From Candidatus Melainabacteria bacterium (GTDB lineage: Bacteria; Cyanobacteriota; Vampirovibrionia; Vampirovibrionales; JAJTHC01), in assembly GCA_033763415.1 (NCBI GenBank), contig JANRKP010000024.1, forward strand, positions 2,587 to 66,586: a stretch of DNA of 64,000 nt. The letters are read 5' to 3'. The number at the start of each line of letters is the position of its first letter. Position 1 is the stretch's first letter. The position numbers and the translations under genes are program-made. Of the stretch, positions 1 through 64,000 are shown piece after piece. Below the pieces are notes generated by a model. The model was not told where the DNA came from, made no database searches, and saw only the letters and a program-made list of their open reading frames with translations.

Positions 1-1067
1 GGGTTAGAGCAACCGACGCGCCAATTATTAGGCTTTTATTAACGGCGGCAATTGCTCCAGATTGGCTGTTTTTATTAGTGTATAGAAAAGAGAATGTGCC
101 CCCTGGATTGCGAAGAGAGTGAACAACAAACGTTCTCGGCTAACGCCCAACAACGGGTTAGCGAGTTACATTTTAAGGTTGTGGTTTGTCCTGAGGTTTC
201 GTGGATCGTATCGTGGTGTTGGTGTTTTTGGTGGTTTATACGCCCTGGCTCATTCACGTTCCCTGTGAATTGGAGACCGAATAACCCGGGGCATAACGAT
301 ATTCAATGTTTTCGCGCAGGCAGTTTTTAGGCGTGAGAAGAGTGCAGCAACAGGCGTTTAGACCAAACTAAATGACTGAGGCAAGCACCCCCAAGCACAC
401 CGAAAATGCCCGTGACGACGCTGAATGTTGACACTGCCCAGTGGTGGTATGCAAAACAGTGAACGATGAAGCGCTAGAGGCTTGACCTAGATCCTTGACA
501 GTGTTAGCCCTTAATCTGGAAACCCTCAATCAATGTCGTCTCACACCGGCGCGATACCCCGGTTGCTTGTTCCCGCTGTATATTGGGCCAAAACGCCCAG
601 GCTCCGCAAAAGCAACACATCTTGAAGCAAAACGTTCGATCAAAAAAATAGCTCGCAAAAAAGCAGTTCGCAAAAAACAGTTCGATTTCGATCTTGTCCG
701 TGTCGTGCTGGGAAGGATGTTTATTGCGCCTCGTGTCCACATTCGCCCGCGTGTTCCGCGGCGAAAAATTCAGCCCTAAACAAGCCCGATTTATTTGACG
801 ATGACTGTGTTTCCTTGTTTCTGACTCGCATCAGTCGTTTCCATTGGTTGTTTTAAACCGTTGTTTCAAACCGTTGTTTCAAGCGGTTATTTCAACCTGG
901 CAACTGCGCAAATGCTGACCCGAGATTGTTTTCCCCTCCGTTCCCCCTTTAAATTCGTTCAATCCCCCCCCTGAGAATGAATCTTCAACGACGTTCTGGT
1001 ATCACTTGGTTTTTCTGAAACGCTCGCTCACTCCAAATAACACGCTAACGAGCAAAATCAATACGGT

Positions 1068-1102
1068 AAAAAGGCTCTCCCTTTATTGGCAGAGCCTTTA
1101 TT
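1068..1102. terminator. Bidirectional rho-independent terminator candidate: perfect 9-bp inverted repeat aaaggctct/agagccttt around a 12-nt loop, then a T-run
   Basis: Hairpin and T-tract read directly in the sequence. It lies 3' of the minus-strand ORF 1150..1446 and has A/T runs on both sides. Confidence 0.5.
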
Positions 1103-1149
1103 TTTTGGCAGAACATTTATTTTTGGAATATTTAAGCAAACACAGTCGT

Positions 1150-1446
1150 TTAATTTAGCGAATGCCCGTTCGTGGTCAGGAACGCCAACGGTTTTTCGTG
1201 AATGTGCTGCATTTGTTCCATCTGAGAGACCACGGACCGCATGAACCGCTGGTGCTGGAGTAGAGCCAGGGCTTTGGCTGGAAATTCTTCCACCACCGCT
1301 TCCACGGAAGCCAACTCGGACTTTCGGTGGATAAACTGATGAAAACCCTTGCCAAATCGGCTGGCAATTCCCTCGTATCGCGGCTGTGCCTCTAAACGGT
1401 CACAATTAAACGAGGCAACCCCCGCAAGTAGTACTTTTGATGCCAT
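1150..1446 (-). CDS. hypothetical small protein (98 aa)
   Basis: Intact ORF followed by the terminator hairpin. No recognizable motif. Confidence 0.35.
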   Translation of the reverse strand: MASKVLLAGVASFNCDRLEAQPRYEGIASRFGKGFHQFIHRKSELASVEAVVEEFPAKALALLQHQRFMRSVVSQMEQMQHIHEKPLAFLTTNGHSLN

Positions 1447-1829
1447 ATGACCGAAAAACCTCCTGAATTAAAACCAATGGGGCGCCTACAGGTTGCTTGG
1501 CAATGAATGATGCAACAGGCTGGATCGCAAACAAGAACAGAACTAACGGAGAAACGAACACTCGATAACCTTGCAAAACACGCACGAACGGCGATCTGTG
1601 ACCACGGCTGCGTATTTGCTACACCCGCATGAACGGAGTGAAGGCAAACTGATGTTAACCGACGGGGCGTTGTAAACAAAGTTGTTACATCTCCGCTCGC
1701 GGCAAGCCAGCGCTTGCCAAGCCGCAGTGCCCGCGCTTGAATAAACGAACCGTTGAAAGCCGTTCCTAGCCAATGGCGTTGCTGGAGAACAACTGCTGCA
1801 AAAGAGCCGCAAAGAAAGGATCCCGTTGC

Positions 1830-2936
1830 ATGAGCGCTTCTATTCGTCCGCCCTACCACATTCTGCTGCTGCCAGGCGACGGCATTGGCCCAGACGTGCT
1901 GGCCCAGGCACAGGCTTTACTTAAGGTGTTGGAGGCCCGCTTTTCAGTCACTTTTACAACCCAAACGGCGCTCATTGGGGGCGCCGCGGTAGATGTTGAC
2001 GGGGTTCCGCTACCGCAAGAGACGCTGCAAAAAGCCCTCCAGGCAGACGCCATTTTGTTGGGGGCGGTTGGAGGCCCGCAGTACGATGCGCTACCCTTGG
2101 CGCAGCGGCCCGAACAAGGTTTATTACAGATACGAAAAGCCATGGGGCTGTATGCCAACCTTCGCCCTGTGACGGCATACACCTCGCTCCTCCATGCCTC
2201 GCCCCTCAAGCCGGAACGGTTTGAAGGCACCGATTTGCTCATTGTCAGAGAACTCACTGGCGGTCTCTATTTTGGCCAACGCGAGCAGACAGACACCGAG
2301 GCATACGACACCATGCGCTACAGCCGCACCGAAATTGAGCGGGTGGCCCGCAGCGCTTTTGCACTAGCCGCCCAGCGAAAAAGGCGCCTGTGTTCCGTGG
2401 ATAAAGCCAACGTGCTAGCCAGTTCTCGCCTGTGGCGGCAGGTGGTTAACGAGCTGGCCAACGAGTACCCGGACGTGGCGGTCCAGCATCTCTATGTGGA
2501 CAACGCCGCTATGCAACTCATTACAAATCCCACCCAGTTTGACGTGCTGCTGACCGAAAATATGTTTGGCGATATCCTCTCAGATGAAGCCTCGGTACTG
2601 ATGGGCTCTTTGGGAATGTTGCCCAGCGCCAGCCTCGGGGAAGGAAAGGCCGCGCTGTACGAGCCCGCACACGGTTCTGCCCCAGACATTGCCGGGCAAG
2701 ACAAAGCCAACCCGATTGCCACACTGCTTTCTGTGGCCATGATGATGGAAACGTCTTTCCAGTGGCCGGAGGCAGCCCATTTAATTCGGCAAGCCATCCA
2801 AGTTGCATTGGCAGAAGGCTTACGCACCGCAGATATTGCAGAACCCGGCCAACCAACCGTAGGCACCCAGGCGATGGGCGCGCGCATTATCCAGCTTGTT
2901 GGCACTTTGCCAACCGCCGTCACCGTCTCAGCCTGA
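1830..2936 (+). CDS. leuB: 3-isopropylmalate dehydrogenase
   Basis: Translation carries the LLLPGDGIGPDV N-terminal NAD-binding motif and the overall isocitrate/isopropylmalate dehydrogenase pattern. Length is about 369 aa from the ATG at 1830, which is preceded by an aaggat RBS. Confidence 0.9.
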   Translation: MSASIRPPYHILLLPGDGIGPDVLAQAQALLKVLEARFSVTFTTQTALIGGAAVDVDGVPLPQETLQKALQADAILLGAVGGPQYDALPLAQRPEQGLLQIRKAMGLYANLRPVTAYTSLLHASPLKPERFEGTDLLIVRELTGGLYFGQREQTDTEAYDTMRYSRTEIERVARSAFALAAQRKRRLCSVDKANVLASSRLWRQVVNELANEYPDVAVQHLYVDNAAMQLITNPTQFDVLLTENMFGDILSDEASVLMGSLGMLPSASLGEGKAALYEPAHGSAPDIAGQDKANPIATLLSVAMMMETSFQWPEAAHLIRQAIQVALAEGLRTADIAEPGQPTVGTQAMGARIIQLVGTLPTAVTVSA

Positions 2937-3169
2937 GGAGGAGGCCCTGCCTACTGACGTGGGCAGGTAGGTACAGATACCAGTGCAGGTAACAATGCGG
3001 TGGAATGTATTTACCATGGCTTGACTCATTTTTCCAATTAGCGTTCAATTCTTCAGTGCATTCATGAAAATCGTGTGACGACTTCCGTGTATTGTTCTCA
3101 CCGGACCGACGAACTGGATGATTGCCCTTGCAACGGGGCACTGTAGATGTAATCAAGGGGAAATTCACC

Positions 3170-4783
3170 ATGCGTGTTTCAAGCTTTCAGGCTGCCATTC
3201 AACCTGTTTCCAATCGTCAAAACCCAACGGTGCCCACACCCGCCGCGCGGGTTAGCCTAAACGCCGTCGATACCGTCTATTTTGGCGCGCGCCAATACGA
3301 CGAGCGTTTTGCGACCGAAGCGTATAAAGGCAACGAACTGTTTCCAGATTTGATGGCCTATAACGCTTGGGTTTTTGATGCCACGCGACAAATTGCCCGA
3401 GAAAAGCTTGAGACAGACTTGGCCAAGCTCGACGAGCAGCCAGTGAAAGATTTAACCCCGTTTCGGGGTAAGGAAATTGAGCCATTTTATACCGGAACAT
3501 TAAGCCAGGGAGAGCTGACCTGCATTTTGGCGGGCAAACTCTTTGATCACGAAATTCGGGTACTCCATGCTCGTGGAACAGACAAAGAGATGCAAATGCG
3601 TGCAGAACGCAATGAATACCGCGATCGGGCGGCCCATTTCAGCCCACTGCTCGCCGAATGGACTGCCGCGGCGAACAATGCCGACGGACAGCCCGCTGGC
3701 TTTTTTACAGAAGTGATGAAGCCTTTTGTGGATGGGACTTTCATGCAAGATCCCACGCTGTCGGGTCGGTGGTCGCTGAAGAATGGCTACTTCCAGGCTT
3801 GGCAAGATTTATTTACCGAGCGCTCCGCCAAAACAGGCCGCCAGTACATGGAAGAAATCCCGGTACAGTTTAACCTGCCGGATGGAACCGATGCCGCTGA
3901 CCACAAAACGGCAACGCCACCTGTGGCGGAAACCATTGCGAACCATCCGTGGGAAACCGACGGAAAAACGGGTTGGGGCCATCAGGTTTTGACCGATTTG
4001 GAGGCAGCATTGCACCCTGAAACGGCCAGTCGTTCCATTCCAGAGATTATTCCTGCCGCAACAAAAGCTTTTAAGGATGAACGCGCGGAAGCAGAACGAG
4101 CCAAAGAAAGAGCCGAAGCCGAAGCCAGTTCCTCTATGTTCCGTGGCTTAAAAGCGATCAAGCAGGTAGAGCGACGGTTAGAAAGCATTCCCAGACTCGC
4201 CAACGCTTCTCCAGAATTTAAGCAGGAGATGAAGCGCCAGGTTTTCCAAGTGGCTCAAATGTCTCCCGAAGGCCGCGGGGCGCTCTTCTCCTTTAAAGCC
4301 TTAGAACTGCTCAATGAACAGGTGCGGCGCGATTCGATAGCCGCTGGTACAGACTCAGACAGCCTCCAGGATCAACTTCCTGAGGGCTTTGCCAAGGCAC
4401 TGCGACCGAAAGTCTATAAAGCTGCAAAAGGCGAGTTTCCCGGTGATGTAAAGGTAGATGACGCCAGCTACCAAGAGCGGATTCAAGATTTGATGGGTCT
4501 TTGGGAAATAAGCCGTAAGCAAATGACATCGCAAGAGATTGTACAATACCTGGATCATCTTCCTGCTATTGATCCGCGAGAGGATAAAATGGTTGCACTT
4601 CAGACCATGACCGCAGCGGCAGAAGCACTTGAAGTGAACTATCCTCAAGAGATCTGGAACGCCTACGAAACAATGGTCGCTGCCGAGCCGACACTCAAAG
4701 TCCCCGTATTAGAAGAGCGGCTAAAAGAACGCTTGGCTCCTTATTTACAAGCCGCGGCGGCAGACACTGAAACTTCAAAATAG
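3170..4783 (+). CDS. hypothetical protein (about 537 aa), Glu/Lys-rich coiled-coil-like C-terminal half
   Basis: Long intact ORF. Start placed at ATG 3170 with an aagggga RBS upstream. No family recognized. Confidence 0.5.
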   Translation: MRVSSFQAAIQPVSNRQNPTVPTPAARVSLNAVDTVYFGARQYDERFATEAYKGNELFPDLMAYNAWVFDATRQIAREKLETDLAKLDEQPVKDLTPFRGKEIEPFYTGTLSQGELTCILAGKLFDHEIRVLHARGTDKEMQMRAERNEYRDRAAHFSPLLAEWTAAANNADGQPAGFFTEVMKPFVDGTFMQDPTLSGRWSLKNGYFQAWQDLFTERSAKTGRQYMEEIPVQFNLPDGTDAADHKTATPPVAETIANHPWETDGKTGWGHQVLTDLEAALHPETASRSIPEIIPAATKAFKDERAEAERAKERAEAEASSSMFRGLKAIKQVERRLESIPRLANASPEFKQEMKRQVFQVAQMSPEGRGALFSFKALELLNEQVRRDSIAAGTDSDSLQDQLPEGFAKALRPKVYKAAKGEFPGDVKVDDASYQERIQDLMGLWEISRKQMTSQEIVQYLDHLPAIDPREDKMVALQTMTAAAEALEVNYPQEIWNAYETMVAAEPTLKVPVLEERLKERLAPYLQAAAADTETSK

Positions 4784-4936
4784 GTTCGGCATCCATCATA
4801 TAGGGCAACCACGGCAACGGGCTAACTAGAATGAACATGAAATAAAAAGCAATGTTCACCCTGACTTGGTTTTTATTCGTCATAGCCAGAAAGCAGTTGG
4901 CTTTCATCTAACGACTCAAGGAATCCATTTGCCCCT

Positions 4937-6199
4937 ATGAAGCCCCATCTTGTTTTCTTCCACCAAAACTATCCCGCCCAGTTTGGTCCAATTATTCAGT
5001 TTTTGTTGAAGCATTACGAGGTGGATATCACCTATTTTAGTGAGCATCGACCAAAACCGGTGTTTCCAGGAATGGAGCACCGGTTTTATCGTTCGCACAA
5101 TGTGCCGAAATTTGAAAACCCATACTTTTTTACGCGCTACATTGAGCTGGAATCCCGTGCCATGTACGGCGCCTATTTGGCTTACGAGAAGCAAAAGCCA
5201 CGAGACGCCGACGTGCTGATTGGACATGTGGGCTTTGGCAACCTGATGTTTTTTCACGGAGCCTACCCAGAGATTCCGACCATTGGCTTTTTCGAAATTT
5301 TCTATGACCTCCTCGGCGGGGATCGCCCTGGATTTGAGCCTGCCTTGGAAAACAAGCTTCGGCGGCCCATTCGGAATGCCACCCAACTGCTGGAACTGGA
5401 ATACTGCACCAAGGGGTACTCGCCCACCCGTTATCAGCGCTCCACTTTTCCACAAGCCTACCAGCACAAGCTGCATACTTTGTTTGACGGGGTAGATGTT
5501 TCTCGCTACTCGCCCGGGGAAGTGGGGCATCAGTCCGAACTTCCCTGCACTTGGCCCAAAGACGCCAAAATTGTCACCTATGTGGCTCGTGGATTAGAAT
5601 CCTATCGTGGTTTTGACATTTTTATGGAAATGGCGCATCGTATCTGCCAGGTGCGTAACGATGTCCACTTTGTGATTGCAGGTCGCCCGAAAACACATTA
5701 CGGGCCAGATTTACGCTACATTCAAGAGCCCAGTTTCAAGGAGCACGTCCTCAAACAACACCCGTTTGATTTGTCGCGTTTTCACTTCTTAGATTGGATT
5801 TCAGAATCCGCCTTGGCCGACCTCTTTCGGCTCAGTGCGTGCCATTTTTACTGGACTGTTCCTTTTACCCTCTCCTGGAGCTTTTTCCAGGCGATGGCCA
5901 GTGGCGCACTGATTGTTGGATCAGACACAGAGCCAGTTCGAGACGTACTCATTCACGGAATGAACGGCCTGATGGTCCCTCCCTACGATGTCGACACCAT
6001 GGTCCAAACGGTTCTCTCTGCGCTAGACCACCCACAACACTATCAACCGCTCAGAGAGGCGGCCCGGGATACGGTCGTCAACCAGTACAGTTTTGAGGTT
6101 TGTCTGCCCAAGCTCGCCGATTTTTACCTGTCTGCACTCTCTCCTGCCAGCAGACCCTCGTTACAGCAATCCACACTTGCAGCAGCACCGTCAATCTAA
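4937..6199 (+). CDS. GT-B fold glycosyltransferase (GT4-like, group 1)
   Basis: The C-terminal region FQAMASGALIVGSDTEPVRDVLIHGMNGLMVPPYDVD matches the GT4 nucleotide-sugar binding consensus. The gene is convergent with the T1SS outer-membrane gene. Confidence 0.65.
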   Translation: MKPHLVFFHQNYPAQFGPIIQFLLKHYEVDITYFSEHRPKPVFPGMEHRFYRSHNVPKFENPYFFTRYIELESRAMYGAYLAYEKQKPRDADVLIGHVGFGNLMFFHGAYPEIPTIGFFEIFYDLLGGDRPGFEPALENKLRRPIRNATQLLELEYCTKGYSPTRYQRSTFPQAYQHKLHTLFDGVDVSRYSPGEVGHQSELPCTWPKDAKIVTYVARGLESYRGFDIFMEMAHRICQVRNDVHFVIAGRPKTHYGPDLRYIQEPSFKEHVLKQHPFDLSRFHFLDWISESALADLFRLSACHFYWTVPFTLSWSFFQAMASGALIVGSDTEPVRDVLIHGMNGLMVPPYDVDTMVQTVLSALDHPQHYQPLREAARDTVVNQYSFEVCLPKLADFYLSALSPASRPSLQQSTLAAAPSI

Positions 6200-6282
6200 C
6201 CAACAGATTAGCAATAAAATCCGCCGTGCCCCCAGAAAACGTTCCATTGCGCCCTTGGCTGTTTCACAATCAGCGATTCAAT

Positions 6283-8154
6283 TTAGGGAGCAACTACTTT
6301 TAAGTCGAGCGGTTGGATTTGTTCCGCATTAGCAGCAGGACTTAGCACCTGCTGATCGAGCGCCTGACGCTCCATGGTATCAGAGGCACTGTCCCAGGGT
6401 TTGCTGGCCTGTAGCGCCTGTTGTCGCTCCATTGCAATACGCGTCCGAAGGAAATCAGGGGTAAGCTGACCCGTTTCGTATAGCAGGGCAAGCTGAGCGG
6501 TATTAAAGTTTAAAATAGACGTTTTGTAAGCCAGACGAGCATCGGTCAGCTCTGTTTGCTGTTGCACCACTTCTAGGTTAATGCCCACACCCGTCTTTAA
6601 CCTGGATACGGCAATACGATAGGCTTCTTCCGCTGCAGTTAAACGCTCATCAGCCGCTTTGAGTTGATCGCGGTACTGATTATATTCATAAAACGCCTTG
6701 GCAATTTTCTCCTGAATTTCGTTGAGTTGTAGCTGTTGACGCAGCGTCAACTCAGTCACGCGGGCTTTGGCGGTTTTCATTCCACCCAGAATGCCCACCC
6801 CCATGTTGCGCAGAATATCCACATTAATGCGGCCACCCAACTGATTGACCGCCTTCAGGCTACCGACTTCTGGCCCGACGCCACCCATGTAACTGCCAAC
6901 AGTAATCGTGGGAAAGAGGTCGGCTCGCGCCATTTTGTACTCGGCACTGGCTTGATTAATTTGGGCCAGCAACTCCTGAATGTCCGGCCGTTGCGCTTTA
7001 GCCATTTCAATATAATCAGGCAGTTTCATTGCATCGTCTAAAAAATGCGTGGGACGGATGCGACGAGTCTCTGGCTCGACCTCCATACCAAAGGGCACAT
7101 TTAAGGTTGAGGTAAGCTGAACCTTGGCAAAAGACTCTGAGTTCTTGGCTTTGTAAAGCAAAGACTCTCGTTCGGCACGTTGCGCCACACTTTGCAGGAC
7201 ATCCAACTTTTTAGAAAACCCATGATTGAGACGCTTTTCGTGATAATCCTGCTGCGCTTGAGCTTCCAGTAAAGATTGCTCCGCCACCTCCACGTTCGAC
7301 ATATCGCGCAACATCACATAGTATTCTTTCAGCGCCTGATGCAAATTTTCCTGAAACGCCCGTCGACGGGCTTCCTGCGCAGCCTTGAGCCTATTTTTAG
7401 CAGCAGACACCCTAAAAATGGACTTACCCCCTGTCTGAATGGTGTAATCCAGCGATAAGCGGGGGAAATGCGTCGTGCGCTTCAAATTAATCGGCCGGGA
7501 ACTGAGCACAATCGTTCCACCGTCAAATTTTTCCAGAAAATATTCCCCGCTGATTGAAGGCAATAACTCCGCGTATGCCTGCCACAGACCACCTTTTGTC
7601 TGCTCAACCACAGCATCAGCAATGGCAACGTTCAAGCTCTGAGACTCAATGAGATCAATGACGGCTTCCAGGTTTAAAACCAACACCTGCGCACCCAGGG
7701 TAATTTTGCCATCCGTTACGCTGGAAGGCAAATCTGTCGTGGTAGAGGGCGAAGGCTGCGATGGGGCTGAAGGCTCATAGGGCTGAACTTCGGCTAACGG
7801 TTCAGAGCCCGCCTCTTCTTTAGGTGCCGAGGTAGAGGCCGACGAGCCATTGGACGCCGAAGAGGCCTCCGATTGCGTCGAAACTGGCGACACATTGGGC
7901 TCAATCGGCGCCATCTGCGTTACGGGATCCGCCTCCAATGTTTGTGCTTGGATTGGCATACTAACTGACAAAAATAAAACTGCAAGCAGCACCCCTGTGG
8001 AGGTAAACCGGGTTAAAAGCTGAGTTTTGCGACGCACGATAGTGTTGCCAAGCATTGAATGTTCCCAATCATATTTTACATCGTATGAGGGAGCGGACCG
8101 TAATACCCTCAGCAGATTACTATAAGTCATTGGCCAAAACAACGATAAATACAA
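6283..8154 (-). CDS. TolC-family outer membrane efflux protein (T1SS outer-membrane factor) with an N-terminal signal peptide and an S/P/T-rich linker of about 100 aa. The likely start is the ATG at 8055.
   Basis: Paired outer-membrane-efflux-protein repeat pattern (LNLEAVIDLIESQSLNVAIADAVVEQTKGG..., LYETGQLT...). Signal peptide RRKTQLLTRFTSTGVLLAVLFLSVSMPIQAQT. Last gene of the T1SS operon. Confidence 0.8.
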   Translation of the reverse strand: MYLSLFWPMTYSNLLRVLRSAPSYDVKYDWEHSMLGNTIVRRKTQLLTRFTSTGVLLAVLFLSVSMPIQAQTLEADPVTQMAPIEPNVSPVSTQSEASSASNGSSASTSAPKEEAGSEPLAEVQPYEPSAPSQPSPSTTTDLPSSVTDGKITLGAQVLVLNLEAVIDLIESQSLNVAIADAVVEQTKGGLWQAYAELLPSISGEYFLEKFDGGTIVLSSRPINLKRTTHFPRLSLDYTIQTGGKSIFRVSAAKNRLKAAQEARRRAFQENLHQALKEYYVMLRDMSNVEVAEQSLLEAQAQQDYHEKRLNHGFSKKLDVLQSVAQRAERESLLYKAKNSESFAKVQLTSTLNVPFGMEVEPETRRIRPTHFLDDAMKLPDYIEMAKAQRPDIQELLAQINQASAEYKMARADLFPTITVGSYMGGVGPEVGSLKAVNQLGGRINVDILRNMGVGILGGMKTAKARVTELTLRQQLQLNEIQEKIAKAFYEYNQYRDQLKAADERLTAAEEAYRIAVSRLKTGVGINLEVVQQQTELTDARLAYKTSILNFNTAQLALLYETGQLTPDFLRTRIAMERQQALQASKPWDSASDTMERQALDQQVLSPAANAEQIQPLDLKVVAP

Positions 8155-8203
8155 AACATTTCAATCCAAATTTCATTAGAGAATTGAAGCTAAAACAAAG
8201 TCG

Positions 8204-9472
8204 TTAACTTTTATTGCTCGGATCCCGGAAAGCACGATCCACTTTGACTTGAAGCGGTTCGGTAAAGAAACTGAGAATGGATTTTTCCCGAGTAATAATA
8301 TCGGTGTTCACACTCATTCCGGCGCGCAACGGATACTGTTTTCCGCGATTATCCACCACGGACTGGGCATCCGGCTTAACACGCGCCAAGTAAAAAATAT
8401 GTCCTTCCTCATCGTGCGTGGAAGACGGAGAGATGCTTTCGACCACACCAAAAATGCGCTCAAATTTCTGAATCGGAAACGCATCAAAGCGTAAAGCCGC
8501 CCGCTGACCCGGATGAATGTAGGCCAGATCCTGGTTGGTGATTTTCACTTCCGCCACCAGGGTTGCATCCTGCGGCACAATGGAGAGTAAATCTTCGCCC
8601 GCCCCCACCACATCGCCCGGGCCACGAACCTTTTGCTCGTGAATAATGCCATCAATGGGCGACGTCACCACCTGAAGCTTGCGCGTCAGCTCGTTCCGCT
8701 CCACATCATGGCTCAGGCTTACCACGTCCTTCTCCAGCTGCGTCAGGCGGTTGAGCAGCGTTTCTTGATAGCTGCCCTTGACGTGGCCAATGTCTTCGCG
8801 AGATTTGGCCAAAAACATCTGCCGGGCCTGAATCTCTTCTGCTATCGTACTCAAGTCTCCGCGCTGGTCGATCACCTTTTTTTCAAAATCCTTGTACTCC
8901 AGCTCAGAAAGGCCCCCTTCCTGATAAAGCGCCTTGTATTTTTTGAGCAGCGCTTCGTTGGTTTCCAGTAAGGTCTGCATTTTCTTACTTCGCTGCAACG
9001 CCTCTTGCACACGATGTTGCGCTTCTTCAACCTGAAGATGAGAAGCCCGCAGCTTGGATTCATACGACTGACGGGTGGCATTGAGCCATTCGCCAGAAGT
9101 GCCCGAAGGGAGACGTCCGCCCCTCTCCTGGCCAGTCGTCGCAGCCTGAAGTGCCGCTGCTTCCTGCCGAATCAATGACAGCTCGCCCTGGCTACGCCCC
9201 TGATCAATTCGAGTGCCTTCCGTGTCCAGCTCAAAAAGCACCTGTCCTTTGCGAACCACCTGGTTTTCCGTGACATAAACCTTAATGACCACCCCGTTAA
9301 TCGGGCTCCGAATAGTCCGATACTTACCCATGGGAACCATTTCGCCCACCCCTGGCACCGATTCTTCCAGGTTGCCAAAGGCCGACCACACTCCCAAGCC
9401 CAGAAAGCCCAGGGTGAGTAAAGCAAAGAAGACAAACGAAACGTAAACAATACTCTTCTGCGATTGTTTCAT
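8204..9472 (-). CDS. HlyD-family type I secretion membrane fusion / periplasmic adaptor protein
   Basis: N-terminal TM anchor, long coiled-coil middle and a C-terminal beta domain typical of HlyD. The ATG at 9472 has a ggaga RBS. Sits between the ABC and TolC genes. Confidence 0.85.
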   Translation of the reverse strand: MKQSQKSIVYVSFVFFALLTLGFLGLGVWSAFGNLEESVPGVGEMVPMGKYRTIRSPINGVVIKVYVTENQVVRKGQVLFELDTEGTRIDQGRSQGELSLIRQEAAALQAATTGQERGGRLPSGTSGEWLNATRQSYESKLRASHLQVEEAQHRVQEALQRSKKMQTLLETNEALLKKYKALYQEGGLSELEYKDFEKKVIDQRGDLSTIAEEIQARQMFLAKSREDIGHVKGSYQETLLNRLTQLEKDVVSLSHDVERNELTRKLQVVTSPIDGIIHEQKVRGPGDVVGAGEDLLSIVPQDATLVAEVKITNQDLAYIHPGQRAALRFDAFPIQKFERIFGVVESISPSSTHDEEGHIFYLARVKPDAQSVVDNRGKQYPLRAGMSVNTDIITREKSILSFFTEPLQVKVDRAFRDPSNKS

Positions 9473-9494
9473 CACAGGGGGGATCTCCAGACGG

Positions 9495-11762
9495 TTAGGA
9501 ATGGGCAACAGAGGGACGCAGCGGGGTCACCGCAGAAACAGGGGCAGGATTGGCCTCCTGTTGATACAGGTGATAATAAAAACCTTGCGCCGCCATTAAA
9601 TCCTCGTAACGACCCTGCTCGACAATGTGCCCATCGTGCAACACCAAGATCAGGTCCGCCAGTTGATGCGCAGGCTGAAAGTCGGTTACCAGCAAGCAGG
9701 TCCGTTCGCGATAACGGGTCATGAGTTGCTGCAACACAGCGCCTTTCAAGGCGGGCTCCAGGGCATTAATCGCCTCATCCAGGATGAGAATGGACGGATT
9801 TCTCAAAAACGTTCGCGCAAGGGAAATTCTGGCCGCCTGCCCACCCGACAGGTTGGTTCCAAGCGCCTCGACCGGGGTTTCAAACCCATTGGGCAAAGTG
9901 TAAACGTACTGGTCAAGCTGCGCCATTGAGGCGGCGTCTACAATGGCTTTCATCGGCGCGTTGGGGTAGCCCACCGCAATATTATCTCGAATGGTGCCAC
10001 TGAACATGGCGACCTTTTGCACCGCCACGCCCACGTGATCTCGCAGACTTTCAACATCCACGTCGCCGGTATTCACGCCGTCTACCAGGATGTAACCCTC
10101 CGTTGGCGAATAGAGCCGCTGAAGAAGACGAATTAAAGTGGTTTTACCCGCCCCGCTGCGTCCCGCCAAAATGACCTTTTGCCCCGGTTGAATGTGGCAG
10201 CTCACATGCTTGAGCACCATCGGCGCTTCGGGCGAATAACGAAAGCCCACATCCACCAGCTGAATATCGCCTTTCACCGAATCAAGCAGCACTTCACCAC
10301 CTGCGCCAAGCGCTGTGGCATCGGCATCTGCCTGCATCTGACGGAACTGCTCCAGCGAACCGAGCGATTCATTGAATTGGGCCAGGTTTTCCAGCAGCTT
10401 TTGCGCATTGCTGATAATCTGACGACTCAGCATATTAATGGCAATGTAAACCCCAAAGCTGATCACGCCCTCCAGCACGCGGTGGGCGCCAAAGTACAAG
10501 GTCACCAGCATACTCAGTAGGGCTAAAAATTGCTGCACATCAGCCATCTTCAAGCGATCAAAGCGTGGGCCGTAGCTTTTGGGCAACACCTCTTCCTTAA
10601 ATCGTTCGCGAATAGAACGCTTGATGTGCCCTTCCGCGTCCAAGGATTTCAACGTCTCGGCGTGCTCCAACACTTCCGAAAGGCGCAAGCGGTACTGACG
10701 CTGTTCTTTTTCAAAGGCCAAACTTTTTCGTTTTAAATTGGGCACCGACCAGAACATTTGAACGGCAATGGGCACCAGCGATAGCAGGGAAATCACCGCC
10801 AACTGAAAGTCCAGCATCAGCAGAAAGCCCACAATCACGGCAGAAAAAAGCATGTCCAGCGAAGTCATCAGCAGGGTTTGCCCCACCACCTGGTTCAGCC
10901 GCGTCAGTGTTCCAAAATGATCCGCCAGCAGGCGCGCCTTGTCCTTCAATGTATCTTTCAACTGAAGATGAAACAAACCATCTAAAAAGAGATCCACGGT
11001 TAAGCGGTCCACTTGGTTAACCACATAGCTGAGCACAAACACCCGCAAGTAGCGCACCAAAAACTGGAACGTCAGCACCAAAATCATGCCAATGGCCATC
11101 ACATCCAACGTGGCCAGGTTTTGGCGTCCAAACACCCGATCAAAAATAACCATGTAAAATAGCGGCACGGCCAGAGTAAACACCTGCGCCATAAAGGAGG
11201 CCATAAACATTTGAGTGCTAAACAGGCCATTGGCTAAAAACAGGCCCGCATACCAGCGCAGACTGAATGCATCGGGCTGATTGACGCTCCAGGTGCGCGG
11301 CTGCGGCAGAATACGCAACGTCCTAACCGCATCTGGATGCTCGCACTGATGTTGCTCGATTTCGGTGGTTTTAGGGCCGATTTGTGCGTGTAACGCAGCT
11401 CCCTGGCGTCGAGTGACCCAATAGGCTTCGGTACCCATTTGCACCACTCTGGGAAATGGCGCTTTCAGTAGCGCGTTCCAAGACAGCGTCTCGATTTTCG
11501 CTGAAAAACCCAGATCTTGAAGATGCTGAGCCAAGCTCTCCAAGGATTGAACGTCGCCCCGGGCCACATCCGCAAAACGATGGCCCCCGCGATGACGCAG
11601 TGCTTTTTGAACGTGCCGATAACATGCCTGCAAAACACTGTCCCACGAACCCACTGCCAGCGAGGAGTCCGGTAGCGACTGCGACGCGCTGAGGTGCTCT
11701 GGAGAACCAAAAGCCCGCGTTGTTTCTAGCGCGATGCCGTGGGCAGAATTTTTTGCAGCCAT
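9495..11762 (-). CDS. Type I secretion ABC transporter (HlyB-like, ATPase/permease), possibly with an N-terminal non-catalytic C39-like domain
   Basis: Walker A GRSGAGKTT, signature LSGGQ, Walker B ILILDEA, six-TM exporter core. About 150 aa lie N-terminal to the TMD with no catalytic Cys evident. Confidence 0.9.
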   Translation of the reverse strand: MAAKNSAHGIALETTRAFGSPEHLSASQSLPDSSLAVGSWDSVLQACYRHVQKALRHRGGHRFADVARGDVQSLESLAQHLQDLGFSAKIETLSWNALLKAPFPRVVQMGTEAYWVTRRQGAALHAQIGPKTTEIEQHQCEHPDAVRTLRILPQPRTWSVNQPDAFSLRWYAGLFLANGLFSTQMFMASFMAQVFTLAVPLFYMVIFDRVFGRQNLATLDVMAIGMILVLTFQFLVRYLRVFVLSYVVNQVDRLTVDLFLDGLFHLQLKDTLKDKARLLADHFGTLTRLNQVVGQTLLMTSLDMLFSAVIVGFLLMLDFQLAVISLLSLVPIAVQMFWSVPNLKRKSLAFEKEQRQYRLRLSEVLEHAETLKSLDAEGHIKRSIRERFKEEVLPKSYGPRFDRLKMADVQQFLALLSMLVTLYFGAHRVLEGVISFGVYIAINMLSRQIISNAQKLLENLAQFNESLGSLEQFRQMQADADATALGAGGEVLLDSVKGDIQLVDVGFRYSPEAPMVLKHVSCHIQPGQKVILAGRSGAGKTTLIRLLQRLYSPTEGYILVDGVNTGDVDVESLRDHVGVAVQKVAMFSGTIRDNIAVGYPNAPMKAIVDAASMAQLDQYVYTLPNGFETPVEALGTNLSGGQAARISLARTFLRNPSILILDEAINALEPALKGAVLQQLMTRYRERTCLLVTDFQPAHQLADLILVLHDGHIVEQGRYEDLMAAQGFYYHLYQQEANPAPVSAVTPLRPSVAHS

Positions 11763-12607
11763 GTGTGTTTTGCCTTCTTACTACTGACATCCGATTGCGA
11801 CAGTCGAGCCACTTGCGCCCGTTCTGGCAACGCACAATCGTTAACGCGTTTTTCCAAAGAGACGGTGGCCAAAGCCATTTGCCGTTGCAGCCATTGATCA
11901 AAGAGTTGATCTCGAATTTTGGAAGACAGCGCCTGGGTCAACGTCATTTGCTCCAGACGGTAAAGCCTGGTCATTAACCACTTTCCGGGCTGGACGCTAA
12001 ACGGACTGGACACCTGACCAGGCGTCAGCGCCAGTAAGCGCTCTCGAAAAGCAGGATGCAAACTCAACACGGTCACCGGGCCAATCATACCGCCCTGGTC
12101 TGCGTTATAGCCTTTTGAATGGCTTAGCGCAAGCTGGTAAAAATCCTGGTGCTGCTCCGTAAGCTGCACAAACAACTGTTGCGCCAACGCCGATTCCGTC
12201 ACCATGATGGCGCCAAAAATAACCCGATCATAACCCGCCTTTTGAGACAGAAAACGCTCTTGAACTGCGGCATCTGGAATAACCACCCGCTTTAGACGGT
12301 TCAGGGCTTCTTTTTGAGCCAAATCCGAACGAAAAGACTCAACCGTATGGTGCTTTCGGCGCAACCACTGCTCAAACGCCTCTGCCGTGGTTAAACGGTG
12401 CTTCTTGCAGATGGCATGCATCCGTTGCTCGGCAAGGCTCCAGTCGGGATAAATACCGTATTCATCTAGCTTTTTTGCTAAAAAGAGCGGCTTGGCAATG
12501 CCCATCTCAACAGAGGCCAGCAAATGACGCTCCTCTAACTGAGACAGCGCCGTCTCTAACGGGGACCACTCGTCCCACAAACGAAGAAAGTATGAATTCT
12601 CTTGCAC
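11726..12607 (-). CDS. Parvulin (PpiC)-type PPIase-domain protein, SurA/PrsA-like, putative chaperone
   Basis: C-terminal segment DQGGMIGPVTVLSLHPAFRERLLALTPGQVSSPFSVQPGKWLM resembles the parvulin fold consensus (GGdlGwf...l.pGe.S.pv.t..G.hii). Its 3' end overlaps the start of the ABC gene by about 37 bp. Confidence 0.45.
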   Translation of the reverse strand: MQENSYFLRLWDEWSPLETALSQLEERHLLASVEMGIAKPLFLAKKLDEYGIYPDWSLAEQRMHAICKKHRLTTAEAFEQWLRRKHHTVESFRSDLAQKEALNRLKRVVIPDAAVQERFLSQKAGYDRVIFGAIMVTESALAQQLFVQLTEQHQDFYQLALSHSKGYNADQGGMIGPVTVLSLHPAFRERLLALTPGQVSSPFSVQPGKWLMTRLYRLEQMTLTQALSSKIRDQLFDQWLQRQMALATVSLEKRVNDCALPERAQVARLSQSDVSSKKAKHTWLQKILPTASR

Positions 12608-12912
12608 GGTGCGTGAACTATTCCTTTAGTGAGCGCGAGGGAGCGGATTACCGACTGGCTGCATCAAGGACTGTGTTTTTTCCAAAGTGGAGAGCCCTTT
12701 AATCATCCATAAAAAATCGCAGACGTCAAAATTGCGTTGATATTTGACACCTTGGTTGGTAACAAAAGAGGGTCGAACATTTACAAACAAAGTATACAAT
12801 CTGCAGATCCAGGACTTAAAAGACAACACTCCTGGAGCCCAAAGCGGAGAACCAGGAGTGTTGAAAAGAAGTGCTCTTACAGCGTTAGCTAAAACACTGT
12901 ACCAGCATTGAC

Positions 12913-15900
12913 TTAGCCGAGGGTGAAGGTTTCGCCGCCGACAATGTCTGTGTTTTCTAGAACGATGGCGCTACCGCCGTCATCCAGAATGATGTGCTCA
13001 ACCGTGTTGTCGATCACGCTGATGGTATTACCAGTGCCATCGAAGGTCACCAGCAAGTCATCGGCAAACGTGTCGCCATCGGCATCCACGAAGGAGAAGC
13101 TGACATCGCCAGTGTAGTTGTTGATGAACAGAATGTCATCGCCACCGGCCGTATCAGTAATGGTCTGCTCAAAGTTGTTCAGTGAGCCACCGGAGAACTC
13201 GTACCAGTAGGCATCGTTTCCGGCTTCACCGTTCAACTCATCGTCACCATTGCTGGCCACGAACAGATCGAAGATGCCGTCGCCACCGTTAATGGTGTCG
13301 TCGCCATTGCCACCAAACAGGATGTCGGAGCCTTCGCCACCATTCAACAGGTCGTTGCCAGAGCCACCATCTAGGATGTCAGAGCCTTCGCCACCGTTGA
13401 TGGTGTCGTTGCCAGCGCCACCGTTGAGGTAGTCATCGCCTGCATCTCCGTTGATGGAATCCGCACCGCCGTTGCCCAGAACGATGTCGTTGTCAGCGCC
13501 ACCAAAGATGATGTCGCCGTCCACACCGCCGTGAATGGTGTCGTTGCCTTCACCACCGAGGATGGAATCGTTACCACCGTTACCGAAGATGAGATCATCG
13601 CCGGAATCACCCAGAATGGTATCATCGCCAGCTTCGCCGTAGATGCTGTCGTTGCCAGCGCCGCCTTCGATCGAATCGGCACCTGAGCCACCTTCGATGA
13701 AGTCATTGCCGTCACCACCCAGGATGGTGTCGTTGCCAGCACCACCGTCGATGGAATCATCGCCAGTGCCGCCCAGCAAGGAATCCTGGCCGTCTTCACC
13801 GATGATGGTATCGTTGCCAGCGCCACCGTCTACGGTGTCGTTGCCATCGGCTTGAGGAATGCCGATACCGTTATCAGAGTTGATGAAGTCGTTGCCGTCG
13901 CCACCAAAAATGGAGTCGTTGCCCGCTTCACCGTAAATGGTGTCGTTGCCTTCGCCACCCAGAATGGTGTCATCGCCAAAGTGACCCAGGATGTAGTCAT
14001 TGTCCAGGCCACCGTCGATGAAGTCGTTGCCGGTCCAGCCATCAATGGTATCGTTGCCACTGCCGCCGAGCAGAGAATCGCCAGCGTCATTACCCGTACC
14101 ACCATTGATGTAGTCGTTGCCAGCGCCACCCAGAATGGTATCGCTGCCTTCGCCACCCAGTAGGCTATCGTTGCCGTCTTCGCCCAGGATGGAGTCATCG
14201 CCAGCGCCACCGTCTACAGTGTCGTTGCCATCGGCTTCAGGAATACCGATACCGCTATCAGAGTTGATGATATCGTTGCCGTCACCACCCAGAATGGAAT
14301 CATCGCCCGCTTCACCGAAGATGGTGTCGTTGCCGGTTCCACCCAAAATGGTGTCATTGCCGAAGTGGGCCAGAATGTAGTCGTTATCGGCGCCACCATC
14401 AATGCTGTCGTTGCCGAACCAGCCATCAATGGTGTCGTTGCCGTTACCACCTAACAGAACGTCTCCGGCATCATCATCACCAGTACCACCGTTGATGTAA
14501 TCGTTGCCGTCGCCACCGTCAATGGTGTCGCTGCCCAGACCACCGTAAATGGTGTCGTTGCCATCTTCACCAAAGATGGAATCATCGCCACCTTCGCCAA
14601 AGATATTGTCGTTGCCGGTTCCGCCAAAGATGGTGTCGTTGCCTTCGCCGCTGTCACCATAGATGGTATCGTTGCCAGCGCCACCGAGGATGGAGTCGTC
14701 ATCATCACCACCGTGGATGAAATCGTTGCCGTCTTCACCAAGGATCGTGTCGTTGCCAGCGCCACCGTCTACAGTGTCGTTGCCATCGGCTTCAGGAATG
14801 CCGATACCGCTGTCAGAATTGATGAAGTCGTTGCCGTCGCCACCGTCGATGGAGTCGTTGCCCGCTTCACCGAAAATGGTGTCGTTGCCAGCGCCACCCA
14901 GAATGGTGTCATCACCAAAGTGGGCCAGAATGTAGTCGTTATCGGCGCCACCATCAATGCTGTCGTTACCGAACCAGCCATCAATGGTATCGTTGCCGTT
15001 ACCGCCTAACAGAACGTCTCCATCGTCGGCATTTCCGGTACCGCCATTGATGTAGTCGTTGCCGTCGCCACCGTCAATGGTGTCGCTGCCCAAACCACCG
15101 TAAATGGAATCATTACCGGCATCGCCGAAGATGGAATCATCGCCGTCGTCGCCGAAAATGGTATCGTTGCCTTCGCCACCAAACACGGTATCGTTGCCGT
15201 TACCGCCAGAGATGGAATCGTTACCGGCGTTACCAACGATAGAGTCGTCATCGTCGCCACCAAAGATGGTATCGTTGCCAGCGCCACCAATAATGGTATC
15301 GTTGCCAGCGCCGCCCAGCAGGCTATCGTTGCCCGTGCCAGCGCCACCAAACACCTGAATGTCATCGCCGTTGATGAGATCGTTACCGTCACCACCGTCG
15401 ATGGTGTCGTTGCCTTGCTCACCAAAGAGGTTATCGTTACCGGCACCGCCCAAAATGGAATCGTTGCCTTCGTAGCCCCAAACGGTATCGTTGCCAGCGC
15501 CACCCAATACGGTGTCGTTACCGGTCCAGGCATCGATAAAGTCGTTACCGTTGCCGAGGTTGGCGTAATCATCGCCAGCGCCACCGTTCACGTTATCGTT
15601 GCCATCCAAGCTGAAGATCACATCATTGCCGTCGCCGCCATTGATGGTGTCGTTCAGGTTGCCGCCAAAAATGTAGTCTTGGCCGTCGCTTCCAAGAATG
15701 GAGTCGCCGCCTTCAACACCCATCAGGATGTCATCGCCGCCGAGACCATTGATGGAGTCGTTACCGGCGCCACCCCAAATGAAATCGTTGGCCGAAGAGC
15801 CAACCAGGTTGTCGTTACCAGACGTACCAAAGGTTCCCAGTGCAAATGCCTGAGATAACAGCGACAGAACACCTGCGTCTGCGCTGTAGAGGAGGGTTAA

Positions 15901-15927
15901 GAAAGAACTAAGAGCTGGAAATGCCAT
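12913..15927 (-). CDS. RTX (hemolysin-type calcium-binding nonapeptide repeat) protein, 1004 aa, predicted T1SS substrate
   Basis: Dozens of GGxGxDxUx repeats (GGAGNDTIFG, GGDGNDYING...). Repeat-free C-terminal region of about 110 aa, acidic and Gly-rich, typical of a T1SS secretion signal. Located directly upstream of the T1SS genes. Confidence 0.9.
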   Translation of the reverse strand: MAFPALSSFLTLLYSADAGVLSLLSQAFALGTFGTSGNDNLVGSSANDFIWGGAGNDSINGLGGDDILMGVEGGDSILGSDGQDYIFGGNLNDTINGGDGNDVIFSLDGNDNVNGGAGDDYANLGNGNDFIDAWTGNDTVLGGAGNDTVWGYEGNDSILGGAGNDNLFGEQGNDTIDGGDGNDLINGDDIQVFGGAGTGNDSLLGGAGNDTIIGGAGNDTIFGGDDDDSIVGNAGNDSISGGNGNDTVFGGEGNDTIFGDDGDDSIFGDAGNDSIYGGLGSDTIDGGDGNDYINGGTGNADDGDVLLGGNGNDTIDGWFGNDSIDGGADNDYILAHFGDDTILGGAGNDTIFGEAGNDSIDGGDGNDFINSDSGIGIPEADGNDTVDGGAGNDTILGEDGNDFIHGGDDDDSILGGAGNDTIYGDSGEGNDTIFGGTGNDNIFGEGGDDSIFGEDGNDTIYGGLGSDTIDGGDGNDYINGGTGDDDAGDVLLGGNGNDTIDGWFGNDSIDGGADNDYILAHFGNDTILGGTGNDTIFGEAGDDSILGGDGNDIINSDSGIGIPEADGNDTVDGGAGDDSILGEDGNDSLLGGEGSDTILGGAGNDYINGGTGNDAGDSLLGGSGNDTIDGWTGNDFIDGGLDNDYILGHFGDDTILGGEGNDTIYGEAGNDSIFGGDGNDFINSDNGIGIPQADGNDTVDGGAGNDTIIGEDGQDSLLGGTGDDSIDGGAGNDTILGGDGNDFIEGGSGADSIEGGAGNDSIYGEAGDDTILGDSGDDLIFGNGGNDSILGGEGNDTIHGGVDGDIIFGGADNDIVLGNGGADSINGDAGDDYLNGGAGNDTINGGEGSDILDGGSGNDLLNGGEGSDILFGGNGDDTINGGDGIFDLFVASNGDDELNGEAGNDAYWYEFSGGSLNNFEQTITDTAGGDDILFINNYTGDVSFSFVDADGDTFADDLLVTFDGTGNTISVIDNTVEHIILDDGGSAIVLENTDIVGGETFTLG
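13400..15350. repeat. Long imperfect tandem super-repeats inside the RTX gene, units of about 384 and 555 bp
   Basis: Near-identical DNA blocks (ggcttcaggaatgccgataccgctatcagagttgatga...) recur at about 13849, 14233 and 14788. Protein-level blocks of 128 to 185 aa are repeated three times. Confidence 0.8.
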
Positions 15928-16534
15928 TTCGTTTCGTAACTCCCGAAGCTAGCTTCATTCGTATTACATAGTTATCTGGCAGCGGTGTAAACAGTATTGG
16001 AACCACGGTCGCCACGTTACCGGACAAAGAAATTTGGCCAAGTTGTTGTTCGAGGGGGATCCCAGTGTAAAACCAGCGGCTGCAGATTTCCTGGTTGAGG
16101 AGACAGTTCGCTGGCAAGGGACACACCTGCCAGATTGCCTCAACGCTAACACATCAGGCCAGCATTTCAATGAAAACTTTGATGCGAATTTGAAACAGAA
16201 TTCAGTCAAAGCCTTTCGCCAAAAACAGAGGCTGGCACTAAAAAAACGCCGCTTCCAAATGGTTTTCCATTGTGGCGAATGAGCCGAGTGTGACACAGTG
16301 GGTGTGACACTTTTTTTTCATTGTTAGGGCATGGCACTGGATGACTATCGGGGGTCGGATGATGCGCGTTGCCTGGAATTCTTTAACCGCCGTTTGGAAG
16401 CAGCGCTTTCGTGTTTTTGTTAAAATCTCATGCCGGTCCCAAATCAGCACAGACTTCCCCTCCCTATTCGGTCTGTATCCACACGCTCATCAACAGCTTA
16501 TGGCTGACACCGCACCCTACAAAACAACACAGGA

Positions 16535-17419
16535 TTGTTGGCAATGAAAATTTTAATAACCATGGCCCATTTCTACCGTTTTCAGCCAGGCGCGGGTTAT
16601 GGTTCATCCCATGCGTCAGCAAAAAGAAGGATACAGTCGCTTGCACAAGCCATTTTGGCGTTTCATCAACACTTTGGACCCCACCAGGCAGAACTTAACC
16701 ACGCCCAGCGTCTTGCGAACCCGGTCAATCAAGCGCATCAGCACGAGATTAAAATCGTCATCTGGACGGATGGCAAACACCACCTGCTGGATCAACTCCC
16801 ACTCAGCCAGAATCTCTACGAACACCGGATTTGGCACGGAGACCCCAAAGCCCTGGGTTTTGCCTGCCAGGGCTTTTTGGGAGAATGCGCGGGCGATTAC
16901 GATTACTATGGCTTTATCGAAGATGATCTGGTCATTCAGGATGCCTGGTTTTTTGAGAAGCTGCGCCGCTTCAACGCCCTGGTAGCGCCCGATACACTGT
17001 TGCAGCCCAACCGGTTTGAGCTGTCCAGCCAAGGCCCCGTCTATAAATTTTACATCGATGGCCCGCTACACGAGCGCGCCAGTGAGCCCTTCCAAAATCG
17101 CCAAGAAAAAACGCACCTTCAGGCAAAAATAATGGGACAGCCCCTTCAATTTTATCGCCCCAGCAACCCACACGCAGGCTGCTACTTTTTAAACCAAGCG
17201 CAACTTCGGCACTGGATGGCCCATCCAGTTTTCCTCCAACAGGCGCCCGTGTTTATTGGCCCACTGGAAACAGCCGCAACCATGGGCATTATGCGCGCGT
17301 TTCGGGTGTACAAACCGCACCCAAGCAACGCCCACTTTCTGGAATTGTTGCACGCCTGCCCGAGTTTTATTCACCAGGTAGGACAAGTCATCCAGCAGCC
17401 AGAAGGCGCAACCACCTGA
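16535..17419 (+). CDS. hypothetical protein (294 aa), neighbour of rmlC
   Basis: Intact ORF with no confident family. The start may be the ATG at 16544. Confidence 0.4.
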   Translation: MLAMKILITMAHFYRFQPGAGYGSSHASAKRRIQSLAQAILAFHQHFGPHQAELNHAQRLANPVNQAHQHEIKIVIWTDGKHHLLDQLPLSQNLYEHRIWHGDPKALGFACQGFLGECAGDYDYYGFIEDDLVIQDAWFFEKLRRFNALVAPDTLLQPNRFELSSQGPVYKFYIDGPLHERASEPFQNRQEKTHLQAKIMGQPLQFYRPSNPHAGCYFLNQAQLRHWMAHPVFLQQAPVFIGPLETAATMGIMRAFRVYKPHPSNAHFLELLHACPSFIHQVGQVIQQPEGATT

Positions 17420-17961
17420 AAAAAATTATTGGGCGCTTCGGCAAAACCGGGCAAATGCTGGTCTTTTTCAGAGACGATGGGACAATCCACGCCCCATTCA
17501 ATGGCCAGAGTGGCGTCGTCCCAACGGATACCGGCTTCTAAATGCGGAGCATACTCTCCCGTGGTTTTGTAGTGCACCAGCGCTTGCTCACTGAGCACGA
17601 CAAATCCATGCGCAAAGCCCGGCGGCACATACAACATGGCGTGCGCCCGGTCATCCAGTCGAGCCGAAACCCAACGCCCATAGCTAGGCGAATCCACCCG
17701 AATATCGACAGCAACATCCAAAATTTCGCCCACCGCACAGTGCACCAGCTTGCCTTGCGCCGCCGGATTCAACTGGTAATGGAGCCCGCGAAGCACATTT
17801 TTACGAGACCACGACATGTTGTCTTGCACAAAATGGGGCAAAGACGCGTGTTGCTCAAACACGCTTTGACGGTAGCTTTCTAAAAAATAACCGCGTTCAT
17901 CTTCAAAGACGCGCGGCGTCATTAGTAAAACCTCAGGAATGGCCAGTGGCGTAAACTGCAC
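17371..17961 (-). CDS. rmlC: dTDP-4-dehydrorhamnose 3,5-epimerase
   Basis: RmlC cupin motifs RGLHYQ, KLVHCAVGEILDVAVDIR and LYVPPGFAHGF. Length 196 aa. Confidence 0.9.
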   Translation of the reverse strand: MQFTPLAIPEVLLMTPRVFEDERGYFLESYRQSVFEQHASLPHFVQDNMSWSRKNVLRGLHYQLNPAAQGKLVHCAVGEILDVAVDIRVDSPSYGRWVSARLDDRAHAMLYVPPGFAHGFVVLSEQALVHYKTTGEYAPHLEAGIRWDDATLAIEWGVDCPIVSEKDQHLPGFAEAPNNFFQVVAPSGCWMTCPTW

Positions 17962-18010
17962 GGGGACGACGGCGCTCCTTACAATAAATGACTAACACCA
18001 CATGAAACCA

Positions 18011-19069
18011 CTACAACGTAGCCAGTGCCGCCTGACGCAACTGCTGGTAGAGAGCAATTTCTGCCGCCGAAGGAGCTTCCGGCAAAAGCGCCTGCACTTT
18101 AACCAGCAAGTCTCCTGCCACAGCACCTGATAGCGCGATACCGTGCCCACGAAGGCGAAATCGCTTTCCGGCCTGCGTATTCGGGGGAATTGTCAGCGTC
18201 ATTGCGCCAGAACGAAGGGTGGGCACCGCAATCTCCGTACCCAGCACCAGATCGTAGACCGGCACCTGGGCCTCGTACAGCAAATGAGTGCCTTCCACCT
18301 GAAAATGCGGGTGAGGCTGGTAACGAACCACCAGGTAAGCATTTCCGGTTTGCCCGCTGGCGGCCGTCTGCCCCTCTCCGGCCAAACGAATCTTCTTACC
18401 AGGCGCCATGCCCTTGGGAACCCGCACCTGAACGGATTTGCCTGAGTGCTGGAGGTGAACCGTCTTGAGGGTATCGGTGGCTATTTCTTCCAGGGTCAGC
18501 AAAAGCGGCTGTTCCACATCCAGGTTTGCCGCCGCCGAAGCAGAGCCGGACGATGTTCTGCTACTTTGGCTGGTGTGGGTGTATTGCGTTTGCGTTCGGC
18601 GGCCCCCGCCAGGGACAGACTGCTCGTATTGGCTGTAGGTGTACCCTCCGCTACCACCCGGGCCACTGCCGCCCGGTGCGGTGTTCGCTCGCGAGCCCAT
18701 GGCGCCAAACAGCAGATCAAAAAAGTCGGAAAAACCACCGCCCGCATTGCCAAAACCACCGGGCGCGGGCCCAGCGCCTCGCCCGCGAAACTGCTCAAAC
18801 AAACTGCCCAGATCATCAAAACCAGGCGGAGGCTCAAAGCCGGAACCGTGACTCCAGTTACTACCCAGGCTATCGTAACGGCGGCGTTTTTCCGGGTCGC
18901 CCAGTACTTCGTAAGCCTCGTTAATTTCTTTAAACTGATCCGCACCCGCCGGGTTCACATCCGGGTGATACTTGCGGGCCAGTTTTCGGTAAGCCGCCTT
19001 GATTTCCTTTTCGGAAGCGGTTCGGCTGACGCCTAAAATCTTGTAATAATCTTTGTAACGAACCGACAT
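18011..19069 (-). CDS. J-domain protein of DnaJ class II / CbpA type (no zinc finger)
   Basis: N-terminal J domain (YYKILGV...HPD). G/F-rich region. C-terminal DnaJ substrate-binding domains. No CxxCxGxG repeats. Confidence 0.8.
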   Translation of the reverse strand: MSVRYKDYYKILGVSRTASEKEIKAAYRKLARKYHPDVNPAGADQFKEINEAYEVLGDPEKRRRYDSLGSNWSHGSGFEPPPGFDDLGSLFEQFRGRGAGPAPGGFGNAGGGFSDFFDLLFGAMGSRANTAPGGSGPGGSGGYTYSQYEQSVPGGGRRTQTQYTHTSQSSRTSSGSASAAANLDVEQPLLLTLEEIATDTLKTVHLQHSGKSVQVRVPKGMAPGKKIRLAGEGQTAASGQTGNAYLVVRYQPHPHFQVEGTHLLYEAQVPVYDLVLGTEIAVPTLRSGAMTLTIPPNTQAGKRFRLRGHGIALSGAVAGDLLVKVQALLPEAPSAAEIALYQQLRQAALATL

Positions 19070-19679
19070 AAAATGCCAACAGTGACCCTTCACACGCTAC
19101 TTTATGACAGACGCCCGGCCATAACCCTGGTTAAGAACAGGCTCGGCCCGCACCGTTTTGGCATCGCTTCGGTTTAGCAAGAAAAAACCGCAAAGCCCAA
19201 ACGCATGGTTATTATACAGAGAAACCACACGGATACCCATCCCCCCCCTGTGGGCAAAAGCGCCCACGGAGAAAAGGCCTCCCTCCTCCAAGAAAAATGG
19301 TTCCTGCGTTTTAAGACGGTTCGTTAAAGCTTTCGTTGGACTGGGGTTGTTAGACTGGAGTTGTTAGACTGGGTTTATTAAACTGGATTGGTTGGACTTG
19401 ATCCAGGAGGTTGATCCACACTATAAATAGAAGCGTCGGTAAAAACGGCTGATCCGCAGAATATTGCAGCGGCGGCTGCCTACTTGCGCTCTGGGTTCTG
19501 TTTCTGGGGTTTTTCTGCAAAATCCAAAGCAGGCCGTAAAAGAAGCAGACCGTAACAACAGTCCGACTTCTGGCAATTTCAGCCCAGCTCATTTCGTAAA
19601 CCACCGCGCAACGGGACTTGCCCTTTGCTTGAGGTTTTAGTCTTGAGGTTTCGAGCCCACAGGAAATGCAGTTTGTGGT

Positions 19680-20684
19680 TTGAACGCCCGCCCGACTTGG
19701 AACAGGAGATCCACTGGTATGATGACTACTTCCTTTTTGTCTTTCTTGCTGGCCAACTTGCTGGCCGCTGTGCAAAAAACCGTGCTGGAGCAGAAAACCA
19801 TGCTGGAGATCCTGCATCCTTCCACCCGGCGCCATTCCTCCCAACCGCATTTCACTCGACAGTCCAAAGGGCTCGCCACCATCGGCTTTGTGGCGTGCAT
19901 TGGTATCAGTCTTCTGCTTCCCTCAGCGGCTCTGGCCGAAGGGAGCGCCACCTGGTGGAACCCCATGAGTTGGCTTTCCGTGGAAACCGCCAATGACGCC
20001 AAAAAGACAACCCCACCCGACAAGGAGGCAACACCCCCTTCATCCAACAAGATGAGTAAACCCAAAAACGCTGTAAGCGCGACCAAAGGCAGTATTCCCG
20101 AAGCGTACCGAGGCGCGCTGCTACAGACAGAAAAAGGAAATGTGGTGCTGGAACTTTACCCCGAAGAAGCGCCCAAAACCGTTTCCAATTTTGTTAATCT
20201 GGTTGAAAAAGGCTTCTACAATACGCCCAATATGAAGTTTCATCGGGTGGTGGCCAACTTTGTGGTGCAAACCGGAGACCCGACCGGTACGGGCTACGGT
20301 GGCTCCAAAGAGCGAATTCCCCTGGAAGTGAAAAACAAGCTCTCGCACGACCGCAAAGGAACGGTCGCCATGGCCCGGGGGGCGGATCCCAACAGCGCCA
20401 GCAGCCAGTTTTACATTACACTGACTGCGCAAAAACATCTGGATGGAAAATACGCCATTTTTGGCCGCGCCATTAGTGGGCTGGATGTGCTGGACCAAAT
20501 TGAGCCCAATACCAAACTGTACGGCATCAAGCTCATTGATATTCGCAGCGTGCGGATTGACCAGGCAGCCAATGCTCCCAAAACCTGGAAGGATTCAGTC
20601 AAGGGGTTCTTCATTACCCCCTCGCCAGAGGAACAGGCCAACCGCAAACTGATGGATCAGGTGCCTTCGGCCTCCTTGGACTAG
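19680..20684 (+). CDS. Periplasmic cyclophilin-type peptidyl-prolyl cis-trans isomerase. The true start is probably the ATG at 19719 or 19800.
   Basis: Cyclophilin core (FHRVVANFVVQTGDPTGTGYGGS, GTVAMARGADPNSASSQFYITL) preceded by a signal peptide (IGFVACIGISLLLPSAALA). Confidence 0.85.
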   Translation: MNARPTWNRRSTGMMTTSFLSFLLANLLAAVQKTVLEQKTMLEILHPSTRRHSSQPHFTRQSKGLATIGFVACIGISLLLPSAALAEGSATWWNPMSWLSVETANDAKKTTPPDKEATPPSSNKMSKPKNAVSATKGSIPEAYRGALLQTEKGNVVLELYPEEAPKTVSNFVNLVEKGFYNTPNMKFHRVVANFVVQTGDPTGTGYGGSKERIPLEVKNKLSHDRKGTVAMARGADPNSASSQFYITLTAQKHLDGKYAIFGRAISGLDVLDQIEPNTKLYGIKLIDIRSVRIDQAANAPKTWKDSVKGFFITPSPEEQANRKLMDQVPSASLD

Positions 20685-20767
20685 GGCACGCCCTAATGGT
20701 CCAGTAGCCCCCTCCCTCGTTCGTTGGGCTATTGTGGCCAATCCATCTCCCTGCTGGAATTCTGAAC

Positions 20768-21385
20768 CTACTCAGAGGGTCTGGTGTTGGTTTCCACCAT
20801 TAGGCCTGTTTCTTCCGCAGGGGTTTGAATGGGAATCCGAACCGATTTTGTTGTTGCTGCGGTATCGGATGGTGTATTGACGTTGGTAAGCGCGTTGGTG
20901 TTGGGCGGTGTTACATAGTCCGCCTTCAGCCTTTTTACAATGTGTTTGGCCAGCGTTTGAGACGTTCGGTTGACGTTACCAGGCCAGTCTGGAAAGATAA
21001 AGCGCCGCACCTGGGTAGACCAAACCTCTGGCCCACCAGTCCCTGCCGTAACACTCACGATTACCAGTGCGCAATCGGACCATTTGCAACGTAGGCGAAT
21101 CACGCCTTCTGCCGGGCTTTTGTACGGCAACGTTTTATCGTGAGAGAGTTCCCAGGCAAGCGTTTCCTCAATGTCTCCCGGCAGGCGGTTTAAGTCCGTC
21201 GACATCACGTCGTGCAGTTTTTCAACCTCAAACGAGCCAAGCGCACGAAAGGCCGTTAACTCAATGGGGGAGTAAGGCTTTTTTGCAGCGCGTTCCGCAC
21301 CAAGCACAAACGGAGAAGACACGCTCAAAAGGACGGACAGAAAGGCGAGCAAAAGAAAGTACGTTTTAGCGGTTCTGTTGGCCAT
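20768..21385 (-). CDS. hypothetical secreted protein
   Basis: Signal peptide MANRTAKTYFLLLAFLSVLLSVSSPFVLGA. No recognized domain. Confidence 0.45.
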   Translation of the reverse strand: MANRTAKTYFLLLAFLSVLLSVSSPFVLGAERAAKKPYSPIELTAFRALGSFEVEKLHDVMSTDLNRLPGDIEETLAWELSHDKTLPYKSPAEGVIRLRCKWSDCALVIVSVTAGTGGPEVWSTQVRRFIFPDWPGNVNRTSQTLAKHIVKRLKADYVTPPNTNALTNVNTPSDTAATTKSVRIPIQTPAEETGLMVETNTRPSE

Positions 21386-21622
21386 GGTGTTTGGGTCCTC
21401 TCCAACCGTGCGCATTACCCAGGTTACTGCTGTTATTGTGGGTTAAATCCGGCAGCTTCTGCACCCTCCACCTGCGGGAGCTTGTTGCAAACAACCTCCT
21501 CCTTCCAACGGAGCGAGCCCCGTATACACACGGATTCGTTTTACTTAAACTGTAGTGGTCTGGCTGCACAACACTCTGGCTGCACAACACAATGACCCTA
21601 ATTTTGGAGCGTTACCCAATCA

Positions 21623-22543
21623 ATGCAAACCGTGGATCTACGTTGGTTATCGGCAAAACAAACCCCACTCCCCCCAACAGCCGCCGTTAGTCCTTTTCAC
21701 ACCAATCATTCACTTCGGTGGGGGCAAGACCCACAACCGCAAGACTCACAACCGGAAGATCTGTCCGACCGGCTGATGCTCAGCGGGAAAGACGCCCAAA
21801 AAGCCGTCCAAAATGCGCTTCGCGCGCCGTTACTGAACGCAGATGGCACACTGCGCCTCAACGCCGCAGAAACCTTATTAATCACCCCCAAAACCATTCG
21901 CAAAGAGACCCTCAGCACCTTGAACGTGGCAGAATGGCAAACCGTGACCCAACAGGCGCTCAAACTAGCCCGACCCACCACAACCCAGGGCGGTGCGTCT
22001 CGCCTGGAACTATACCAAGACCTACAAGAGCATTACAAAACCCTGCTGGAAAAACGCACCGAGAGTAAAAGCCTTTTTGGGGGGTTGGGCATCGTGAGCG
22101 GCTTAATCACCGGGCTCAATCCAGCGATTGGTTCAACGGCCATTTTAATTGCGTTTGGCAACGCTATGTTGTTTGAGCGACTGGGCGCCCGCAATAATAC
22201 CCTTCGGCAGGCGGGTAATATTATTGCGCGCACCGCCCAAGAAACCCGCCAAAACTTGAGCATCGAAAAAATTGGGCTCGAATGGGATTTAGAAAAAGCC
22301 CAAGACTTGCAACAAAGCCTTGGCCAGTGGGAACTGAACGCTCGCCGCAAAGGCGAAAACGTGGATGAAACCTTCGTTACGCCAGAACTGGTCAATACGG
22401 TGTTACAGGCCACCGAGTCGCGCTTTTACGCCTCACTTCAACCCCACCTGGATCATCTGAACGCCGCCTTACCAGAACCTGTTCAACAACACCTGCAGCA
22501 CGAGGTAGGCATGGCTATTTTGGCGAAGAACCCTGCGCAATAA
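21623..22543 (+). CDS. hypothetical protein (306 aa)
   Basis: Intact ORF. Possible internal TM segment (LFGGLGIVSGLITGLNPAIGSTAILIAFGNAMLF). Confidence 0.4.
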   Translation: MQTVDLRWLSAKQTPLPPTAAVSPFHTNHSLRWGQDPQPQDSQPEDLSDRLMLSGKDAQKAVQNALRAPLLNADGTLRLNAAETLLITPKTIRKETLSTLNVAEWQTVTQQALKLARPTTTQGGASRLELYQDLQEHYKTLLEKRTESKSLFGGLGIVSGLITGLNPAIGSTAILIAFGNAMLFERLGARNNTLRQAGNIIARTAQETRQNLSIEKIGLEWDLEKAQDLQQSLGQWELNARRKGENVDETFVTPELVNTVLQATESRFYASLQPHLDHLNAALPEPVQQHLQHEVGMAILAKNPAQ

Positions 22544-22828
22544 CTTGTTCAGTCACAAAAAATTTGTCGGCCCTCCACGGATTGCGAACCCCTCGGGTGC
22601 AACACCATGTTCAAGTGCAAGCTATCATTACGCAGCCAACCGATTTTGTTACGCGCGTGTTTAAGGTACATTAAATAGCCGTATCTGTGGGTGTGATGCT
22701 TGATAATGCACTCGCAACCCCGTGTATGTTCCCCCGCCCCACGGCCTTGCCCACACCCGCGACAAGGCGACAAGGAGTTTTGGGTGTCTGTGTCAGCTCA
22801 TTTTTCTCGCCGTCAAGCTTCCGTCCGT

Positions 22829-24415
22829 ATGATTGAAACCGTAAACCCCGCCACTGGAGAACCGTTTGCACTCTACCCGATTGTCTCTGCCGAAGGGGTC
22901 CAGGAGATGGTTCGAGAGGCGCGGCGCGTTTTACCCGCCTGGAGAAACGCCTCTTTTGCGGTTCGGCAAATCATTCTCAACCGAACGGCAGAAGCACTCA
23001 TGGCCAATGCCGATGTGTTGGCGCGAAAAATATCGGAAGAAACCGGCAAGCCGCTTCGAGAAGCCTACGAAACGGATTTGTTGGCTGCCCTGGCCACGTT
23101 GCGCTATATGGCCCGCAACGGCCCTAAAACGCTCCGGGATCAATGGCTATGGAACTGGAAAACCCTGCTACTCGCCCGCACACATCGGGTTCGGCGGCTT
23201 CCTAAGGGGGTAGTGGCCCTCATTACACCGTGGAATTACCCACTGGCCATTGCCGTCAGTGGCATGGCAATGGCTTTAATGGCGGGCAATACGGTTATTG
23301 TTAAACCCAGCGAGCGCGCCCCCGGGGTTGTGCTGGATTTGGTCCGCATGGTGCAGCACGAACTGGCCCGCCGCGGCCTGCCGGAAACGATTGTTCAAAT
23401 TGCAACCGGCAACGGCAGTACCGGCCAAACCCTGTGCGAAACGATGAGCCAGCCCGACGGGGTGGATCACGTGCTCTTTACCGGAAGCAACCGTGTGGGT
23501 CGGCAGGTGCTGGCCCTGGCGCAACTGGCGGGCAAAACCGCCAGCCTGGAACTGGGCGGCAGTGACGCGATGATTGTCCTAGACGGGGTGGAAGATTTAG
23601 ACACCGTGGCCAGTTACGCCATATGGGGCCGTTTTGCCAACGCCGGGCAAAGCTGTGCCGCAGTAAAACGGCTGTTGGTGCATCGCGCGCTGTATGCCCG
23701 AATGCTGCACGTTTTGACTGAAAAAATGGCACGTTTTCACGTAGGCGATCCATTGGCGGCAACAACCCACATGGGACCACTGATTGCCGAAACGCAGTGC
23801 CAGCAGCTTAGCCTGCAAGTGGAAGATGCCACGGAACGCGGCGCACAACTTATTACGGGTGGTTTTCGGCTCAACCGCCCCGGATTCTTTTATGCGCCCA
23901 CCATTCTGGCGGATGTTCCGCTGGAATCGCGCGTTTTGCGAGAAGAGGTGTTTGGACCCGTACTGCCAGTGGTTCCGTTTGATACGGAAGAAGAGGCCAT
24001 TGCGCTGGCCAACCAAACCGCTTACGGCCTAACGGCCTGTGTTTTCGGTCCTCGCGTTCAGGCCTCACGCATAGCCCGGCGATTGCAGGCGGGAACGGTT
24101 GCCGTTAACGATGTTCCATTGGCGAACTATGGCTGGCCGATGGTGCCCTGGGGCGGCTGGAAGGAAAGCGGCCCTGGCTGGCGACACGGAACAATCGGCC
24201 TGGAGGAGCTGACACAAATCCAGGTGGTTACTGAACATTGGGGGCTTGCCGTTCCCTGTCTCAAACGGCCCCCGTGGCTGTTTGGCACCCATCCCTCGGA
24301 TGTAAATTTTTCTCATTACCTGTTGCAAACGTTTGGTTTGGGCAAATGGTTTACCCAACAAACGCCCGCCTTCCTCAAGGCCTTGTGGAAAAACCGATCT
24401 TCGAGCAGGCTGTAA
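22829..24415 (+). CDS. NAD(P)-dependent aldehyde dehydrogenase family protein with a C-terminal extension of about 70 aa
   Basis: ALDH motifs (VNPATGEP, ITPWNYPLAIAV, ELGGSDAMIVL, catalytic Cys region GQSCAAVKRLLV). ATG at 22829. Confidence 0.85.
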   Translation: MIETVNPATGEPFALYPIVSAEGVQEMVREARRVLPAWRNASFAVRQIILNRTAEALMANADVLARKISEETGKPLREAYETDLLAALATLRYMARNGPKTLRDQWLWNWKTLLLARTHRVRRLPKGVVALITPWNYPLAIAVSGMAMALMAGNTVIVKPSERAPGVVLDLVRMVQHELARRGLPETIVQIATGNGSTGQTLCETMSQPDGVDHVLFTGSNRVGRQVLALAQLAGKTASLELGGSDAMIVLDGVEDLDTVASYAIWGRFANAGQSCAAVKRLLVHRALYARMLHVLTEKMARFHVGDPLAATTHMGPLIAETQCQQLSLQVEDATERGAQLITGGFRLNRPGFFYAPTILADVPLESRVLREEVFGPVLPVVPFDTEEEAIALANQTAYGLTACVFGPRVQASRIARRLQAGTVAVNDVPLANYGWPMVPWGGWKESGPGWRHGTIGLEELTQIQVVTEHWGLAVPCLKRPPWLFGTHPSDVNFSHYLLQTFGLGKWFTQQTPAFLKALWKNRSSSRL

Positions 24416-24625
24416 CCCTTCCTACCCAAGTTGCAGCATCCTGGCCCAGTACGCTTCTTCTCTCTCTCCGCTTAGTTTTTGAGTTCTATCTGCATTGCCT
24501 AGCCATTGCTAAGATTAGCTTAAGCCTGTCAACAACGAAGGGTTTGCCGACGTTTATACAAGCAGCCCTGTCCAGTTGAGAGACATGGCGGTCCACGTTA
24601 GGAGTAGAGAGAGGAACTTTAGCCT

Positions 24626-24895
24626 ATGGGTGGTTTTCAGCCCACCAGTTATTCGTCGTCCGGTGGTTCCTTTATGGGACCCTCTCCGTTTGATTTGCAG
24701 CAAAGGCAGCACACAGGCCAAAGTGGCTTGGGTGTCGGCGCTTCGGCACAAGCCCAAGCGACCCTTGAACGCCAGGAAATGGAGAAAAAGCTTGAGGCTC
24801 TGGCCCAATTTCGGAGCCAGCAAAACGCAGACGGCGGTAATAACGCGCCCATTGGCCAAAATGGCGGTTGGCAATCACTCGATATCTCCTCCTAA
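24626..24895 (+). CDS. small Gly/Gln-rich protein (89 aa), paralog A
   Basis: gagagga RBS upstream. Shares MGG..., GPSPF.L and a C-terminal GGWQSLDISS motif with the ORF at 25265. Confidence 0.5.
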   Translation: MGGFQPTSYSSSGGSFMGPSPFDLQQRQHTGQSGLGVGASAQAQATLERQEMEKKLEALAQFRSQQNADGGNNAPIGQNGGWQSLDISS

Positions 24896-25264
24896 AATTG
24901 CGGCAAGAATTGGTTCGGGATGATTGGTTGGGGAGTGATAAGGAAGGCTTTTCAAAAGATTTGCTTAAGGCTGTCATCAGCGCGAGCACAAAAACGTTTA
25001 TGCAATTGTGCGATTGAGCACATCGCAAAGCAAAACACCCTGAGTCCAGACGTTATCTCGTATCAGTAGCGTATCAGCCATAGAAGTACTGTCTGCGCCA
25101 GGGTGATCTGAATGTATCGGTGTTGTTTTTTATACGGACATACGAATAAACGGTCGGAAAGTTGGCTACAGAAGGTTAGCTAATGGTTGCCAAGGGCGCC
25201 TTTACAAATCATTCATCTGCCAACAGCGCCACACACACATAGAGGCCATATTGGGGGGCAAATT

Positions 25265-25543
25265 ATGGGCGGTTACAACTGCACAACCAATTGTCAGGGA
25301 ACGGGCGTACAACCAGGCGGGCCATCTCCGTTTCAGCTCAAACGGGTCAACGGCAGCGAAGAGGGTGGAGCAGTTGGAGGCACCGGAGGAGCAGACCGAC
25401 TACAGAATGCTCAGCAACGGGTTTTCCAGGCAGAAACAAACCTGAACATGGCCCATTTAAGGCTACAACAGGTGCAGCAAGCAGCCCAAAGCAAACCCAT
25501 CCAAGAAGGGGGTCAGTGGCAAACGGTGGATACCGCCTCCTAG
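25265..25543 (+). CDS. small Gly/Gln-rich protein (92 aa), paralog B
   Basis: Begins MGGYNCTT, contains GPSPFQL, ends GGQWQTVDTAS. Paralogous to 24626..24895. Confidence 0.5.
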   Translation: MGGYNCTTNCQGTGVQPGGPSPFQLKRVNGSEEGGAVGGTGGADRLQNAQQRVFQAETNLNMAHLRLQQVQQAAQSKPIQEGGQWQTVDTAS

Positions 25544-25549
25544 TAGTTT

Positions 25550-26836
25550 TTATCTGGCATAAACAGGCTTTGTAGACTCCGCACAGTGCTGTTGTAACTG
25601 CTCAGCCATGCGCAATGCACTGTGGTTGGGCAAGCCAAGCTGGTTCCTCACCTGGCGAGAGGCCTCAGACGGATCTGCGGGCGGTTGCCGTAATTGCTGT
25701 AATAGTTCTGCTGCCAGTGTCTCTACTTTCGTATACCGCGAGAGTAACCCTTGGGCCACTGGCGCATTCCATTGCGTGGGATTGACGGGCGGGCCAGTGA
25801 GTAAGACGGGCTTGCCCAGCATCAACCCCTGCACCACCATCGAAGAATCCTGGGTCAGTACGGCGCTGGCCTGCGCTAAAGCCCGTTCGGTCGGCTGGTG
25901 TTTGGGCAGAATTTCAACCAAACCCGTCAGCCCCATGCGGTCAATCCACTGACGTTCGACAGCCCCGTCCTGGCTGGGATGCAGTGCCACCTGGAACTGG
26001 GCTCGTCCAGCCCATTGGCGGGCCAGGCTGCAAAATAACCCAAAAGCCTCTTCGTACCCAGCCCCATAGCCTCCAACCCATAACAGGCGGGGTGGGGGTT
26101 GCAGTGTTTGTGGGGTGCTCGGAGCGGTCAGGGGCGTCTGGGTCGCAGCATCCGTTGTCGCAGGGCTGGCGGATAGATTCTGTCGCTCCCAGCGATCGGC
26201 GGTGGGCTGGCCCACAACCGCAACCGGCATTTGGGGCAAGCATTGCCGTAGCCACGCGGCCTGCACCGCCGTGGGCACCCACCAGGCAGATAGGGTTTTG
26301 GCGAAGCGTTGGAACAACTCCGTTGTAGGATTGAGCGTGTAGCCATCGGTATAGCCCACCACGGGCGCCCCCTGGCGACGAAACAGACCGGAGAGCAATT
26401 GCTGAAAAGGAGAAACCACCCCGGTCATCACCACGGCCGGGTGCAGCCGCTGACAGAGGGTCGTCATTTGCTGCCACCAGGCGGCTTGCTGGGTTGGCGT
26501 GCCCGCCACAGGCGCATCGGGCAAGGAGACCTGATGCGGGTGTCCGGCCAACAGTCGGCTGGCCGTGCCCGTTGTCAGCAATGTGTAGGGAACGTGGGCT
26601 TGCGCCAGCCTGGCAATAACGGGCCGCAACGCCTCGGTTTCTCCGGCATCGTGCAGTAAAAAAGCCACCCCGGACGACTCAGCCACCGGCACAGATACTG
26701 TCGTTTGCCGATTGGCGCTTTTTGGCCAAGCACTATTTGGCCAAGCACCTCTTTGGCAGCCAGACGGGGGTATGGCTGTTGTATTTGTAGCTGTTGTATT
26801 TATAGCTGTTGTACTAAAGCAGAGCGTTGTACCCAT
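25550..26836 (-). CDS. hypothetical protein, possibly GT-B fold glycosyltransferase-like. The 5' end is uncertain because a repeat-rich region lies at 26700 to 26830.
   Basis: Long ORF. Weak resemblance to the Rossmann-like GT-B C-terminal half (KPVLLTGPPVNPTQ...). Direct DNA repeats at its 5' end. Confidence 0.35.
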   Translation of the reverse strand: MGTTLCFSTTAINTTATNTTAIPPSGCQRGAWPNSAWPKSANRQTTVSVPVAESSGVAFLLHDAGETEALRPVIARLAQAHVPYTLLTTGTASRLLAGHPHQVSLPDAPVAGTPTQQAAWWQQMTTLCQRLHPAVVMTGVVSPFQQLLSGLFRRQGAPVVGYTDGYTLNPTTELFQRFAKTLSAWWVPTAVQAAWLRQCLPQMPVAVVGQPTADRWERQNLSASPATTDAATQTPLTAPSTPQTLQPPPRLLWVGGYGAGYEEAFGLFCSLARQWAGRAQFQVALHPSQDGAVERQWIDRMGLTGLVEILPKHQPTERALAQASAVLTQDSSMVVQGLMLGKPVLLTGPPVNPTQWNAPVAQGLLSRYTKVETLAAELLQQLRQPPADPSEASRQVRNQLGLPNHSALRMAEQLQQHCAESTKPVYAR

Positions 26837-27267
26837 TCCAGGCCTGGCTTTCTACGTCACTGTCATCCATTGATTGTGCCTAAAACAAACAGCCTGCCCC
26901 GTACGTCGGCTGCAAACACTATAAACCCCGAAAATACCGGTTGGTGCTCGTACGCCAACACGACCACTTTAGAGTACGAACACTGCAACACGGACACTTT
27001 GGATGAAAGAAACGCTGCCCAGGGCACTGCTTTTCTTTTGATAGAACCACTTGCGAACAACATGCATTGACAACACGCATCCGCACGACGCCAAACAACA
27101 CCGATTGGCAATTGGAACCGGTTAGCCGTACAATAGTTTGAGCTTAAAAGGTAATGACACTTGAGTCATTCAGGCTGTTTCAAGGCACGGTTGCTACCTG
27201 TGCGTCCAGCGGGTAGTTGGTTTAAGAGGCACTGTATTGGTCGGCCATTAGTTTAGTTGAGGGTTCT

Positions 27268-28881
27268 ATGGTTCGTTATCCGCGGCGACGCCGTAAGCGT
27301 TCTCTGTTTAACAATTTTTACCTCAACCCCCGGGCTCAGTATGTGCTCACTATTTTTAGCGCCATGGGCCTTGCCGCGCTTATTTTTTCTGGCTTTTTAC
27401 TGTTTCGCTACTCCGACAGTGGGGATTTAATTGCCCGTGGCAAGCAACAAATGGCAGAGGGCAAGGTGGCTTGGGCGGCCCACACCTTTCAAATGTTGGT
27501 GCGTCGGGATCCCAACAACTATGAAGGCCATTTTTTACTCGGTCAGGCCTACCTGGAACTAGGCGACCGACGAAAAGGGGAACAGGAACTAAAAATTGCT
27601 TCCGCCCTTCGGTCCAAAAATCCGGGCGCCAAAGGCGGCAACGGGGTTGATATCGCCATGAGCAAGCTGGCCATGGCGCAAAATCGCTTTGATGAGGCCG
27701 AATCGGGCTTAAAACAGGCTTACCAGAAAAATCCCAACAACGTGGAAGTACAAGAGGCGCTCTTTGATCTTTACGAATACTGGGGAGACGCCGACAGTGC
27801 AACCTCTCCCCCCGATCTGGCCAACGCCATTCGCCACTACGACCAGGCATTGGCTTTCGCCACGGATTACCAATCCGAAGAATCGCTGAAAGAAAAACTG
27901 GTGAGTACCATGCGACAGCAGGCCACCGAACACTTTAACGCCAAGCAAACCGACGCCGGTTTGGCCGTGCTGAAAGAGGCCTTGCGCTACCGCTATGCGC
28001 CTGAAATTCTGGTGGAAATTGCCAACATCTACGAAAGCCACAATAAGCTGGATGACGCCATTGCCTGGTATCGCAAGGCGTTTGACGCCAACCCGGATAC
28101 CATCAGCCTGCGCCTGTCCAATATCCTCACGCGCAAAGGGCGCCTGTTACTGGATCAGAAAAAGCCACAAGAGGCAGAGCGCTACTTTGACGAAGCCCGA
28201 AAAATCAGCGAAATGACTCAAATCCCGCCCCACGTGCTCTATCCGGTCAAGGTCACCAAGGTCAATATTCAGGCGCAAGATCTGGAACCTCAAACGGGCG
28301 AATTTACCCCAGAGGTTTCTGCCCTGGTAGAGAACAAGGCGGATCGTCCGCTGAATTTTCTCGTGTTGAAGGCCACTTTTCTCTCCGGCGATCAGGTGCT
28401 GGATCAGGCATCGATGGTGGTTGCCTCGTTGAAAGAACCACTGGCCCCCAAAGGCCTGAGTGGCAGTTCGCGAAGCGTCTCGCTGAAAGCAGGCAGTAAG
28501 TCCAGTTTACACATGCTCAAAGAGGGCCAGTTGCAGGTTAAGCTGTCAGTGGCTTACAACGAGGGAGAATCTCCAGACTGGCAGGTAAAGGCCCTGCAGG
28601 AAGGGCAAATTCGAATGAGCATTCCAGCCGACACGGAAGAAGGCGAAGAAACCCCGGAAACCTCTCGCGGTAACGCTTCAGACGCAGTGGCCCCTTCTAC
28701 GCAGAGACGCAGCAATTCCACCAGCACAAACCCCCAAGGCGGTTCGGCCCGCACGCATCAAGGTGGTGGCGTCTCAAACCCATCGGGTTCAAACAGCAGC
28801 GCGCCGGTACCAACCGCGCCCGTGCCCAACGCGCCACCGACGGCGCCCACGCCACCCAGTCCGCCAAGGCAAACGACCTAA
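27268..28881 (+). CDS. TPR-repeat protein with an N-terminal membrane anchor and a P/S/T-rich C-terminal tail
   Basis: TM helix VLTIFSAMGLAALIFSGFLLF. Several TPR-like AxxY/LGxAY motifs. C-terminal APVPTAPVPNAPPTAPTPPSPP. Confidence 0.7.
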   Translation: MVRYPRRRRKRSLFNNFYLNPRAQYVLTIFSAMGLAALIFSGFLLFRYSDSGDLIARGKQQMAEGKVAWAAHTFQMLVRRDPNNYEGHFLLGQAYLELGDRRKGEQELKIASALRSKNPGAKGGNGVDIAMSKLAMAQNRFDEAESGLKQAYQKNPNNVEVQEALFDLYEYWGDADSATSPPDLANAIRHYDQALAFATDYQSEESLKEKLVSTMRQQATEHFNAKQTDAGLAVLKEALRYRYAPEILVEIANIYESHNKLDDAIAWYRKAFDANPDTISLRLSNILTRKGRLLLDQKKPQEAERYFDEARKISEMTQIPPHVLYPVKVTKVNIQAQDLEPQTGEFTPEVSALVENKADRPLNFLVLKATFLSGDQVLDQASMVVASLKEPLAPKGLSGSSRSVSLKAGSKSSLHMLKEGQLQVKLSVAYNEGESPDWQVKALQEGQIRMSIPADTEEGEETPETSRGNASDAVAPSTQRRSNSTSTNPQGGSARTHQGGGVSNPSGSNSSAPVPTAPVPNAPPTAPTPPSPPRQTT

Positions 28882-29039
28882 TAAACTCGAAGCGCACGGC
28901 AGCCTGTCACTATCCAACGTGTCCGCTATACAGCCAGTCTGGTCTGTTTTTTCGGTGTTAGCTGCTCAAGAATCGCTCCCACGTAAGCTCTGTCCAGAGA
29001 GAAGGGGCGAGAAAGTGACCTTGGATGTGTCAACACAAC

Positions 29040-29906
29040 CTAATAACGAACGTCAGACACGTCGTCATCACCCGGCAAACCAACCTGACGGCTTCGTATC
29101 GGCTTGCGGGCCGAAGAAAGTCCATCGGCAGACAGTTCTGGCCATACCGACTGGTGCGCCTGAGCCAAAAAGTGCCAATAAGTGATGTAGGAAGCGCCAA
29201 TCGCCAGTGGAAAACCTAAACAGGTCACCACGCCACCAATAATGGTGCAGCACAGGGCCACGGCCACCAAGCCATACAGCAGGCCCGCCCCCATCGTAAA
29301 CAGGCCCGCCAGCCAAATCCAACCGTAACACTTCAACGTCAGCGGAATCGTCTCCTGGAAACGCCACAGGTCTGCAAACCGACGATTTTCCGACGCATAC
29401 AAGAGGGGGGTGGTAAAAAACGGCCACGCCAGCAAGGCCACCAACGCAAACGGAATAAGTAGCAACAGTGCCAGGGGAGCCATCTCTCGGCCACCTGCTA
29501 TAAAAATTGCAATCATAGCCACGATTGGAACGATGGCCAGGGCCAAGGTTAGCAAAAACTGGTACGCAAACAGCTTTAGCCCATCCAGAAAAAAGGCAAA
29601 AAGCTTCTCAGACCAGCGAGGCGGGGGGGCCTCAAGCCCCTCTTGTCTCCAAGTGGCGCACGCGTGCCAGCAAAAACCCGCAATGGGAATGGCGGCCAAA
29701 ATATCGAACGGCAGGTGCAATAAATCAGGCACCTGTTCTAAAACTTTGCTATCAATTTTGTCGTGAAAAACGGCCGCAAAAATCACGGTAATGAGAATCG
29801 AGAGAATCAGCTTCACGTACTCAATGGCGCCAGGCACAAAAACTGCATCTACCCGGTGTGGTTCCTGCCACGCGTACAACAATCCCTGCTTAAAGTCGAT
29901 ATTCAT
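29040..29906 (-). CDS. hypothetical polytopic membrane protein
   Basis: Multiple hydrophobic helices. ATG at 29906 (MNIDFKQ). Confidence 0.5.
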   Translation of the reverse strand: MNIDFKQGLLYAWQEPHRVDAVFVPGAIEYVKLILSILITVIFAAVFHDKIDSKVLEQVPDLLHLPFDILAAIPIAGFCWHACATWRQEGLEAPPPRWSEKLFAFFLDGLKLFAYQFLLTLALAIVPIVAMIAIFIAGGREMAPLALLLLIPFALVALLAWPFFTTPLLYASENRRFADLWRFQETIPLTLKCYGWIWLAGLFTMGAGLLYGLVAVALCCTIIGGVVTCLGFPLAIGASYITYWHFLAQAHQSVWPELSADGLSSARKPIRSRQVGLPGDDDVSDVRY

Positions 29907-30187
29907 AGACCTACACCCGTTTCCGCCGCTATCCAATATGCATTCACACGCCCTAACCTACCATTTGTTTAAATTGTACTATAGCATCTCTTCTGACCAT
30001 GCGACGCGTTTTTAAAATCGGCTGTTTGTAGGTGAGGCTTCGTTTGAAGCAACCACCCATCATCACCAACTCAAGATCTGTCACCAACGAAATAAGGTTC
30101 CGGCAAACTGGCCAGAACCCTATTAAAGTTGAAAGATATCTCAATATCGCAACAAGGAAGCGTTCTCGCTCCGCAACCAAGCACGCT

Positions 30188-31435
30188 CTAGCGAGGCTTG
30201 ATGACTTCCATTGTTATTTTAGCCACCCCAGAGCCCAGCAAGCCAATGGCAGATGCAGCCCCACGAGAGAGATCCAGAATGCGATGGCCCGAATAAGGAC
30301 CACGGTCCGTAATTTCTACCACACAGGAACGGCCCGTGCGCTGATTGGTGACCTTGACCTTTGTGCCAAATGGCAGCGTTCGATGCGCAGCCGTTAAACC
30401 GTGCATGTCAAAGCGGCGGCCACTGGCTGTTCGACGGCCATGGAAGCCAGGACCGTACCAAGACGCCATTCCCACTTGTCGACGACCCGTTACCCGATAG
30501 GAGCCCGGATCCAAGAGTCCCTGAGCAGGCTTTGAAGCAGACAACGTACCAGCCTGAGGCTGTGCCTCGCTACGTTTCGCTGCGTCTGATGGCGTCGACT
30601 GGCTGTCATCCACATTCTTACCCGTAGAAGAAGACGGCTTTTGCGACGGAGCAACAACTTGTGCACCTTCTAGCGGCAGAACACCAAATGCTTGGCGAAT
30701 GTGGTTGACCCATACAAAACCTAACTTTTGAGGCGTCGTTCCCGCTTCCGTAGCGGTTTTAGCATCCAACAGCAACAGACGAACCGGCTCACCTGATGCG
30801 GTTGCACCATTAACCACTGCCTGAGTGGCCTTGGGTCCTTCAGGAAATACGCGAATCGCCGCAGGATCGTGACCTTGTTGAATGTAAAGCGCCAAACGAT
30901 GGGCCAGCACCTTGGCTCGGTTCAAGGGAGACAGGCCGTTTAGTGGCGAGCGAAAACGCACCACCTCTTGACGGTTAATGAAAACGCTGGCGTGCTGGCT
31001 GTTTTCCCAGGTATTGCGAACCCGAATCACAAAAGAGTCGTTATTGGGACTCGTCACCACGTAGCGGTTAGGCAATAGGGCAGGGTTTTCGGATGCCTCC
31101 GAAGAGGGGAAAGCTGTTTGCTTCTCATCCGTAGCGATAGAAGACTCTGCGGCACCGGCAGTAGACTGTCGGGCCGACTTGGAAGAAGTGGACGGCGTTG
31201 TTGCGCCATTTACCTTCCGCGCAGACTCTCTGCTGCTCACTGCTTCCGTGCGGTGTCTTTCAGTAGAAGACTCCAATGCATCAGACGACGGCCTTTCCGA
31301 GACGGAAGAGCGACCATTGACACCATCTACTGGCTTTTCAGCAGCCTGGGCCGACTGAATCCCAACTATTTTCAGTAAAACAAGCGTTAAAAGGGTAAAG
31401 AAAACAAAGTAGTTCTGTTGTTTTGAGCCGAACAA
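30188..31435 (-). CDS. RlpA-like (rare lipoprotein A family, DPBB domain) protein with a signal peptide and a Ser-rich linker
   Basis: C-terminal GMASWYGPGFHGRRTASGRRFDMHGLTAAHRTLPFGTKVKVTNQRTGRSCVVEITDRGPY is the RlpA double-psi beta-barrel signature. Confidence 0.75.
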   Translation of the reverse strand: MFGSKQQNYFVFFTLLTLVLLKIVGIQSAQAAEKPVDGVNGRSSVSERPSSDALESSTERHRTEAVSSRESARKVNGATTPSTSSKSARQSTAGAAESSIATDEKQTAFPSSEASENPALLPNRYVVTSPNNDSFVIRVRNTWENSQHASVFINRQEVVRFRSPLNGLSPLNRAKVLAHRLALYIQQGHDPAAIRVFPEGPKATQAVVNGATASGEPVRLLLLDAKTATEAGTTPQKLGFVWVNHIRQAFGVLPLEGAQVVAPSQKPSSSTGKNVDDSQSTPSDAAKRSEAQPQAGTLSASKPAQGLLDPGSYRVTGRRQVGMASWYGPGFHGRRTASGRRFDMHGLTAAHRTLPFGTKVKVTNQRTGRSCVVEITDRGPYSGHRILDLSRGAASAIGLLGSGVAKITMEVIKPR

Positions 31436-31584
31436 AGCTGATTCCTCCTTACTAGGGCTATCTTCGAGCCTGTTTTGGCTTGTTCAATAAAAAATTGAAC
31501 CCTTTATAACTACACCAAGCTCGTTGGAATTGCCAAGCCAAACTTTGAATGAATCCGCCCAACAGACGATTATTTTACGTTTGT

Positions 31585-33525
31585 TCATAAAACAGGCCAT
31601 AAAGCCAACATCCAGGAAAGGCCCGCACCCACTAAAAACGCTAACATCCAGGAAGCTAAAAGGGTAAAACTACTTTCTAGTGGGCCTCTTTCCTTCCAAA
31701 TGACTGAAGCAGAAGCGATACACGGAACAAACAAGGTGATAACCACCAAACTAACCAGTATTTGCAAGGGAGACATCCCGTCAGAAAGGCTGTAAAGGCC
31801 CGCCACACCAAAATCTCGCCGAACCATTCCCATAATAAACACCTGCCCCAGTTCGGAAGGCAGCCGCAAACCACTCGCCACCAGGGGCGAAAGCATCGTC
31901 TGCAAGAGCTGAAAGAGACCGGTTAACTGCAGCATCGATACAAGAAAAGAGCCCACAATAAACACTGGAAGCGTGTCCAACAGGAATGCTTTACTTCTCA
32001 GCCAGGTTTTTTTAAAGATATTACTAAGGTTTGGCAGCCGAAGCGGGGGTAAATCTAAAACCAGGGGCGCAGATTGACCAGGCAGTACGTACTGAAGCAC
32101 ACTGCCTATGACCGTAAAAACCAGAAACAGCACCAGTAAAAACAGTAGCCAAATGCCAAAGCCACCTACTTTTGCCATTAAGCCCACAATAACAGCCAAT
32201 TGCGCCGAACAAGGAATCGTAATCGCCAGAAGAACAGAGGCAATGGTTCGTTCGCGTTGCGTGGTTAGTAGCCGTGTAGCAATGCTCGCCATGGTGACAC
32301 AGCCAAGCCCCAGTATCATTGGGATAATTGCCCGACCATTCAACCCAACTCGTCTCAAGAAGCCATCCATGAGCACAGCCACTCTCGGCAACACACCACT
32401 ATCCTCTAACAGGGATAGATACAAATAAAAACCAACAACCAGGGGAAGCATAACGCCTAGCACGTACTGAGGCGTCATCGTCAGCAGGCCGAACTCACCG
32501 ACCAACAGTGTATAAACAAAGCTATCTTTGGGAAAAAATATTTCCGCGTAGGCTTGAATAGCAGGAATGACGGTTGCGAGCAGAATTTTATTTTCTAAAA
32601 AATCCACCAAATCGCCCGCCACCCAAACACCCACCACCTGGTACAGCGTGAGTAAAATGAGAATCAGCGCCAAAAAGCCGCCCACAGGGCTGAGGAGCTG
32701 CGCCCCTAGCCAGGCAGAAAGACTGCGAGAGGAGGTTAAACTGTGTGTGCTTAACACCTGAGATAACACCACATTAACGTAATGCCGACGCAGCCCATAA
32801 AGATGCAACCGCTGTGCAGGATTTGATTTTTCAACAGCACGTAAGCCTTCTCCTGTTGGAGAACCGGGGGTTGTATTTCCGGCTGAAGCCTTTTCTAGAG
32901 AGTGAATTACCCGTTCTTTAACACCGCCTTGAGTGGCAACCACAGGAATAACGGGCACTCCCAAGCGCTCAGAGAGTGTCTCTACATCAATCTTCTGGCC
33001 ACTATTCTCAAGTTCATCCATTTGGTTAAGCAATACAATGAGCGGCTTTCCCCAATCAATAAGCTGTTGCGTCAAAAACAGATCCCGAGCCAGCGTCACA
33101 GCGGATACCACATTAATTACCTGTATGGCTTTCCATAGAGCGGCCTCTGCTACACGTTCTTCATCTGTATCGCCAGCCAAACCATAGACTCCAGGGGTAT
33201 CTTCCACCCTCCAAGGGGTGGTTAAGGCAGAATCTTCCATCGTGCCCCAGGGAACATCGAGCGTGGTGCCCGGAAAATTTGAAACCTGCGTGTATTGCCC
33301 CGTCAGTTGGTGGAAAACGACCGATTTGCCAACGTTTGGGTTACCGACCAACACCAGCGAGCGAAAACGTTCAGACAAAGGGACTTCCTCGTCGTTTGGA
33401 CTCTGATTTATTGTTGAATTGCGCATTTCCGGTCTATCCACATCCGGGCCGTACAGTAGCAAGTCTGGTTCCATCTGGCTAGATGGTGGCAACGGCTCCC
33501 CCACAGGAATAGGATAGTGTGCCAT
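31585..33525 (-). CDS. feoB: Ferrous iron transport protein B
   Basis: N-terminal G domain (GNPNVGKS, DTPG) and the polytopic FeoB membrane domain. The N-terminal extension before the G1 motif is about 55 aa. Confidence 0.9.
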   Translation of the reverse strand: MAHYPIPVGEPLPPSSQMEPDLLLYGPDVDRPEMRNSTINQSPNDEEVPLSERFRSLVLVGNPNVGKSVVFHQLTGQYTQVSNFPGTTLDVPWGTMEDSALTTPWRVEDTPGVYGLAGDTDEERVAEAALWKAIQVINVVSAVTLARDLFLTQQLIDWGKPLIVLLNQMDELENSGQKIDVETLSERLGVPVIPVVATQGGVKERVIHSLEKASAGNTTPGSPTGEGLRAVEKSNPAQRLHLYGLRRHYVNVVLSQVLSTHSLTSSRSLSAWLGAQLLSPVGGFLALILILLTLYQVVGVWVAGDLVDFLENKILLATVIPAIQAYAEIFFPKDSFVYTLLVGEFGLLTMTPQYVLGVMLPLVVGFYLYLSLLEDSGVLPRVAVLMDGFLRRVGLNGRAIIPMILGLGCVTMASIATRLLTTQRERTIASVLLAITIPCSAQLAVIVGLMAKVGGFGIWLLFLLVLFLVFTVIGSVLQYVLPGQSAPLVLDLPPLRLPNLSNIFKKTWLRSKAFLLDTLPVFIVGSFLVSMLQLTGLFQLLQTMLSPLVASGLRLPSELGQVFIMGMVRRDFGVAGLYSLSDGMSPLQILVSLVVITLFVPCIASASVIWKERGPLESSFTLLASWMLAFLVGAGLSWMLALWPVL

Positions 33526-33528
33526 AGT

Positions 33529-33837
33529 TCAACGTCTCTCTGGTTGTGGCTGAACAAAAATATGATCACACAACGCTCGACCCAAAGCCACTTCCATAGG
33601 CCCCATACGAAGCACCAACGGGCCACCGGCGGGCAATTTGGCCTGTATGAGAAACTGAGAGGCAGGCAAAATACCAAACTGCAACGCCTGGAGCTGAACC
33701 TCCGTGGTTTCAATGCGGTTTACACAAACCGTTTGCCCTACCAAACAGTCTGATAGGCAAAAAACAGACTCTTTCGGCGCTTCTGGCGCAGAAAATGCCG
33801 GACTCGGAGGCGATTCGTCGCAGTTTGACAACATCAT
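33529..33837 (-). CDS. feoA: FeoA-like small SH3-fold protein. The start is probably internal or non-ATG.
   Basis: LSDCLVGQTVCVNRIE...GILPASQFLIQAKLPAGGPLVLRMGPMEVALGRALCDHIFV matches the FeoA pattern. Immediately 5' of feoB. Confidence 0.6.
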   Translation of the reverse strand: MMLSNCDESPPSPAFSAPEAPKESVFCLSDCLVGQTVCVNRIETTEVQLQALQFGILPASQFLIQAKLPAGGPLVLRMGPMEVALGRALCDHIFVQPQPERR

Positions 33838-35684
33838 TTGATATTCAGGTTTTCCTTGCGAAGGCGAATATTTTTGGGTGTCACCTCCATCAGCTCGTCT
33901 GGACCAATAAAGTCCAAACCAAACTCCAGGGTGAGTTCCACCGGCTTATCCAGGCCATCCAGCACCTCTGCACCGGCGCTACGCATGTTGGTTAGCTTTT
34001 TAGCCTTGCACACGTTAATGACCAAGTCTTGCTGGCGGCTGTGCTCGCCCACCACCATTCCGCGATAGACCGTCGTTTTAGGATCAATGAAAAAGACCCC
34101 GCGATCTTCCAGGCCTTTAATCGCGTAAGCCGTTGCCTCGCCTGGCTCGTGGGCAATCAGGGCCCCGTTTCGCATCGTGCCAACCTCACCCACCCACGGC
34201 ATATAGCCGCTAAAGGAGTGAGTCATCATTCCCTGGCCGCGGGTTAGACGGATAAATTCGCTCCTAAAGCCCAAAAGTCCGCGCGAAGGTGCCTTAAACG
34301 TAATGAGCGTTCGGCCTCCTTCGGCCTGCATATTCTGGAGTTCCGCCTTTCGTCTGGATAAGCGCTCGATACAGGTACCGGCAACCTCTTCAGGCACATC
34401 CAAAACCAACTCCTCAAACGGCTCGTGCACTTCGCCATTCAAGGTTTGCGTCAATACTTCGGGCTTACTGACCTGAAACTCATAGCCTTCCCGACGCATG
34501 GTTTCAATCAGGATGGTGAGGTGCAACTCGCCACGACCGCTGACAATAAAACATTCCGTGGTGGGGCCGTCTTCCACCCGAAGACTGACGTTGGTCTTGG
34601 CCTCTCGCCACAAGCGATCTTTCAGCTGGCGCGAGGTGACAAACTGACCCTCGCGGCCCGCAAGCGGACTATTGTTGACCGAGAACGTCATTTTCAGCGT
34701 GGGTTCTTCTATCGTAATCATCGGACGAGGCTCTGGCGTGTCAGTCGCCGTGAGAGTTTCGCCAATTTGGGCATCCGGCAGACCGGCCACGGCCACAATA
34801 TCGCCCGCTGAAGCCGATTCCACTTCCAGCCGTTTGAGACCGTGAAAGCCAAACAGCTTGCTCACACGGTGTTGGCCCACCGAACCATCTCGACGAACGA
34901 GACTGACGGTTTGTCCTACGTTGATGGTGCCGCGATGAATCCGTCCAATAACAATTCGGCCCAGATAGTCATTGTAATCCAACGTGGAGACCTGAATTTG
35001 CAGCGGACGGTTTTGTTCGCCCGGTGGTGGCGGTACATGCGTAAGCATGGCCTGAAACAGCGGTGAGAGGTCCTCAAACGTGCTGAGGTCCGGCGTTAAA
35101 GAGGCCGTTCCCTGAAGCCCACAGGCATACACCACGGGAAAGTGCAGCTGATCTTCGTCAGCTCCCAGCTCAATGAATAAATCCAGCACCCGATCGACCG
35201 CTCTGGAGGGATCCGCAGCGGGCCGATCCATTTTGTTGACAACCACCAGAATATTGAGCCCCAACGACAATGCTTTTCTCAACACAAAGCGGGTTTGTGG
35301 CATTGGGCCTTCTACTGCATCCACCACCAGCAAGGCGCCATCTACCATGGTCAGCACGCGCTCCACCTCGCCAGAAAAATCGGCGTGGCCCGGCGTATCC
35401 AAAATGTTGATTTTTGTGTCCTGGTAAAACACGGCGGTGTTTTTGGCCAAAATGGTAATGCCGCGCTCGCGCTCCAGGTCGTGAGAATCCATGGCGCGTT
35501 CCGTCACAGACTCATTGTCTCGGTAAACGCCGCTTTGCCGAAATAGACTATCGACCAGCGTCGTTTTACCATGATCTACGTGGGCAATAATGGCCACGTT
35601 ACGAATGGACGCATTGACCGTAGCATCCGCAAACGGAGTAGGGGGCGAGGGCAATTGAGACATCATCACGGCGGCGGTATCCAA
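33834..35684 (-). CDS. typA: Translational GTPase TypA/BipA
   Basis: [23 protein letters not shown] and EF-G-like domains. The ORF-track start is TTG. A likely ATG lies at 35666. The stop overlaps the feoA start by 4 bp. Confidence 0.9.
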
Positions 35685-37330
35685 TCTGGGGGGGGGTAAC
35701 GGCAGGAACTCACAACGGGTAAGGAATGCAAACTTTAGGACTTTAATCTTTAGGACTTTAAATATCGAGTATCAGTCAGTAAACACAAGCAGGTGGGCAA
35801 CAAAACTGGCGCAAATAGCATGCGGACCGATTAAAGGAGCGTAGCCCCCTCAACAACCGGTCACAATCCAACCGGTACAGAGAGAACCAGCCGAACGCAG
35901 GACGTGCGAATGGGCATTCGCTGTTGACACAGTGAAACCCAACACGCCGCATTTATTTCCTGTTGAACCCAGTTGTACGAATAAATATTGCAGTTTGGGC
36001 CAAGGGTTGGCTATGAATGGGGGCGGAGGGTTTTTACATTGTGATTGAAGCACAAACAAACCAAAAGGCGGCAAACAAAAACCCTGCAACAAATAAGCTG
36101 CAAATAAAAAGCCCGACGGATGAAACATACATACCGCCGGGTCGAATCAACTGGCACTCTGAAACACAATTGAAGAGAAGGAGAGAGATGAGATAAAAAC
36201 AAGAAGCGGAAATCAGAAAAAATCAATCAAACTCTGGCAGTCAGTAGCCATCGCCTTTTGTAGAAGGCAGAGAAACCACCACCGACTTGAAAGACTATTC
36301 CCGAGCGGGAACGCCACTGCTGGCAGACAAACTTAAAAAACTGGTGTCGGGCTTCCACTTGGGCCAACTTGTTGGGCTAAGCAGTTGGGCTAGCACTGGT
36401 AGCCTGTGGAATGACAAAGCGGAACCAAAATACTGACGAACGATCTCAAAAGTTGGCCTCAAAAGTTGGCCTCACAACAGGGCCTGTTTGGCCTGCAGGA
36501 CTGACGAACGATCGGTCTGCGGGTTCAGTGTGCTCGCCATCTGGCTTGCTGTCCCCCACATAAACGGTATCGGTCGCCTCCTCCATTTGCTTGAACTGAA
36601 TCGTCTATATGTAACAAAACGTAAATAGATGCGTCTCATTTCCCGGTTTTTTGGGCAGAGGGGACCCAGAACGATGGGTTTTTCTGTGAGTGTTTGTAAC
36701 AATTTAGAGCACGCATGAGGCATTGGCGGCACAATGCCTCTTTCATCATGTTTTTTGACTGTGTTACCATCCCATACAATTCAACAAATTTTGTGAAAAG
36801 AAATCTGTTGAAAGAAATGGCTGAACTGTTTTTGGACGCCTGTTTTTTACTTTGTTTTCGGGATTGCCCCTGGAAACGGAAAGTGTTGTAACCCACCATG
36901 CCGAAGTCGATTCTACACCTCGCAAAACCATTTCGACGACGACGACGATCGCTGACACCGGAATCGGTACAGGGTTACAAGCTTCCTTGCCAGGTTTTAC
37001 GGGGATCGCACACCATTTGCCACTCGGGTTAAACCCCTAAGCGGCACGCCCAACTAGAGCAGCAGTCTGCACGAACGGGCCAATCCCCCTAACACAGCTT
37101 CCTCCCTGACACCGATTTTGGGTTAGGGTGTGTTTTGCTATGGATGCTTCTCCCACTGCACCGAATCCCCATCTTGCGTCTCGGGGGGGGGGGTAACAGA
37201 CCCCCATACAAAGCGGCACACCCAAAGCCAAAACACAATGTCCCTCTCCCAAGTCTCTCGTCCACGCCTTTCCAGCCCGGCATTTGTACCCTGACCCGAA
37301 TTGTATTGCGCAAAGGATTGTTAACTCGCC
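35685..37330. other. Long non-coding region with internal direct repeats and flanking G-homopolymer tracts
   Basis: No ORF longer than 105 aa. Tandem tcaaaagttggcctca x2 and ctgacgaacgatc x2 at 36430 to 36520. A G9 tract at 35688..35696 and a G11 tract at 37183..37193, each followed by taac. Confidence 0.5.
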
Positions 37331-39333
37331 ATATGGGCATGCTTGCACCCATTATCTTTAACCCTGTTTCCTCCCGGCTGTACTCCATCCTGGATGGCCA
37401 GAGCATGCTGGCCCTGGTTGCAAGAGACGGCCTGGACAGCTTTAGCCGTATTCAGTGGGAAATGAAGCGCAGCAAGCTCGGCGGCCAGGAACAGATCCGA
37501 ACCGAGGTGCTAACCGCCCTGATTTGGGGCTTTGGCATGAAGGTGCAAGAGGCCATTTACGACGGGGTGGCCAAAATGGGTGGCTTTACCCACACGGATT
37601 TAAGCCACAAGATTTTTAACGACAAGGTTCAAAAACTCACGCCCGATGTGGTGAAAAACTGCCTCAAGCCCGAAGCGGCAGAAAAATTGCTCAAAGTACT
37701 GGAAACCCCTTTTCCGTATGGGTTGTCCTGGTTTGGAAGGCTGCTGTTTGCCGCCGTCATTCCCGCCTGCGCTATTGGCTTTGGTGTTCCGCGCATTAAC
37801 CACTACTTTACCCGTATGGCGCTGCAACAAGAACAAGCACACACCGCCGCGTCCACCCAAGCGCGGCAACCCGTGCCATTTAGCACACAAGCTCCCCGCC
37901 CCACGGCGCCTCAAGCCTTGCAGGGCATGCCACCACTAACCGGCGCATCCCCCCACGCCTTTGCGTTAAACAGCCCTTTTCTGCCACTAAACGGCACGCA
38001 ACCCAACCTGGCAGGCGTCTCCATGCCACCGCTCGCCTCTGCCGGGTGGATGACGAACACGGACAGCCCTTTCAACAATAGTGCTTTTGCCATACCGGCA
38101 GGACGCTTTGGACGCTCAGACAATACGGCGCCCGACCCATCGCTTCGGTTTGGGGCCGGTGTGGCGGAAGAAATGATGAAAGTACTGCACCCGCAAAACC
38201 TGCTAAGCAACGAAAAAACCAGAAACCTATACGGCATTGACGCCTGGCTGAGTGGTGGCCGGATTATTACGGCCAGAAACTGGAAAGAGCGGCTCGAATG
38301 GACCATTCGCGAAGGCATTATGGTGTTTATGCTGTTTGTGGGCACGGATATGCTCAACAACATGTTTAAGCAAGGCATTCAAAAAATGTTTGGCACCGCC
38401 CAAAACATGGGGCTGGATTTTAAAGTATTTGAGCAGGTGCAGCGGCAATTCACCCAAAACGGCAAAACCAACCTGGCGGCTTTTCAGCAACAGTACGGCA
38501 CGGCGTTAAAGCATTTACTGGGAGAGCACGAGGCCGACATTGCCAAGGCCGGATCGGTTGAAAAGTTTTTAGAAAGCCTGGAAGGCCAAGCGGGCGAAAA
38601 GGAAACCAAAATCCTGGGCAACCTGGTTACGAAAGCCCGGCAGTACTTTTCTCAGCATCAAATTATGGAAGGCCACCACTTTAAGGCCGAAGGCGCCCAA
38701 CGCAACCTCATTTTAGATCTGGCCGCCCAGTGCGATCATATTCCCATTCAGCGGCCCTTTTGGTACCGGTTACTGCCGGTCGCCACGCCCAAGCTGGAAA
38801 ATTCCACCGGTATTCTACTCCACCGGGAGGTGGACACCGAAGGCATGAGCGCTTTAATCAAGGGCCTGGAGCGTCTAAAACTGGCCGCCGACACCCAGGG
38901 AGAAAAAGCCTTTACCCAGCTCATTACCCATTCTCGTTGGGGCAAGCTCGGCGCGTTGTTCTTTGCCTACGGCACCAGCTTCCTCATTATGGGCAACCTC
39001 ATTCCGTGGATTCAGCACGCTGTGACCCGGATGAATTCTGGCGGGCGGGATATTTTCCCCGGCATTGAAGGCCAAGTGCCCGAAGGGTCGCTGTCTACAG
39101 AAACCAAAGCACCGAAGAAGGCCCAAAACAGTCCACCCGCGTCAGCGGCAGTGGCTCCATTTAACCCTGCCGGTTTCAAGCCCCCTCATCTCGGGATCAA
39201 TCCGGTATCTTACGGCCCGTTGCTTCCATTGCCTCCACTAGCCGGAACACAAGCCGCGCCCGCCTACCCTGTCAACAGCACGCGTTCCTCTCTCCCCCCA
39301 ATGTGGGTTTCTAATCCGGCCGTGCAGCGCTAG
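37135..39333 (+). CDS. large hypothetical protein with a Pro-rich C-terminus. The real start is probably near 37333.
   Basis: Long ORF. The first 60 codons span the G11 tract and look non-coding. No known domain. Confidence 0.45.
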   Translation: MLWMLLPLHRIPILRLGGGGNRPPYKAAHPKPKHNVPLPSLSSTPFQPGICTLTRIVLRKGLLTRHMGMLAPIIFNPVSSRLYSILDGQSMLALVARDGLDSFSRIQWEMKRSKLGGQEQIRTEVLTALIWGFGMKVQEAIYDGVAKMGGFTHTDLSHKIFNDKVQKLTPDVVKNCLKPEAAEKLLKVLETPFPYGLSWFGRLLFAAVIPACAIGFGVPRINHYFTRMALQQEQAHTAASTQARQPVPFSTQAPRPTAPQALQGMPPLTGASPHAFALNSPFLPLNGTQPNLAGVSMPPLASAGWMTNTDSPFNNSAFAIPAGRFGRSDNTAPDPSLRFGAGVAEEMMKVLHPQNLLSNEKTRNLYGIDAWLSGGRIITARNWKERLEWTIREGIMVFMLFVGTDMLNNMFKQGIQKMFGTAQNMGLDFKVFEQVQRQFTQNGKTNLAAFQQQYGTALKHLLGEHEADIAKAGSVEKFLESLEGQAGEKETKILGNLVTKARQYFSQHQIMEGHHFKAEGAQRNLILDLAAQCDHIPIQRPFWYRLLPVATPKLENSTGILLHREVDTEGMSALIKGLERLKLAADTQGEKAFTQLITHSRWGKLGALFFAYGTSFLIMGNLIPWIQHAVTRMNSGGRDIFPGIEGQVPEGSLSTETKAPKKAQNSPPASAAVAPFNPAGFKPPHLGINPVSYGPLLPLPPLAGTQAAPAYPVNSTRSSLPPMWVSNPAVQR

Positions 39334-39551
39334 AATAGAATCGTTCGCGGACTAAACCATTGGTTATAACAACCCGCTCACAAACCGTTGGGCTGGAAGC
39401 ATACTCCAGAAAAACGCGCTGACCAGCCATTATGACGCGGTGTGTTGTTTGCGACCTTAGTAGTTTACGATCGTAAAAGACGTGACCGCTTGGATTTTTC
39501 TGTGTAAACGGTCACTGTAAACGGCCCCTGGCACTGGATGAAACCACGGCT

Positions 39552-41273
39552 ATGAAACTGATTGCCAACCTGGCCAACGTCGATGCCCAAGCCAAGGATG
39601 GCTGCAAACTGCCCGGCGTGTTGCTCATGGATCGCGCGGCGCAGGCTGTGGCGCAACAGGTGCTATCTCTGTGGGCAACAACCTATTCGGGTCAGTACGC
39701 CAGGGCAAAACGCGGCGTGATTATTCTCTGTGGCCCGGGCAACAACGGTGGCGATGGCTACGGTTGCGCACGGCATTTGCTGCAAGCGGGCGTGGACCCC
39801 GTTTTTATATTGGATTGGGCGACCCCCCAACGCCTGAGCGAAGAGGCGCGCCTGCACGAGCAAATGCTTTACTGGTGGGAGCAGCAAGCCCCCTCGCCGC
39901 TGCGTAGGCAGCAATGGTCAGCCGACTCCCCGGAACTCCCGCCTGACTGGCTGGAACAAAGCACTGTGGTGGTAGACGCTCTGTTTGGCAGTGGGTTGTC
40001 TCGCCCACTGGAAGGGGCGGTGGCCGCATTGTTTTTGCAACTCGCCCAGTGGCGACAGGCCCAAGCACACCGCCAAATTGTGGCCGTCGATTTACCCTCT
40101 GGCATAGACAGCCTGACGGGAGAACGCCTGGGCGCCTCCTTAACTGCCGATTGCACAGTTACCTTTGCAACCGGAAAACCCGGGCTGTACCTGTACCCGG
40201 GCAAAAGCGACGCCGGAACGGTTTCTGTTGCCGATATTGGCATTCCTCAAGCTTTGATCGATCGCGAGCCCAGCCCCTACCAACTGCTCACGCCGTCACT
40301 CATTGCTCAGGGCCTTCCACACCGGCCCGCAGACGCCCACAAATACCAGTTAGGACACGTGTTGGTGGTGGCGGGTAGTTTTTCAATGCCCGGGGCGGCC
40401 GTGTTATCTTCAACCGCCGCCTTGCGGGCGGGAGCTGGGTTGGTCACATTGGCCATGCCAATTGCCGCACTGGGACAAAGCCATCTTCCGGCAGAAATCA
40501 TGCGCCTGCCCCTGCCCGAAATCGAAGATTGTCCTGGCGTACTAACCCCTGAACACATTCCAGCCATTTTAGAGCGGGTGGAATCCGGCAAAGTGAACGG
40601 GTTGCTAATGGGCCCGGGGTTGGGCCGACACCCACAAACCACCAAAGCCATACTAGCACTGCTCAACGCGCTCAAAGCCTGGAACGGTGGCGCATTTTCC
40701 GGCACAGTGGTACTGGATGGCGATGCCCTGTGGGCGCTCGGTACGCTGGAAAATCCGACCGCGCAGCTAGGCAACAACGTGGTACTAACACCGCACCTTG
40801 GGGAGTTTAATCGCTTGGTCAAAGAAACGGCTTCCGCTACAGCGCCCGTGCATCGCCTCCGGCAGGCAGCCGAACGCACGGACGCCCTTTGGGTGCTGAA
40901 AACTGCGGTGAATTTGGTTGCCCAACGGCAGTTGGCCAAAGAGCTAACAGAGCCAACACCGAACGTTCAAATCACCCTTAGCCCCTACGGTAACGCGGGT
41001 ATGGCCACCGCCGGTAGCGGAGACATACTGGCCGGGTTAATTGCGGGCCTCTGTGCGCAATCTCCCTTGCTGGCGCATAGGAGAGATTACCATCAAACGG
41101 TGCTGGCTGCCGTTGGGCTGCACGGTTTGGCCGGGGACGCCGCCGCAACAAAACAGGGCCGCCGAAGCCTTGTTGCCAGTGATTTAATAGCGCAGCTACC
41201 CGAAATACTGCATCGGTTTGAACCCGCGCCTTCAGAAGCGAAACAACGGACTGCGGAGATCCAGGGGTCATGA
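39552..41273 (+). CDS. nnr: Bifunctional NAD(P)H-hydrate repair enzyme (YjeF-N epimerase plus YjeF-C dehydratase)
   Basis: YjeF-N motif ILCGPGNNGGDGYGCARHL. YjeF-C carbohydrate-kinase fold (GHVLVVAGSFSMPGAAVLSSTAALRAGAGLVTL, GSGDILAG). Confidence 0.85.
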   Translation: MKLIANLANVDAQAKDGCKLPGVLLMDRAAQAVAQQVLSLWATTYSGQYARAKRGVIILCGPGNNGGDGYGCARHLLQAGVDPVFILDWATPQRLSEEARLHEQMLYWWEQQAPSPLRRQQWSADSPELPPDWLEQSTVVVDALFGSGLSRPLEGAVAALFLQLAQWRQAQAHRQIVAVDLPSGIDSLTGERLGASLTADCTVTFATGKPGLYLYPGKSDAGTVSVADIGIPQALIDREPSPYQLLTPSLIAQGLPHRPADAHKYQLGHVLVVAGSFSMPGAAVLSSTAALRAGAGLVTLAMPIAALGQSHLPAEIMRLPLPEIEDCPGVLTPEHIPAILERVESGKVNGLLMGPGLGRHPQTTKAILALLNALKAWNGGAFSGTVVLDGDALWALGTLENPTAQLGNNVVLTPHLGEFNRLVKETASATAPVHRLRQAAERTDALWVLKTAVNLVAQRQLAKELTEPTPNVQITLSPYGNAGMATAGSGDILAGLIAGLCAQSPLLAHRRDYHQTVLAAVGLHGLAGDAAATKQGRRSLVASDLIAQLPEILHRFEPAPSEAKQRTAEIQGS

Positions 41274-41980
41274 GTCAAATTCACATCAAACGGCAGCAGC
41301 GCCGGGGGCCAGATGGGGAAACGCTGACCGTTTTTGCCGTACCGGCCATGGCCATTACCACCCAACAGGGCAGAAAGCTGATCCCCAACCCGGCGGGAAC
41401 CGAGGCCTGCATCTTTAAAACCTTAGAGGAGGCGGAAGCGGCCATTCGCCACGCCGGGTTTGACTACGTGTTTGAAGGACGCACCAGCTACACCTTTGCG
41501 CAACAGCAGGGCAGTGCCTCCACCGTGGCGGGCCTGGTGTTAGAAGACGCAGTGCCCATCCTCATTCAACGGCTTAAGGATCGCGAGCCCACCGTGGTGG
41601 CGAATGCAGCCTTTGCCCTTGGAGAACTGCGGGCGATGAAGGCAGTCAATCCGCTGGTGGAAGTGGTGGGACACGAAGACCCGGCCGTGCGTAAAAATGT
41701 GGCCGAAGCCCTGTCCAAATTAGGGCCCATTGCCTTAGAGCCGCTCAAAAAAGCTTACGAACAGGTACAAAACCAAACCGGCCAAGATGCCAACCTCATT
41801 CGGCTGAATGTCACCGCCACTTATCTGGAAATGGCACGCACCAAACAGTGGGCGATGCTTGGGTTTGTGCTACCACAGGTACTGCACGCCCTGCAGGATG
41901 ACAACTGGCTGGTCCGGGCCCAGGCGGCCCTGATTATGGGCCATGCCGCCCCGCTCAAGGAGTCGGCCTCTGGAACCTAG
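41270..41980 (+). CDS. HEAT-repeat (PBS lyase HEAT-like) protein
   Basis: Repeated VRxxAAxALGxLG-type HEAT motifs. The start overlaps the nnr stop by 4 bp. Confidence 0.55.
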   Translation: MSQIHIKRQQRRGPDGETLTVFAVPAMAITTQQGRKLIPNPAGTEACIFKTLEEAEAAIRHAGFDYVFEGRTSYTFAQQQGSASTVAGLVLEDAVPILIQRLKDREPTVVANAAFALGELRAMKAVNPLVEVVGHEDPAVRKNVAEALSKLGPIALEPLKKAYEQVQNQTGQDANLIRLNVTATYLEMARTKQWAMLGFVLPQVLHALQDDNWLVRAQAALIMGHAAPLKESASGT

Positions 41981-42139
41981 GCTCGATATAGTTGAAGGAA
42001 GCACTGGTTATTGAGTACCCGTTATTCTCTGTACACGATTAAGGCCGGTTATCCGGTACGGGTTTGGCAGGCTGCAACGATTATGGTTATACTGTTTACG
42101 CAAAGACGCCGTTGAGGGTCTGTACTGCATAAAGCCCCA

Positions 42140-43156
42140 ATGCGTCAAAAGAGAACCGCGCCACGACTGTTCCGGTTAACGTGGAGAGATGGAGTGAAAC
42201 GCATGATGGATCCTGCCGCCACCCGCCGCCCTGCCAAGGTCATTCATCCAAACCGTTCCGGCCTGGGGGTGTTACGGTCATTGGCCGTTTGGGCATTGGG
42301 GACACTCTGCATTGGCCTGGTAGGATTATCGATTTCCGGCTGCGGACTGCTGACGCCTGAAGACGAAACCCCGCTTCTGCAACGGGTAAAAGCGCGTGGA
42401 AAAATGATCGCGGGCGTTAAGTACGACAGCAAACCGTTTGGCTTTTTAACCCCCGATAACACCTTGCAGGGCTTTGATATTGACCTGATCCGAGAGTTGT
42501 CCCGCCGAATTTTGGGAGATCCCAACGCGGTAGAGTTCCAGCAGGTGTTGTCTTCCACCCGCATTTTAGCCATCAATTCCGGCCAAATGGATGTGGTGGC
42601 CGCCACCATGACCATTACCCCAGCAAGGGAAGAAGTCATCGACTTTAGCCAACCCTACTTTACCGCCAGTCAACGGGTATTGGTTCCCCGGCAGTCTGCG
42701 GCAAAAAAGCTAAGCGACTTAAACGGGCAACGCATTTTGTTTGTGTTTGGCGCCACCAGCGAGCACAACATCAAAAAGCGGCTCAACACGCAAACCAAGT
42801 TTATTGGGTTTAAAACCTCCACCGATGCGTTTGCCGCACTGAAAGCAGGCCGTGGCGACGCCCTGACCACGGATGACACCATCCTTTACGGTTTTCTCTC
42901 CACAGATTGCAACTACCGGTTACTGCCAGAACGCCTGGCCGAAGAACCCTACGGCCTCGGCTTTCGGCAGGATCCGCAATCTAAAAGCACGCACAGCTTT
43001 CGAACACTGATTGATAAAACCCTGGCCCACATGAAAGCCGATGGCACCCTGGCCAAACTACGAAGCAAGTGGCTGGGCCCCCTGGAGGCCGAGGCCCAAA
43101 ACTGCCAGCAAACGGCATCGTCGGTTCAGCCGCCATTAACAACCAACCCGCACTAG
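42140..43156 (+). CDS. Amino-acid ABC transporter substrate-binding lipoprotein (family 3 SBP)
   Basis: Family-3 SBP pattern (GFDIDLIRELSRR..., DVVAATMTITPAREEVIDFSQPYF). Lipobox LSISGC. Probable start at ATG 42209. Confidence 0.8.
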   Translation: MRQKRTAPRLFRLTWRDGVKRMMDPAATRRPAKVIHPNRSGLGVLRSLAVWALGTLCIGLVGLSISGCGLLTPEDETPLLQRVKARGKMIAGVKYDSKPFGFLTPDNTLQGFDIDLIRELSRRILGDPNAVEFQQVLSSTRILAINSGQMDVVAATMTITPAREEVIDFSQPYFTASQRVLVPRQSAAKKLSDLNGQRILFVFGATSEHNIKKRLNTQTKFIGFKTSTDAFAALKAGRGDALTTDDTILYGFLSTDCNYRLLPERLAEEPYGLGFRQDPQSKSTHSFRTLIDKTLAHMKADGTLAKLRSKWLGPLEAEAQNCQQTASSVQPPLTTNPH

Positions 43157-43174
43157 GATATAGGCTACGCCCGA

Positions 43175-43870
43175 ATGGAATCGTTTTTTTCGGCAGCGGT
43201 TCAAGAAGCGTTTCTGCAAGGCTTGTGTACCACCGTTTGGTTGTCCAGTCTCTCGGGCATTCTGGCTTTGCTGTTGGGGCTATTGGGCGCGTTTTGCAAA
43301 CTATTTGGCCCCAAATGGCTCAAGGGGGTCGCAGGCCTGTATGTGGAAGGTTTTCGAAACACACCGCTGCTAATACAGCTCTACTTATTCTACCGAGGGC
43401 TACAAAGCATGGGCGTTACCCTGAGCCCCGAAGCTTGTGGCGTGTTGGCGCTTTCCTTGTACACGGGGGCCTACTTAACGGAAATCTTTCGCGCCGCGGT
43501 GCAAGCCATTCCGCAGCAACAAACCGATGCCGCCCTGGCTTTGGGCCTCAATACCCTACAAACCTACGGCTTGGTTCTGCTGCCCCAGGCCATTCGTTGG
43601 GCCTTGCCACCCATCGGCAACCAACTCATTAGCCTAACCAAAAATTCCTCGCTGCTGGCGTTTATTACCGTTTCCGACTTATTTTTGGTGATTTATAAAG
43701 GGGCGGTGGATGAATTTAAGCCCGTACCCTACTTTATAGAAGGGGCACTGCTCTACATGGCGCTGACCCTCACCCTCTCCACCGGCATCCACGGGGTGGA
43801 ACGATGGCTGTTTTCGCCCAAACACCCCACAACAAACCCCAAGGCTGCCCGGCTGGAGGTTCAGCCATGA
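43175..43870 (+). CDS. Amino-acid ABC transporter permease (HisM/GlnP type)
   Basis: EAA-loop region AALALGLNTLQTYGLVLLPQAIRWALPPIGNQLISLTKNSSLLA. Confidence 0.8.
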   Translation: MESFFSAAVQEAFLQGLCTTVWLSSLSGILALLLGLLGAFCKLFGPKWLKGVAGLYVEGFRNTPLLIQLYLFYRGLQSMGVTLSPEACGVLALSLYTGAYLTEIFRAAVQAIPQQQTDAALALGLNTLQTYGLVLLPQAIRWALPPIGNQLISLTKNSSLLAFITVSDLFLVIYKGAVDEFKPVPYFIEGALLYMALTLTLSTGIHGVERWLFSPKHPTTNPKAARLEVQP

Positions 43871-44556
43871 GCAGCGCCATGCCACACCTTCTGTTAGAGG
43901 CCTTGCCCATGTTGCTCCAAGGGCTGGGGGTTACCTTGGGCTTGGCCTTGAGTGCTTTATTGGGTGGCTTATTACTGGGCATTCCGCTGGGCATTGCCCG
44001 ACACGAAGGCCCGAGATGGCTCAGATTACCCGTCTCTCTCTACGTGGAGAGCATTCGGAGTGTGCCACTCATTTTATTTTTGGTGTTCATTCATTACGGC
44101 TTGTTGCCTTTGCTCGGCTACCGACCCAACTTTATGGTCTCCAGCCTGCTGGCGTTTATTCTGTTTGAAGCCGCCTATTTGGCCGAAATTATACGCGGCG
44201 GCCTTCGGGCCATTCGCCCTACGGAACGCGACGCGGCCAAAAGCCTGGGGCTCTCCTGGCGGCAGCAAATGCAGTACGTCTGTCTGCCGCTGGCGGTGCG
44301 TCGCACCCTGCCCACGTTGGTTGGGCAAGGCATTAGTTTACTCAAAGATACCTCCTTGGCCTCCATTGTGGGCGTCATTGAACTTACCCGCGCCGGAGAA
44401 ATTATTTACGAGCAGACCTTCCAGGATTTTGAAATCCTGTGCCTACAGGGACTGATCTACTTTTTGCTTTGTTATGGCCTGTCTCAAGCCTGTAAACGTT
44501 GGGAAAACAACACGTTTCAGCAGGAAAACACGCTGCTACAGTCTAGCCAAGCATAA
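43867..44556 (+). CDS. Amino-acid ABC transporter permease, second subunit
   Basis: ATGA overlap with the upstream permease. EAA region AAKSLGLSWRQQMQYVCLPLAVRRTLPTLVGQGISLLKDTSLAS. Confidence 0.8.
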   Translation: MSSAMPHLLLEALPMLLQGLGVTLGLALSALLGGLLLGIPLGIARHEGPRWLRLPVSLYVESIRSVPLILFLVFIHYGLLPLLGYRPNFMVSSLLAFILFEAAYLAEIIRGGLRAIRPTERDAAKSLGLSWRQQMQYVCLPLAVRRTLPTLVGQGISLLKDTSLASIVGVIELTRAGEIIYEQTFQDFEILCLQGLIYFLLCYGLSQACKRWENNTFQQENTLLQSSQA

Positions 44557-44634
44557 ACACGACTCCGGGACCGTATGACAAGGCCCTACTTAAAAATGGT
44601 TTCCCAAAGAACGTCGGTTGCCCAAAAATAGCAT

Positions 44635-45696
44635 TTACACCATCGTAGCCCGGTTGACATAACCACGAGAGTCTGCCTGAGACAGGAGAACAAAGCCATC
44701 CGTGCCGCCCAAGGCAGTGACTGGGCCTTCATTTTGGTCGGCACCCGGGTCTCGGTACCACAAGGTATCCGCCTGCGAGCGAAGCGCTTCCACCTGGCTC
44801 ATCAGGCCACTATCTCCACTTTCGGCCAACACTTCGGCCAGCTTTACCAGGGCTTCCACGTTACGCAAAATCTCGTACGCACTCTGCACGTTGCGGCTTA
44901 CGGTATCGTACGTACCCGCGTGGGCAGCGTAGTCCAAATGTGCCTCAACCTGGCTAAACATACGCTGGCTGGCAGAAACAATCTTCTGACTGGCGGTTTC
45001 CAAACCCAGCGAACGACGTTGCGGATTGGCGAACGATCCGCCCGTAATGGCGTTTAAAGGCTGACCCTGGGTTGCTCGGCCCATCAGGCAGTCCAGTTGG
45101 TAGGCCTGCGGGTTCACCTTGGCAGTGGGGTCTTTTTGCAGCAGTACGGAAACATCCGACACGCTAAGGCCCGCAAAGCTGAGCGCCTGGGTAATACGGC
45201 CCGCCACGTGAGATTGCATCTGTCGCCAGCGGCTAATCATACCAACTTGCCCCACGGAGAGGGCCCGGCCGCCATTGTCTTCAAAAATACCGGCAATCAT
45301 CAACTCCAAATCATCAAAGGCCGCCATTAAGTAATGGACCTTCAACACCGGATCGGTTTGCGAGGAGGCACTGGCCAAATAAAATTCCACGTTGGAATGC
45401 AACTGGGGTTCGGCCAACTGATATTTCATCTCCACAAAGGGAACGTCTAAAATACCCAAGGCCGCCTGTGGGTTTCGGTAGGTCAGCGCCTGCTCAATGG
45501 AAATACCACGCTGGTAAGGTTTAGCGCCTGGGGGTAAGGCAGGCAGGGGCTCATCTAGCAGCGAGGCCAACGCCGTATTGGCCACCTGAAAAGAAAGCCC
45601 GGCAACATCGGCCACTGCCTGAAAGGCATTGGATGGGCGAGCGCTAATACCATAGCCAAGGCCCTGGGCCTGGCCCGCAGAAACGTGAGACATCGT
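44635..45696 (-). CDS. hypothetical protein (about 354 aa)
   Basis: Intact ORF with no recognized family. Divergent from the DUF366-like gene across an AT-rich promoter region. Confidence 0.45.
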   Translation of the reverse strand, partial: TMSHVSAGQAQGLGYGISARPSNAFQAVADVAGLSFQVANTALASLLDEPLPALPPGAKPYQRGISIEQALTYRNPQAALGILDVPFVEMKYQLAEPQLHSNVEFYLASASSQTDPVLKVHYLMAAFDDLELMIAGIFEDNGGRALSVGQVGMISRWRQMQSHVAGRITQALSFAGLSVSDVSVLLQKDPTAKVNPQAYQLDCLMGRATQGQPLNAITGGSFANPQRRSLGLETASQKIVSASQRMFSQVEAHLDYAAHAGTYDTVSRNVQSAYEILRNVEALVKLAEVLAESGDSGLMSQVEALRSQADTLWYRDPGADQNEGPVTALGGTDGFVLLSQADSRGYVNRATMV

Positions 45697-45859
45697 CGTG
45701 GAGATCCTTCCCAACGCAGACCGTTGCGACAACCGGGGCCATTCGGCAACCGGTTTACCCGCCAACAGAGCGGCCTGCTACATACCAACCTGCTTCTGTG
45801 CTAAATGTTTTGGTGCTATCGCTAATGCAGAGGGTTTAAAAACGAATGGAGGAATGAAA

Positions 45860-45910
45860 TGGGTGCATTATAATTTATTTATAATTATAAAAACAAAATA
45901 AAGGAGGCAT
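45860..45910. promoter_or_regulatory. AT-rich divergent promoter region with tataat-like elements
   Basis: ttataatttatttataattataaaaacaaaataaaggagg lies between divergent genes and has unusually low GC for this window. Confidence 0.35.
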
Positions 45911-46074
45911 TCTTGTTAAAATGTGTTCAAATGTAACAACGAATTCCACTCTGGAAAAAATCCACCGCTCGTTCTGTAGGCAGTCGCATCTCGTTTGTGT
46001 ACACTAGGTGGATGTCAGCTTGATATGTATGTTGCTGGCCAATCGGCTTTCTCTCTGCCAACGAGGCTTTTTGA

Positions 46075-46647
46075 ATGAAACACCAGTTCGTACGCGAAAC
46101 CCTTCCCTACACTGGAGAAGCCCTCTCTAACCATTGGATTTACCGTAACTTTGGCACCATGGGAGACGCCGTTGTTGCCTTTGTGGGCCCCTGCAGGGTG
46201 GACCAGGACCATATGGTGGATTTGGAAGACGTGCTGAACGACGACACCATTTACTCCACGCAAATGCTGCATTTTATTGTGGAAGTGTTTGGCATTCCCC
46301 TACAGGAAGGCGTGCTGATTCAGCGGTTGTTTTCCGCCATTTTGCAGGACAAACTGAACCACCTGCTTGGCGATTTTAAAATTCAGCGCCGGGGAGACGA
46401 TCTGTTTTTTAACGATACGCAAAAGCTCTCGGTTTCTATCTGCACGCTAAGCCCCACGTCTATCCTCATTCACGCGGGCCTGAACGTAGACAGCCAAGGC
46501 GCCCCGGTGGAAGCCGCCGGGCTGATTTCCGATCTTCACCTGTCACAAGACGCCATTGAGCCGTTTGCCATGTCTTGCATGCGAACCCTGGCCGATGAAT
46601 GGCAGGATATTCGCCTTTCCTGTTGCAAGGTGCGTGCTGTTGTTTAA
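46075..46647 (+). CDS. DUF366-like conserved hypothetical protein
   Basis: I recall the N-terminal pattern MK..F....L.YTGE.L..HWIY as DUF366. I cannot verify that without a search. Confidence 0.4.
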   Translation: MKHQFVRETLPYTGEALSNHWIYRNFGTMGDAVVAFVGPCRVDQDHMVDLEDVLNDDTIYSTQMLHFIVEVFGIPLQEGVLIQRLFSAILQDKLNHLLGDFKIQRRGDDLFFNDTQKLSVSICTLSPTSILIHAGLNVDSQGAPVEAAGLISDLHLSQDAIEPFAMSCMRTLADEWQDIRLSCCKVRAVV

Positions 46648-46707
46648 AGCTTGTTAAGTAGTTTAAGTGGATTTTTTCAGAACGTCCAAGTAACCATCGG
46701 AATTAAA

Positions 46708-47358
46708 ATGAGTATTCGAAACGTCCTGATTTTATTTTTCTCTGCACTGGCCGTTGCGCTGGTGATTTTGATCATTTGTTTCAGCCTGTTCTTTGAGCAC
46801 CTCAATATTAGCTTTAACACCCACGCGCCGGAATCGGCACCCGATTTTATTGCCTCTCCCAACGATAACGACAACGCAGCCGAAGGAGACAGCCATTCTC
46901 TGGGGGGACGCGCCAACGTCAATGTTCCAGGAGACAGCCCACCTCCGGTTCACAGCCCTCAGGCAAAAGACAGTCATTCGGCAGAGGCGTTACAAGAACC
47001 AGACGTTCCCTTTGTTGGCGTCGGAGAAGAAGAGCCGCCACTACCCCCCATCCCACTGCCGGAAACGATCGATTCCACACCCCCTGTGCCCCACGGTGGG
47101 GCTGGAGATGCCCCAACACCCCCGGCTCAAGGCGCTACTGGCGTTAGTAGCGGTAAGCACAGCGCCACTAATAGCGCGTCTACGGCACCATCGCCCAAAA
47201 ATATATCCTTACCGCCTTCGGCACCCCGCCGAGAAGACGCGCTGCCCTCGGCACCTTCTCCGGTACCGCCCAACGCCTTTAGCAAGCCTACCCCCCCGCC
47301 CCCGCCTGCGGCCTACGCCCCTGATGGCACTGGCAACGATCCTGAACCGGTGGAGTAG
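46708..47358 (+). CDS. membrane-anchored Pro/Ser-rich protein
   Basis: TM helix VLILFFSALAVALVILIICFSLFF followed by a low-complexity P/S/A/T-rich ectodomain. Confidence 0.5.
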   Translation: MSIRNVLILFFSALAVALVILIICFSLFFEHLNISFNTHAPESAPDFIASPNDNDNAAEGDSHSLGGRANVNVPGDSPPPVHSPQAKDSHSAEALQEPDVPFVGVGEEEPPLPPIPLPETIDSTPPVPHGGAGDAPTPPAQGATGVSSGKHSATNSASTAPSPKNISLPPSAPRREDALPSAPSPVPPNAFSKPTPPPPPAAYAPDGTGNDPEPVE

Positions 47359-47417
47359 CGCACAACCAATTCAAGCATCCACTTGGCGGAAAATCGCTAG
47401 CCGGTATAATAGAACGT

Positions 47418-49364
47418 ATGCAAAATCAAACGTTCGACCGGTTGGATATGTTCTACATGCAGCGATGCTTATCGCTCGCCTGGCAAGGTTGGGGCTCCGT
47501 TAGCCCAAACCCCATGGTGGGCGCCGTAGTGCTGGATGCCAAAGGCCGAAAGGTGGGAGAGGGCTTCCATGCGCAGGCGGGAGGACCCCATGCCGAAGTT
47601 GTCGCACTGAACCAGGCCGGAGAAGCGGCCCAAGGCGGCACACTGTTTGTAAACCTGGAACCCTGCAACCACACCGGCAAAACCCCGCCCTGCACGGAGC
47701 GAATTATTCAATCCGGCATTCAGCAAGTGTTTTGCGGCACGCTGGACCCAAACCCTTTGGTGTACGGCAGTGGCCGAGATGCCCTTCAGAACGCGAGAAT
47801 TTCTTTCAAGCACGGTTTTTTAGAGGCGGAATGCCTGCAACTGAACGAAATTTTCTTTCATTACATTACCACCCGAAGGCCCTTTATTACCCTAAAACTC
47901 GCCATGACGGCCGATGGACGCATTGCCGCACGAAACGGCGACAGCCAATGGATTACCGGCCCGACAGCCCGGCAGTACGTGCACCATTTGCGCAGTGGTT
48001 ACGATGCCATTTTAACCACCGCACAAACCGTGATGGCGGACAATCCGGCGCTCACCGTCCGAACACCGCAGCTAAACCCACGCTATCGTCCTCCCATTCG
48101 TATTATTTTAGACCGTCATTTTCGGCTCAACCCGGAAACATACCGCATTTTCAACAAGGAAGACGCCCCCACCGTGGTGGTGACCTCTCGGGTGCGACAC
48201 CACCGAGAGAACGCTTTAGCCGCCCGCACCACGGGCATTGAGGTGTTGGAGGTGGACGATACGGGCACCGGCCTGGATCTGGTACAACTGCTCTGTGCCC
48301 TGGGAGAAAAATCCATTACCAGTATACTGGTTGAAAGCGGCGGTCGGCTGGCCACACAGCTTCTGTCGGCCCAGCTTGTTAACAAGTGCCATTTGTTCTA
48401 CGCACCTACCATACTGGCCGATAGTGCCGCACTGCCCGGCTTTGGCGGGGGACCAGTTTTATCGAGCCTGGAGCAGCGTATTCGCTTCCACCGGGTGGAA
48501 CAACACCAGTTGGAGCAGGATTGGCTACTTACGCTATACCCGGAAACAGTGAATACGGAACAGATTTTTTTGGAACGCACCATTGAAACCATTGTCGATG
48601 GCAGTGTTGCGGGTTTATCCTTTAAGGAGCGCAGAAGCGCCACTCGCACTGAACAACCATCACGCAAACAGCAACCACCCGAGCCAGAAACGCGCTGTCA
48701 GTCGTCAACACCCGATTCCGCCAAACCCAGCAGTAAACCCAAGGTCATGGAGACCCTGGTGGATGACAGCGTGCTGGCGCTTGAAGCAACTGCGCCTCAG
48801 CGGTCCGCGCATTCCGCAGCAATGCCTCCTGAACGAGAGGAACTGCCTGAAAACCGCAACCAAAAAACAGACCCGACCACCACGACTGCCGCCATTGCCT
48901 CAATCCACAATGAGCCAGACGTTTTTGCCCAACAAAATTTTGACCCGCAGGATAGAGAACAGCAGGATTCCGCTGAGGCGGCCCCTACAGAAACCGCGCC
49001 TTCAACCACCACTCCGCAGTCACATGCATCGTTTACGCCACAGGACCCGCTGGTGCTCTCCGTACTGGATATTCTCTCGGTGCTTGAGCAAGAGGGAATT
49101 CGTCCTTCAGGCCGCCACGACGATCACGCCAGTTCTCACGCCCACGTGGATTTGCCCTTTGAGTTCAGCTCACGTCGCGAAACACACACGCCTCATCCAC
49201 AAGCCTTGCCTCCAGCCGAACCACCGTCTGATTCCACCGAGGCAGCACCGCCCACCCAACACACGGACAAACGAACGGACAAGAAAAAGGTCATTGCCCT
49301 CATAGAAGATGACGCCGTTCAGGCCTTTTACCAACAGCACCCGGAAAAGCGCCCCTCCTCTTAA
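47418..49364 (+). CDS. ribD: Riboflavin biosynthesis protein RibD (diaminohydroxyphosphoribosylaminopyrimidine deaminase plus 5-amino-6-(5-phosphoribosylamino)uracil reductase) with an acidic low-complexity C-terminal extension of about 290 aa
   Basis: Deaminase zinc motifs (HAEVVAL, NLEPCNHTGKTPPC) and the reductase domain (ITLKLAMTADGRIA). The ORF continues for about 290 codons beyond the usual C-terminus. Confidence 0.85.
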   Translation: MQNQTFDRLDMFYMQRCLSLAWQGWGSVSPNPMVGAVVLDAKGRKVGEGFHAQAGGPHAEVVALNQAGEAAQGGTLFVNLEPCNHTGKTPPCTERIIQSGIQQVFCGTLDPNPLVYGSGRDALQNARISFKHGFLEAECLQLNEIFFHYITTRRPFITLKLAMTADGRIAARNGDSQWITGPTARQYVHHLRSGYDAILTTAQTVMADNPALTVRTPQLNPRYRPPIRIILDRHFRLNPETYRIFNKEDAPTVVVTSRVRHHRENALAARTTGIEVLEVDDTGTGLDLVQLLCALGEKSITSILVESGGRLATQLLSAQLVNKCHLFYAPTILADSAALPGFGGGPVLSSLEQRIRFHRVEQHQLEQDWLLTLYPETVNTEQIFLERTIETIVDGSVAGLSFKERRSATRTEQPSRKQQPPEPETRCQSSTPDSAKPSSKPKVMETLVDDSVLALEATAPQRSAHSAAMPPEREELPENRNQKTDPTTTTAAIASIHNEPDVFAQQNFDPQDREQQDSAEAAPTETAPSTTTPQSHASFTPQDPLVLSVLDILSVLEQEGIRPSGRHDDHASSHAHVDLPFEFSSRRETHTPHPQALPPAEPPSDSTEAAPPTQHTDKRTDKKKVIALIEDDAVQAFYQQHPEKRPSS

Positions 49365-49525
49365 GAACTAACCCTGCCTGCGCCACCAGTGCAAAACGCC
49401 ACCAGTGCAAAAGACGGGTGCGGCTTGCTATAATAATCATCTCAGCACAAACTGCGTTTGTAACAAGCGCACTTGCAACAACGATTTTATCCACCACTTT
49501 TTACAATGGAGGTTGATGAAACACG

Positions 49526-50185
49526 ATGCTTTTTGCCCCAATGGCTCGCAGGAGTATGGGCTTCCTGCCGGAGCCACTCTTTCGAGAGCAACCACAACCA
49601 CGTTTTTCAAAATCAGTCCAACCCACTTCCTCGCCGGAGCATCCGCCGGAGGCACGCACCCTGGCGCCTGTGTGGAATCAGGTAGACACACTGCTACAAC
49701 CTTTCCTGAGCACGCCTTTTACAGGCAGCACCTCCTGGCCGGGCGTTTTACAGCAAGACGCCACCCCGTTTGCAAACAGTGAACAGTTTCAACAAGTCGC
49801 CTCATTTCAATCCATAACCGATGAAACAGGACACACCTGGCAGCAGAGCGCCGCCGCGCAACGCGCCCAGCGAGACGCTCAGCCAGCCACATTCCAATTG
49901 ACCTACCAACAGGCGCACTACCCATCTTCCGACCAGCCCGAAGCAGCGCCACTACCAGCAGGGTATGTGTTATCTGCCACCGGCACGGAGGCCACCTGGC
50001 CTGCTCAGAAAAAGGTTTTGGGGAACCCCTGGCAACTGACCCAAACTTGGCTGGAACAGGGCAAAATGACAGCCCGGCAACAATGGCAAGCCACCCGTAA
50101 CAGCATTAATGGGGTGGGCAAACACCTGGATCAGCTCATGCAACAACTGTTTGAGCCCACCCAACAAAACGCCTCACCCCTGTAA
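49526..50185 (+). CDS. hypothetical Gln-rich protein (219 aa)
   Basis: Intact ORF. No family recognized. Confidence 0.35.
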   Translation: MLFAPMARRSMGFLPEPLFREQPQPRFSKSVQPTSSPEHPPEARTLAPVWNQVDTLLQPFLSTPFTGSTSWPGVLQQDATPFANSEQFQQVASFQSITDETGHTWQQSAAAQRAQRDAQPATFQLTYQQAHYPSSDQPEAAPLPAGYVLSATGTEATWPAQKKVLGNPWQLTQTWLEQGKMTARQQWQATRNSINGVGKHLDQLMQQLFEPTQQNASPL

Positions 50186-52159
50186 GGCACCTTCCTCTGT
50201 TTGGTAACGGTAATAGCGGGCATAATGGCCGTTGGCGGCCATGAGGCTAGCATGGCTTCCAGATTCCATCACCCGGCCCTGCTCCAAAAACAGAATGGTA
50301 TCCGCCGATTCGATGGTCGACAAACGATGCGCAATGACAATGGTGGTACGGTCCGCCATCAGCCGTTGCAAGGCCGATTGAATCAACCGTTCCGTGGCGG
50401 GATCCACGGCGGCGGTTGCCTCATCCAGCACCAGTACCGGCGGATTGGCATAAAACGCGCGAGCCAACAACAGTAGCTGGCGTTCGCCATTAGATAAATT
50501 TTTACCGCCTTCCAGCAGCGGGCTATGCAGCCCTTGGGGCAAACGCGCCAGCAAGGGCTGTAGGTTGGCCATACTCACGGCGCGGTTCAGTTTGTCGTCA
50601 TCAGGCGCGTCTTCTCCCAGAGCGATATTTTCGGCCACCGTGGCGGAAAACAACCAATCGCTCTGCTGAAGCACGATCACATGGCGGCGAAGGCTGGCCA
50701 GATCAATCTGGCGCACGTCATGCCCGTGTAGCGTCACCTGGCCAGAGGTTGCATCGTAAAAACGGTTCAGCAACCGAACCAGCGTTGTCTTTCCTGAACC
50801 CGATGGCCCGACCAAAGCCAGTACGCGGCCCATCGACGCAGTTGCCTTCCCCTCCCCCTGGGGCGCTTGCGTTTCTTCGGCATCAGAACGCGGCGCAAAG
50901 GAGAATGATACCGCTGACAACACTGGGTGCGCCGGATCGTCGTAGTAAAACGAAACGTTGTCAAAACGAATCTCGCCAGGGGTCGGGGGCAGTGAAACAG
51001 CCTCTGGCGACTGCGTAATTTCCACAGGCGTTTCCAACAACGCCGAAAGCTTTTCAAAGGAGGACAAGCCCGACTGAATCACCATCGCCTTTTGGCTCAA
51101 GTCTTCCACCGGGTTAAACAACATGGGAATAAATTGAAAAAACGCGACCAACTGCCCGAATGTTAAAGCGGGTAAGGCGCTCACGAGCTGTGCCAAACCA
51201 AGCGGCACCTGCTCTACCGTTGATAAACCCAGCGTTAGTGCACCCACCAGTAGCGTTAACAGCATGGCAATAAAGGTTAGGCACTCCACTGCTGCGGTAT
51301 AGCTCCAGTCAAACACAACCGAACGCAGGTTGGCGTTTCGGCTTTGCTGATTGAGCACGCCCAGACGCTGGGAAGTGGCCGCCTGCTGATGGGTGGTTTG
51401 AATCAAATCCAGACCGTCTAACGATTCCTGTAGGTAGGTGTTTAGGGCAGCCAACCGATGGCGGATGTCATCGTAAGCGCGGCGCGAATGCACGCGAAAA
51501 AACTGCGTAATGAACGCCAGCAGCACCAGCACCAACATCATCAGCGTGGCCAGCACCGGGTGCATAAGCCACATCCCCACGATGGCCCCAACAATAATGG
51601 CCAGATCGCTTAAAATGGAAATGCCGCCCGAAGCCAACATTTCACTGAGGTTTTCCACATCATTGGTCAGGCGCGTCATCAGGCGGCCCAGCGGGGTTTT
51701 ACCATAAAACCGCAAAGAAAGGCGCTGGAGGTGTTCATACAACTGCTGCCGCAGGTTGGTAATAATGCGCGTACCCATTGTTTGCGAGTAGGCCATTTGC
51801 CAATACCGCAGCCAATGCGCCACGGCCAGCAACAACAGCAATAGCAGCACCATCACCAGCAAGCCGGGCCAATCACGCCGCTGAATAGGGCCATCAATTG
51901 CCTGCTGAAGCAAAAAGGGTTGTGCGGCCTGCGTCATAGCCAGTAAGGGCAACATCAACGTCGATAAAAACAGTGCCTTTTTCTCGCGCATAAGCAGCGG
52001 CCAAAGGGCTTTTAACAGAGAAAAATCTCGCTGCCAAGGAGCCAGAGCGGTAAACACCCAGCCACCAAAGCGGGTGTGCTGCACTGTTGCATCCATTGCC
52101 GGGGGGTGTGTCGTCTCGTCTTGCTCTTCATAAGCATCGACGATGGGCGCCTGACTCAT
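50174..52159 (-). CDS. ABC exporter ATP-binding/permease subunit 2 of a heterodimer. Carries the degenerate signature LSNGE and a canonical Walker B (DEAT).
   Basis: TMD plus NBD. Walker A GPSGSGKTT. Signature LSNGERQ. Walker B VLVLDEATAAVD. The ATG at 52159 overlaps the upstream gene stop by 4 bp. Confidence 0.85.
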   Translation of the reverse strand: MSQAPIVDAYEEQDETTHPPAMDATVQHTRFGGWVFTALAPWQRDFSLLKALWPLLMREKKALFLSTLMLPLLAMTQAAQPFLLQQAIDGPIQRRDWPGLLVMVLLLLLLLAVAHWLRYWQMAYSQTMGTRIITNLRQQLYEHLQRLSLRFYGKTPLGRLMTRLTNDVENLSEMLASGGISILSDLAIIVGAIVGMWLMHPVLATLMMLVLVLLAFITQFFRVHSRRAYDDIRHRLAALNTYLQESLDGLDLIQTTHQQAATSQRLGVLNQQSRNANLRSVVFDWSYTAAVECLTFIAMLLTLLVGALTLGLSTVEQVPLGLAQLVSALPALTFGQLVAFFQFIPMLFNPVEDLSQKAMVIQSGLSSFEKLSALLETPVEITQSPEAVSLPPTPGEIRFDNVSFYYDDPAHPVLSAVSFSFAPRSDAEETQAPQGEGKATASMGRVLALVGPSGSGKTTLVRLLNRFYDATSGQVTLHGHDVRQIDLASLRRHVIVLQQSDWLFSATVAENIALGEDAPDDDKLNRAVSMANLQPLLARLPQGLHSPLLEGGKNLSNGERQLLLLARAFYANPPVLVLDEATAAVDPATERLIQSALQRLMADRTTIVIAHRLSTIESADTILFLEQGRVMESGSHASLMAANGHYARYYRYQTEEGALQG

Positions 52160-54324
52160 TCGGAAAACACCTCCGCCGGATCTGCAACCGCCCGTAATTC
52201 CGTGGGTTCGTCCTGGGCACAATCAAACGAATGATCGCACTCCTGAACAAACGCCCGATAGGCAGCCACACCCCCAAGCAGCTCCCGATGGGTGCCTTGG
52301 GCCAAAACTTTGCCCTGGCTGAGGAAAACCACGTGGTCTGCCAGGTGAACCCAGGGCATTCGGTGGCTGGCAAACAGCACCGTTTTGGGCCGAACCGTCT
52401 GAAACCGCCACTGCTGCAACGCATTAATCAGGCGACGCTCTGTATCGGCGTCCACGCTGGCAAAGGGGTCATCTAACAACAACAGGGGGCTATCCCGCAG
52501 CAGGGTTCGCGCCAGGCTTACCCGCTGACGTTGCCCGCCAGACAGACTCAAGCCCCGCTGTCCTACCAGTGTTTCCAACTGTTGGGGCATGCGGTCAATA
52601 TCGGCGCGAAGTTGCGACAGATCGGCCATTGTCTCAACAGCGGCCCCATCAACCTGAGGCGAACCAAAACGCAGGTTTTCCGCCATACTGGCAGAAAACA
52701 GCAGGCTGGATTGCGGCATCAGAGACACCCAGGCGGCCACATCAGCCGCAGGAATATGGGCCAAATCGTGGTTATTTAAAAAAATGCTGCGCTTTGGCAC
52801 AGGGTAGCGCTTGGCAATTAAACGCAACAGGGTAGATTTTCCGGCGCCAACAGGCCCGATCAACGCCACCAGACTGCCCACCGGCACCTGGAATGAAACT
52901 TCATTCAAGACAAGACGCGACGGCTGGTTGTCTTTCAATACCGCCAGGCTTGGCTGTTCCGGGTCTGTGGAGGTGGATTCCGGTTGCAGGGGCTGATACG
53001 TGGGCTCGTAGGCAAACGTCAGCTTTTCCACCGAAACCGCTACGCCTTGCGCCTCGGCCTGCAACATTGCCTCGGAAAAGTGGGTCTCTATCGGCAAAAG
53101 TGCCTGCGAAGGCACGGGCACCTGCAACAACTCCGTCACACGTCCCCAGGCAACCCGGCCCTGCTGAACCAGCGTAACAGCCCAGCCCAAGGACAACGTC
53201 GGCCAGGCCAGCGCTTCCAGGTACAGGGTAAACGCCACAAAATCGGTCCGATGAAACTGCCCAGCCAGTGCCTGTTGCCCACCCACCCACAACACCAGTA
53301 GCAGTCCCAGGCCGGTCACCAAACTCATTAACAAGTACAACCAAATCCGACTGTGGATCAAGGTATGGCTGGCCTGAAAGTAGCGCTCTCCCAACTGTGA
53401 AAAACGCTTCGTCTCCCAAGGCTCTATCGCATAGGACTGAATCACGTGAATAGCAGACAGATTTTCCTGAATTCGGCTGGTTATTTGCCCCAACAGCGCC
53501 TGAACTTGCTGAAACGACGCCTTTACCTGGCGGCTGAGCAATGCAATGGCGGCTAGCGTTATGGGGTAAAGCAGGCCACAAGCCAATGTTAACGGGGCAT
53601 TCAGTTGCCACATGGCGGGCAAAGTGGCGCCGTATGCAAACAGCGTATTGAACACCAACATAATGCCGCCCCCCACCATAAAGCGCACCGCTTTCAAATC
53701 ATTGGTGAGTCTCGACATCACCTCCCCGGTGGAGTTCACGTCATAAAAAGCCGGAGGCAAACACAACAGGCGATCAAATACTTGCTGGCGCAGGGCTGCC
53801 TCCAACCGATGCGCCACCCCCAGCAACAGCATCCGCGAGGCAATTCGCACCAACAGCATCGCAACAATGACACCCAGCATCGGGTATAAATGATCCTGCC
53901 AAAGGGTATGCCAGTATACCAGGGCAGCCCCAGGCTCCAAGGATTCCAAAAGCTGCTTAAAGGCCAGTGGCAGCCAAGTCCTCAGTACATTCGTCATCGC
54001 CAGCATCAGCAGGCCCAAAACCAACCAATGCCAATCGCCTAACAGTCGGGTTACTAGCAGCCTCCAGCTTTGCTCAGGTGGGCCAGTAGGCTTCTGTGAC
54101 GAAACACGCCAAGTGCTTAACGGTGTACTCAAGGGCGCACGTCCCAGGCGAAACGCTTGCACGCATCGCCGTGCCCAACAGAAAAGGAAGAAAAACGAGT
54201 CACAAAGCCGCCACTTGATTCGCTTAGAACCACAACTATATTGTAGACTATGACAACTGCCTGCCAATGCCAAGAGCCAGACGGCTACACAGGCATATTG
54301 TAAAGGTTTTGCTGCCCTTATCAT
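52156..54324 (-). CDS. ABC exporter ATP-binding/permease subunit 1 of a heterodimer. Canonical LSGGQ, but Walker B has LLLDD instead of DE. The 5' end is probably shorter than the ORF.
   Basis: Walker A GPVGAGKST. Signature LSGGQRQRVSLAR. Walker B LLLLDDPFASVD. Confidence 0.85.
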   Translation of the reverse strand: MIRAAKPLQYACVAVWLLALAGSCHSLQYSCGSKRIKWRLCDSFFFLFCWARRCVQAFRLGRAPLSTPLSTWRVSSQKPTGPPEQSWRLLVTRLLGDWHWLVLGLLMLAMTNVLRTWLPLAFKQLLESLEPGAALVYWHTLWQDHLYPMLGVIVAMLLVRIASRMLLLGVAHRLEAALRQQVFDRLLCLPPAFYDVNSTGEVMSRLTNDLKAVRFMVGGGIMLVFNTLFAYGATLPAMWQLNAPLTLACGLLYPITLAAIALLSRQVKASFQQVQALLGQITSRIQENLSAIHVIQSYAIEPWETKRFSQLGERYFQASHTLIHSRIWLYLLMSLVTGLGLLLVLWVGGQQALAGQFHRTDFVAFTLYLEALAWPTLSLGWAVTLVQQGRVAWGRVTELLQVPVPSQALLPIETHFSEAMLQAEAQGVAVSVEKLTFAYEPTYQPLQPESTSTDPEQPSLAVLKDNQPSRLVLNEVSFQVPVGSLVALIGPVGAGKSTLLRLIAKRYPVPKRSIFLNNHDLAHIPAADVAAWVSLMPQSSLLFSASMAENLRFGSPQVDGAAVETMADLSQLRADIDRMPQQLETLVGQRGLSLSGGQRQRVSLARTLLRDSPLLLLDDPFASVDADTERRLINALQQWRFQTVRPKTVLFASHRMPWVHLADHVVFLSQGKVLAQGTHRELLGGVAAYRAFVQECDHSFDCAQDEPTELRAVADPAEVFSE

Positions 54325-54426
54325 AAAAAAGTTCGTTCATAAAAGTTCGTTTGACTTTTCAACACCCTTGCGCGATAAGTAACAGAAAATAAAAAATAAA
54401 ATTCAGTTTTTTTATTCAATAATTTT

Positions 54427-54501
54427 GGGCGGTTAGCGCAGTGGTAGCGCACCACATTGACATTGTGGTGGTCACAGGTTCGAATCCCGTACCGCCCACC
54501 A
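54427..54501 (+). tRNA. tRNA-Val (anticodon GAC)
   Basis: Cloverleaf folded by hand. Acceptor GGGCGGT/ACCGCCC. D arm GCGC-AGTGGTA-GCGC. Anticodon stem CCACA/TGTGG with loop TTGACAT, giving anticodon GAC. T loop TTCGAAT. 3' ACCA. Confidence 0.85.
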
Positions 54502-54516
54502 TTTTTTTAAAAGAAA

Positions 54517-54551
54517 AAAGCAGCGATTGGAACCACCAGTCGCTTTTTTAC
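54517..54551 (+). terminator. Rho-independent terminator after tRNA-Val
   Basis: agcgattgg-aacca-ccagtcgct hairpin (9 bp, one G-T wobble) followed by tttttt. Confidence 0.55.
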
Positions 54552-54599
54552 TATTGAAGAAACCCCAAATATGGCCACAGAGCAAACGTAATAACGAGC

Positions 54600-55040
54600 G
54601 TGACATCCAGTTGGCAAGGAAAATATATCTTTACAATCCAAAGATGCAGCCAACCTTTATGTTACAAAGCAACAAAGGTTGGAAGCCTCCCCTCTACAAG
54701 GTGTTTTCCATTGTCTCCTATTTACGAAGTTGTGACCGGGCAAATCTTGCTTTCTAAACGAAGCGAGTTCTTTAGGCTCCACAGCGAAATGCTCCTTCCA
54801 ATGATGAAAGAAGTGGGGATTCGCCCGCTCGCTTTGCTCATTACGGAAATTGGCCATTATGGTAAATTCCTGGATATTTACATTTACAGTAGTTTGGCCG
54901 ATTACGAACAAAAAACGAACCAACTGCTCCAGGATCCCAGAATGGCTCCCTATTATGCGGCGGTGGGCCAATGTATTGCAGGCTCCATCCAAGTAGAAAT
55001 TATGGCGGATCTCCCCTATGCCAAACACTGGGTTGACTAA
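54600..55040 (+). CDS. NIPSNAP-family (Dabb-like stress-responsive dimeric alpha/beta barrel) protein. Likely TTG start at 54711 with an aaggtg RBS.
   Basis: IYEVVTGQI...ITEIGHYGKFLDIYIYSSLADYEQKTNQLLQDPRMAPYYAAV matches the NIPSNAP pattern (IYElRtY.lkpg..., iW.y.sladre......dp.w). Confidence 0.55.
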   Translation: MTSSWQGKYIFTIQRCSQPLCYKATKVGSLPSTRCFPLSPIYEVVTGQILLSKRSEFFRLHSEMLLPMMKEVGIRPLALLITEIGHYGKFLDIYIYSSLADYEQKTNQLLQDPRMAPYYAAVGQCIAGSIQVEIMADLPYAKHWVD

Positions 55041-56142
55041 AACCTGGACAGGCCGCATCCACTATTTTACGGGCGGCACGGTTGCAGAACCAAAGCAAAT
55101 TACTTACACAGCAGAGCGTTGGCATCGGTCCCTGTTTATTAAACAGCGTTTATTGGCGGCCTACGGGGTTAATGCGCAGGCAAAAGTTTTGGTGTGTTAT
55201 CCTTTTTCCCCTTGGTCAATTGGTTCGATTTTTACTGAGGCCAGTTTGTATTGCGGCGCGGAAGTTCTCCCTCTGGGCAATCATTCTACGCAAGCGGGAA
55301 TGATTGAGTCGATTCTGAGTTTTCAGCCTACCCATATTTGCTCCACTGCCCGAAATCTAATTTACCTGGCGCATCGCCTCAAAGCACTTTCGCCCAAAAA
55401 CTGGCGGCCCGAATTTACCACTGCATTTGTGGCGGGCGAAGTGTTAAAACAGCCTGTGAGAGAAAAAGCGTCTAGTTTATGGCAGGCTCAAATCGTCAAT
55501 GTCTATGGTATGGCCGAATTTGACATGCTGGGAAGCGAGCTTCCTGACCTGCCCAATACGCTATCTCTCGTGCCTGAATTTGACTACGCCATACGAGAGC
55601 TCGCATCTTCTGAGGAAAGCCTACTGGAATCCAATTACATTCCATTGGAATTGGGCATTCAGGGAGAACTGATGGTTAAAGAACGCGGCAGTTCTCAGTG
55701 GTATGCAACCGCAGATCACATTCAGGTTGTCGGCCAAACGCCCTCTCTATGGATGGAGCAGAGCAATTTGGTTCAGATTCAGGTCTTGGGCCGAATGAAC
55801 GAAAGTGTTTCTTTAGCCGATGGAACGAAAATTATTGGCGCACAGGTCGATAAAGTGTTGCTGGATCATCCAGATTTGAATCACGTGCAGGTGACGGTCA
55901 ATAAGTCGAAAAATGGCGAAAGTATTCATATTGACTGCGTTCCAAAAACGGAGCGGCAGTTACCAGACCGTCAAAAAATAAGGCAGAGCCTGCTAAAATA
56001 CAATATTGATTTGGTTGACAGTGTTCGCTCTGGCTATATTTCAAAAATTGATGTCCGCTTTATTCAAGAGGCAGAGTTACAACGTTCTATTCGAGGAAAA
56101 ATTCCACGGCTCCTGGAGGTCTGCCCCTATGAATCTGTATAA
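55018..56142 (+). CDS. ANL-superfamily adenylate-forming enzyme, phenylacetate-CoA ligase (PaaK) / coenzyme F390 synthetase-like, N-terminally short
   Basis: P-loop-like TGGTVAEPKQITYTAER near the N-terminus (compare PaaK SGTTGKPTVV.YT). A VYGMAEF adenylation-core motif. Overlaps the downstream radical SAM gene by 14 bp. Confidence 0.5.
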   Translation: MPNTGLTKTWTGRIHYFTGGTVAEPKQITYTAERWHRSLFIKQRLLAAYGVNAQAKVLVCYPFSPWSIGSIFTEASLYCGAEVLPLGNHSTQAGMIESILSFQPTHICSTARNLIYLAHRLKALSPKNWRPEFTTAFVAGEVLKQPVREKASSLWQAQIVNVYGMAEFDMLGSELPDLPNTLSLVPEFDYAIRELASSEESLLESNYIPLELGIQGELMVKERGSSQWYATADHIQVVGQTPSLWMEQSNLVQIQVLGRMNESVSLADGTKIIGAQVDKVLLDHPDLNHVQVTVNKSKNGESIHIDCVPKTERQLPDRQKIRQSLLKYNIDLVDSVRSGYISKIDVRFIQEAELQRSIRGKIPRLLEVCPYESV

Positions 56143-57466
56143 TCAGCTTGTCACACACCCTCATTTTGAACAGCGTCCAATTGATTACATTCGCTGGTAC
56201 CCCAAGGCATTGACTCCCAGTGAAACATTGACATTCGATCACACTCCTGCCACAGGAAAGATAGAAGGCATCTACATACACGTGCCTTTTTGCGATCAGC
56301 TGTGTCATTTTTGCCCGTACAACAAGCGTACTTCCGATTTAACATTAATTGAATCTTATGTGGACGCATTAATCACAGAGATTCGCTTATATCAAGAAAA
56401 AATAGACATCTCCGAATTAAATTTTATTTATTTCGGGGGTGGAACTCCCAGTGTTTTAAGCCCATCTCAAGTAGAAAAAATATTAGCCTCCATTCAAAAC
56501 TGGAAAAATATCTCACCCAAAACAGAGATTACATTCGAGTCTCATCCCTCTCATTTAACAGTCCCTTACCTCAAGAATTTAAAGCAACTCGGAATTAACC
56601 GAATCAGCTCTGGAATTCAAGCCTTTGACGACAAACTATTACGCCAGATGGGAGCCAATCATACACCTTCCCAAGCCTTTTCTGCGATTGAGGCAAGCGC
56701 AACCGTGATGGGGCACATTGCGATTGATTTACTTTACCGATGTGAGGGGCAATCCACAGAACATTGGATGGCACAATTGAAACAGGCGACAGAATTACCC
56801 GGTGTCACCCACCTTAGTTGTTACAGCCTGGTTTTAGATGATGAATCTAAACAACCTTCCCGCCTGGAAGAAGCCAAAATGATGACCGAGATGCTGGACT
56901 ATCTTTCCAGCCTAAATTACACGCATTATGCGTCGTGCGCTAGTGGTGGATTCGATTTCACGCAAGCTGGCTACCAAAGCATTTACGAAACGCGCCATTG
57001 GGAAGCGCCACAAGCGTCTTTTGTAGGGCTGGGACCAGGCGCGCTGGGCTATGTCGGTCATTACACAACCGTGAACGGACTCGACGTCAATCGATACATT
57101 CAGAAGCTCTCTGAAAAAAAGTTACCCATTGTTTCAGCCACATTAGCAGATGAAGTTGAACAGATGAGACGTTATTTTGTACTGGGTGTCAAAACGCTTC
57201 AAGTCCCATTAACCCCGTTCCAACAACAATTTAACCAAGACCCCGCTATTATTTTCAAACAAGAATTCGAACAGCTTCTCCGCTTGGGCTATGCAACTGT
57301 TGATGCAGACTTTTTAAAGTTAACTGCACTGGGACGCCTTTTTGTGGACAGCATTTCCGCTATATTTTTTAGCGCAACGCAGCGAGACATTCCTCACCCC
57401 GAAGAGCCGGAAATTCGCGCAGCAGAGCTGGCAGTTTCTCGAATACCAGTTTTAAGTTCACGTTAA
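56129..57466 (+). CDS. HemN/HemW-like radical SAM enzyme (coproporphyrinogen-III oxidase family, class C)
   Basis: CxxxCxxC radical SAM cluster motif FCDQLCHFC. The YFGGGTPS motif typical of the HemN family. Confidence 0.8.
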   Translation: MNLYNQLVTHPHFEQRPIDYIRWYPKALTPSETLTFDHTPATGKIEGIYIHVPFCDQLCHFCPYNKRTSDLTLIESYVDALITEIRLYQEKIDISELNFIYFGGGTPSVLSPSQVEKILASIQNWKNISPKTEITFESHPSHLTVPYLKNLKQLGINRISSGIQAFDDKLLRQMGANHTPSQAFSAIEASATVMGHIAIDLLYRCEGQSTEHWMAQLKQATELPGVTHLSCYSLVLDDESKQPSRLEEAKMMTEMLDYLSSLNYTHYASCASGGFDFTQAGYQSIYETRHWEAPQASFVGLGPGALGYVGHYTTVNGLDVNRYIQKLSEKKLPIVSATLADEVEQMRRYFVLGVKTLQVPLTPFQQQFNQDPAIIFKQEFEQLLRLGYATVDADFLKLTALGRLFVDSISAIFFSATQRDIPHPEEPEIRAAELAVSRIPVLSSR

Positions 57467-57496
57467 TCATTTTCTATCAAGGAGCAATACAACATT

Positions 57497-58690
57497 ATGG
57501 GCAGCCTTTTTACAAAATTAGCACTTACAGGAATAACTCAACTAACACCAATGACGGGTCTTCCTGGAGAATTAATTAGTACAAAACCAGTTCTTGAAGC
57601 AAACCGTCAGGAAGTCGTTTCTGAAGCCTCAATCAGCCCCTCTGCCGATGCATTGAGAACTGCCGTATTGGGCGTTGCAGAAGCAAAAGCAGATTCTTCC
57701 AACTTGCCGTGTGCGAGCACGGATCATCCAGCCTATTGTCCAATTGGAGTTGCTGCGTTAGCTGCGGAATTTCAGCTTTTGCAACAGCAGCAAGGATTGG
57801 GAGAGGGCGGCATGGTGTCATCTAACAGTCACACTGTAAAAGCAGGACTGCAAGGAATTGAAAATTACGGAAAAGCCGTGCTATCCGGCGATCAAATCCC
57901 GCTGGTTCACAAAGCATTTGAAAATTTAGAAAATAAAATTGAATACGAACTCGATGAATACGTCTCCAGACTTTACAACGTACCAACCTGGGCGCCTATG
58001 TTAATTCGGTTTATGTATGATCTTCATCTAGATGAAGCTTACGAAACAGAAGACCCAATGGCTGCGGTATTTGGCAGTGCAGCTATTCCATTACAAAATT
58101 TCTGGAATTACCTCACATTGCTAGACTTTGATAGCTGGTACAAAATTCGTATGGAAGCCTATACTGACGAATTTATAGATTTCAAAACATATACCATGCA
58201 AGAAGCACGTATGATGGCTCATTGCTATCAATCGTTAAACGCTGAAAGCCTTCAAGCTGCACAATTTATTAGCAGAGATGTTGCCTGTCAAACTGCGTGG
58301 AAAGCCGTTGCTAACCACACTGAAGAACACGAACTAAAAGAAAATCCTGAATTTAACGCCTATTGGGCAGGTTCCATCAGCGACGTAGCCAGACGTGCCG
58401 CTATGGAAATCGTCGCTCTTGCCAACGGATACGCAGACATCGATCAAAGCTGCTTAAGGCTATTAAAAGTAACTTTTGAAGAGCTCAATATTAATTACCA
58501 TCAAGACATTCCTGCTGACAAACAGTGCTTTGATGCAAAGCAGTTTTTTGATGTCATGGCTGCAGGCTCTCACTTGGTGCATCTAACCCAAAGTGCAGAT
58601 GCAAGAGACATGCGCGGCCTGACTTTTTTAGACGGCTTTGGTATTGGCAAAAATACGCAGGAAAGTACCTCTCAAGCACCTCGCCATTAA
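57497..58690 (+). CDS. hypothetical protein (397 aa), orphan in the island
   Basis: Intact ORF with a strong aaggag RBS. No known domain recognized. Confidence 0.45.
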   Translation: MGSLFTKLALTGITQLTPMTGLPGELISTKPVLEANRQEVVSEASISPSADALRTAVLGVAEAKADSSNLPCASTDHPAYCPIGVAALAAEFQLLQQQQGLGEGGMVSSNSHTVKAGLQGIENYGKAVLSGDQIPLVHKAFENLENKIEYELDEYVSRLYNVPTWAPMLIRFMYDLHLDEAYETEDPMAAVFGSAAIPLQNFWNYLTLLDFDSWYKIRMEAYTDEFIDFKTYTMQEARMMAHCYQSLNAESLQAAQFISRDVACQTAWKAVANHTEEHELKENPEFNAYWAGSISDVARRAAMEIVALANGYADIDQSCLRLLKVTFEELNINYHQDIPADKQCFDAKQFFDVMAAGSHLVHLTQSADARDMRGLTFLDGFGIGKNTQESTSQAPRH

Positions 58691-58742
58691 ATTTTTGAAC
58701 ACTTAAGTCCATTCCGTTCGCACGAAGGATGATCTAAATTCA

Positions 58743-59693
58743 ATGTCTAACATCCACACAGAAAATCCTAAATTCCCGGAAATTGTTCGTTTTCCGAGCA
58801 ATATATTGCTTGAACTCAACAAAAAAACACCTATTCGAAATATTTTACACATTTTATTTTGTACAGGGTTGTTTATATTACTTGGTCTGTTCAACACGCA
58901 ATACGTTCCGTGGTATTTATGGCCTTTATTGTGGCTCTTCCAAGGTTTTATGATGGTAGGCTATTTAAGCATAAGCCACGATGGCGCTCACTTTAGCTTA
59001 TTTCATCGTCCTTGGCAAAATTTGCTGTGTGGCAGACTTTGTTCACTGGTCATCCTTCAGTGCTTTTCGGTATATCGGGCCTATCATATGGAACATCACG
59101 CGCATACGGCAACAGATAAAGATACAGAACCTCGCGGAGAATTTGAAGATCTGAAAGATTATTTGTTATGTCTGAGTGGAATTCAATTTGCGCTTGACAT
59201 ATCTCTTACAGGGTGGGATACCTTGCGAGGAAAATATGCCGACTACCTAAAAACGCCTGGTGATCGCTCTGCCGCCAAGCAAGATACACTAGCATTAATT
59301 GCCTGGTTATTTTTAATGCTAATGTTCACATGGCAGGCGCCACAATTAACTCTCAATTTATACTGGGGGCCAATACTGTTTTATTTTCCAGCCGTTATTT
59401 ATTCCGGTCTTTTAGAACATTACGGCTGCGAGGAGTCAATTAATCCTCTAACAAATACCCGAAGTGTTCGTCCAGGAAGAATTTTTAATTTCTTTGACTG
59501 GAATGCAGGCTATCACGCAGAGCACCATTTATTCCCCGCAATGCCCTCAAGAAGCTATCCAAAAGTTGCCTCGATTTTAGGTAGCAGTCTTAAATACATA
59601 GAAACCTCTTATTTTCAGTTTCATTGGCGCTTAATACAACAATTACTAAACAAAAAACAAGCTCACAGAAATTTAACAGGAGCAATCAGCTAA
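58743..59693 (+). CDS. Membrane fatty-acid desaturase/hydroxylase superfamily protein (three His boxes)
   Basis: His boxes HDGAH, HMEHH and HAEHH, with hydrophobic helices between them. Confidence 0.7.
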   Translation: MSNIHTENPKFPEIVRFPSNILLELNKKTPIRNILHILFCTGLFILLGLFNTQYVPWYLWPLLWLFQGFMMVGYLSISHDGAHFSLFHRPWQNLLCGRLCSLVILQCFSVYRAYHMEHHAHTATDKDTEPRGEFEDLKDYLLCLSGIQFALDISLTGWDTLRGKYADYLKTPGDRSAAKQDTLALIAWLFLMLMFTWQAPQLTLNLYWGPILFYFPAVIYSGLLEHYGCEESINPLTNTRSVRPGRIFNFFDWNAGYHAEHHLFPAMPSRSYPKVASILGSSLKYIETSYFQFHWRLIQQLLNKKQAHRNLTGAIS

Positions 59694-59694
59694 C

Positions 59695-60480
59695 ATGACT
59701 GATGAAATTTGTATAAATAGTGTCCTAAAAAGCCCCAAAAAAATGAGATTTTTCGTTAAATTAGTCGAAAGAGAATGCCATGATACACAAGAGCGTGTCG
59801 CACTGTTGCGACACCGGTTAAAGGCTATTCGCTACCAATACCAATTAATGGAACAGCAAAAAATCCATTATGCTTTTTACCCCATTAATAAAGCTGAGGC
59901 TTATCTGTTGTACATGATTGACAGCTTGGAAGATCTCGATTTGTTACTTAAAAGAGATCCTTATTTTCCTCACACGCGAGCCGACGTCATTCCCGTAGTT
60001 AACACGGAAGCTTTAGTTCGGGAAGCACAAGATTATTTAGGAGTAGAGCATTTTAGCCAGGCAGATATCGATCAGGGCGTTTTAGATTATGGCGTACAGC
60101 CAGTTGATCAGGAAGCCGATTATTTGTTGGCAATCAAAGAAGTACCTCCTTTCAGCCCACTTCTTTCAGAAGAGGAGCAAAATGATGTACATTACCGAAC
60201 TATTTTGGCCCAAGAAGGACATTTCAGCCAAATTGAATTCTCCGATGAAAATCCAGTTGGCATGCAAGTAGGAATCACTGTCGTTAAGGGTCCGCTAGAT
60301 GAAACAAAAGCCCTGGTTGAGTCTTGCCCCGTATTTCCAGATACAATGGTAGAGTACACACATTTAATGACTTTAAAGCAGGCTTGGAAATATACAGTAG
60401 AGGAATTAGCCAAACTGCGTAGACCATTGACCACGGACGAAGCAAAATGGCCATTTGAAGCCGTAACCACTGCGAATTAG
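59695..60480 (+). CDS. hypothetical protein (261 aa), orphan in the island
   Basis: Intact ORF immediately following the desaturase-like gene with a 1-bp spacing. No known domain. Confidence 0.4.
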   Translation: MTDEICINSVLKSPKKMRFFVKLVERECHDTQERVALLRHRLKAIRYQYQLMEQQKIHYAFYPINKAEAYLLYMIDSLEDLDLLLKRDPYFPHTRADVIPVVNTEALVREAQDYLGVEHFSQADIDQGVLDYGVQPVDQEADYLLAIKEVPPFSPLLSEEEQNDVHYRTILAQEGHFSQIEFSDENPVGMQVGITVVKGPLDETKALVESCPVFPDTMVEYTHLMTLKQAWKYTVEELAKLRRPLTTDEAKWPFEAVTTAN

Positions 60481-60512
60481 GTTGAAAATTAAACTAAGAG
60501 GTTCCTAATCTT

Positions 60513-60968
60513 ATGCAGCAATTGTTTATAGTTGAATCAGTTCACCATATTGGATTAGTCGTTCGTAACGAACAAAAAGCTCGCACATTTTACACGGACA
60601 TTCTTGGATTTCAGCCCCATCATCGAGTTGATTCCTGGCTAATGCTTAATGACAAATTAAGTATTCATTTAATTGAAATTCCAGAAGCTGAAATCGTTGA
60701 TTCTTTATTCCATCAAATTAATCACGTAGCCATTCAAGTATCTGATTTAAAACCAATCTTGAAATTATTGCTAGAACATGGTCAAGCGCCCTTCCAAATG
60801 GACTTTGAAGGAGCAGAAAAACCACTCACTGATCCAGAAGACCCTATGAACTTTGGATTGGGAACCATTTTTGTAAACGACCCTGATGGGAATTTAATTG
60901 AATTTTTGCAGATGGGTCATGGTGTTTTTACAGAAGACACTGAAAGTATTGCTTATCAAACTGCATAA
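60513..60968 (+). CDS. VOC / glyoxalase-bleomycin resistance-dioxygenase superfamily protein
   Basis: N-terminal VHHIGLVVRNEQKARTFYTDILGF and C-terminal IFVNDPDGNLIEF are the paired beta-alpha-beta-beta-beta VOC motifs. Confidence 0.65.
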   Translation: MQQLFIVESVHHIGLVVRNEQKARTFYTDILGFQPHHRVDSWLMLNDKLSIHLIEIPEAEIVDSLFHQINHVAIQVSDLKPILKLLLEHGQAPFQMDFEGAEKPLTDPEDPMNFGLGTIFVNDPDGNLIEFLQMGHGVFTEDTESIAYQTA

Positions 60969-61007
60969 AGCTGCCGTCAAGTTAATTTACAAGAATCAAA
61001 GCTATTA

Positions 61008-61673
61008 TTGACTACAATGACTCAGCAATCTGAAAACATCTCTATTGAAGAACAAATAAAACAGGCCTATTTTTGGGCGGCTTACGAAGACGAACAACCT
61101 GCATTGATGCTGGATGGAACCGTGTGTCAACCGTGGCAAGTTCGTGAATGGGGCGGGTTTTCTCTCAGAGGGCTGATGGAAAAACACTTTGAGGAAGCTT
61201 TTGCGTTATCGGAGCCCTGGGTGCATGACCCATCGGTCAACGTTCGGCGAGGTGCCCTAATTGGGTGTAAATTAACCAAAAAGTCCGCCACGCCAGAGCG
61301 GGTTCATCAAGTACTGGAAAGAATTAGCCACTTTATGTCCGATGAAAACGACTATATTAAAAAGAATTGCGGTCCGTTTGTTGTCAATGAATTAGGCAGC
61401 CTTCAGCCAGAAATTGTGCTCAATTGGCTTAAGATCCAAGCCCAAATACCCAATGTTCACGTGCGCGCTAACGTGGCAAAGGCATTTACACAAGCTTTTG
61501 GCAAACGCTATCCGCAAGAAGCCATGTCCGTTTTGGAATTGCTTCGAGACGATCCAGAAAGAAGAGTGCAATCGGCTATTATTTCTGCCCTTAAAAATTT
61601 AAATAAAAATGGCGCTGTTTCCTCCGAAAATATTCGGCAGCGCTTTCCAAAACAGGCAGAGAAAGTGCTTTAG
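61008..61673 (+). CDS. HEAT-like protein, possibly of the DNA alkylation repair enzyme (AlkC/AlkD-like) family
   Basis: DENDYIKKNCGPFVVNELGSLQPEIVLNWL resembles the family pattern D..wYV.K..GW.LRE....PE.v..FL. This is a weak call. Confidence 0.35.
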   Translation: MTTMTQQSENISIEEQIKQAYFWAAYEDEQPALMLDGTVCQPWQVREWGGFSLRGLMEKHFEEAFALSEPWVHDPSVNVRRGALIGCKLTKKSATPERVHQVLERISHFMSDENDYIKKNCGPFVVNELGSLQPEIVLNWLKIQAQIPNVHVRANVAKAFTQAFGKRYPQEAMSVLELLRDDPERRVQSAIISALKNLNKNGAVSSENIRQRFPKQAEKVL

Positions 61674-62455
61674 TATCTTGAATTACCCTCAGCCTGCTCA
61701 AATAGTGCTAGATTTTCCACAACCTGGCTACATTGCTCTGGAGAGTTGTCTAGCGCCTGAGGATAATGTAAAACCCAGTCTTCATCAAATATCGCCATAT
61801 TGGGTACAGTTGCTGGAATTGCTAACGCCATCGAATGGGCCGTATCTGCCACCAGCGCTGAGCGATGCAACAAAACAGGCTGTATGGCAGTGGTCACAGG
61901 TTCTATCCCTACGGCAGGTATTGCCAAAAGATGGTTCAAGCTTGTGCCAAACAAAGATTGTTGACTGCTAGCATGCAAACGACCAATTAGTATCAACGGG
62001 GCCCCAGAGTGCCTGGTAAGTCGATCCGTAATTTTACCGTGCCAGGCGGCGTGGAGACTTTCTGCCCCGCTATCGCATAGACTGGGATCAAAAGTGGGAA
62101 GACCATAAACCGGCACCTGTTTTAATTTAGCAACCCGAAGTATTTCCAATAAACCGGCCAAAACACGTTTTCGAGCAGATAGACTTTCAATATTCAGATG
62201 AATCCATAAGTAATAATGAAGCGGCCAAAATAAGGGCTTGTCTGCCAAATAATCTTGGACGAAACCTTCTATTTCTTCAGAAATATGCTCCAAAAATAAT
62301 ACGGGGGTAATTTCCTCTGGCGCCTCTAACAGGAGACGTGCTAACAAATATTTAGAGAAAATGGTCAGATGATCCTCTGCCAGCACCAAGCCGCAAGATT
62401 TTGTAAACAAGCTCCACACAGCAGACAAACTCACAGGGAACGCTCCATTAAACAA
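61670..62455 (-). CDS. hypothetical protein (261 aa), the only minus-strand gene in the island
   Basis: Intact ORF convergent with the flanking plus-strand genes. Confidence 0.4.
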   Translation of the reverse strand: MFNGAFPVSLSAVWSLFTKSCGLVLAEDHLTIFSKYLLARLLLEAPEEITPVLFLEHISEEIEGFVQDYLADKPLFWPLHYYLWIHLNIESLSARKRVLAGLLEILRVAKLKQVPVYGLPTFDPSLCDSGAESLHAAWHGKITDRLTRHSGAPLILIGRLHASSQQSLFGTSLNHLLAIPAVGIEPVTTAIQPVLLHRSALVADTAHSMALAIPATVPNMAIFDEDWVLHYPQALDNSPEQCSQVVENLALFEQAEGNSRY

Positions 62456-62508
62456 AATTTTCGGGTTATTACAACAATTGTTGAATTTTATTATACCCTG
62501 AGTTAGGA

Positions 62509-63063
62509 TTGTTTTCAGTAAATTGTGCGGTCCACAGCGCTACCCCGTTTAATCAGCGTCGTATTGGAATGGCTATGTCTCACGTAGATGCGTTTGTTCG
62601 TAAAAATCAAACCCAAATAACGATTCGGACTGCTACTTTGAACGATATGGAAGCCTTGCTCCCGTTATTTCATGCGTATCGAAAAACGTTGGAGCGTGAA
62701 CCGAACGAGGCGCTAACTCGCAAATTTATTCAAGATCGTCTCCAATATAACCAAACGCTTATGTTTGTTGCATTTTGCGATCAGGTACTCTGCGGCATGC
62801 TTCACGTAAGCCCCATCTATTGCCTGAGAACACTAAAAACACAATGGTTGTTGGACAATCTCTACGTAGTGCCCGAATACCGGCAATACCCCATTCAGGT
62901 ACAACTGGTCAAAGCCGCGCAGCACCACGCCAAACAACGCGCTTCGGATTGGATGTTTAGCTTTATTGCGCGGGACAATCAGTCGTTAAAATCATTGCTC
63001 ATCGATCAATTTCACTTTTTGCCCGACCAGGACCATGGATTTTACTATGCGCCTGTTCAGTAG
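62509..63063 (+). CDS. GNAT-family N-acetyltransferase (probable)
   Basis: LLDNLYVVPEYRQYPIQVQLVKAAQHHAKQ resembles GNAT motif A (V.P.yRg.GiG..L). Confidence 0.45.
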   Translation: MFSVNCAVHSATPFNQRRIGMAMSHVDAFVRKNQTQITIRTATLNDMEALLPLFHAYRKTLEREPNEALTRKFIQDRLQYNQTLMFVAFCDQVLCGMLHVSPIYCLRTLKTQWLLDNLYVVPEYRQYPIQVQLVKAAQHHAKQRASDWMFSFIARDNQSLKSLLIDQFHFLPDQDHGFYYAPVQ

Positions 63064-63072
63064 CTTTTAAGC

Positions 63073-64000
63073 AATGACGCCCCTTTGCGCCACTATGCTT
63101 TTTTTAGCCAAGCACCAGACGACTACGCCAACCCCTTATTTGGCCCGCGCACAACGTCTGTTTAAAACATCCGAATCCGCACTGTTATGTGACTTGTACG
63201 GCCAGGACTATGTTTGGGCTCTCTGTAGCGATAACATTATTCGGGAACTGAGACATAAACTAAAGCAAGGAAAAATTTTGTCTTTTCGGGAGCTGGAAGC
63301 ACAAGCCAGAGCGCACTACCGCCAAATTAAACTGGAAAACGAAACACGGCTACACAAACAGTTTTTAAATACGCTCAATCCTACCGATCTCGCCCTGTAT
63401 CAGTATTTGAGTCAACACGGGTTTGATAAAGCGGCTTGCCAGCCAGAGGCGGTAGAAGCGCTGTTAAATCAGACTGGGCCAAATATAACGCCGAGTCGGT
63501 TTATGGAGGAGTCTTTCTTTCGCTCTGACGATCTGGGCCCCATCATTGGCAAAATGTTAGAGGCAAGATCTGCTTTTGGCCTGGACCCGTTTGGTGTAGA
63601 GGCCTTTGGCATTCCTCGCACGGAGACGGATGGCTACGAAAAAATTGTGTGCCAGGTCAATCGAGACACTGGTACGAGCCGGTGGCAGGGAAATGCGGTT
63701 GGAAAAATGTTTGAGTCCTCCCTGTCTATGCTTGACAGAGAAGCTTTGCAGACGGTTTGGCAACCGGTAACTGCCCCCCAGGAACTGTTACAAGTGCCTG
63801 AACTGGCCAATTATCTTGCCCACTTTGAACAACTACAATTGGCGGTATGGAAAAAGCAGTCGCCATTGCTCCAACTGCCCCAACCGCTGATGACAGTATA
63901 TGCGCTGAAACTGCCGCATAAAACGGCGGCGGCGGTCTGGATGGCCAGCAGTCCGCAAAATATCCCCCCGGTGTTTCGCCACCTGGAACAGTGTTTTTTC
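63073..64000 (+). CDS. hypothetical protein, 3'-truncated by the window edge
   Basis: Open frame from ATG 63073 to the window end (MTPLCATMLFLAKHQ...). It is not in the ORF track because no stop falls within the window. Confidence 0.4.

What the first reader, a model, noticed from the sequence alone, without database searches (positions are those of the whole stretch)
54427..64000. Lower-GC island downstream of tRNA-Val with an unusual enzyme set: candidate uncharacterized biosynthetic or resistance system
From the tRNA-Val(GAC) and its terminator onward, base composition shifts visibly toward AT. Genes are tightly packed and almost all lie on the plus strand. They encode a NIPSNAP protein, a PaaK/F390-synthetase-like adenylating enzyme, a HemN-like class C radical SAM enzyme, an orphan 397-aa protein, a three-His-box membrane desaturase/hydroxylase, an orphan 261-aa protein, a VOC protein, an AlkD-like HEAT protein, another orphan, and a GNAT. 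An insertion next to a tRNA with atypical composition is a classic sign of horizontal acquisition. The enzyme combination is adenylation plus a HemN-like radical SAM enzyme, which elsewhere carries out methylation or cyclopropanation, plus oxidative lipid-type tailoring and three resistance-type folds (VOC, AlkD-like, GNAT). It does not match any well-known cluster type I can name.
Basis: partly seen in the sequence, partly recalled or inferred. Interest (0 to 1): 0.8.

Follow-up and report, generated by a model that had tools for sequence, protein, structure and literature searches.

The report
Mobile radical-SAM gene cassette, unknown product
The low-GC block after the tRNA-Val gene is real and looks horizontally acquired; it carries one copy of an undescribed gene cassette found across many bacterial phyla, which most likely builds a small aromatic, probably quinone-type, metabolite.

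Summary
tRNA-Val(GAC) lies at 54427-54501, followed by a terminator hairpin. GC then falls from 0.536 to 0.439, eight SD below same-length windows of the flank.

The block is not a one-off. All 11 genes recur in the same order, at 46-75% aa identity, in one other metagenomic lineage.

A six-gene core recurs in Bacillota, Alpha-, Beta- and Gammaproteobacteria, Acidobacteriota and Latescibacterota, often beside mobility genes. The core comprises:
- an AlkD2-like HEAT protein;
- a VOC protein that keeps its metal site;
- the "orphan" 261-aa protein, which is a tandem muconolactone-isomerase-like protein;
- a NIPSNAP protein;
- an N-terminally truncated adenylating ligase;
- a distinct HemN/HemW-like radical SAM subfamily.

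In five related cassettes a futalosine set (MqnE/A/C/D) sits between the radical SAM and HEAT genes. This points to 1,4-dihydroxy-6-naphthoate as the scaffold there. The window copy has no such genes.

Best reading, with moderate confidence: a mobile small-molecule pathway that activates an aryl acid, adds a C1 unit by radical SAM chemistry and tailors the product oxidatively. The product is unknown, and I found no paper describing the cassette. The "lipid tailoring" and "three resistance genes" readings are not supported as stated.

The parts
54427..54501 (+). tRNA-Val(GAC); left landmark of the island
   Evidence: ARAGORN; Rfam tRNA 69.6 bits
54522..54551 (+). terminator-like hairpin plus T run after the tRNA
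   Evidence: sequence
54711..55040 (+). NIPSNAP-family protein, about 109 aa. The ORF opens at GTG 54600, but the likely start is TTG 54711, preceded by AAGGTG. It overlaps the next gene by 23 nt. Core cassette member.
   Evidence: Pfam NIPSNAP 29.4 bits; 48-67% identical to homologues in other phyla that start at this point; sequence
55018..56142 (+). Short adenylate-forming (ANL/PaaK-like) ligase, 374 aa. The P-loop starts at residue about 20, so the usual N-terminal subdomain is absent. Core member.
   Evidence: Pfam AMP-binding 41.6 bits, matching profile positions 169-329. NCBIfam F390/DVU_1553/PaaK hits lie far below cutoffs. Invariant YGxAE, D233, R259 and RxK361 motifs in 11 homologues.
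56132..57466 (+). HemN/HemW-like radical SAM enzyme, 444 aa, of a distinct subfamily; presumed class C C1-transferase. Overlaps the ligase gene by 11 nt. Core member.
   Evidence: Radical_SAM plus HemN_C. HemW 196 < 205, ChuW/HutW 162 < 400, HemN 127 < 325 bits. About 110 subfamily clusters score at or above roughly 270 bits, against HemW-like proteins at or below 193. Alignment invariants. PDB: HemN 89 bits, NocN 88 bits.
57497..58690 (+). 397-aa protein of a very rare family, predicted all-helical. The conserved core is residues about 77-340. Accessory member.
   Evidence: No Pfam or NCBIfam hit. 2 clusters in 5.8 billion. 8 representatives in 1.84 billion. Weak relative L091:4584-5414 heads a related cassette. 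The AF2 model is unusable, pLDDT 36.
58743..59693 (+). Three-His-box di-iron membrane desaturase/hydroxylase, 316 aa. Frequent accessory member.
   Evidence: Pfam FA_desaturase 133.7 bits; best NCBIfam hit GntB at 56 bits, cutoff 380; homologues in 8 related cassettes
59695..60480 (+). 261-aa tandem muconolactone-isomerase-like (ferredoxin-like alpha+beta barrel) protein. Core member.
   Evidence: Family alignment; profile against PDB hits 5-chloromuconolactone dehalogenase at E 3.7e-4; Sulfobacillus orthologue carries a faint Pfam MIase hit; present in 15 of 17 cassettes
60513..60968 (+). Single-domain VOC/glyoxalase-fold protein, 151 aa, with a conserved metal site. Near-core member.
   Evidence: Pfam Glyoxalase 52 bits; H12, H36, H52, H71 and E130 invariant in 10 homologues
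61008..61673 (+). HEAT-like-repeat protein, 221 aa, of the AlkD superfamily and closest to AlkD2. Core member.
61670..62455 (-). 261-aa protein of unknown fold on the minus strand. Found only in the window and L001/L002.
   Evidence: 49% identical orthologue at the same position in L001; no Pfam hit
62509..63063 (+). GNAT acetyltransferase. ORF is 184 aa; the probable start is ATG 62569 or 62575. Found only in the window and L001/L002.
   Evidence: Pfam Acetyltransf_1 23 bits; weak AAC(6') hits; 58% identical orthologue in L001; called as 162 aa in L100
63071..64000 (+). 5' part of a gene that runs off the window. Its L001 orthologue (384 aa) has a C-terminal AvrB_AvrC-like segment. Last syntenic gene seen.
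   Evidence: 46% identity to L001:15560-16714; Pfam AvrB_AvrC 37 bits on residues 309-383 of the L001 protein; no Pfam hit on the truncated window copy

Best explanation
The region is a horizontally acquired island. It starts right after tRNA-Val and its terminator and runs past the window end. It carries one member of a previously undescribed, mobile, cross-phylum gene cassette.

The conserved core of the cassette is a NIPSNAP protein, an N-terminally truncated adenylate-forming ligase, a distinct HemN/HemW-like radical SAM enzyme, a tandem muconolactone-isomerase-like protein, a metal-binding VOC enzyme and an AlkD2-like HEAT protein. A di-iron membrane oxygenase is a frequent accessory.

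Proposed mechanism (inferred, not shown):
1. The ligase adenylates an aromatic carboxylic acid, possibly passing it on to CoA or an amine.
2. The radical SAM enzyme uses class C chemistry. One SAM gives 5'-deoxyadenosyl radical, which makes a methylene radical on a second SAM. That radical adds to an sp2 ring carbon and installs a C1 unit.
3. The VOC metalloenzyme, the di-iron oxygenase and the two ferredoxin-like-fold proteins (NIPSNAP and MIase-like) then oxidise or isomerise the ring system.
4. The HEAT protein either binds the product or an intermediate, or protects the producer.

In five related cassettes, including some of the closest relatives of the window copy, the scaffold is very probably 1,4-dihydroxy-6-naphthoate. 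A MqnE/MqnA/MqnC/MqnD set is embedded there between the radical SAM and HEAT genes. The window copy lacks those genes, so its substrate must come from host metabolism or be a different aryl acid. The end product is unknown; a small, redox-active, quinone-type metabolite is the most coherent guess.
For: Island: composition statistics and tRNA adjacency. The L001 homologue of the block has the GC of its own flanks, so low GC is a property of this copy and not of the genes.

The cassette is a unit:
- All 11 genes are syntenic in L001/L002 at 46-75% aa identity, while the flanks differ.
- Core genes co-occur around the radical SAM gene in Shouchella clausii, Acidovorax, Sinorhizobium meliloti, Latescibacterota, Pyrinomonadaceae, a gammaproteobacterial MAG, Sulfobacillus and several metagenome contigs.
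- Start/stop overlaps of NIPSNAP with the ligase and of the ligase with the radical SAM gene suggest co-translation.

Mobility: relatives lie next to TniQ/TniB, T4SS plus relaxase, TrwC, phage-like genes and a recombinase or IS element.

The radical SAM enzyme is not HemN, HemW or ChuW. All three score below their curated cutoffs. The subfamily is sharply separated from HemW and there are no haem genes nearby.

The ligase is probably active. The P-loop, YGxAE, TGD-type Asp, hinge Arg and catalytic Lys are conserved.

The VOC metal ligands are invariant.

Naphthoate link:
- The MqnE/A/C/D set is embedded in L011, L089, L090, L095 and L096.
- L090 MqnC scores 434 bits, at or above the equivalog cutoff of 428.
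- In an unsupported NJ tree the window radical SAM enzyme falls in the part of the tree that holds the Mqn-containing cassettes.
- Precedent: the PM100117/18 cluster embeds MqnA/C/D/E to make DH6N, which is then methylated and loaded through a CoA-ligase-type domain (PMC4763440).

Quinone-flavoured accessories recur: an NfsA-like nitroreductase, FMN_red, an amine-oxidase-type flavoprotein, AhpC, GST and two-domain VOCs. MFS exporters and LuxR-type regulators are present in some copies.

Class C enzymes are known to act on sp2 carbons of quinones and other aromatics (PMC10114718).
Against: - No product, substrate or activity is known for any member. Every mechanistic step is inference from families.
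- The window copy, and most copies in ubiquinone-only Proteobacteria, lack Mqn genes. No Mqn/Men homologue was found in the other 54 kb of the window. The naphthoate assignment therefore may not transfer.
- By HMM score the radical SAM enzyme is nearest HemW, a haem chaperone (196 bits against a cutoff of 205). C1-transfer activity is assumed, not shown.
- The ligase matches PaaK/F390 models only weakly (PDB best 27 bits).
- A PaaK-like ligase, a muconolactone-isomerase-like protein and a VOC also fit an aromatic catabolic or detoxifying route.
- No integrase or att repeat lies in the window.
- No member was found in 72,556 PLSDB plasmids.
Confidence: 0.5

Rival explanations
1. Catabolic or detoxifying module. 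The cassette takes up or meets an aromatic acid or quinone, activates it as a CoA thioester (PaaK-like), and opens or rearranges the ring (VOC dioxygenase, muconolactone-isomerase-like protein). The radical SAM enzyme handles an oxygen-independent step.
For: Weak PaaK-type hits for the ligase. The 261-aa family resembles 5-chloromuconolactone dehalogenase and muconolactone isomerase. The VOC keeps a His/His/Glu triad like extradiol dioxygenases. GST, AhpC, nitroreductase and two-domain VOCs occur in relatives. A TctC-type binding protein sits in L005.
Against: Five cassettes embed a biosynthetic Mqn set that makes an aromatic acid rather than consuming one. Exporter-type MFS genes and LuxR regulators are present. 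There are no thiolase, hydratase or beta-oxidation-type genes to finish a degradation. The cassette is too compact and too patchily distributed for a nutritional pathway.
Confidence: 0.2
2. Modifier of an endogenous quinone or other redox cofactor. The radical SAM enzyme methylates or methylenates a respiratory quinone or its precursor, as MenK/MqnK/MenK2 do. The remaining proteins are helpers.
For: Class C enzymes MenK/MqnK/MenK2 methylate menaquinone (PMC10114718). Mqn genes are embedded in several cassettes. Some rare quinones still lack known enzymes (PMC13386864).
Against: No prenyltransferase or UbiD/UbiX-type decarboxylase lies in any cassette, so the embedded Mqn set stops at the free naphthoate. 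Carriage is sporadic, strain-specific and next to mobile elements. Exporters are present. The ligase, VOC, MIase-like and HEAT partners are not part of the known MenK/MqnK systems (own knowledge).
Confidence: 0.1
3. Haem-related system. The radical SAM protein is a HemW-like haem chaperone, a ChuW-like anaerobic haem-degrading enzyme, or an ordinary HemN.
Against: All curated cutoffs are missed. The subfamily is cleanly separated from HemW and carries its own invariant N-terminal RWYPK segment. No haem synthesis, uptake or haem-protein genes occur in any of the 17 contexts.
Confidence: 0.05
4. Not an acquired island. The block is a native, merely AT-richer and weakly expressed part of this genome that happens to lie next to a tRNA.
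For: No integrase, transposase or att repeat in the window. A related lineage (L001) carries the same block at native GC.
Against: GC is 8 sd below the flank, GC3 is lower by 0.1-0.35, and the tetranucleotide distance is 1.6 times the largest flank value. The flanks of the window and of L001 share nothing. The cassette family is scattered over at least seven phyla or classes next to mobility genes.
Confidence: 0.1

Closest known systems
Yatakemycin / CC-1065 clusters (HemN-like YtkT/C10P with AlkD-like glycosylases YtkR2/C10R5)
   Same: A HemN-like radical SAM enzyme and an AlkD-superfamily HEAT-like-repeat protein are encoded in one cluster (PMC10114718; PMC8626424). A VOC protein and, in this copy, a GNAT sit alongside.
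   Different: The cassette has none of the many other genes of those roughly 30-gene actinomycete clusters. It is 6-11 genes long and spread over many phyla. The HEAT protein is closest to AlkD2, which has no glycosylase activity (PMC4433238), and has W-x3-E where AlkD has Trp109-x3-Asp113. An equivalent of the third catalytic residue, Trp187, was not established. No C10Q-type partner is present, except possibly an LCM-family methyltransferase in the Shouchella copy.
Naphthoquinone sub-pathway of the PM100117/PM100118 cluster (gonM1-M4)
   Same: Dedicated MqnA/C/D/E paralogues inside a secondary-metabolite cluster supply 1,4-dihydroxy-6-naphthoate. This is then C-methylated and activated at its carboxylate (PMC4763440). 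The same logic is proposed for the Mqn-containing cassettes L011, L089, L090, L095 and L096.
   Different: There, methylation is assigned to a conventional methyltransferase and loading to a PKS CAL domain, and the unit is attached to a macrolide. Here a radical SAM enzyme and a free-standing truncated ligase are used and no PKS is present. The window copy has no Mqn genes at all.
MenK / MqnK / MenK2 class C radical SAM menaquinone methyltransferases
   Same: HemN-like enzymes that add a methyl group to the naphthoquinone ring (PMC10114718). Some cassettes are genomically linked to futalosine genes.
   Different: Those act on prenylated menaquinone as single genes in respiratory metabolism. 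I could not compare sequences because no MenK model or sequence was available. The conserved NIPSNAP, ligase, MIase-like, VOC and HEAT partners are not described for them.
HemW / HemN / ChuW-HutW
   Same: Same fold family: Radical_SAM plus HemN_C, a CxxxCxxC motif and GGGTP.
   Different: All scores are below the curated cutoffs. The fourth cysteine of HemN (own knowledge) is absent from the sequence. The subfamily has its own N-terminal extension. There is no haem gene context.
Aerobic aromatic catabolism modules (PaaK ligase; muconolactone isomerase / chloromuconolactone dehalogenase; extradiol VOC dioxygenases)
   Same: The same three protein folds occur together.
   Different: Matches are remote: PaaK 27.6 bits against a cutoff of 646, and MIase E 3.7e-4. 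The MIase-like protein is a tandem fusion. The module is coupled to a radical SAM enzyme and, in relatives, to a biosynthetic supply of the aromatic acid.

Membership tests
tRNA-associated genomic island | lies directly next to a tRNA gene | tested here: met
   tRNA-Val at 54427-54501. The first island gene starts at about 54711.
tRNA-associated genomic island | composition differs from the host genome | tested here: met
   GC 0.439 against 0.536; GC3 and tetranucleotide deviations.
tRNA-associated genomic island | integrase and a direct repeat of the tRNA 3' end at the far border | tested here: not met
   No integrase-like ORF in 54.5-64 kb. No second copy of the 25-nt tRNA 3' end at up to 3 mismatches. 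The far border lies beyond the window, so this is not final.
tRNA-associated genomic island | absent from the same site in close relatives | not testable with these tools
   No sister genome was retrievable. The only close relative of the block (L001/L002) has different flanks.
Oxygen-independent coproporphyrinogen III oxidase HemN | reaches the TIGR00538 equivalog score; has haem-pathway context | tested here: not met
   127.4 bits against a cutoff of 324.95. No haem genes in any context.
Haem chaperone HemW | reaches the TIGR00539 equivalog score | tested here: not met
   196.3 bits against a cutoff of 205.4. The subfamily is separated from HemW-named proteins, at or above roughly 270 bits against at or below 193.
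ChuW/HutW anaerobic haem-degrading methyltransferase | reaches the TIGR04107 equivalog score | tested here: not met
   162.1 bits against a cutoff of 400.
Class C radical SAM methylases (functional class) | HemN-like architecture: radical SAM core with CxxxCxxC plus a HemN_C domain | tested here: met
   Pfam PF04055 64.6 bits and PF06969 26.8 bits. C55, C59, C62, the Y-x-H motif before the cluster and GGG-P are invariant in 31 members.
Class C radical SAM methylases (functional class) | transfers a SAM-derived C1 unit to an sp2 carbon, releasing SAH | not testable with these tools
   Needs enzymology. Inferred only from family and context.
MenK/MqnK/MenK2 menaquinone methyltransferases | published signature motifs or sequence clustering with characterised members | not tested
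   No MenK/MqnK model in NCBIfam hits and no reference sequences were available.
AlkD/YtkR2-type HEAT-like-repeat DNA glycosylases | HEAT-like-repeat solenoid fold of the AlkD superfamily | tested here: inconclusive
AlkD/YtkR2-type HEAT-like-repeat DNA glycosylases | catalytic Trp109, Asp113 and Trp187 (PMC8626424) and the minor-groove DNA-binding helix (PMC4433238) | tested here: inconclusive
   Invariant W43-x3-E47 aligns with the W-x3-E of AlkD2. The nearest relative, AlkD2, lacks excision activity. The Trp187 equivalent and the DNA-binding helix could not be assessed.
Phenylacetate-CoA ligase PaaK / F390 synthetase | reaches the equivalog scores (TIGR02155, TIGR03335) | tested here: not met
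   27.6 bits against 646.3, and 42.5 bits against 458.7.
ANL adenylate-forming superfamily | core motifs: P-loop, YGxxE, (T)GD, hinge Arg and C-terminal catalytic Lys | tested here: met
   Pfam AMP-binding 41.6 bits against a cutoff of 29.9. Y163, G164, E167, D233, R259, R359 and K361 are invariant; TGGTxxxP(K/R) lies at the N-terminus. The N-terminal subdomain before the P-loop is missing.
Membrane fatty-acid desaturase/hydroxylase superfamily | Pfam PF00487 with three His boxes | tested here: met
   133.7 bits against a cutoff of 29.7. HDGAH, HMEHHAH and HAEHH are present in the translation. The substrate is not assignable; best hit is GntB at 56 bits against 380.
VOC metalloenzymes (as opposed to metal-free binding proteins) | conserved metal-ligand His/Glu positions | tested here: met
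   H12, H71 and E130 are invariant, plus H36 and H52, in 10 homologues. Assigning them as ligands rests on general knowledge of the VOC fold.
Muconolactone isomerase family (PF02426) | significant match to MIase profiles or structures | tested here: inconclusive
   No Pfam hit for the window protein. The family profile hits 5-chloromuconolactone dehalogenase at E 3.7e-4 and MIase at E 0.5. The precomputed MIase hit on the L102 orthologue is 'faint'.
Futalosine-derived naphthoquinone clusters | MqnA/C/D/E genes inside the cluster | tested here: not met
   Absent from the window. Present in relatives L011, L089, L090, L095 and L096.
Known anti-phage defence systems | match to a PADLOC model | tested here: not met
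   No hit for any of 10 proteins.

The most novel reading that the evidence does not exclude
The cassette is a compact, widely transferred pathway to a new class of bioreductive DNA-alkylating quinone.

The proposed chain is:
1. The radical SAM enzyme puts a C1 unit on a (naphtho)quinol ring.
2. The di-iron membrane oxygenase hydroxylates that carbon.
3. Reduction, by the nitroreductase or FMN-reductase partners or by the target cell, then yields a quinone-methide-type or cyclopropane-type electrophile.
4. The AlkD2-like HEAT protein and the VOC protein are the matching self-protection functions.

This would give AlkD2-type proteins, which so far have no known role, a function. It would be a minimal, cross-phylum counterpart of the yatakemycin/CC-1065 pairing of a HemN-like enzyme with an AlkD-like protein.
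Probability: 0.12. Interest if true: 0.85.

Novelty: new variant of a known kind. Interest (0 to 1): 0.62.

Why it matters
HemN-like radical SAM enzymes are routinely mis-annotated as coproporphyrinogen oxidases, and only a handful have known reactions. This work defines a new subfamily of about 110 sequence clusters. It has five constant partner proteins, three of which have no assigned role (NIPSNAP, the tandem MIase-like protein and the AlkD2-like HEAT protein).

The subfamily also comes with a concrete substrate lead, 1,4-dihydroxy-6-naphthoate. Cultured carriers exist in which it can be tested: Shouchella clausii, Acidovorax facilis, Azospirillum brasilense and Sinorhizobium meliloti.

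If the product is bioactive, this is an overlooked metabolite class that moves between phyla, here into a non-photosynthetic relative of cyanobacteria. It could also give a first function to AlkD2-type proteins.

Tried and rejected
- Ordinary haem hemN with neighbours: rejected. Scores lie below the cutoffs and there is no haem context.
- Known defence system: no PADLOC hit.
- Riboswitch or other RNA element in the leader: the Rfam E-value scan of 53.8-64 kb found only the tRNA.
- att-type repeat of the tRNA 3' end: none. A 14-nt exact repeat of an internal tRNA segment at 61890-61903 is about what chance allows.
- Exact-match look-up of the 397-aa protein to recover the rest of the contig: not on record. 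Look-up through the HEAT protein gave only short Logan contigs (3.4 and 1.4 kb) that do not pass the window end.
- Genome-collection scan with the radical SAM alignment: swamped by HemW, with only 3 of 80 loci useful.
- Metagenome scan with the 261-aa family: the first alignment was too diverse. The second gave 7 loci, 2 of them long.
- Structure of the 397-aa protein: the AF2 model has pLDDT 36 and is unusable, so no fold search was run.
- PLSDB plasmids searched with the radical SAM protein: no match.
- Small conserved 86-aa protein as a possible carrier protein: the sequence has no carrier-protein features and no Pfam hit.
- HemN2 and 7-hydroxytropolone paper: concerns a housekeeping hemN and is irrelevant.
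- Look-up of the Azospirillum member: not on record.

Full report
1. Observation

ARAGORN finds a single tRNA in the window, tRNA-Val(GAC), at 54427-54501 on the + strand (Rfam 69.6 bits). A hairpin at 54522-54544 with a T run follows it.

From there to the window end the composition is clearly different:
- GC is 0.439, against 0.536 for the first 54.4 kb. Same-length windows of the flank never fall below 0.514 (sd 0.012).
- Third-position GC of the island genes is 0.27-0.53, against 0.59-0.63 in flank genes.
- The tetranucleotide distance to the flank is 0.335, against at most 0.205 for any flank chunk.

The flank looks like host core DNA. It holds RibD and a heterodimeric ABC exporter pair at native GC. 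GC rises again in the last, truncated gene, so the right border is at or beyond base 64000.

2. Gene content

Corrections:
- The NIPSNAP gene most likely starts at TTG 54711, not at the ORF's first GTG. Homologues begin there and an AAGGTG precedes it.
- The gene at 61670-62455 is on the minus strand. It is real, with a 49% identical orthologue at the same place in L001. The overlapping 120-aa + strand ORF is not real.
- An eleventh gene (63071 onward) belongs to the block.
- NIPSNAP overlaps the ligase gene by 23 nt, and the ligase overlaps the radical SAM gene by 11 nt. This suggests the three are made together.

3. Source and nearest relative

The 397-aa protein is 100% identical to a hypothetical protein of a 'Candidatus Melainabacteria bacterium' MAG (locus tag SFZ03_08195, contig 74,405 bp). 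It has only one other relative among 5.8 billion protein clusters. An exhaustive HMMER search of 1.84 billion representatives found 8 family members.

That relative lies on a 182-kb JGI contig (L001) and a Logan contig (L002). There all eleven genes occur in the same order and orientation at 46-75% aa identity, while the flanks share nothing with the window.

In L001 the block has the same GC as its flanks (0.50-0.58). The gene order is therefore conserved between two lineages of different composition, and low GC is peculiar to the window copy. This is what one expects if the window copy arrived from a lower-GC donor.

4. A cross-phylum cassette

The radical SAM protein defines a sharply bounded subfamily. 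About 110 clusters at 90% identity score roughly 270-1000 bits. After a gap come HemW-named proteins at 193 bits or less. An alignment of 31 members has 60 invariant positions, including an N-terminal RWYPK segment.

I examined the gene neighbourhoods of 17 members. They come from Shouchella clausii, Sulfobacillus, Acidovorax facilis, Sinorhizobium meliloti, a Latescibacterota MAG, a Pyrinomonadaceae MAG, a gammaproteobacterial MAG and metagenome contigs. By my count from the map, the radical SAM gene is accompanied as follows:

| Partner | Loci out of 17 |
|---|---|
| HEAT protein | 16 |
| 261-aa family | 15 |
| Truncated ligase | nearly all |
| NIPSNAP protein | 13 |
| VOC | 10 |
| Di-iron membrane enzyme | 8 |

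The Pyrinomonadaceae copy is a tidy operon: HEAT-VOC-261aa-NIPSNAP-ligase-rSAM.

The 397-aa protein has one weak relative, which heads a related cassette (L091). The minus-strand gene, the GNAT and the last gene are confined to the window and L001/L002.

Several copies sit beside mobility genes:
- Tn7-type TniQ/TniB;
- a T4SS and relaxase;
- TrwC;
- phage-like genes;
- a recombinase or an IS element.

Against this, no member occurs in the 72,556 PLSDB plasmids.

5. What the parts are

Radical SAM enzyme. It is not HemN, HemW or ChuW/HutW by the curated cutoffs: 127 against 325, 196 against 205, and 162 against 400 bits. It is equally distant from the solved HemN and from the class C methylase NocN (89 and 88 bits).

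Ligase. It keeps the adenylation motifs: a TGGTxxxPK P-loop, YGxAE, the TGD-type Asp, the hinge Arg and the C-terminal RGK Lys. Its P-loop begins at about residue 20, so the usual N-terminal subdomain is missing. The upstream, overlapping NIPSNAP protein may substitute for it; this is inference.

The 261-aa 'orphan'. It is a tandem of two muconolactone-isomerase-like halves. The family profile hits 5-chloromuconolactone dehalogenase at E 3.7e-4, and the Sulfobacillus orthologue carries a faint Pfam MIase hit.

VOC family. H12, H36, H52, H71 and E130 are invariant. This is the pattern of a metal-dependent enzyme rather than a metal-free drug-binding protein.

HEAT protein. It models with high confidence (pLDDT 91).
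- At sequence level the best single-stretch PDB matches are AlkD2 and AlkC.
- The family's invariant W-x3-E, RR and Y(V/I)(K/R)K motifs align with AlkD2.
- AlkD's catalytic residues are Trp109, Asp113 and Trp187 (PMC8626424). AlkD2 binds DNA weakly and has no alkylpurine excision activity (PMC4433238).
- The protein is therefore an AlkD-superfamily member of unproven function.

6. Substrate lead

In five cassettes (L011, L089, L090, L095, L096) a MqnE-like radical SAM, a MqnA-type, a MqnC and a MqnD-type gene lie between the class C radical SAM gene and the HEAT gene. Four of the five also carry a pyruvoyl SAM-decarboxylase-like gene there, which L011 lacks. The L090 MqnC reaches its equivalog cutoff (434 against 428 bits). 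L089 and L095 have the next-closest radical SAM enzymes after L001 (about 53% identity).

With a housekeeping nucleosidase, these four enzymes make 1,4-dihydroxy-6-naphthoate (established futalosine pathway; summarised in PMC4763440). No prenyltransferase or decarboxylase follows, so the free aryl acid is the likely substrate of the ligase.

A precedent exists. The PM100117/18 cluster embeds the same four genes to make DH6N, which is then C-methylated and loaded through a CoA-ligase-type domain. Class C enzymes are known to add C1 units to sp2 carbons of menaquinone, anthraquinone, indole, thiazole and benzodipyrrole rings (PMC10114718).

Recurrent accessories also suit a redox-active quinone or quinol:
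- an NfsA-like nitroreductase;
- an FMN_red-type reductase;
- an amine-oxidase-type flavoprotein;
- AhpC;
- GST;
- two-domain VOCs.

In a neighbour-joining tree without support values, the window and L001 group with the Mqn-containing gammaproteobacterial copy and the Bacillota copies.

The window itself has no Mqn or Men homologue. Many carriers are ubiquinone-only Proteobacteria. The scaffold may therefore differ between sub-types.

7. Explanation and rivals

I consider a mobile small-molecule biosynthetic cassette the most likely reading (confidence about 0.5). The steps are aryl-acid adenylation, radical SAM C1 transfer and oxidative or isomerising tailoring by the VOC, di-iron and ferredoxin-like-fold proteins. 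The HEAT protein would act as a binder or protector.

Rivals:
- An aromatic catabolic or detoxifying module (0.2). It fits the PaaK/MIase/VOC fold trio, but not the embedded biosynthetic supply, the exporters or the lack of downstream degradative genes.
- Modification of an endogenous quinone or cofactor (0.1). It fits MenK-like chemistry, but not the sporadic, mobile carriage.
- A haem-related role (0.05). The scores are near HemW, but there is no haem context.
- 'Not an island' (0.1). No integrase or att site was seen.

The most novel reading not excluded is a bioreductive DNA-alkylating quinone with AlkD2-like self-protection (about 0.12).

8. Novelty

Full-text searches found no paper that links a NIPSNAP protein with a HemN-like enzyme, or that describes this cassette. 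The 2022 survey of HemN-like proteins notes several uncharacterised bacterial subclades.

I rate this a new variant of a known kind: a class-C-type radical SAM gene cluster with a new, conserved partner set and a new substrate lead.

Limits:
- No experiment has been done.
- The contexts sampled are 17 out of about 110.
- The 397-aa protein remains without a fold (AF2 pLDDT 36).

Noticed in passing
window 63071-64000 (+); L001:15560-16714: The last gene of the block runs off the window. Its 384-aa orthologue in L001 has a C-terminal 75-residue match to Pfam AvrB_AvrC (37 bits). That is a Pseudomonas syringae type III effector family, unexpected in a Melainabacteria-type MAG.
   Followed up: partly
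L001:7233-7563 and L002 (same DNA): The NIPSNAP gene of the closest relative is split by a frameshift. The N-terminal 30 residues are in one frame and the rest in another, identically in a JGI and a Logan assembly. This is either a pseudogene or a shared sequencing error.
   Followed up: partly
L003:4492-5616, L005:7511-8614, L011:3-773: Three bacterial cassettes carry a second radical SAM protein related to the archaeal archaeosine enzyme RaSEA (TIGR01210, 183 bits against a cutoff of 212). It has a C-x8-C-x2-C motif and its role is unknown.
   Followed up: partly
L090:16340-16600, L089:6810-7064, L005:11384-11641, L001:17896-18309(-) and 18406-18687(-): A small conserved protein of about 86 aa (MKHA..LE.LL...RGVFY.RSK.FLHFH.DP.GL.AD.R) has no Pfam match. 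It follows the HEAT gene in Mqn-type cassettes and occurs twice just beyond the block in L001. The window may carry it beyond base 64000.
   Followed up: partly
window 54468-54481 and 61890-61903: A 14-nt exact direct repeat of an internal segment of tRNA-Val lies inside the minus-strand gene. About 0.2 such matches are expected by chance in 9.7 kb, and it does not include the tRNA 3' end. It is probably chance.
   Followed up: yes
window 50174-52222 (-) and 52156-54324 (-): Two half-transporter ABC exporter genes (ABC_membrane plus ABC_tran) at native GC lie immediately upstream of the tRNA. As listed, the ORFs overlap by 67 nt. They were not co-transferred with the island, and any link to export of its product is untested.
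   Followed up: partly
L102 (Sulfobacillus thermosulfidooxidans MAG, 9.3 kb): A rearranged copy of the cassette reads: HEAT (-), MIase-like 230 aa, radical SAM, a 382-aa protein, an FMN_red-type reductase, MFS, and a longer (431 aa) AMP-binding enzyme. No NIPSNAP gene was called. This fits the idea that NIPSNAP stands in for the ligase N-terminus.
   Followed up: no
L005, L007, L089, L090, L095, L096: A pyruvoyl-type S-adenosylmethionine-decarboxylase-like gene recurs in the cassettes (TIGR03330, 68 bits against a cutoff of 75.65 for the L090 protein). It lies directly after MqnD in the Mqn type. No aminopropyl transferase is nearby and its role is unexplained.
   Followed up: partly

Follow-up and report, generated by a model that had tools for sequence, protein, structure and literature searches.

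A short PaaK-type adenylase gene overlaps a HemN-like radical SAM gene within the core of a gene cluster that is rare and has spread horizontally

The window, a 64,000-nucleotide stretch of DNA from Candidatus Melainabacteria bacterium (GCA_033763415.1 JANRKP010000024.1:2587-66586), carries a gene cluster in a low-GC segment whose left edge is marked by a tRNA-Val gene (Table 1). The GC content of the window drops from about 0.55–0.57 to 0.36–0.49 from position 54001 onwards, and a terminator-like hairpin divides the tRNA gene from the cluster operon. In related loci, the flanking genes encode a resolvase and a transposase, T4SS components and a relaxase, or a recombinase. As judged by the low-GC segment adjoining the tRNA gene in the window, together with the mobility genes flanking related loci, the cluster is mobile; it is rare, horizontally spread and comprises about eight genes, and we found no published description of the cassette.

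Table 1. Features of the cluster and its left edge, in window coordinates. L001, L002, L014 and L019 denote related loci.
Feature	Position	Strand	Basis and occurrence
tRNA-Val (anticodon GAC)	54427..54501	+	ARAGORN
Terminator-like hairpin and T-run, 3' of the tRNA	54522..54554	+	Consensus scan: 9-pair stem, then TTTTT
NIPSNAP-like (dimeric alpha+beta barrel) protein, ~109 aa	54711..55040	+	Pfam NIPSNAP, 29.4 bits (cut-off 22.3)
Predicted shortened PaaK-type adenylate-forming (ANL) enzyme, 374 aa	55018..56142	+	Pfam, profile, AF2, Foldseek
HemN-like radical SAM enzyme, 445 aa	56129..57466	+	ATG 56129 (MNLYNQ...), Pfam, clade alignment
Conserved protein, 397 aa	57497..58690	+	Present in the window, L001, L002 and L014
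Membrane fatty-acid-desaturase-type enzyme	58743..59693	+	Pfam FA_desaturase, 133.7 bits
Putative tandem muconolactone-isomerase-like (ferredoxin-fold) protein, 261 aa	59695..60480	+	PDB profile, sequence inspection
VOC / glyoxalase-bleomycin-resistance family protein, 151 aa	60513..60968	+	Pfam Glyoxalase, 52.1 bits; 12 loci
HEAT-repeat protein, 221 aa	61008..61673	+	Pfam DNA_alkylation and HEAT_2; 17 loci and the distant L019
Protein, 261 aa	61670..62455	-	49% identity to L001:16643-17383
GNAT acetyltransferase	62509..63063	+	Pfam Acetyltransf_1; 58% identity to L001:17487-17972

The first three protein-coding genes overlap one another. The NIPSNAP-like gene probably starts at TTG 54711 (the mechanical ORF opens at 54600, and homologues begin at the PIYEVV motif) and runs 23 nt into the start of the adenylase gene. 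The mechanical ORF for the radical SAM gene spans 56006-57466 on the plus strand; homologues align from ATG 56129, with GGAGG located 11 nt 5' of this codon, and the adenylase stop at 56142 gives an overlap of 14 nt, as an earlier note on this DNA had stated. The adenylase and radical SAM genes occur together in 26 of 26 informative loci from at least seven phyla, and in 25 of these loci the adenylase gene lies directly upstream, with junctions of -4 nt in 11 loci, -14 nt in three, and +38 nt at the widest. A genome scan anchored on the adenylase found the radical SAM gene downstream in nine of nine informative loci, and an independent scan from the radical SAM C-terminus found the adenylase upstream in all 11 that were informative. 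In a distant Micromonospora sister clade, the radical SAM gene is likewise paired with genes for an AMP-binding and a HEAT protein. This pairing is beyond chance, and the fact that adjacency and overlap are strictly kept from phylum to phylum is strong support for a functional module. The NIPSNAP-like gene is located 5' of the adenylase gene, and 21 of the 22 informative loci show it overlapping the adenylase start; the core is therefore a triad. The two-enzyme module proposed in the earlier note is thus supported in part: what is coupled is a unit of three genes, and this unit is not a tailoring pair but the centre of a larger conserved cluster.

ANL enzymes share a P-loop (A3), a YGxTE motif (A5), TGD (A7), GRxxD/E (A8) and a catalytic lysine (A10). 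In the window protein we find the P-loop as TGGTVAEPK at residues 18–26, followed by YGMAE, TAD in place of the TGD of relatives, GRxxE (GRMNE) and the lysine of a C-terminal RGK; G19, G20, T21, Y163, G164, E167, T231, D233, R259 and K361 are invariant in eight family members. Pfam AMP-binding (PF00501) matches residues 17–173 with 41.6 bits (cut-off 29.9), covering only profile positions 169–329. The P-loop is thus as close to the N-terminus as the earlier note had it (about 18 residues), and the PaaK N-terminal domain is absent, as that note also claimed: when the family profile is aligned with PaaK1, the alignment opens at PaaK1 residue 98 and family position 10, and about 90 N-terminal PaaK residues are missing. 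A miscalled start does not account for the short form, since a stop closes the ORF upstream, a conserved gene fills the upstream space, and the P-loop follows the stop of the NIPSNAP-like gene within 14 codons in nearly all loci. In a census of 1.84 billion proteins the short form is kept down to about 173 bits, and it constitutes a small, distinct family.

The AF2 model of the adenylase (pLDDT 81.9) has a two-domain ANL fold, for which Foldseek returns BT_0428, PaaK1 and PaaK2 (E ~2e-21, TM up to 0.69). Sequence profile and predicted fold both place the adenylase among the PaaK-type ANL enzymes, in line with the earlier note. PaaK and the PaaK-like ligases (PaaK1/2, BT_0428, NatL2, AjiA1, ClxA) share this fold and are the top profile and Foldseek matches, whereas their P-loop is SSGTTGKPT compared with TGGTxxxPK in the short family, and identity is only 14–18%. 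PaaK proper was rejected, with scores of 27.6 bits for TIGR02155 (cut-off 646.3) and 35.5 bits for NF041878 (cut-off 700). Since the closest relatives by sequence and fold are PaaK, BT_0428, NatL2, AjiA1, ClxA, Cfl, 4-chlorobenzoate ligase and DhbE, an aromatic acid is the probable substrate type. The first-ranked NCBIfam match is coenzyme F390 synthetase, which would make the adenylase a nucleotidyl transferase that AMP-ylates a phenolic hydroxyl instead of a carboxylate; this match reaches only 42.5 bits (cut-off 458.7) in the P-loop region alone, and profile and fold searches group the protein with the carboxylate-activating PaaK enzymes, so we regard such an activity as extremely improbable.

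For the radical SAM protein, Pfam reports Radical_SAM (PF04055, 64.9 bits) and the HemN_C domain (PF06969, 27 bits; cut-off 24), which bears out its description as HemN-like. CxxxCxxC and GGGTP motifs are present, accompanied by segments specific to the clade: an N-terminal YIRWYPK segment, HYASCASGGFD, YExxHW and a C-terminal HPEEPEIR tail. In HemN numbering, C62, C66 and C69 are invariant in the clade; Y56, H58, G113, E145, Q172 and D209 are conserved in 23 of 23 aligned members, and T114 in 22. Among these seven non-cysteine positions are residues that contact SAM in the HemN structure.

By model score the top family is HemW, the heme chaperone group that the earlier note had set against its own reading. 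HemW shares with the radical SAM protein both CxxxCxxC without a fourth cysteine and the HemN_C domain, and TIGR00539 (HemW) is still the top NCBIfam model, its 196.7 bits falling about 9 bits short of the cut-off of 205.4, a near miss that is not by itself decisive against HemW. The HNxxYW motif, kept as H250NxxYW255 in all bacterial HemW (PMC10320005, citing Dailey 2015), occurs in none of 109 full-length clade members, 102 of which have YExxHW at the aligned position. In a neighbor-joining tree with three references (E. coli HemW, HemN and ChuW) the clade forms a monophyletic group apart from all three, and the window protein is 24% identical to E. coli HemW, 22.5% to HemN and 23% to E. coli O157 ChuW. 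Compared with HemW it has 47 additional N-terminal and about 40 additional C-terminal residues, and its gene lies in a mobile cluster, whereas HemW has a housekeeping context. With its separate clade, extra termini, lack of HNxxYW and sub-threshold score, the protein is not a HemW. Neither of the two outcomes that the earlier note had named as refuting its reading was thus observed.

Three other assignments were also rejected. HemN coproporphyrinogen dehydrogenase fails on its model (TIGR00538, 127.8 bits; cut-off 324.95) and on the absence of both the fourth cysteine of CxxxCxxCxC and RNFQGY: in the clade, HemN position 71 is Tyr or Phe, and positions 308–313 read x-Y-E-x-x-H. The anaerobic heme-degrading methyltransferase ChuW/HutW fails on TIGR04107 (162.6 bits; cut-off 400), and the clade branches separately from ChuW. 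Among the signature motifs of MenK/MqnK (PMC10320005, Table 2), YFxxxRxE, QxTxYPLx and GxxFxxxYxGGGT are each found in none of the 109 clade members and NxFxxxxY in two. MenK, MqnK and MenK2, class C radical SAM menaquinone C-methyltransferases, are nevertheless HemN-like, and the naphthoquinone ring that they act on is the sort of substrate to which the mqn genes embedded in some related loci point.

The enzyme could also perform a HemN-type oxidative decarboxylation, or another non-C1 radical reaction on a carboxylate substrate, with the adenylase acting at another carboxyl or in a later ligation step. Unlike HemW, the clade begins with a HemN-like segment that includes an aromatic-Tyr-Pro motif, it retains the HemN SAM-site residues, it is about equidistant from HemN, HemW and ChuW, and the top PDB sequence match of the window protein is HemN (2.4e-24). 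The low identity to HemN, the HemN model score far under its cut-off, and the missing fourth cysteine and RNFQGY segment argue against this chemistry, as does the fact that most characterised HemN-like enzymes of biosynthetic clusters are C1 transferases (PMC10114718); we consider it unlikely.

Downstream of the core, the partner genes vary among loci. In seven loci, roughly one third, a set of MqnE/A/C/D-like (futalosine-pathway) genes separates the radical SAM gene from the HEAT gene, at no fewer than four positions in the tree; the other two thirds of loci, the window among them, contain no mqn genes. The desaturase-like protein has three intact His boxes (HDGAH, HMEHH and HAEHH, as read from the translation) and a weak GntB-like match, and is probably a diiron enzyme. 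Its gene is present in nine loci, never together with a gene for a RaSEA-like radical SAM enzyme, and the muconolactone-isomerase-like gene mostly adjoins one or the other. The product of the latter gene has no Pfam match; its profile detects 5-chloromuconolactone dehalogenase in the PDB with E=0.008 over the N-terminal half only, the family alignment has 30 invariant positions, and from its sequence we read it as a putative tandem protein. Searches of Pfam and NCBIfam with the 397-aa protein gave no match. The NIPSNAP-like protein is 47–64% identical to homologues from eight other loci, and alignment with these shows no invariant serine. The roles suggested below for the NIPSNAP-like, tandem isomerase-like, HEAT and VOC proteins are guesses, as any role for the 397-aa protein would be.

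The conserved VOC and muconolactone-isomerase-like proteins, taken together with the PaaK-type fold of the adenylase and with the GST and MocA-type oxidoreductase genes at the Sinorhizobium locus, would fit an island for catabolism or detoxification of an aromatic acid, in which a PaaK-like CoA ligase acts first and a ring-cleavage-type VOC protein and the isomerase-like protein follow. We find this improbable: enoyl-CoA hydratase, thiolase, a dehydrogenase set and thioesterase are encoded in no locus, the VOC protein consists of just one module of 150 aa, a third of the loci contain biosynthetic mqn genes, and the adenylase falls far short of the cut-offs of the PaaK equivalog models (27.6 versus 646).

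The HEAT protein passes the Pfam DNA_alkylation model (PF08713, 26.1 bits; cut-off 21). Its profile reaches AlkD2 (3.5e-8) and AlkC (1.7e-5), and generic HEAT proteins score higher (PP2A-A, 1.6e-13); the model (pLDDT 92) gives weak Foldseek matches, the best E-value being only 5e-4, with designed repeat proteins first and AlkD2 at TM 0.59–0.63. The predicted fold is that of a generic HEAT protein. A heme- or bilin-related system would explain the weak match of this protein to the bilin-lyase-like NblB and the leading NCBIfam models of the radical SAM protein (HemW and ChuW), the latter then being a HemW/ChuW-like heme chaperone or modifier. A propionate side chain would be the target of the adenylase, and heme or bilin the ligand of the HEAT and barrel proteins. 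NIPSNAP/ABM-fold proteins do include IsdG-type heme oxygenases. We consider a tetrapyrrole system quite improbable, however, given that YExxHW replaces HNxxYW, that both models stay under their cut-offs with the clade apart from E. coli HemW and ChuW, that heme-uptake or heme-synthesis genes occur in no locus, and that the embedded mqn genes, the desaturase-like enzyme, an amine oxidase and MFS pumps suggest otherwise.

Alternatively, the DNA_alkylation match could point to a genotoxin cluster of the yatakemycin/CC-1065 type. Cyclopropane warheads are made by the HemN-like enzymes YtkT and C10P (PMC10114718). The AlkD-like YtkR2 and C10R5 accompany these, much as a HEAT-like protein passing the DNA_alkylation Pfam model co-occurs with the HemN-like enzyme of the cluster; here the radical SAM enzyme would be a cyclopropanase, with self-protection by an AlkD-like DNA glycosylase and a VOC binding protein. 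HEAT homologues are labelled AlkC by JGI, and AlkD2 is among the best TM-scores. The generic top profile matches and the weak Foldseek results speak against this reading, the HEAT protein being only a candidate AlkD-like protein, and genes for a benzodipyrrole-type or other recognisable scaffold are absent; we judge it very improbable.

Two further systems bear on the cluster. The earlier note cited NosI and NosN of nosiheptide biosynthesis, a real precedent in which the genes are likewise in one cluster and which requires the phosphopantetheinyl carrier NosJ and the hydrolase NosK (PMC5585349). The present cluster differs: among its ten proteins in the window, Pfam detects no PP-binding (carrier) domain, the conserved gene families include no carrier, thiopeptide genes are missing, the adenylase is of the short PaaK type behind a NIPSNAP-like gene, and NosN/NocN are not close relatives, the NosN homologue NocN matching the radical SAM core alone (residues 48–234, 5e-24). 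In the PM100117/PM100118 (gon) cluster of Streptomyces caniferus, dedicated mqnA, mqnC, mqnE and mqnD genes supply 1,4-dihydroxy-6-naphthoate for C-methylation and an AMP-dependent ligase (PMC4763440). The same mqn set adjoins the adenylase and radical SAM genes in one third of the present loci, whereas the gon methylase is reported to be of the ubiquinone/menaquinone type instead of belonging to the radical SAM enzymes, and the gon ligase domains are parts of PKS-type proteins (PMC4763440).

Based on these observations, we see an about even chance that the triad is the invariant core of a mobile cluster that makes or remodels a small aromatic molecule. As our best reading, we infer that the cassette activates an aromatic acid, possibly 1,4-dihydroxy-6-naphthoate, which is subsequently modified by the radical SAM enzyme. 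The adenylase would form an acyl-adenylate from ATP and an aryl or aryl-alkyl carboxylate, and in lineages with embedded mqnA/E/C/D genes the acid would most plausibly be the futalosine-pathway product 1,4-dihydroxy-6-naphthoate. This substrate may hold for a subset of loci only, since two thirds of them lack mqn genes and some of the mqn-less hosts (Sinorhizobium, Rhizobium, Acidovorax) are not known as menaquinone producers. Because neither a carrier protein nor CoA-handling enzymes are encoded, the acyl group may be transferred directly to an amine or hydroxyl acceptor or stay bound to the enzyme complex; NatL2 and AjiA1, PaaK-like ligases that offer a parallel for direct transfer, likewise function without a carrier protein. 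The small NIPSNAP-like barrel protein may be a partner that substitutes for the missing N-terminal microdomain of the adenylase.

The HemN-like enzyme would then cleave SAM reductively and act on the activated or ligated aromatic, most likely placing a SAM-derived C1 unit on an sp2 carbon by class C methylase chemistry; HemN-type oxidative decarboxylation would be less likely, and a non-catalytic role is a further possibility. Class C enzymes transfer C1 units to sp2 carbons that include those of naphthoquinones (MenK) and of a carrier-bound aryl acid (NosN) (PMC10114718, PMC5585349). The membrane diiron enzyme, or the RaSEA-like radical SAM enzyme found elsewhere, may each act with the tandem isomerase-like protein in one and the same additional step, and the distribution of the two enzyme genes suggests that they are O2-dependent and O2-independent alternatives. 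The VOC and HEAT proteins, along with MFS pumps in some genomes, may bind, detoxify or export the product. If true, this would be a new three-component system (NIPSNAP-like protein, short adenylase and HemN-like enzyme) that diverts futalosine-pathway naphthoate or an equivalent aromatic acid to redox-active small molecules of a class not known before, with interchangeable O2-dependent (membrane diiron) and O2-independent (RaSEA-like) versions, moving among at least seven phyla; we advance this fuller scheme tentatively and hold it to be doubtful.

Beyond the HEAT gene, the minus-strand gene encodes a protein with no Pfam match and, being syntenic only with the closest relative L001, is a peripheral member of the cluster. 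The GNAT acetyltransferase gene is likewise peripheral and syntenic with L001, and its product likely starts at the Met at ORF residue 23 (about position 62575).

An earlier note on this DNA described a PaaK-like adenylating-enzyme gene overlapping a HemN-like radical SAM gene by 14 bp and suggested a two-enzyme module. The observation of an overlapping pair is confirmed. In the homologue alignment, all radical SAM homologues begin at the ATG at 56129 (MNLYNQ...), and a GGAGG sequence lies 11 nt 5′ of this codon; together these place the start of the gene there, with an overlap of 14 nt between the ATG and the upstream stop. The pair is conserved and coupled as suggested, but the core is really a triad. 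A NIPSNAP-like gene (Pfam 29.4 bits), which in the window most likely starts at TTG 54711, precedes the adenylase gene, usually overlapping its start, and occurs in 21/22 informative loci, with homologues across phyla sharing 47–64% identity with the window protein. The interpretation in the note is partly supported, and extended.

Coordinates of the features discussed, in the window and in homologous loci (L numbers) from other genomes and metagenomes
Feature	Locus	Coordinates	Strand	Remarks
NIPSNAP-like gene	window	54711–55040	+	
Adenylase ORF	window	55018–56142	+	374 aa; ORF list
Radical SAM mechanical ORF	window	56006–57466	+	ORF list
Radical SAM gene	window	56129–57466	+	445 aa
tRNA-Val	window	54427–54501		
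Eight-gene run	window	54711–61673	+	one strand, gaps ≤52 nt
261-aa unknown protein and GNAT acetyltransferase	window	61670–63063	− (261-aa gene)	syntenic with L001, 49% and 58% identity
Two overlapping ABC exporter genes	window	50174–54324	−	
RibD (deaminase and reductase) ORF	window	47418–49364		
RTX protein region	window	6283–15927	−	
ABC transporter in RTX region	window	9495–11762		
Outer-membrane efflux protein in RTX region	window	6283–8154		
mqn set	L011	12433–16294		
mqn set	L012	9866–13920		
mqn set	L017	4285–8334		
mqn set	L024	4546–8355		
mqn set	L026	3947–5901		
mqn set	L027	2410–6423		
mqn set	L033	2059–5005		
Micromonospora sp. NBC_01412 variant	L019	9950–14187		radical SAM (34% identity), then full-length 421-aa AMP-binding, NMT1/MqnA-fold-like and HEAT genes
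AvrB_AvrC-domain protein	L001	18014–19168		type III effector family
RaSEA-like gene	L003, L005, L009, L010, L012, L017, L034			
Desaturase-like gene	window, L001, L002, L007, L011, L013, L014, L024, L027			

Homologues of the two enzymes occur in the same arrangement on a 182-kb and an 11.9-kb contig, the former metagenomic, and in Shouchella clausii and Sinorhizobium meliloti; Acidovorax facilis carries the same genes, but with the adenylase on the opposite strand. When 185,579 species genomes were scanned with the adenylase profile, ten loci emerged, from Bacteroidota, Rhizobium alvei, Rhizobacter, Gamma- and Betaproteobacteria, Pyrinomonadaceae, Acidobacteriaceae, Phycisphaeraceae and Latescibacterota. 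An independent scan of metagenomes, relying solely on motifs specific to the clade in the C-terminal part of the radical SAM protein, gave 14, one being a duplicate of locus L002. As judged by family HMMs mapped onto all loci, adenylase and radical SAM genes co-occur in 26/26 informative loci, and in 25 of these the adenylase lies directly upstream on the same strand, the sole exception being Acidovorax, where it is 3.4 kb away within the same cluster. Among the loci found through the radical SAM anchor, a set with no bias towards the adenylase, the pairing holds in 11/11. Junctions between the two genes measure −4 nt in 11 loci and −14 nt in three, including the window, and never exceed +38 nt. 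Such co-occurrence and tight coupling across phyla are strong support for a functional module, and the pair or triad very probably acts as one unit. The Micromonospora variant, in which a 421-aa AMP-binding gene and then a HEAT gene come after a radical SAM gene of the sister clade, indicates that the partnership predates the short adenylase form. This variant adjoins a Lant_dehydr_N/thioesterase gene and two aminotransferase genes.

The upstream ORF does encode an ANL-type adenylating enzyme. Pfam AMP-binding scores 41.6 bits (cut-off 29.9), covering profile positions 169–329 only. As a single sequence the protein matches PDB entries weakly (best 1.6e-5), and a profile built from eight members of the family matches phenylacetate-CoA ligases at 5e-14 to 2e-13. 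An AlphaFold model (pLDDT 81.9, pTM 0.80), like our other structure predictions based on a relatively shallow alignment, retrieves BT_0428, PaaK1, PaaK2, NatL2, AjiA1 and ClxA with Foldseek (E ~2e-21 to 1e-16, TM ≤0.69). The family shows no variation at the residues expected for adenylation: G19, G20, T21, Y163, G164, E167, T231, D233, R259 and K361.

The claim that the usual PaaK N-terminal domain is absent also holds. The P-loop TGGTVAEPK occupies residues 18–26, and the profile alignment begins at PaaK1 residue 98, at the P-loop SSGTTGKPT. At most 14 codons separate the P-loop from the stop of the preceding gene in nearly all loci, which makes a longer N-terminus impossible. We searched 1.84 billion representative proteins exhaustively for the adenylase (HMMER), and only 69 reached E ≤1e-30. 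Down to ~173 bits, full-length matches are nearly all 325–379 aa long and the match begins within residues 1–17; below ~155 bits they are mostly 405–451 aa, with matches beginning at residues 63–100, and these are ordinary PaaK-like proteins that have the N-terminal segment. N-terminal shortening is a trait of the family. The cluster is rare, with ~50 adenylase families among the 1.84 billion protein representatives, and a word-indexed search of 5.8 billion clusters gave only five adenylase members. The protein departs from PaaK proper in at least one defining feature. A simple split that left the PaaK N-terminus in the NIPSNAP-like gene was rejected, since that protein belongs to another family (NIPSNAP, Pfam).

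The radical SAM protein matches Pfam Radical_SAM (64.9 bits) and carries the HemN C-terminal domain (HemN_C, 27 bits, cut-off 24). A tetrapyrrole or HemW-like role would agree with HemW being its top NCBIfam model, although at 196.7 bits this falls short of the cut-off of 205.4; the ChuW (162.6 versus 400) and HemN (127.8 versus 325) models fall far short. Identity to the E. coli proteins is 24% for HemW, 22.5% for HemN and 23% for ChuW, and in a neighbor-joining tree 23 clade members cluster together, separately from these three proteins. The H250NxxYW255 motif, conserved in all bacterial HemW (PMC10320005), occurs in 0/109 full-length clade members, and YExxHW occupies the aligned position in 102/109. 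Three MenK-type motifs are absent from all 109 members, and NxFxxxxY occurs in 2/109. Relative to HemW, the clade has 47 additional N-terminal residues (YIRWYPK), a segment loosely resembling the RYTSYPT segment of HemN, and a C-terminal HPEEPEIR tail extending past the end of the HemW model; this tail, YExxHW and HYASCASGGFD are its signatures. The protein thus lacks at least one defining feature of each of HemW, HemN, ChuW and MenK, and by tree and motifs it belongs to a distinct HemN-like clade and not to HemW; a tetrapyrrole or HemW-like function is quite improbable. More than 100 homologues at 40–60% identity are spread over many taxa, and a sister clade at ~34% identity includes Micromonospora. 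The Cys triad and the HemN positions Y56, H58, G113, E145, Q172 and D209 are conserved, which suggests a catalytically competent enzyme. The clade fits best as an uncharacterized HemN-like radical SAM subfamily with obligate truncated PaaK-like and NIPSNAP-like partners.

Recurrent partners were defined by all-against-all clustering and HMM mapping of the loci. They include a HEAT-repeat protein (17 loci), a 235–260-aa protein (16–17 loci) that we read, from a weak PDB match, as tandem muconolactone-isomerase-like, a VOC protein (12 loci), a membrane enzyme of the fatty-acid desaturase type that is probably diiron (9 loci), a radical SAM enzyme resembling TIGR01210/RaSEA (7 loci; 183.5 bits versus a cut-off of 212), and FAD amine-oxidase-like, AdoMet-decarboxylase-like and 400-aa unknown proteins. 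The HEAT protein scores above the cut-off of Pfam DNA_alkylation and matches AlkD2 at 3.5e-8, as it might in a yatakemycin-like genotoxin cluster with an AlkD-like protein; generic HEAT proteins outscore AlkD2, however, and the fold matches are weak, so we consider such a cluster very improbable. Small conserved ORFs proved to be antisense shadows of real genes, and a RiPP precursor was rejected; fam12 is a loosely conserved small family found in four loci only. A defence system was likewise dropped, as PADLOC gave no match for any of the ten cluster proteins.

No locus carries both a desaturase-like and a RaSEA-like gene (hypergeometric probability ~0.001, calculated by hand for 18 loci with relatedness ignored). 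Loci of the two kinds are intermingled on the tree of radical SAM proteins, and the tandem isomerase-like gene usually adjoins whichever is present. We infer that the two may replace one another at a single step, possibly under oxic versus anoxic conditions. In seven loci, at no fewer than four tree positions, a set of futalosine-pathway genes (MqnE-like, MqnA-like, MqnC and MqnD-like) comes immediately after the radical SAM gene and before the HEAT gene, in many cases with an AdoMet-decarboxylase-like gene between the set and the HEAT gene; the window contains no mqn genes. L012 and L017 are two cluster copies in one Gammaproteobacteria MAG (MFD04716.bin.2.275), in which many genes are split into several reading frames, through either assembly indel errors or cluster decay.

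The core is a three-gene, translationally coupled unit whose aryl-acid-type adenylase and HemN-like radical SAM enzyme both look competent, within a mobile, biosynthesis-like cluster. That this cluster makes a small molecule is probable, and that it is a catabolic island improbable. Because aryl or aryl-alkyl acids are the substrates of all its closest relatives, the adenylase would activate an aromatic carboxylate; AMP-ylation in the manner of F390 synthetase seems exceedingly improbable. In loci with embedded mqn genes, this carboxylate would most plausibly be 1,4-dihydroxy-6-naphthoate; in the PM100117/18 cluster, dedicated mqn copies supply a methylase and an AMP-ligase (PMC4763440). We hold the naphthoate-type substrate only tentatively, and more so for the window itself. 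Neither a carrier protein nor a CoA-processing enzyme is encoded among the cluster proteins (Pfam), which suggests that the acyl group goes straight to an acceptor or stays on the complex. In that complex the NIPSNAP-like barrel protein may possibly replace, in trans, the lost N-terminal segment of the adenylase. The radical SAM enzyme would then most likely add a C1 unit to an sp2 carbon, which is common class C chemistry (PMC10114718). NosN carries out such an addition on methylindolic acid activated by NosI (PMC5585349); the cassette follows the same logic but is not a member of that system. C1 transfer is the reaction we favor, with a little more conviction than the naphthoate but still short of an even chance, and HemN-type decarboxylation or another radical reaction is unlikely. 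The remaining cluster proteins may oxidize, rearrange, bind or export the product.

In the window, the eight-gene run comes after tRNA-Val and a terminator-like hairpin. GC content drops at this point from ~0.55 to ~0.44; it is 0.36–0.49 across 54001–63500, which takes in the entire cluster, against ~0.55 elsewhere, and climbs again near 63.5 kb, so that the segment resembles a tRNA-adjacent genomic island; neither a direct repeat of the tRNA-Val 3′ end nor an integrase was found inside the window. The 261-aa unknown protein and the GNAT acetyltransferase, which may be lineage-specific tailoring or resistance genes, are missing from all loci except the window and its closest relative, L001. 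Just past the cluster, L001 encodes an AvrB_AvrC-domain protein. The neighbors of related loci are resolvase, transposase and toxin-antitoxin genes in some cases and T4SS and relaxase genes (L007) or recombinases in others. Protein searches of PLSDB plasmids gave no match to either the adenylase of the window or the radical SAM protein from Sinorhizobium, so plasmid carriage is undocumented despite the L007 flanks.

The enzyme system is well-defined, rare and widely transferred. We found no published description of the cluster, only general reviews on HemN-like, NIPSNAP, class C and futalosine topics; many subscription papers lay outside the search, and an earlier description is possible. Annotation as coproporphyrinogen oxidase is a routine error for HemN-like proteins, and several clades have no known function (PMC10114718). 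One such clade is now defined by clear sequence signatures and by two companions, the obligate adenylase, which is unusually truncated, and a fixed third gene, providing enzymologists with a compact, testable three-protein system and genome miners with a marker for a rare cluster that crossed many phyla. If the futalosine link is true, this would be the second case after PM100117/18 of menaquinone precursors diverted to specialized metabolism, and the first in which a radical SAM enzyme transfers a C1 unit. The desaturase-like and RaSEA-like genes, which exclude one another, may be a new case of aerobic/anaerobic enzyme replacement.

Elsewhere in the window, the two ABC exporter genes, the first with fused membrane and ATPase domains (domain scan of that gene), lie directly before tRNA-Val on the high-GC side and were not found in related loci. 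The RibD ORF has a C-terminal tail of ~280 residues, rich in Pro/Thr/Ser/Gln/Glu, which has no domain match and is unusual for RibD. A 1004-aa protein carrying 24 stretches of RTX calcium-binding repeats is encoded near an ABC transporter and an outer-membrane efflux protein, and these genes look like a type I secretion locus.
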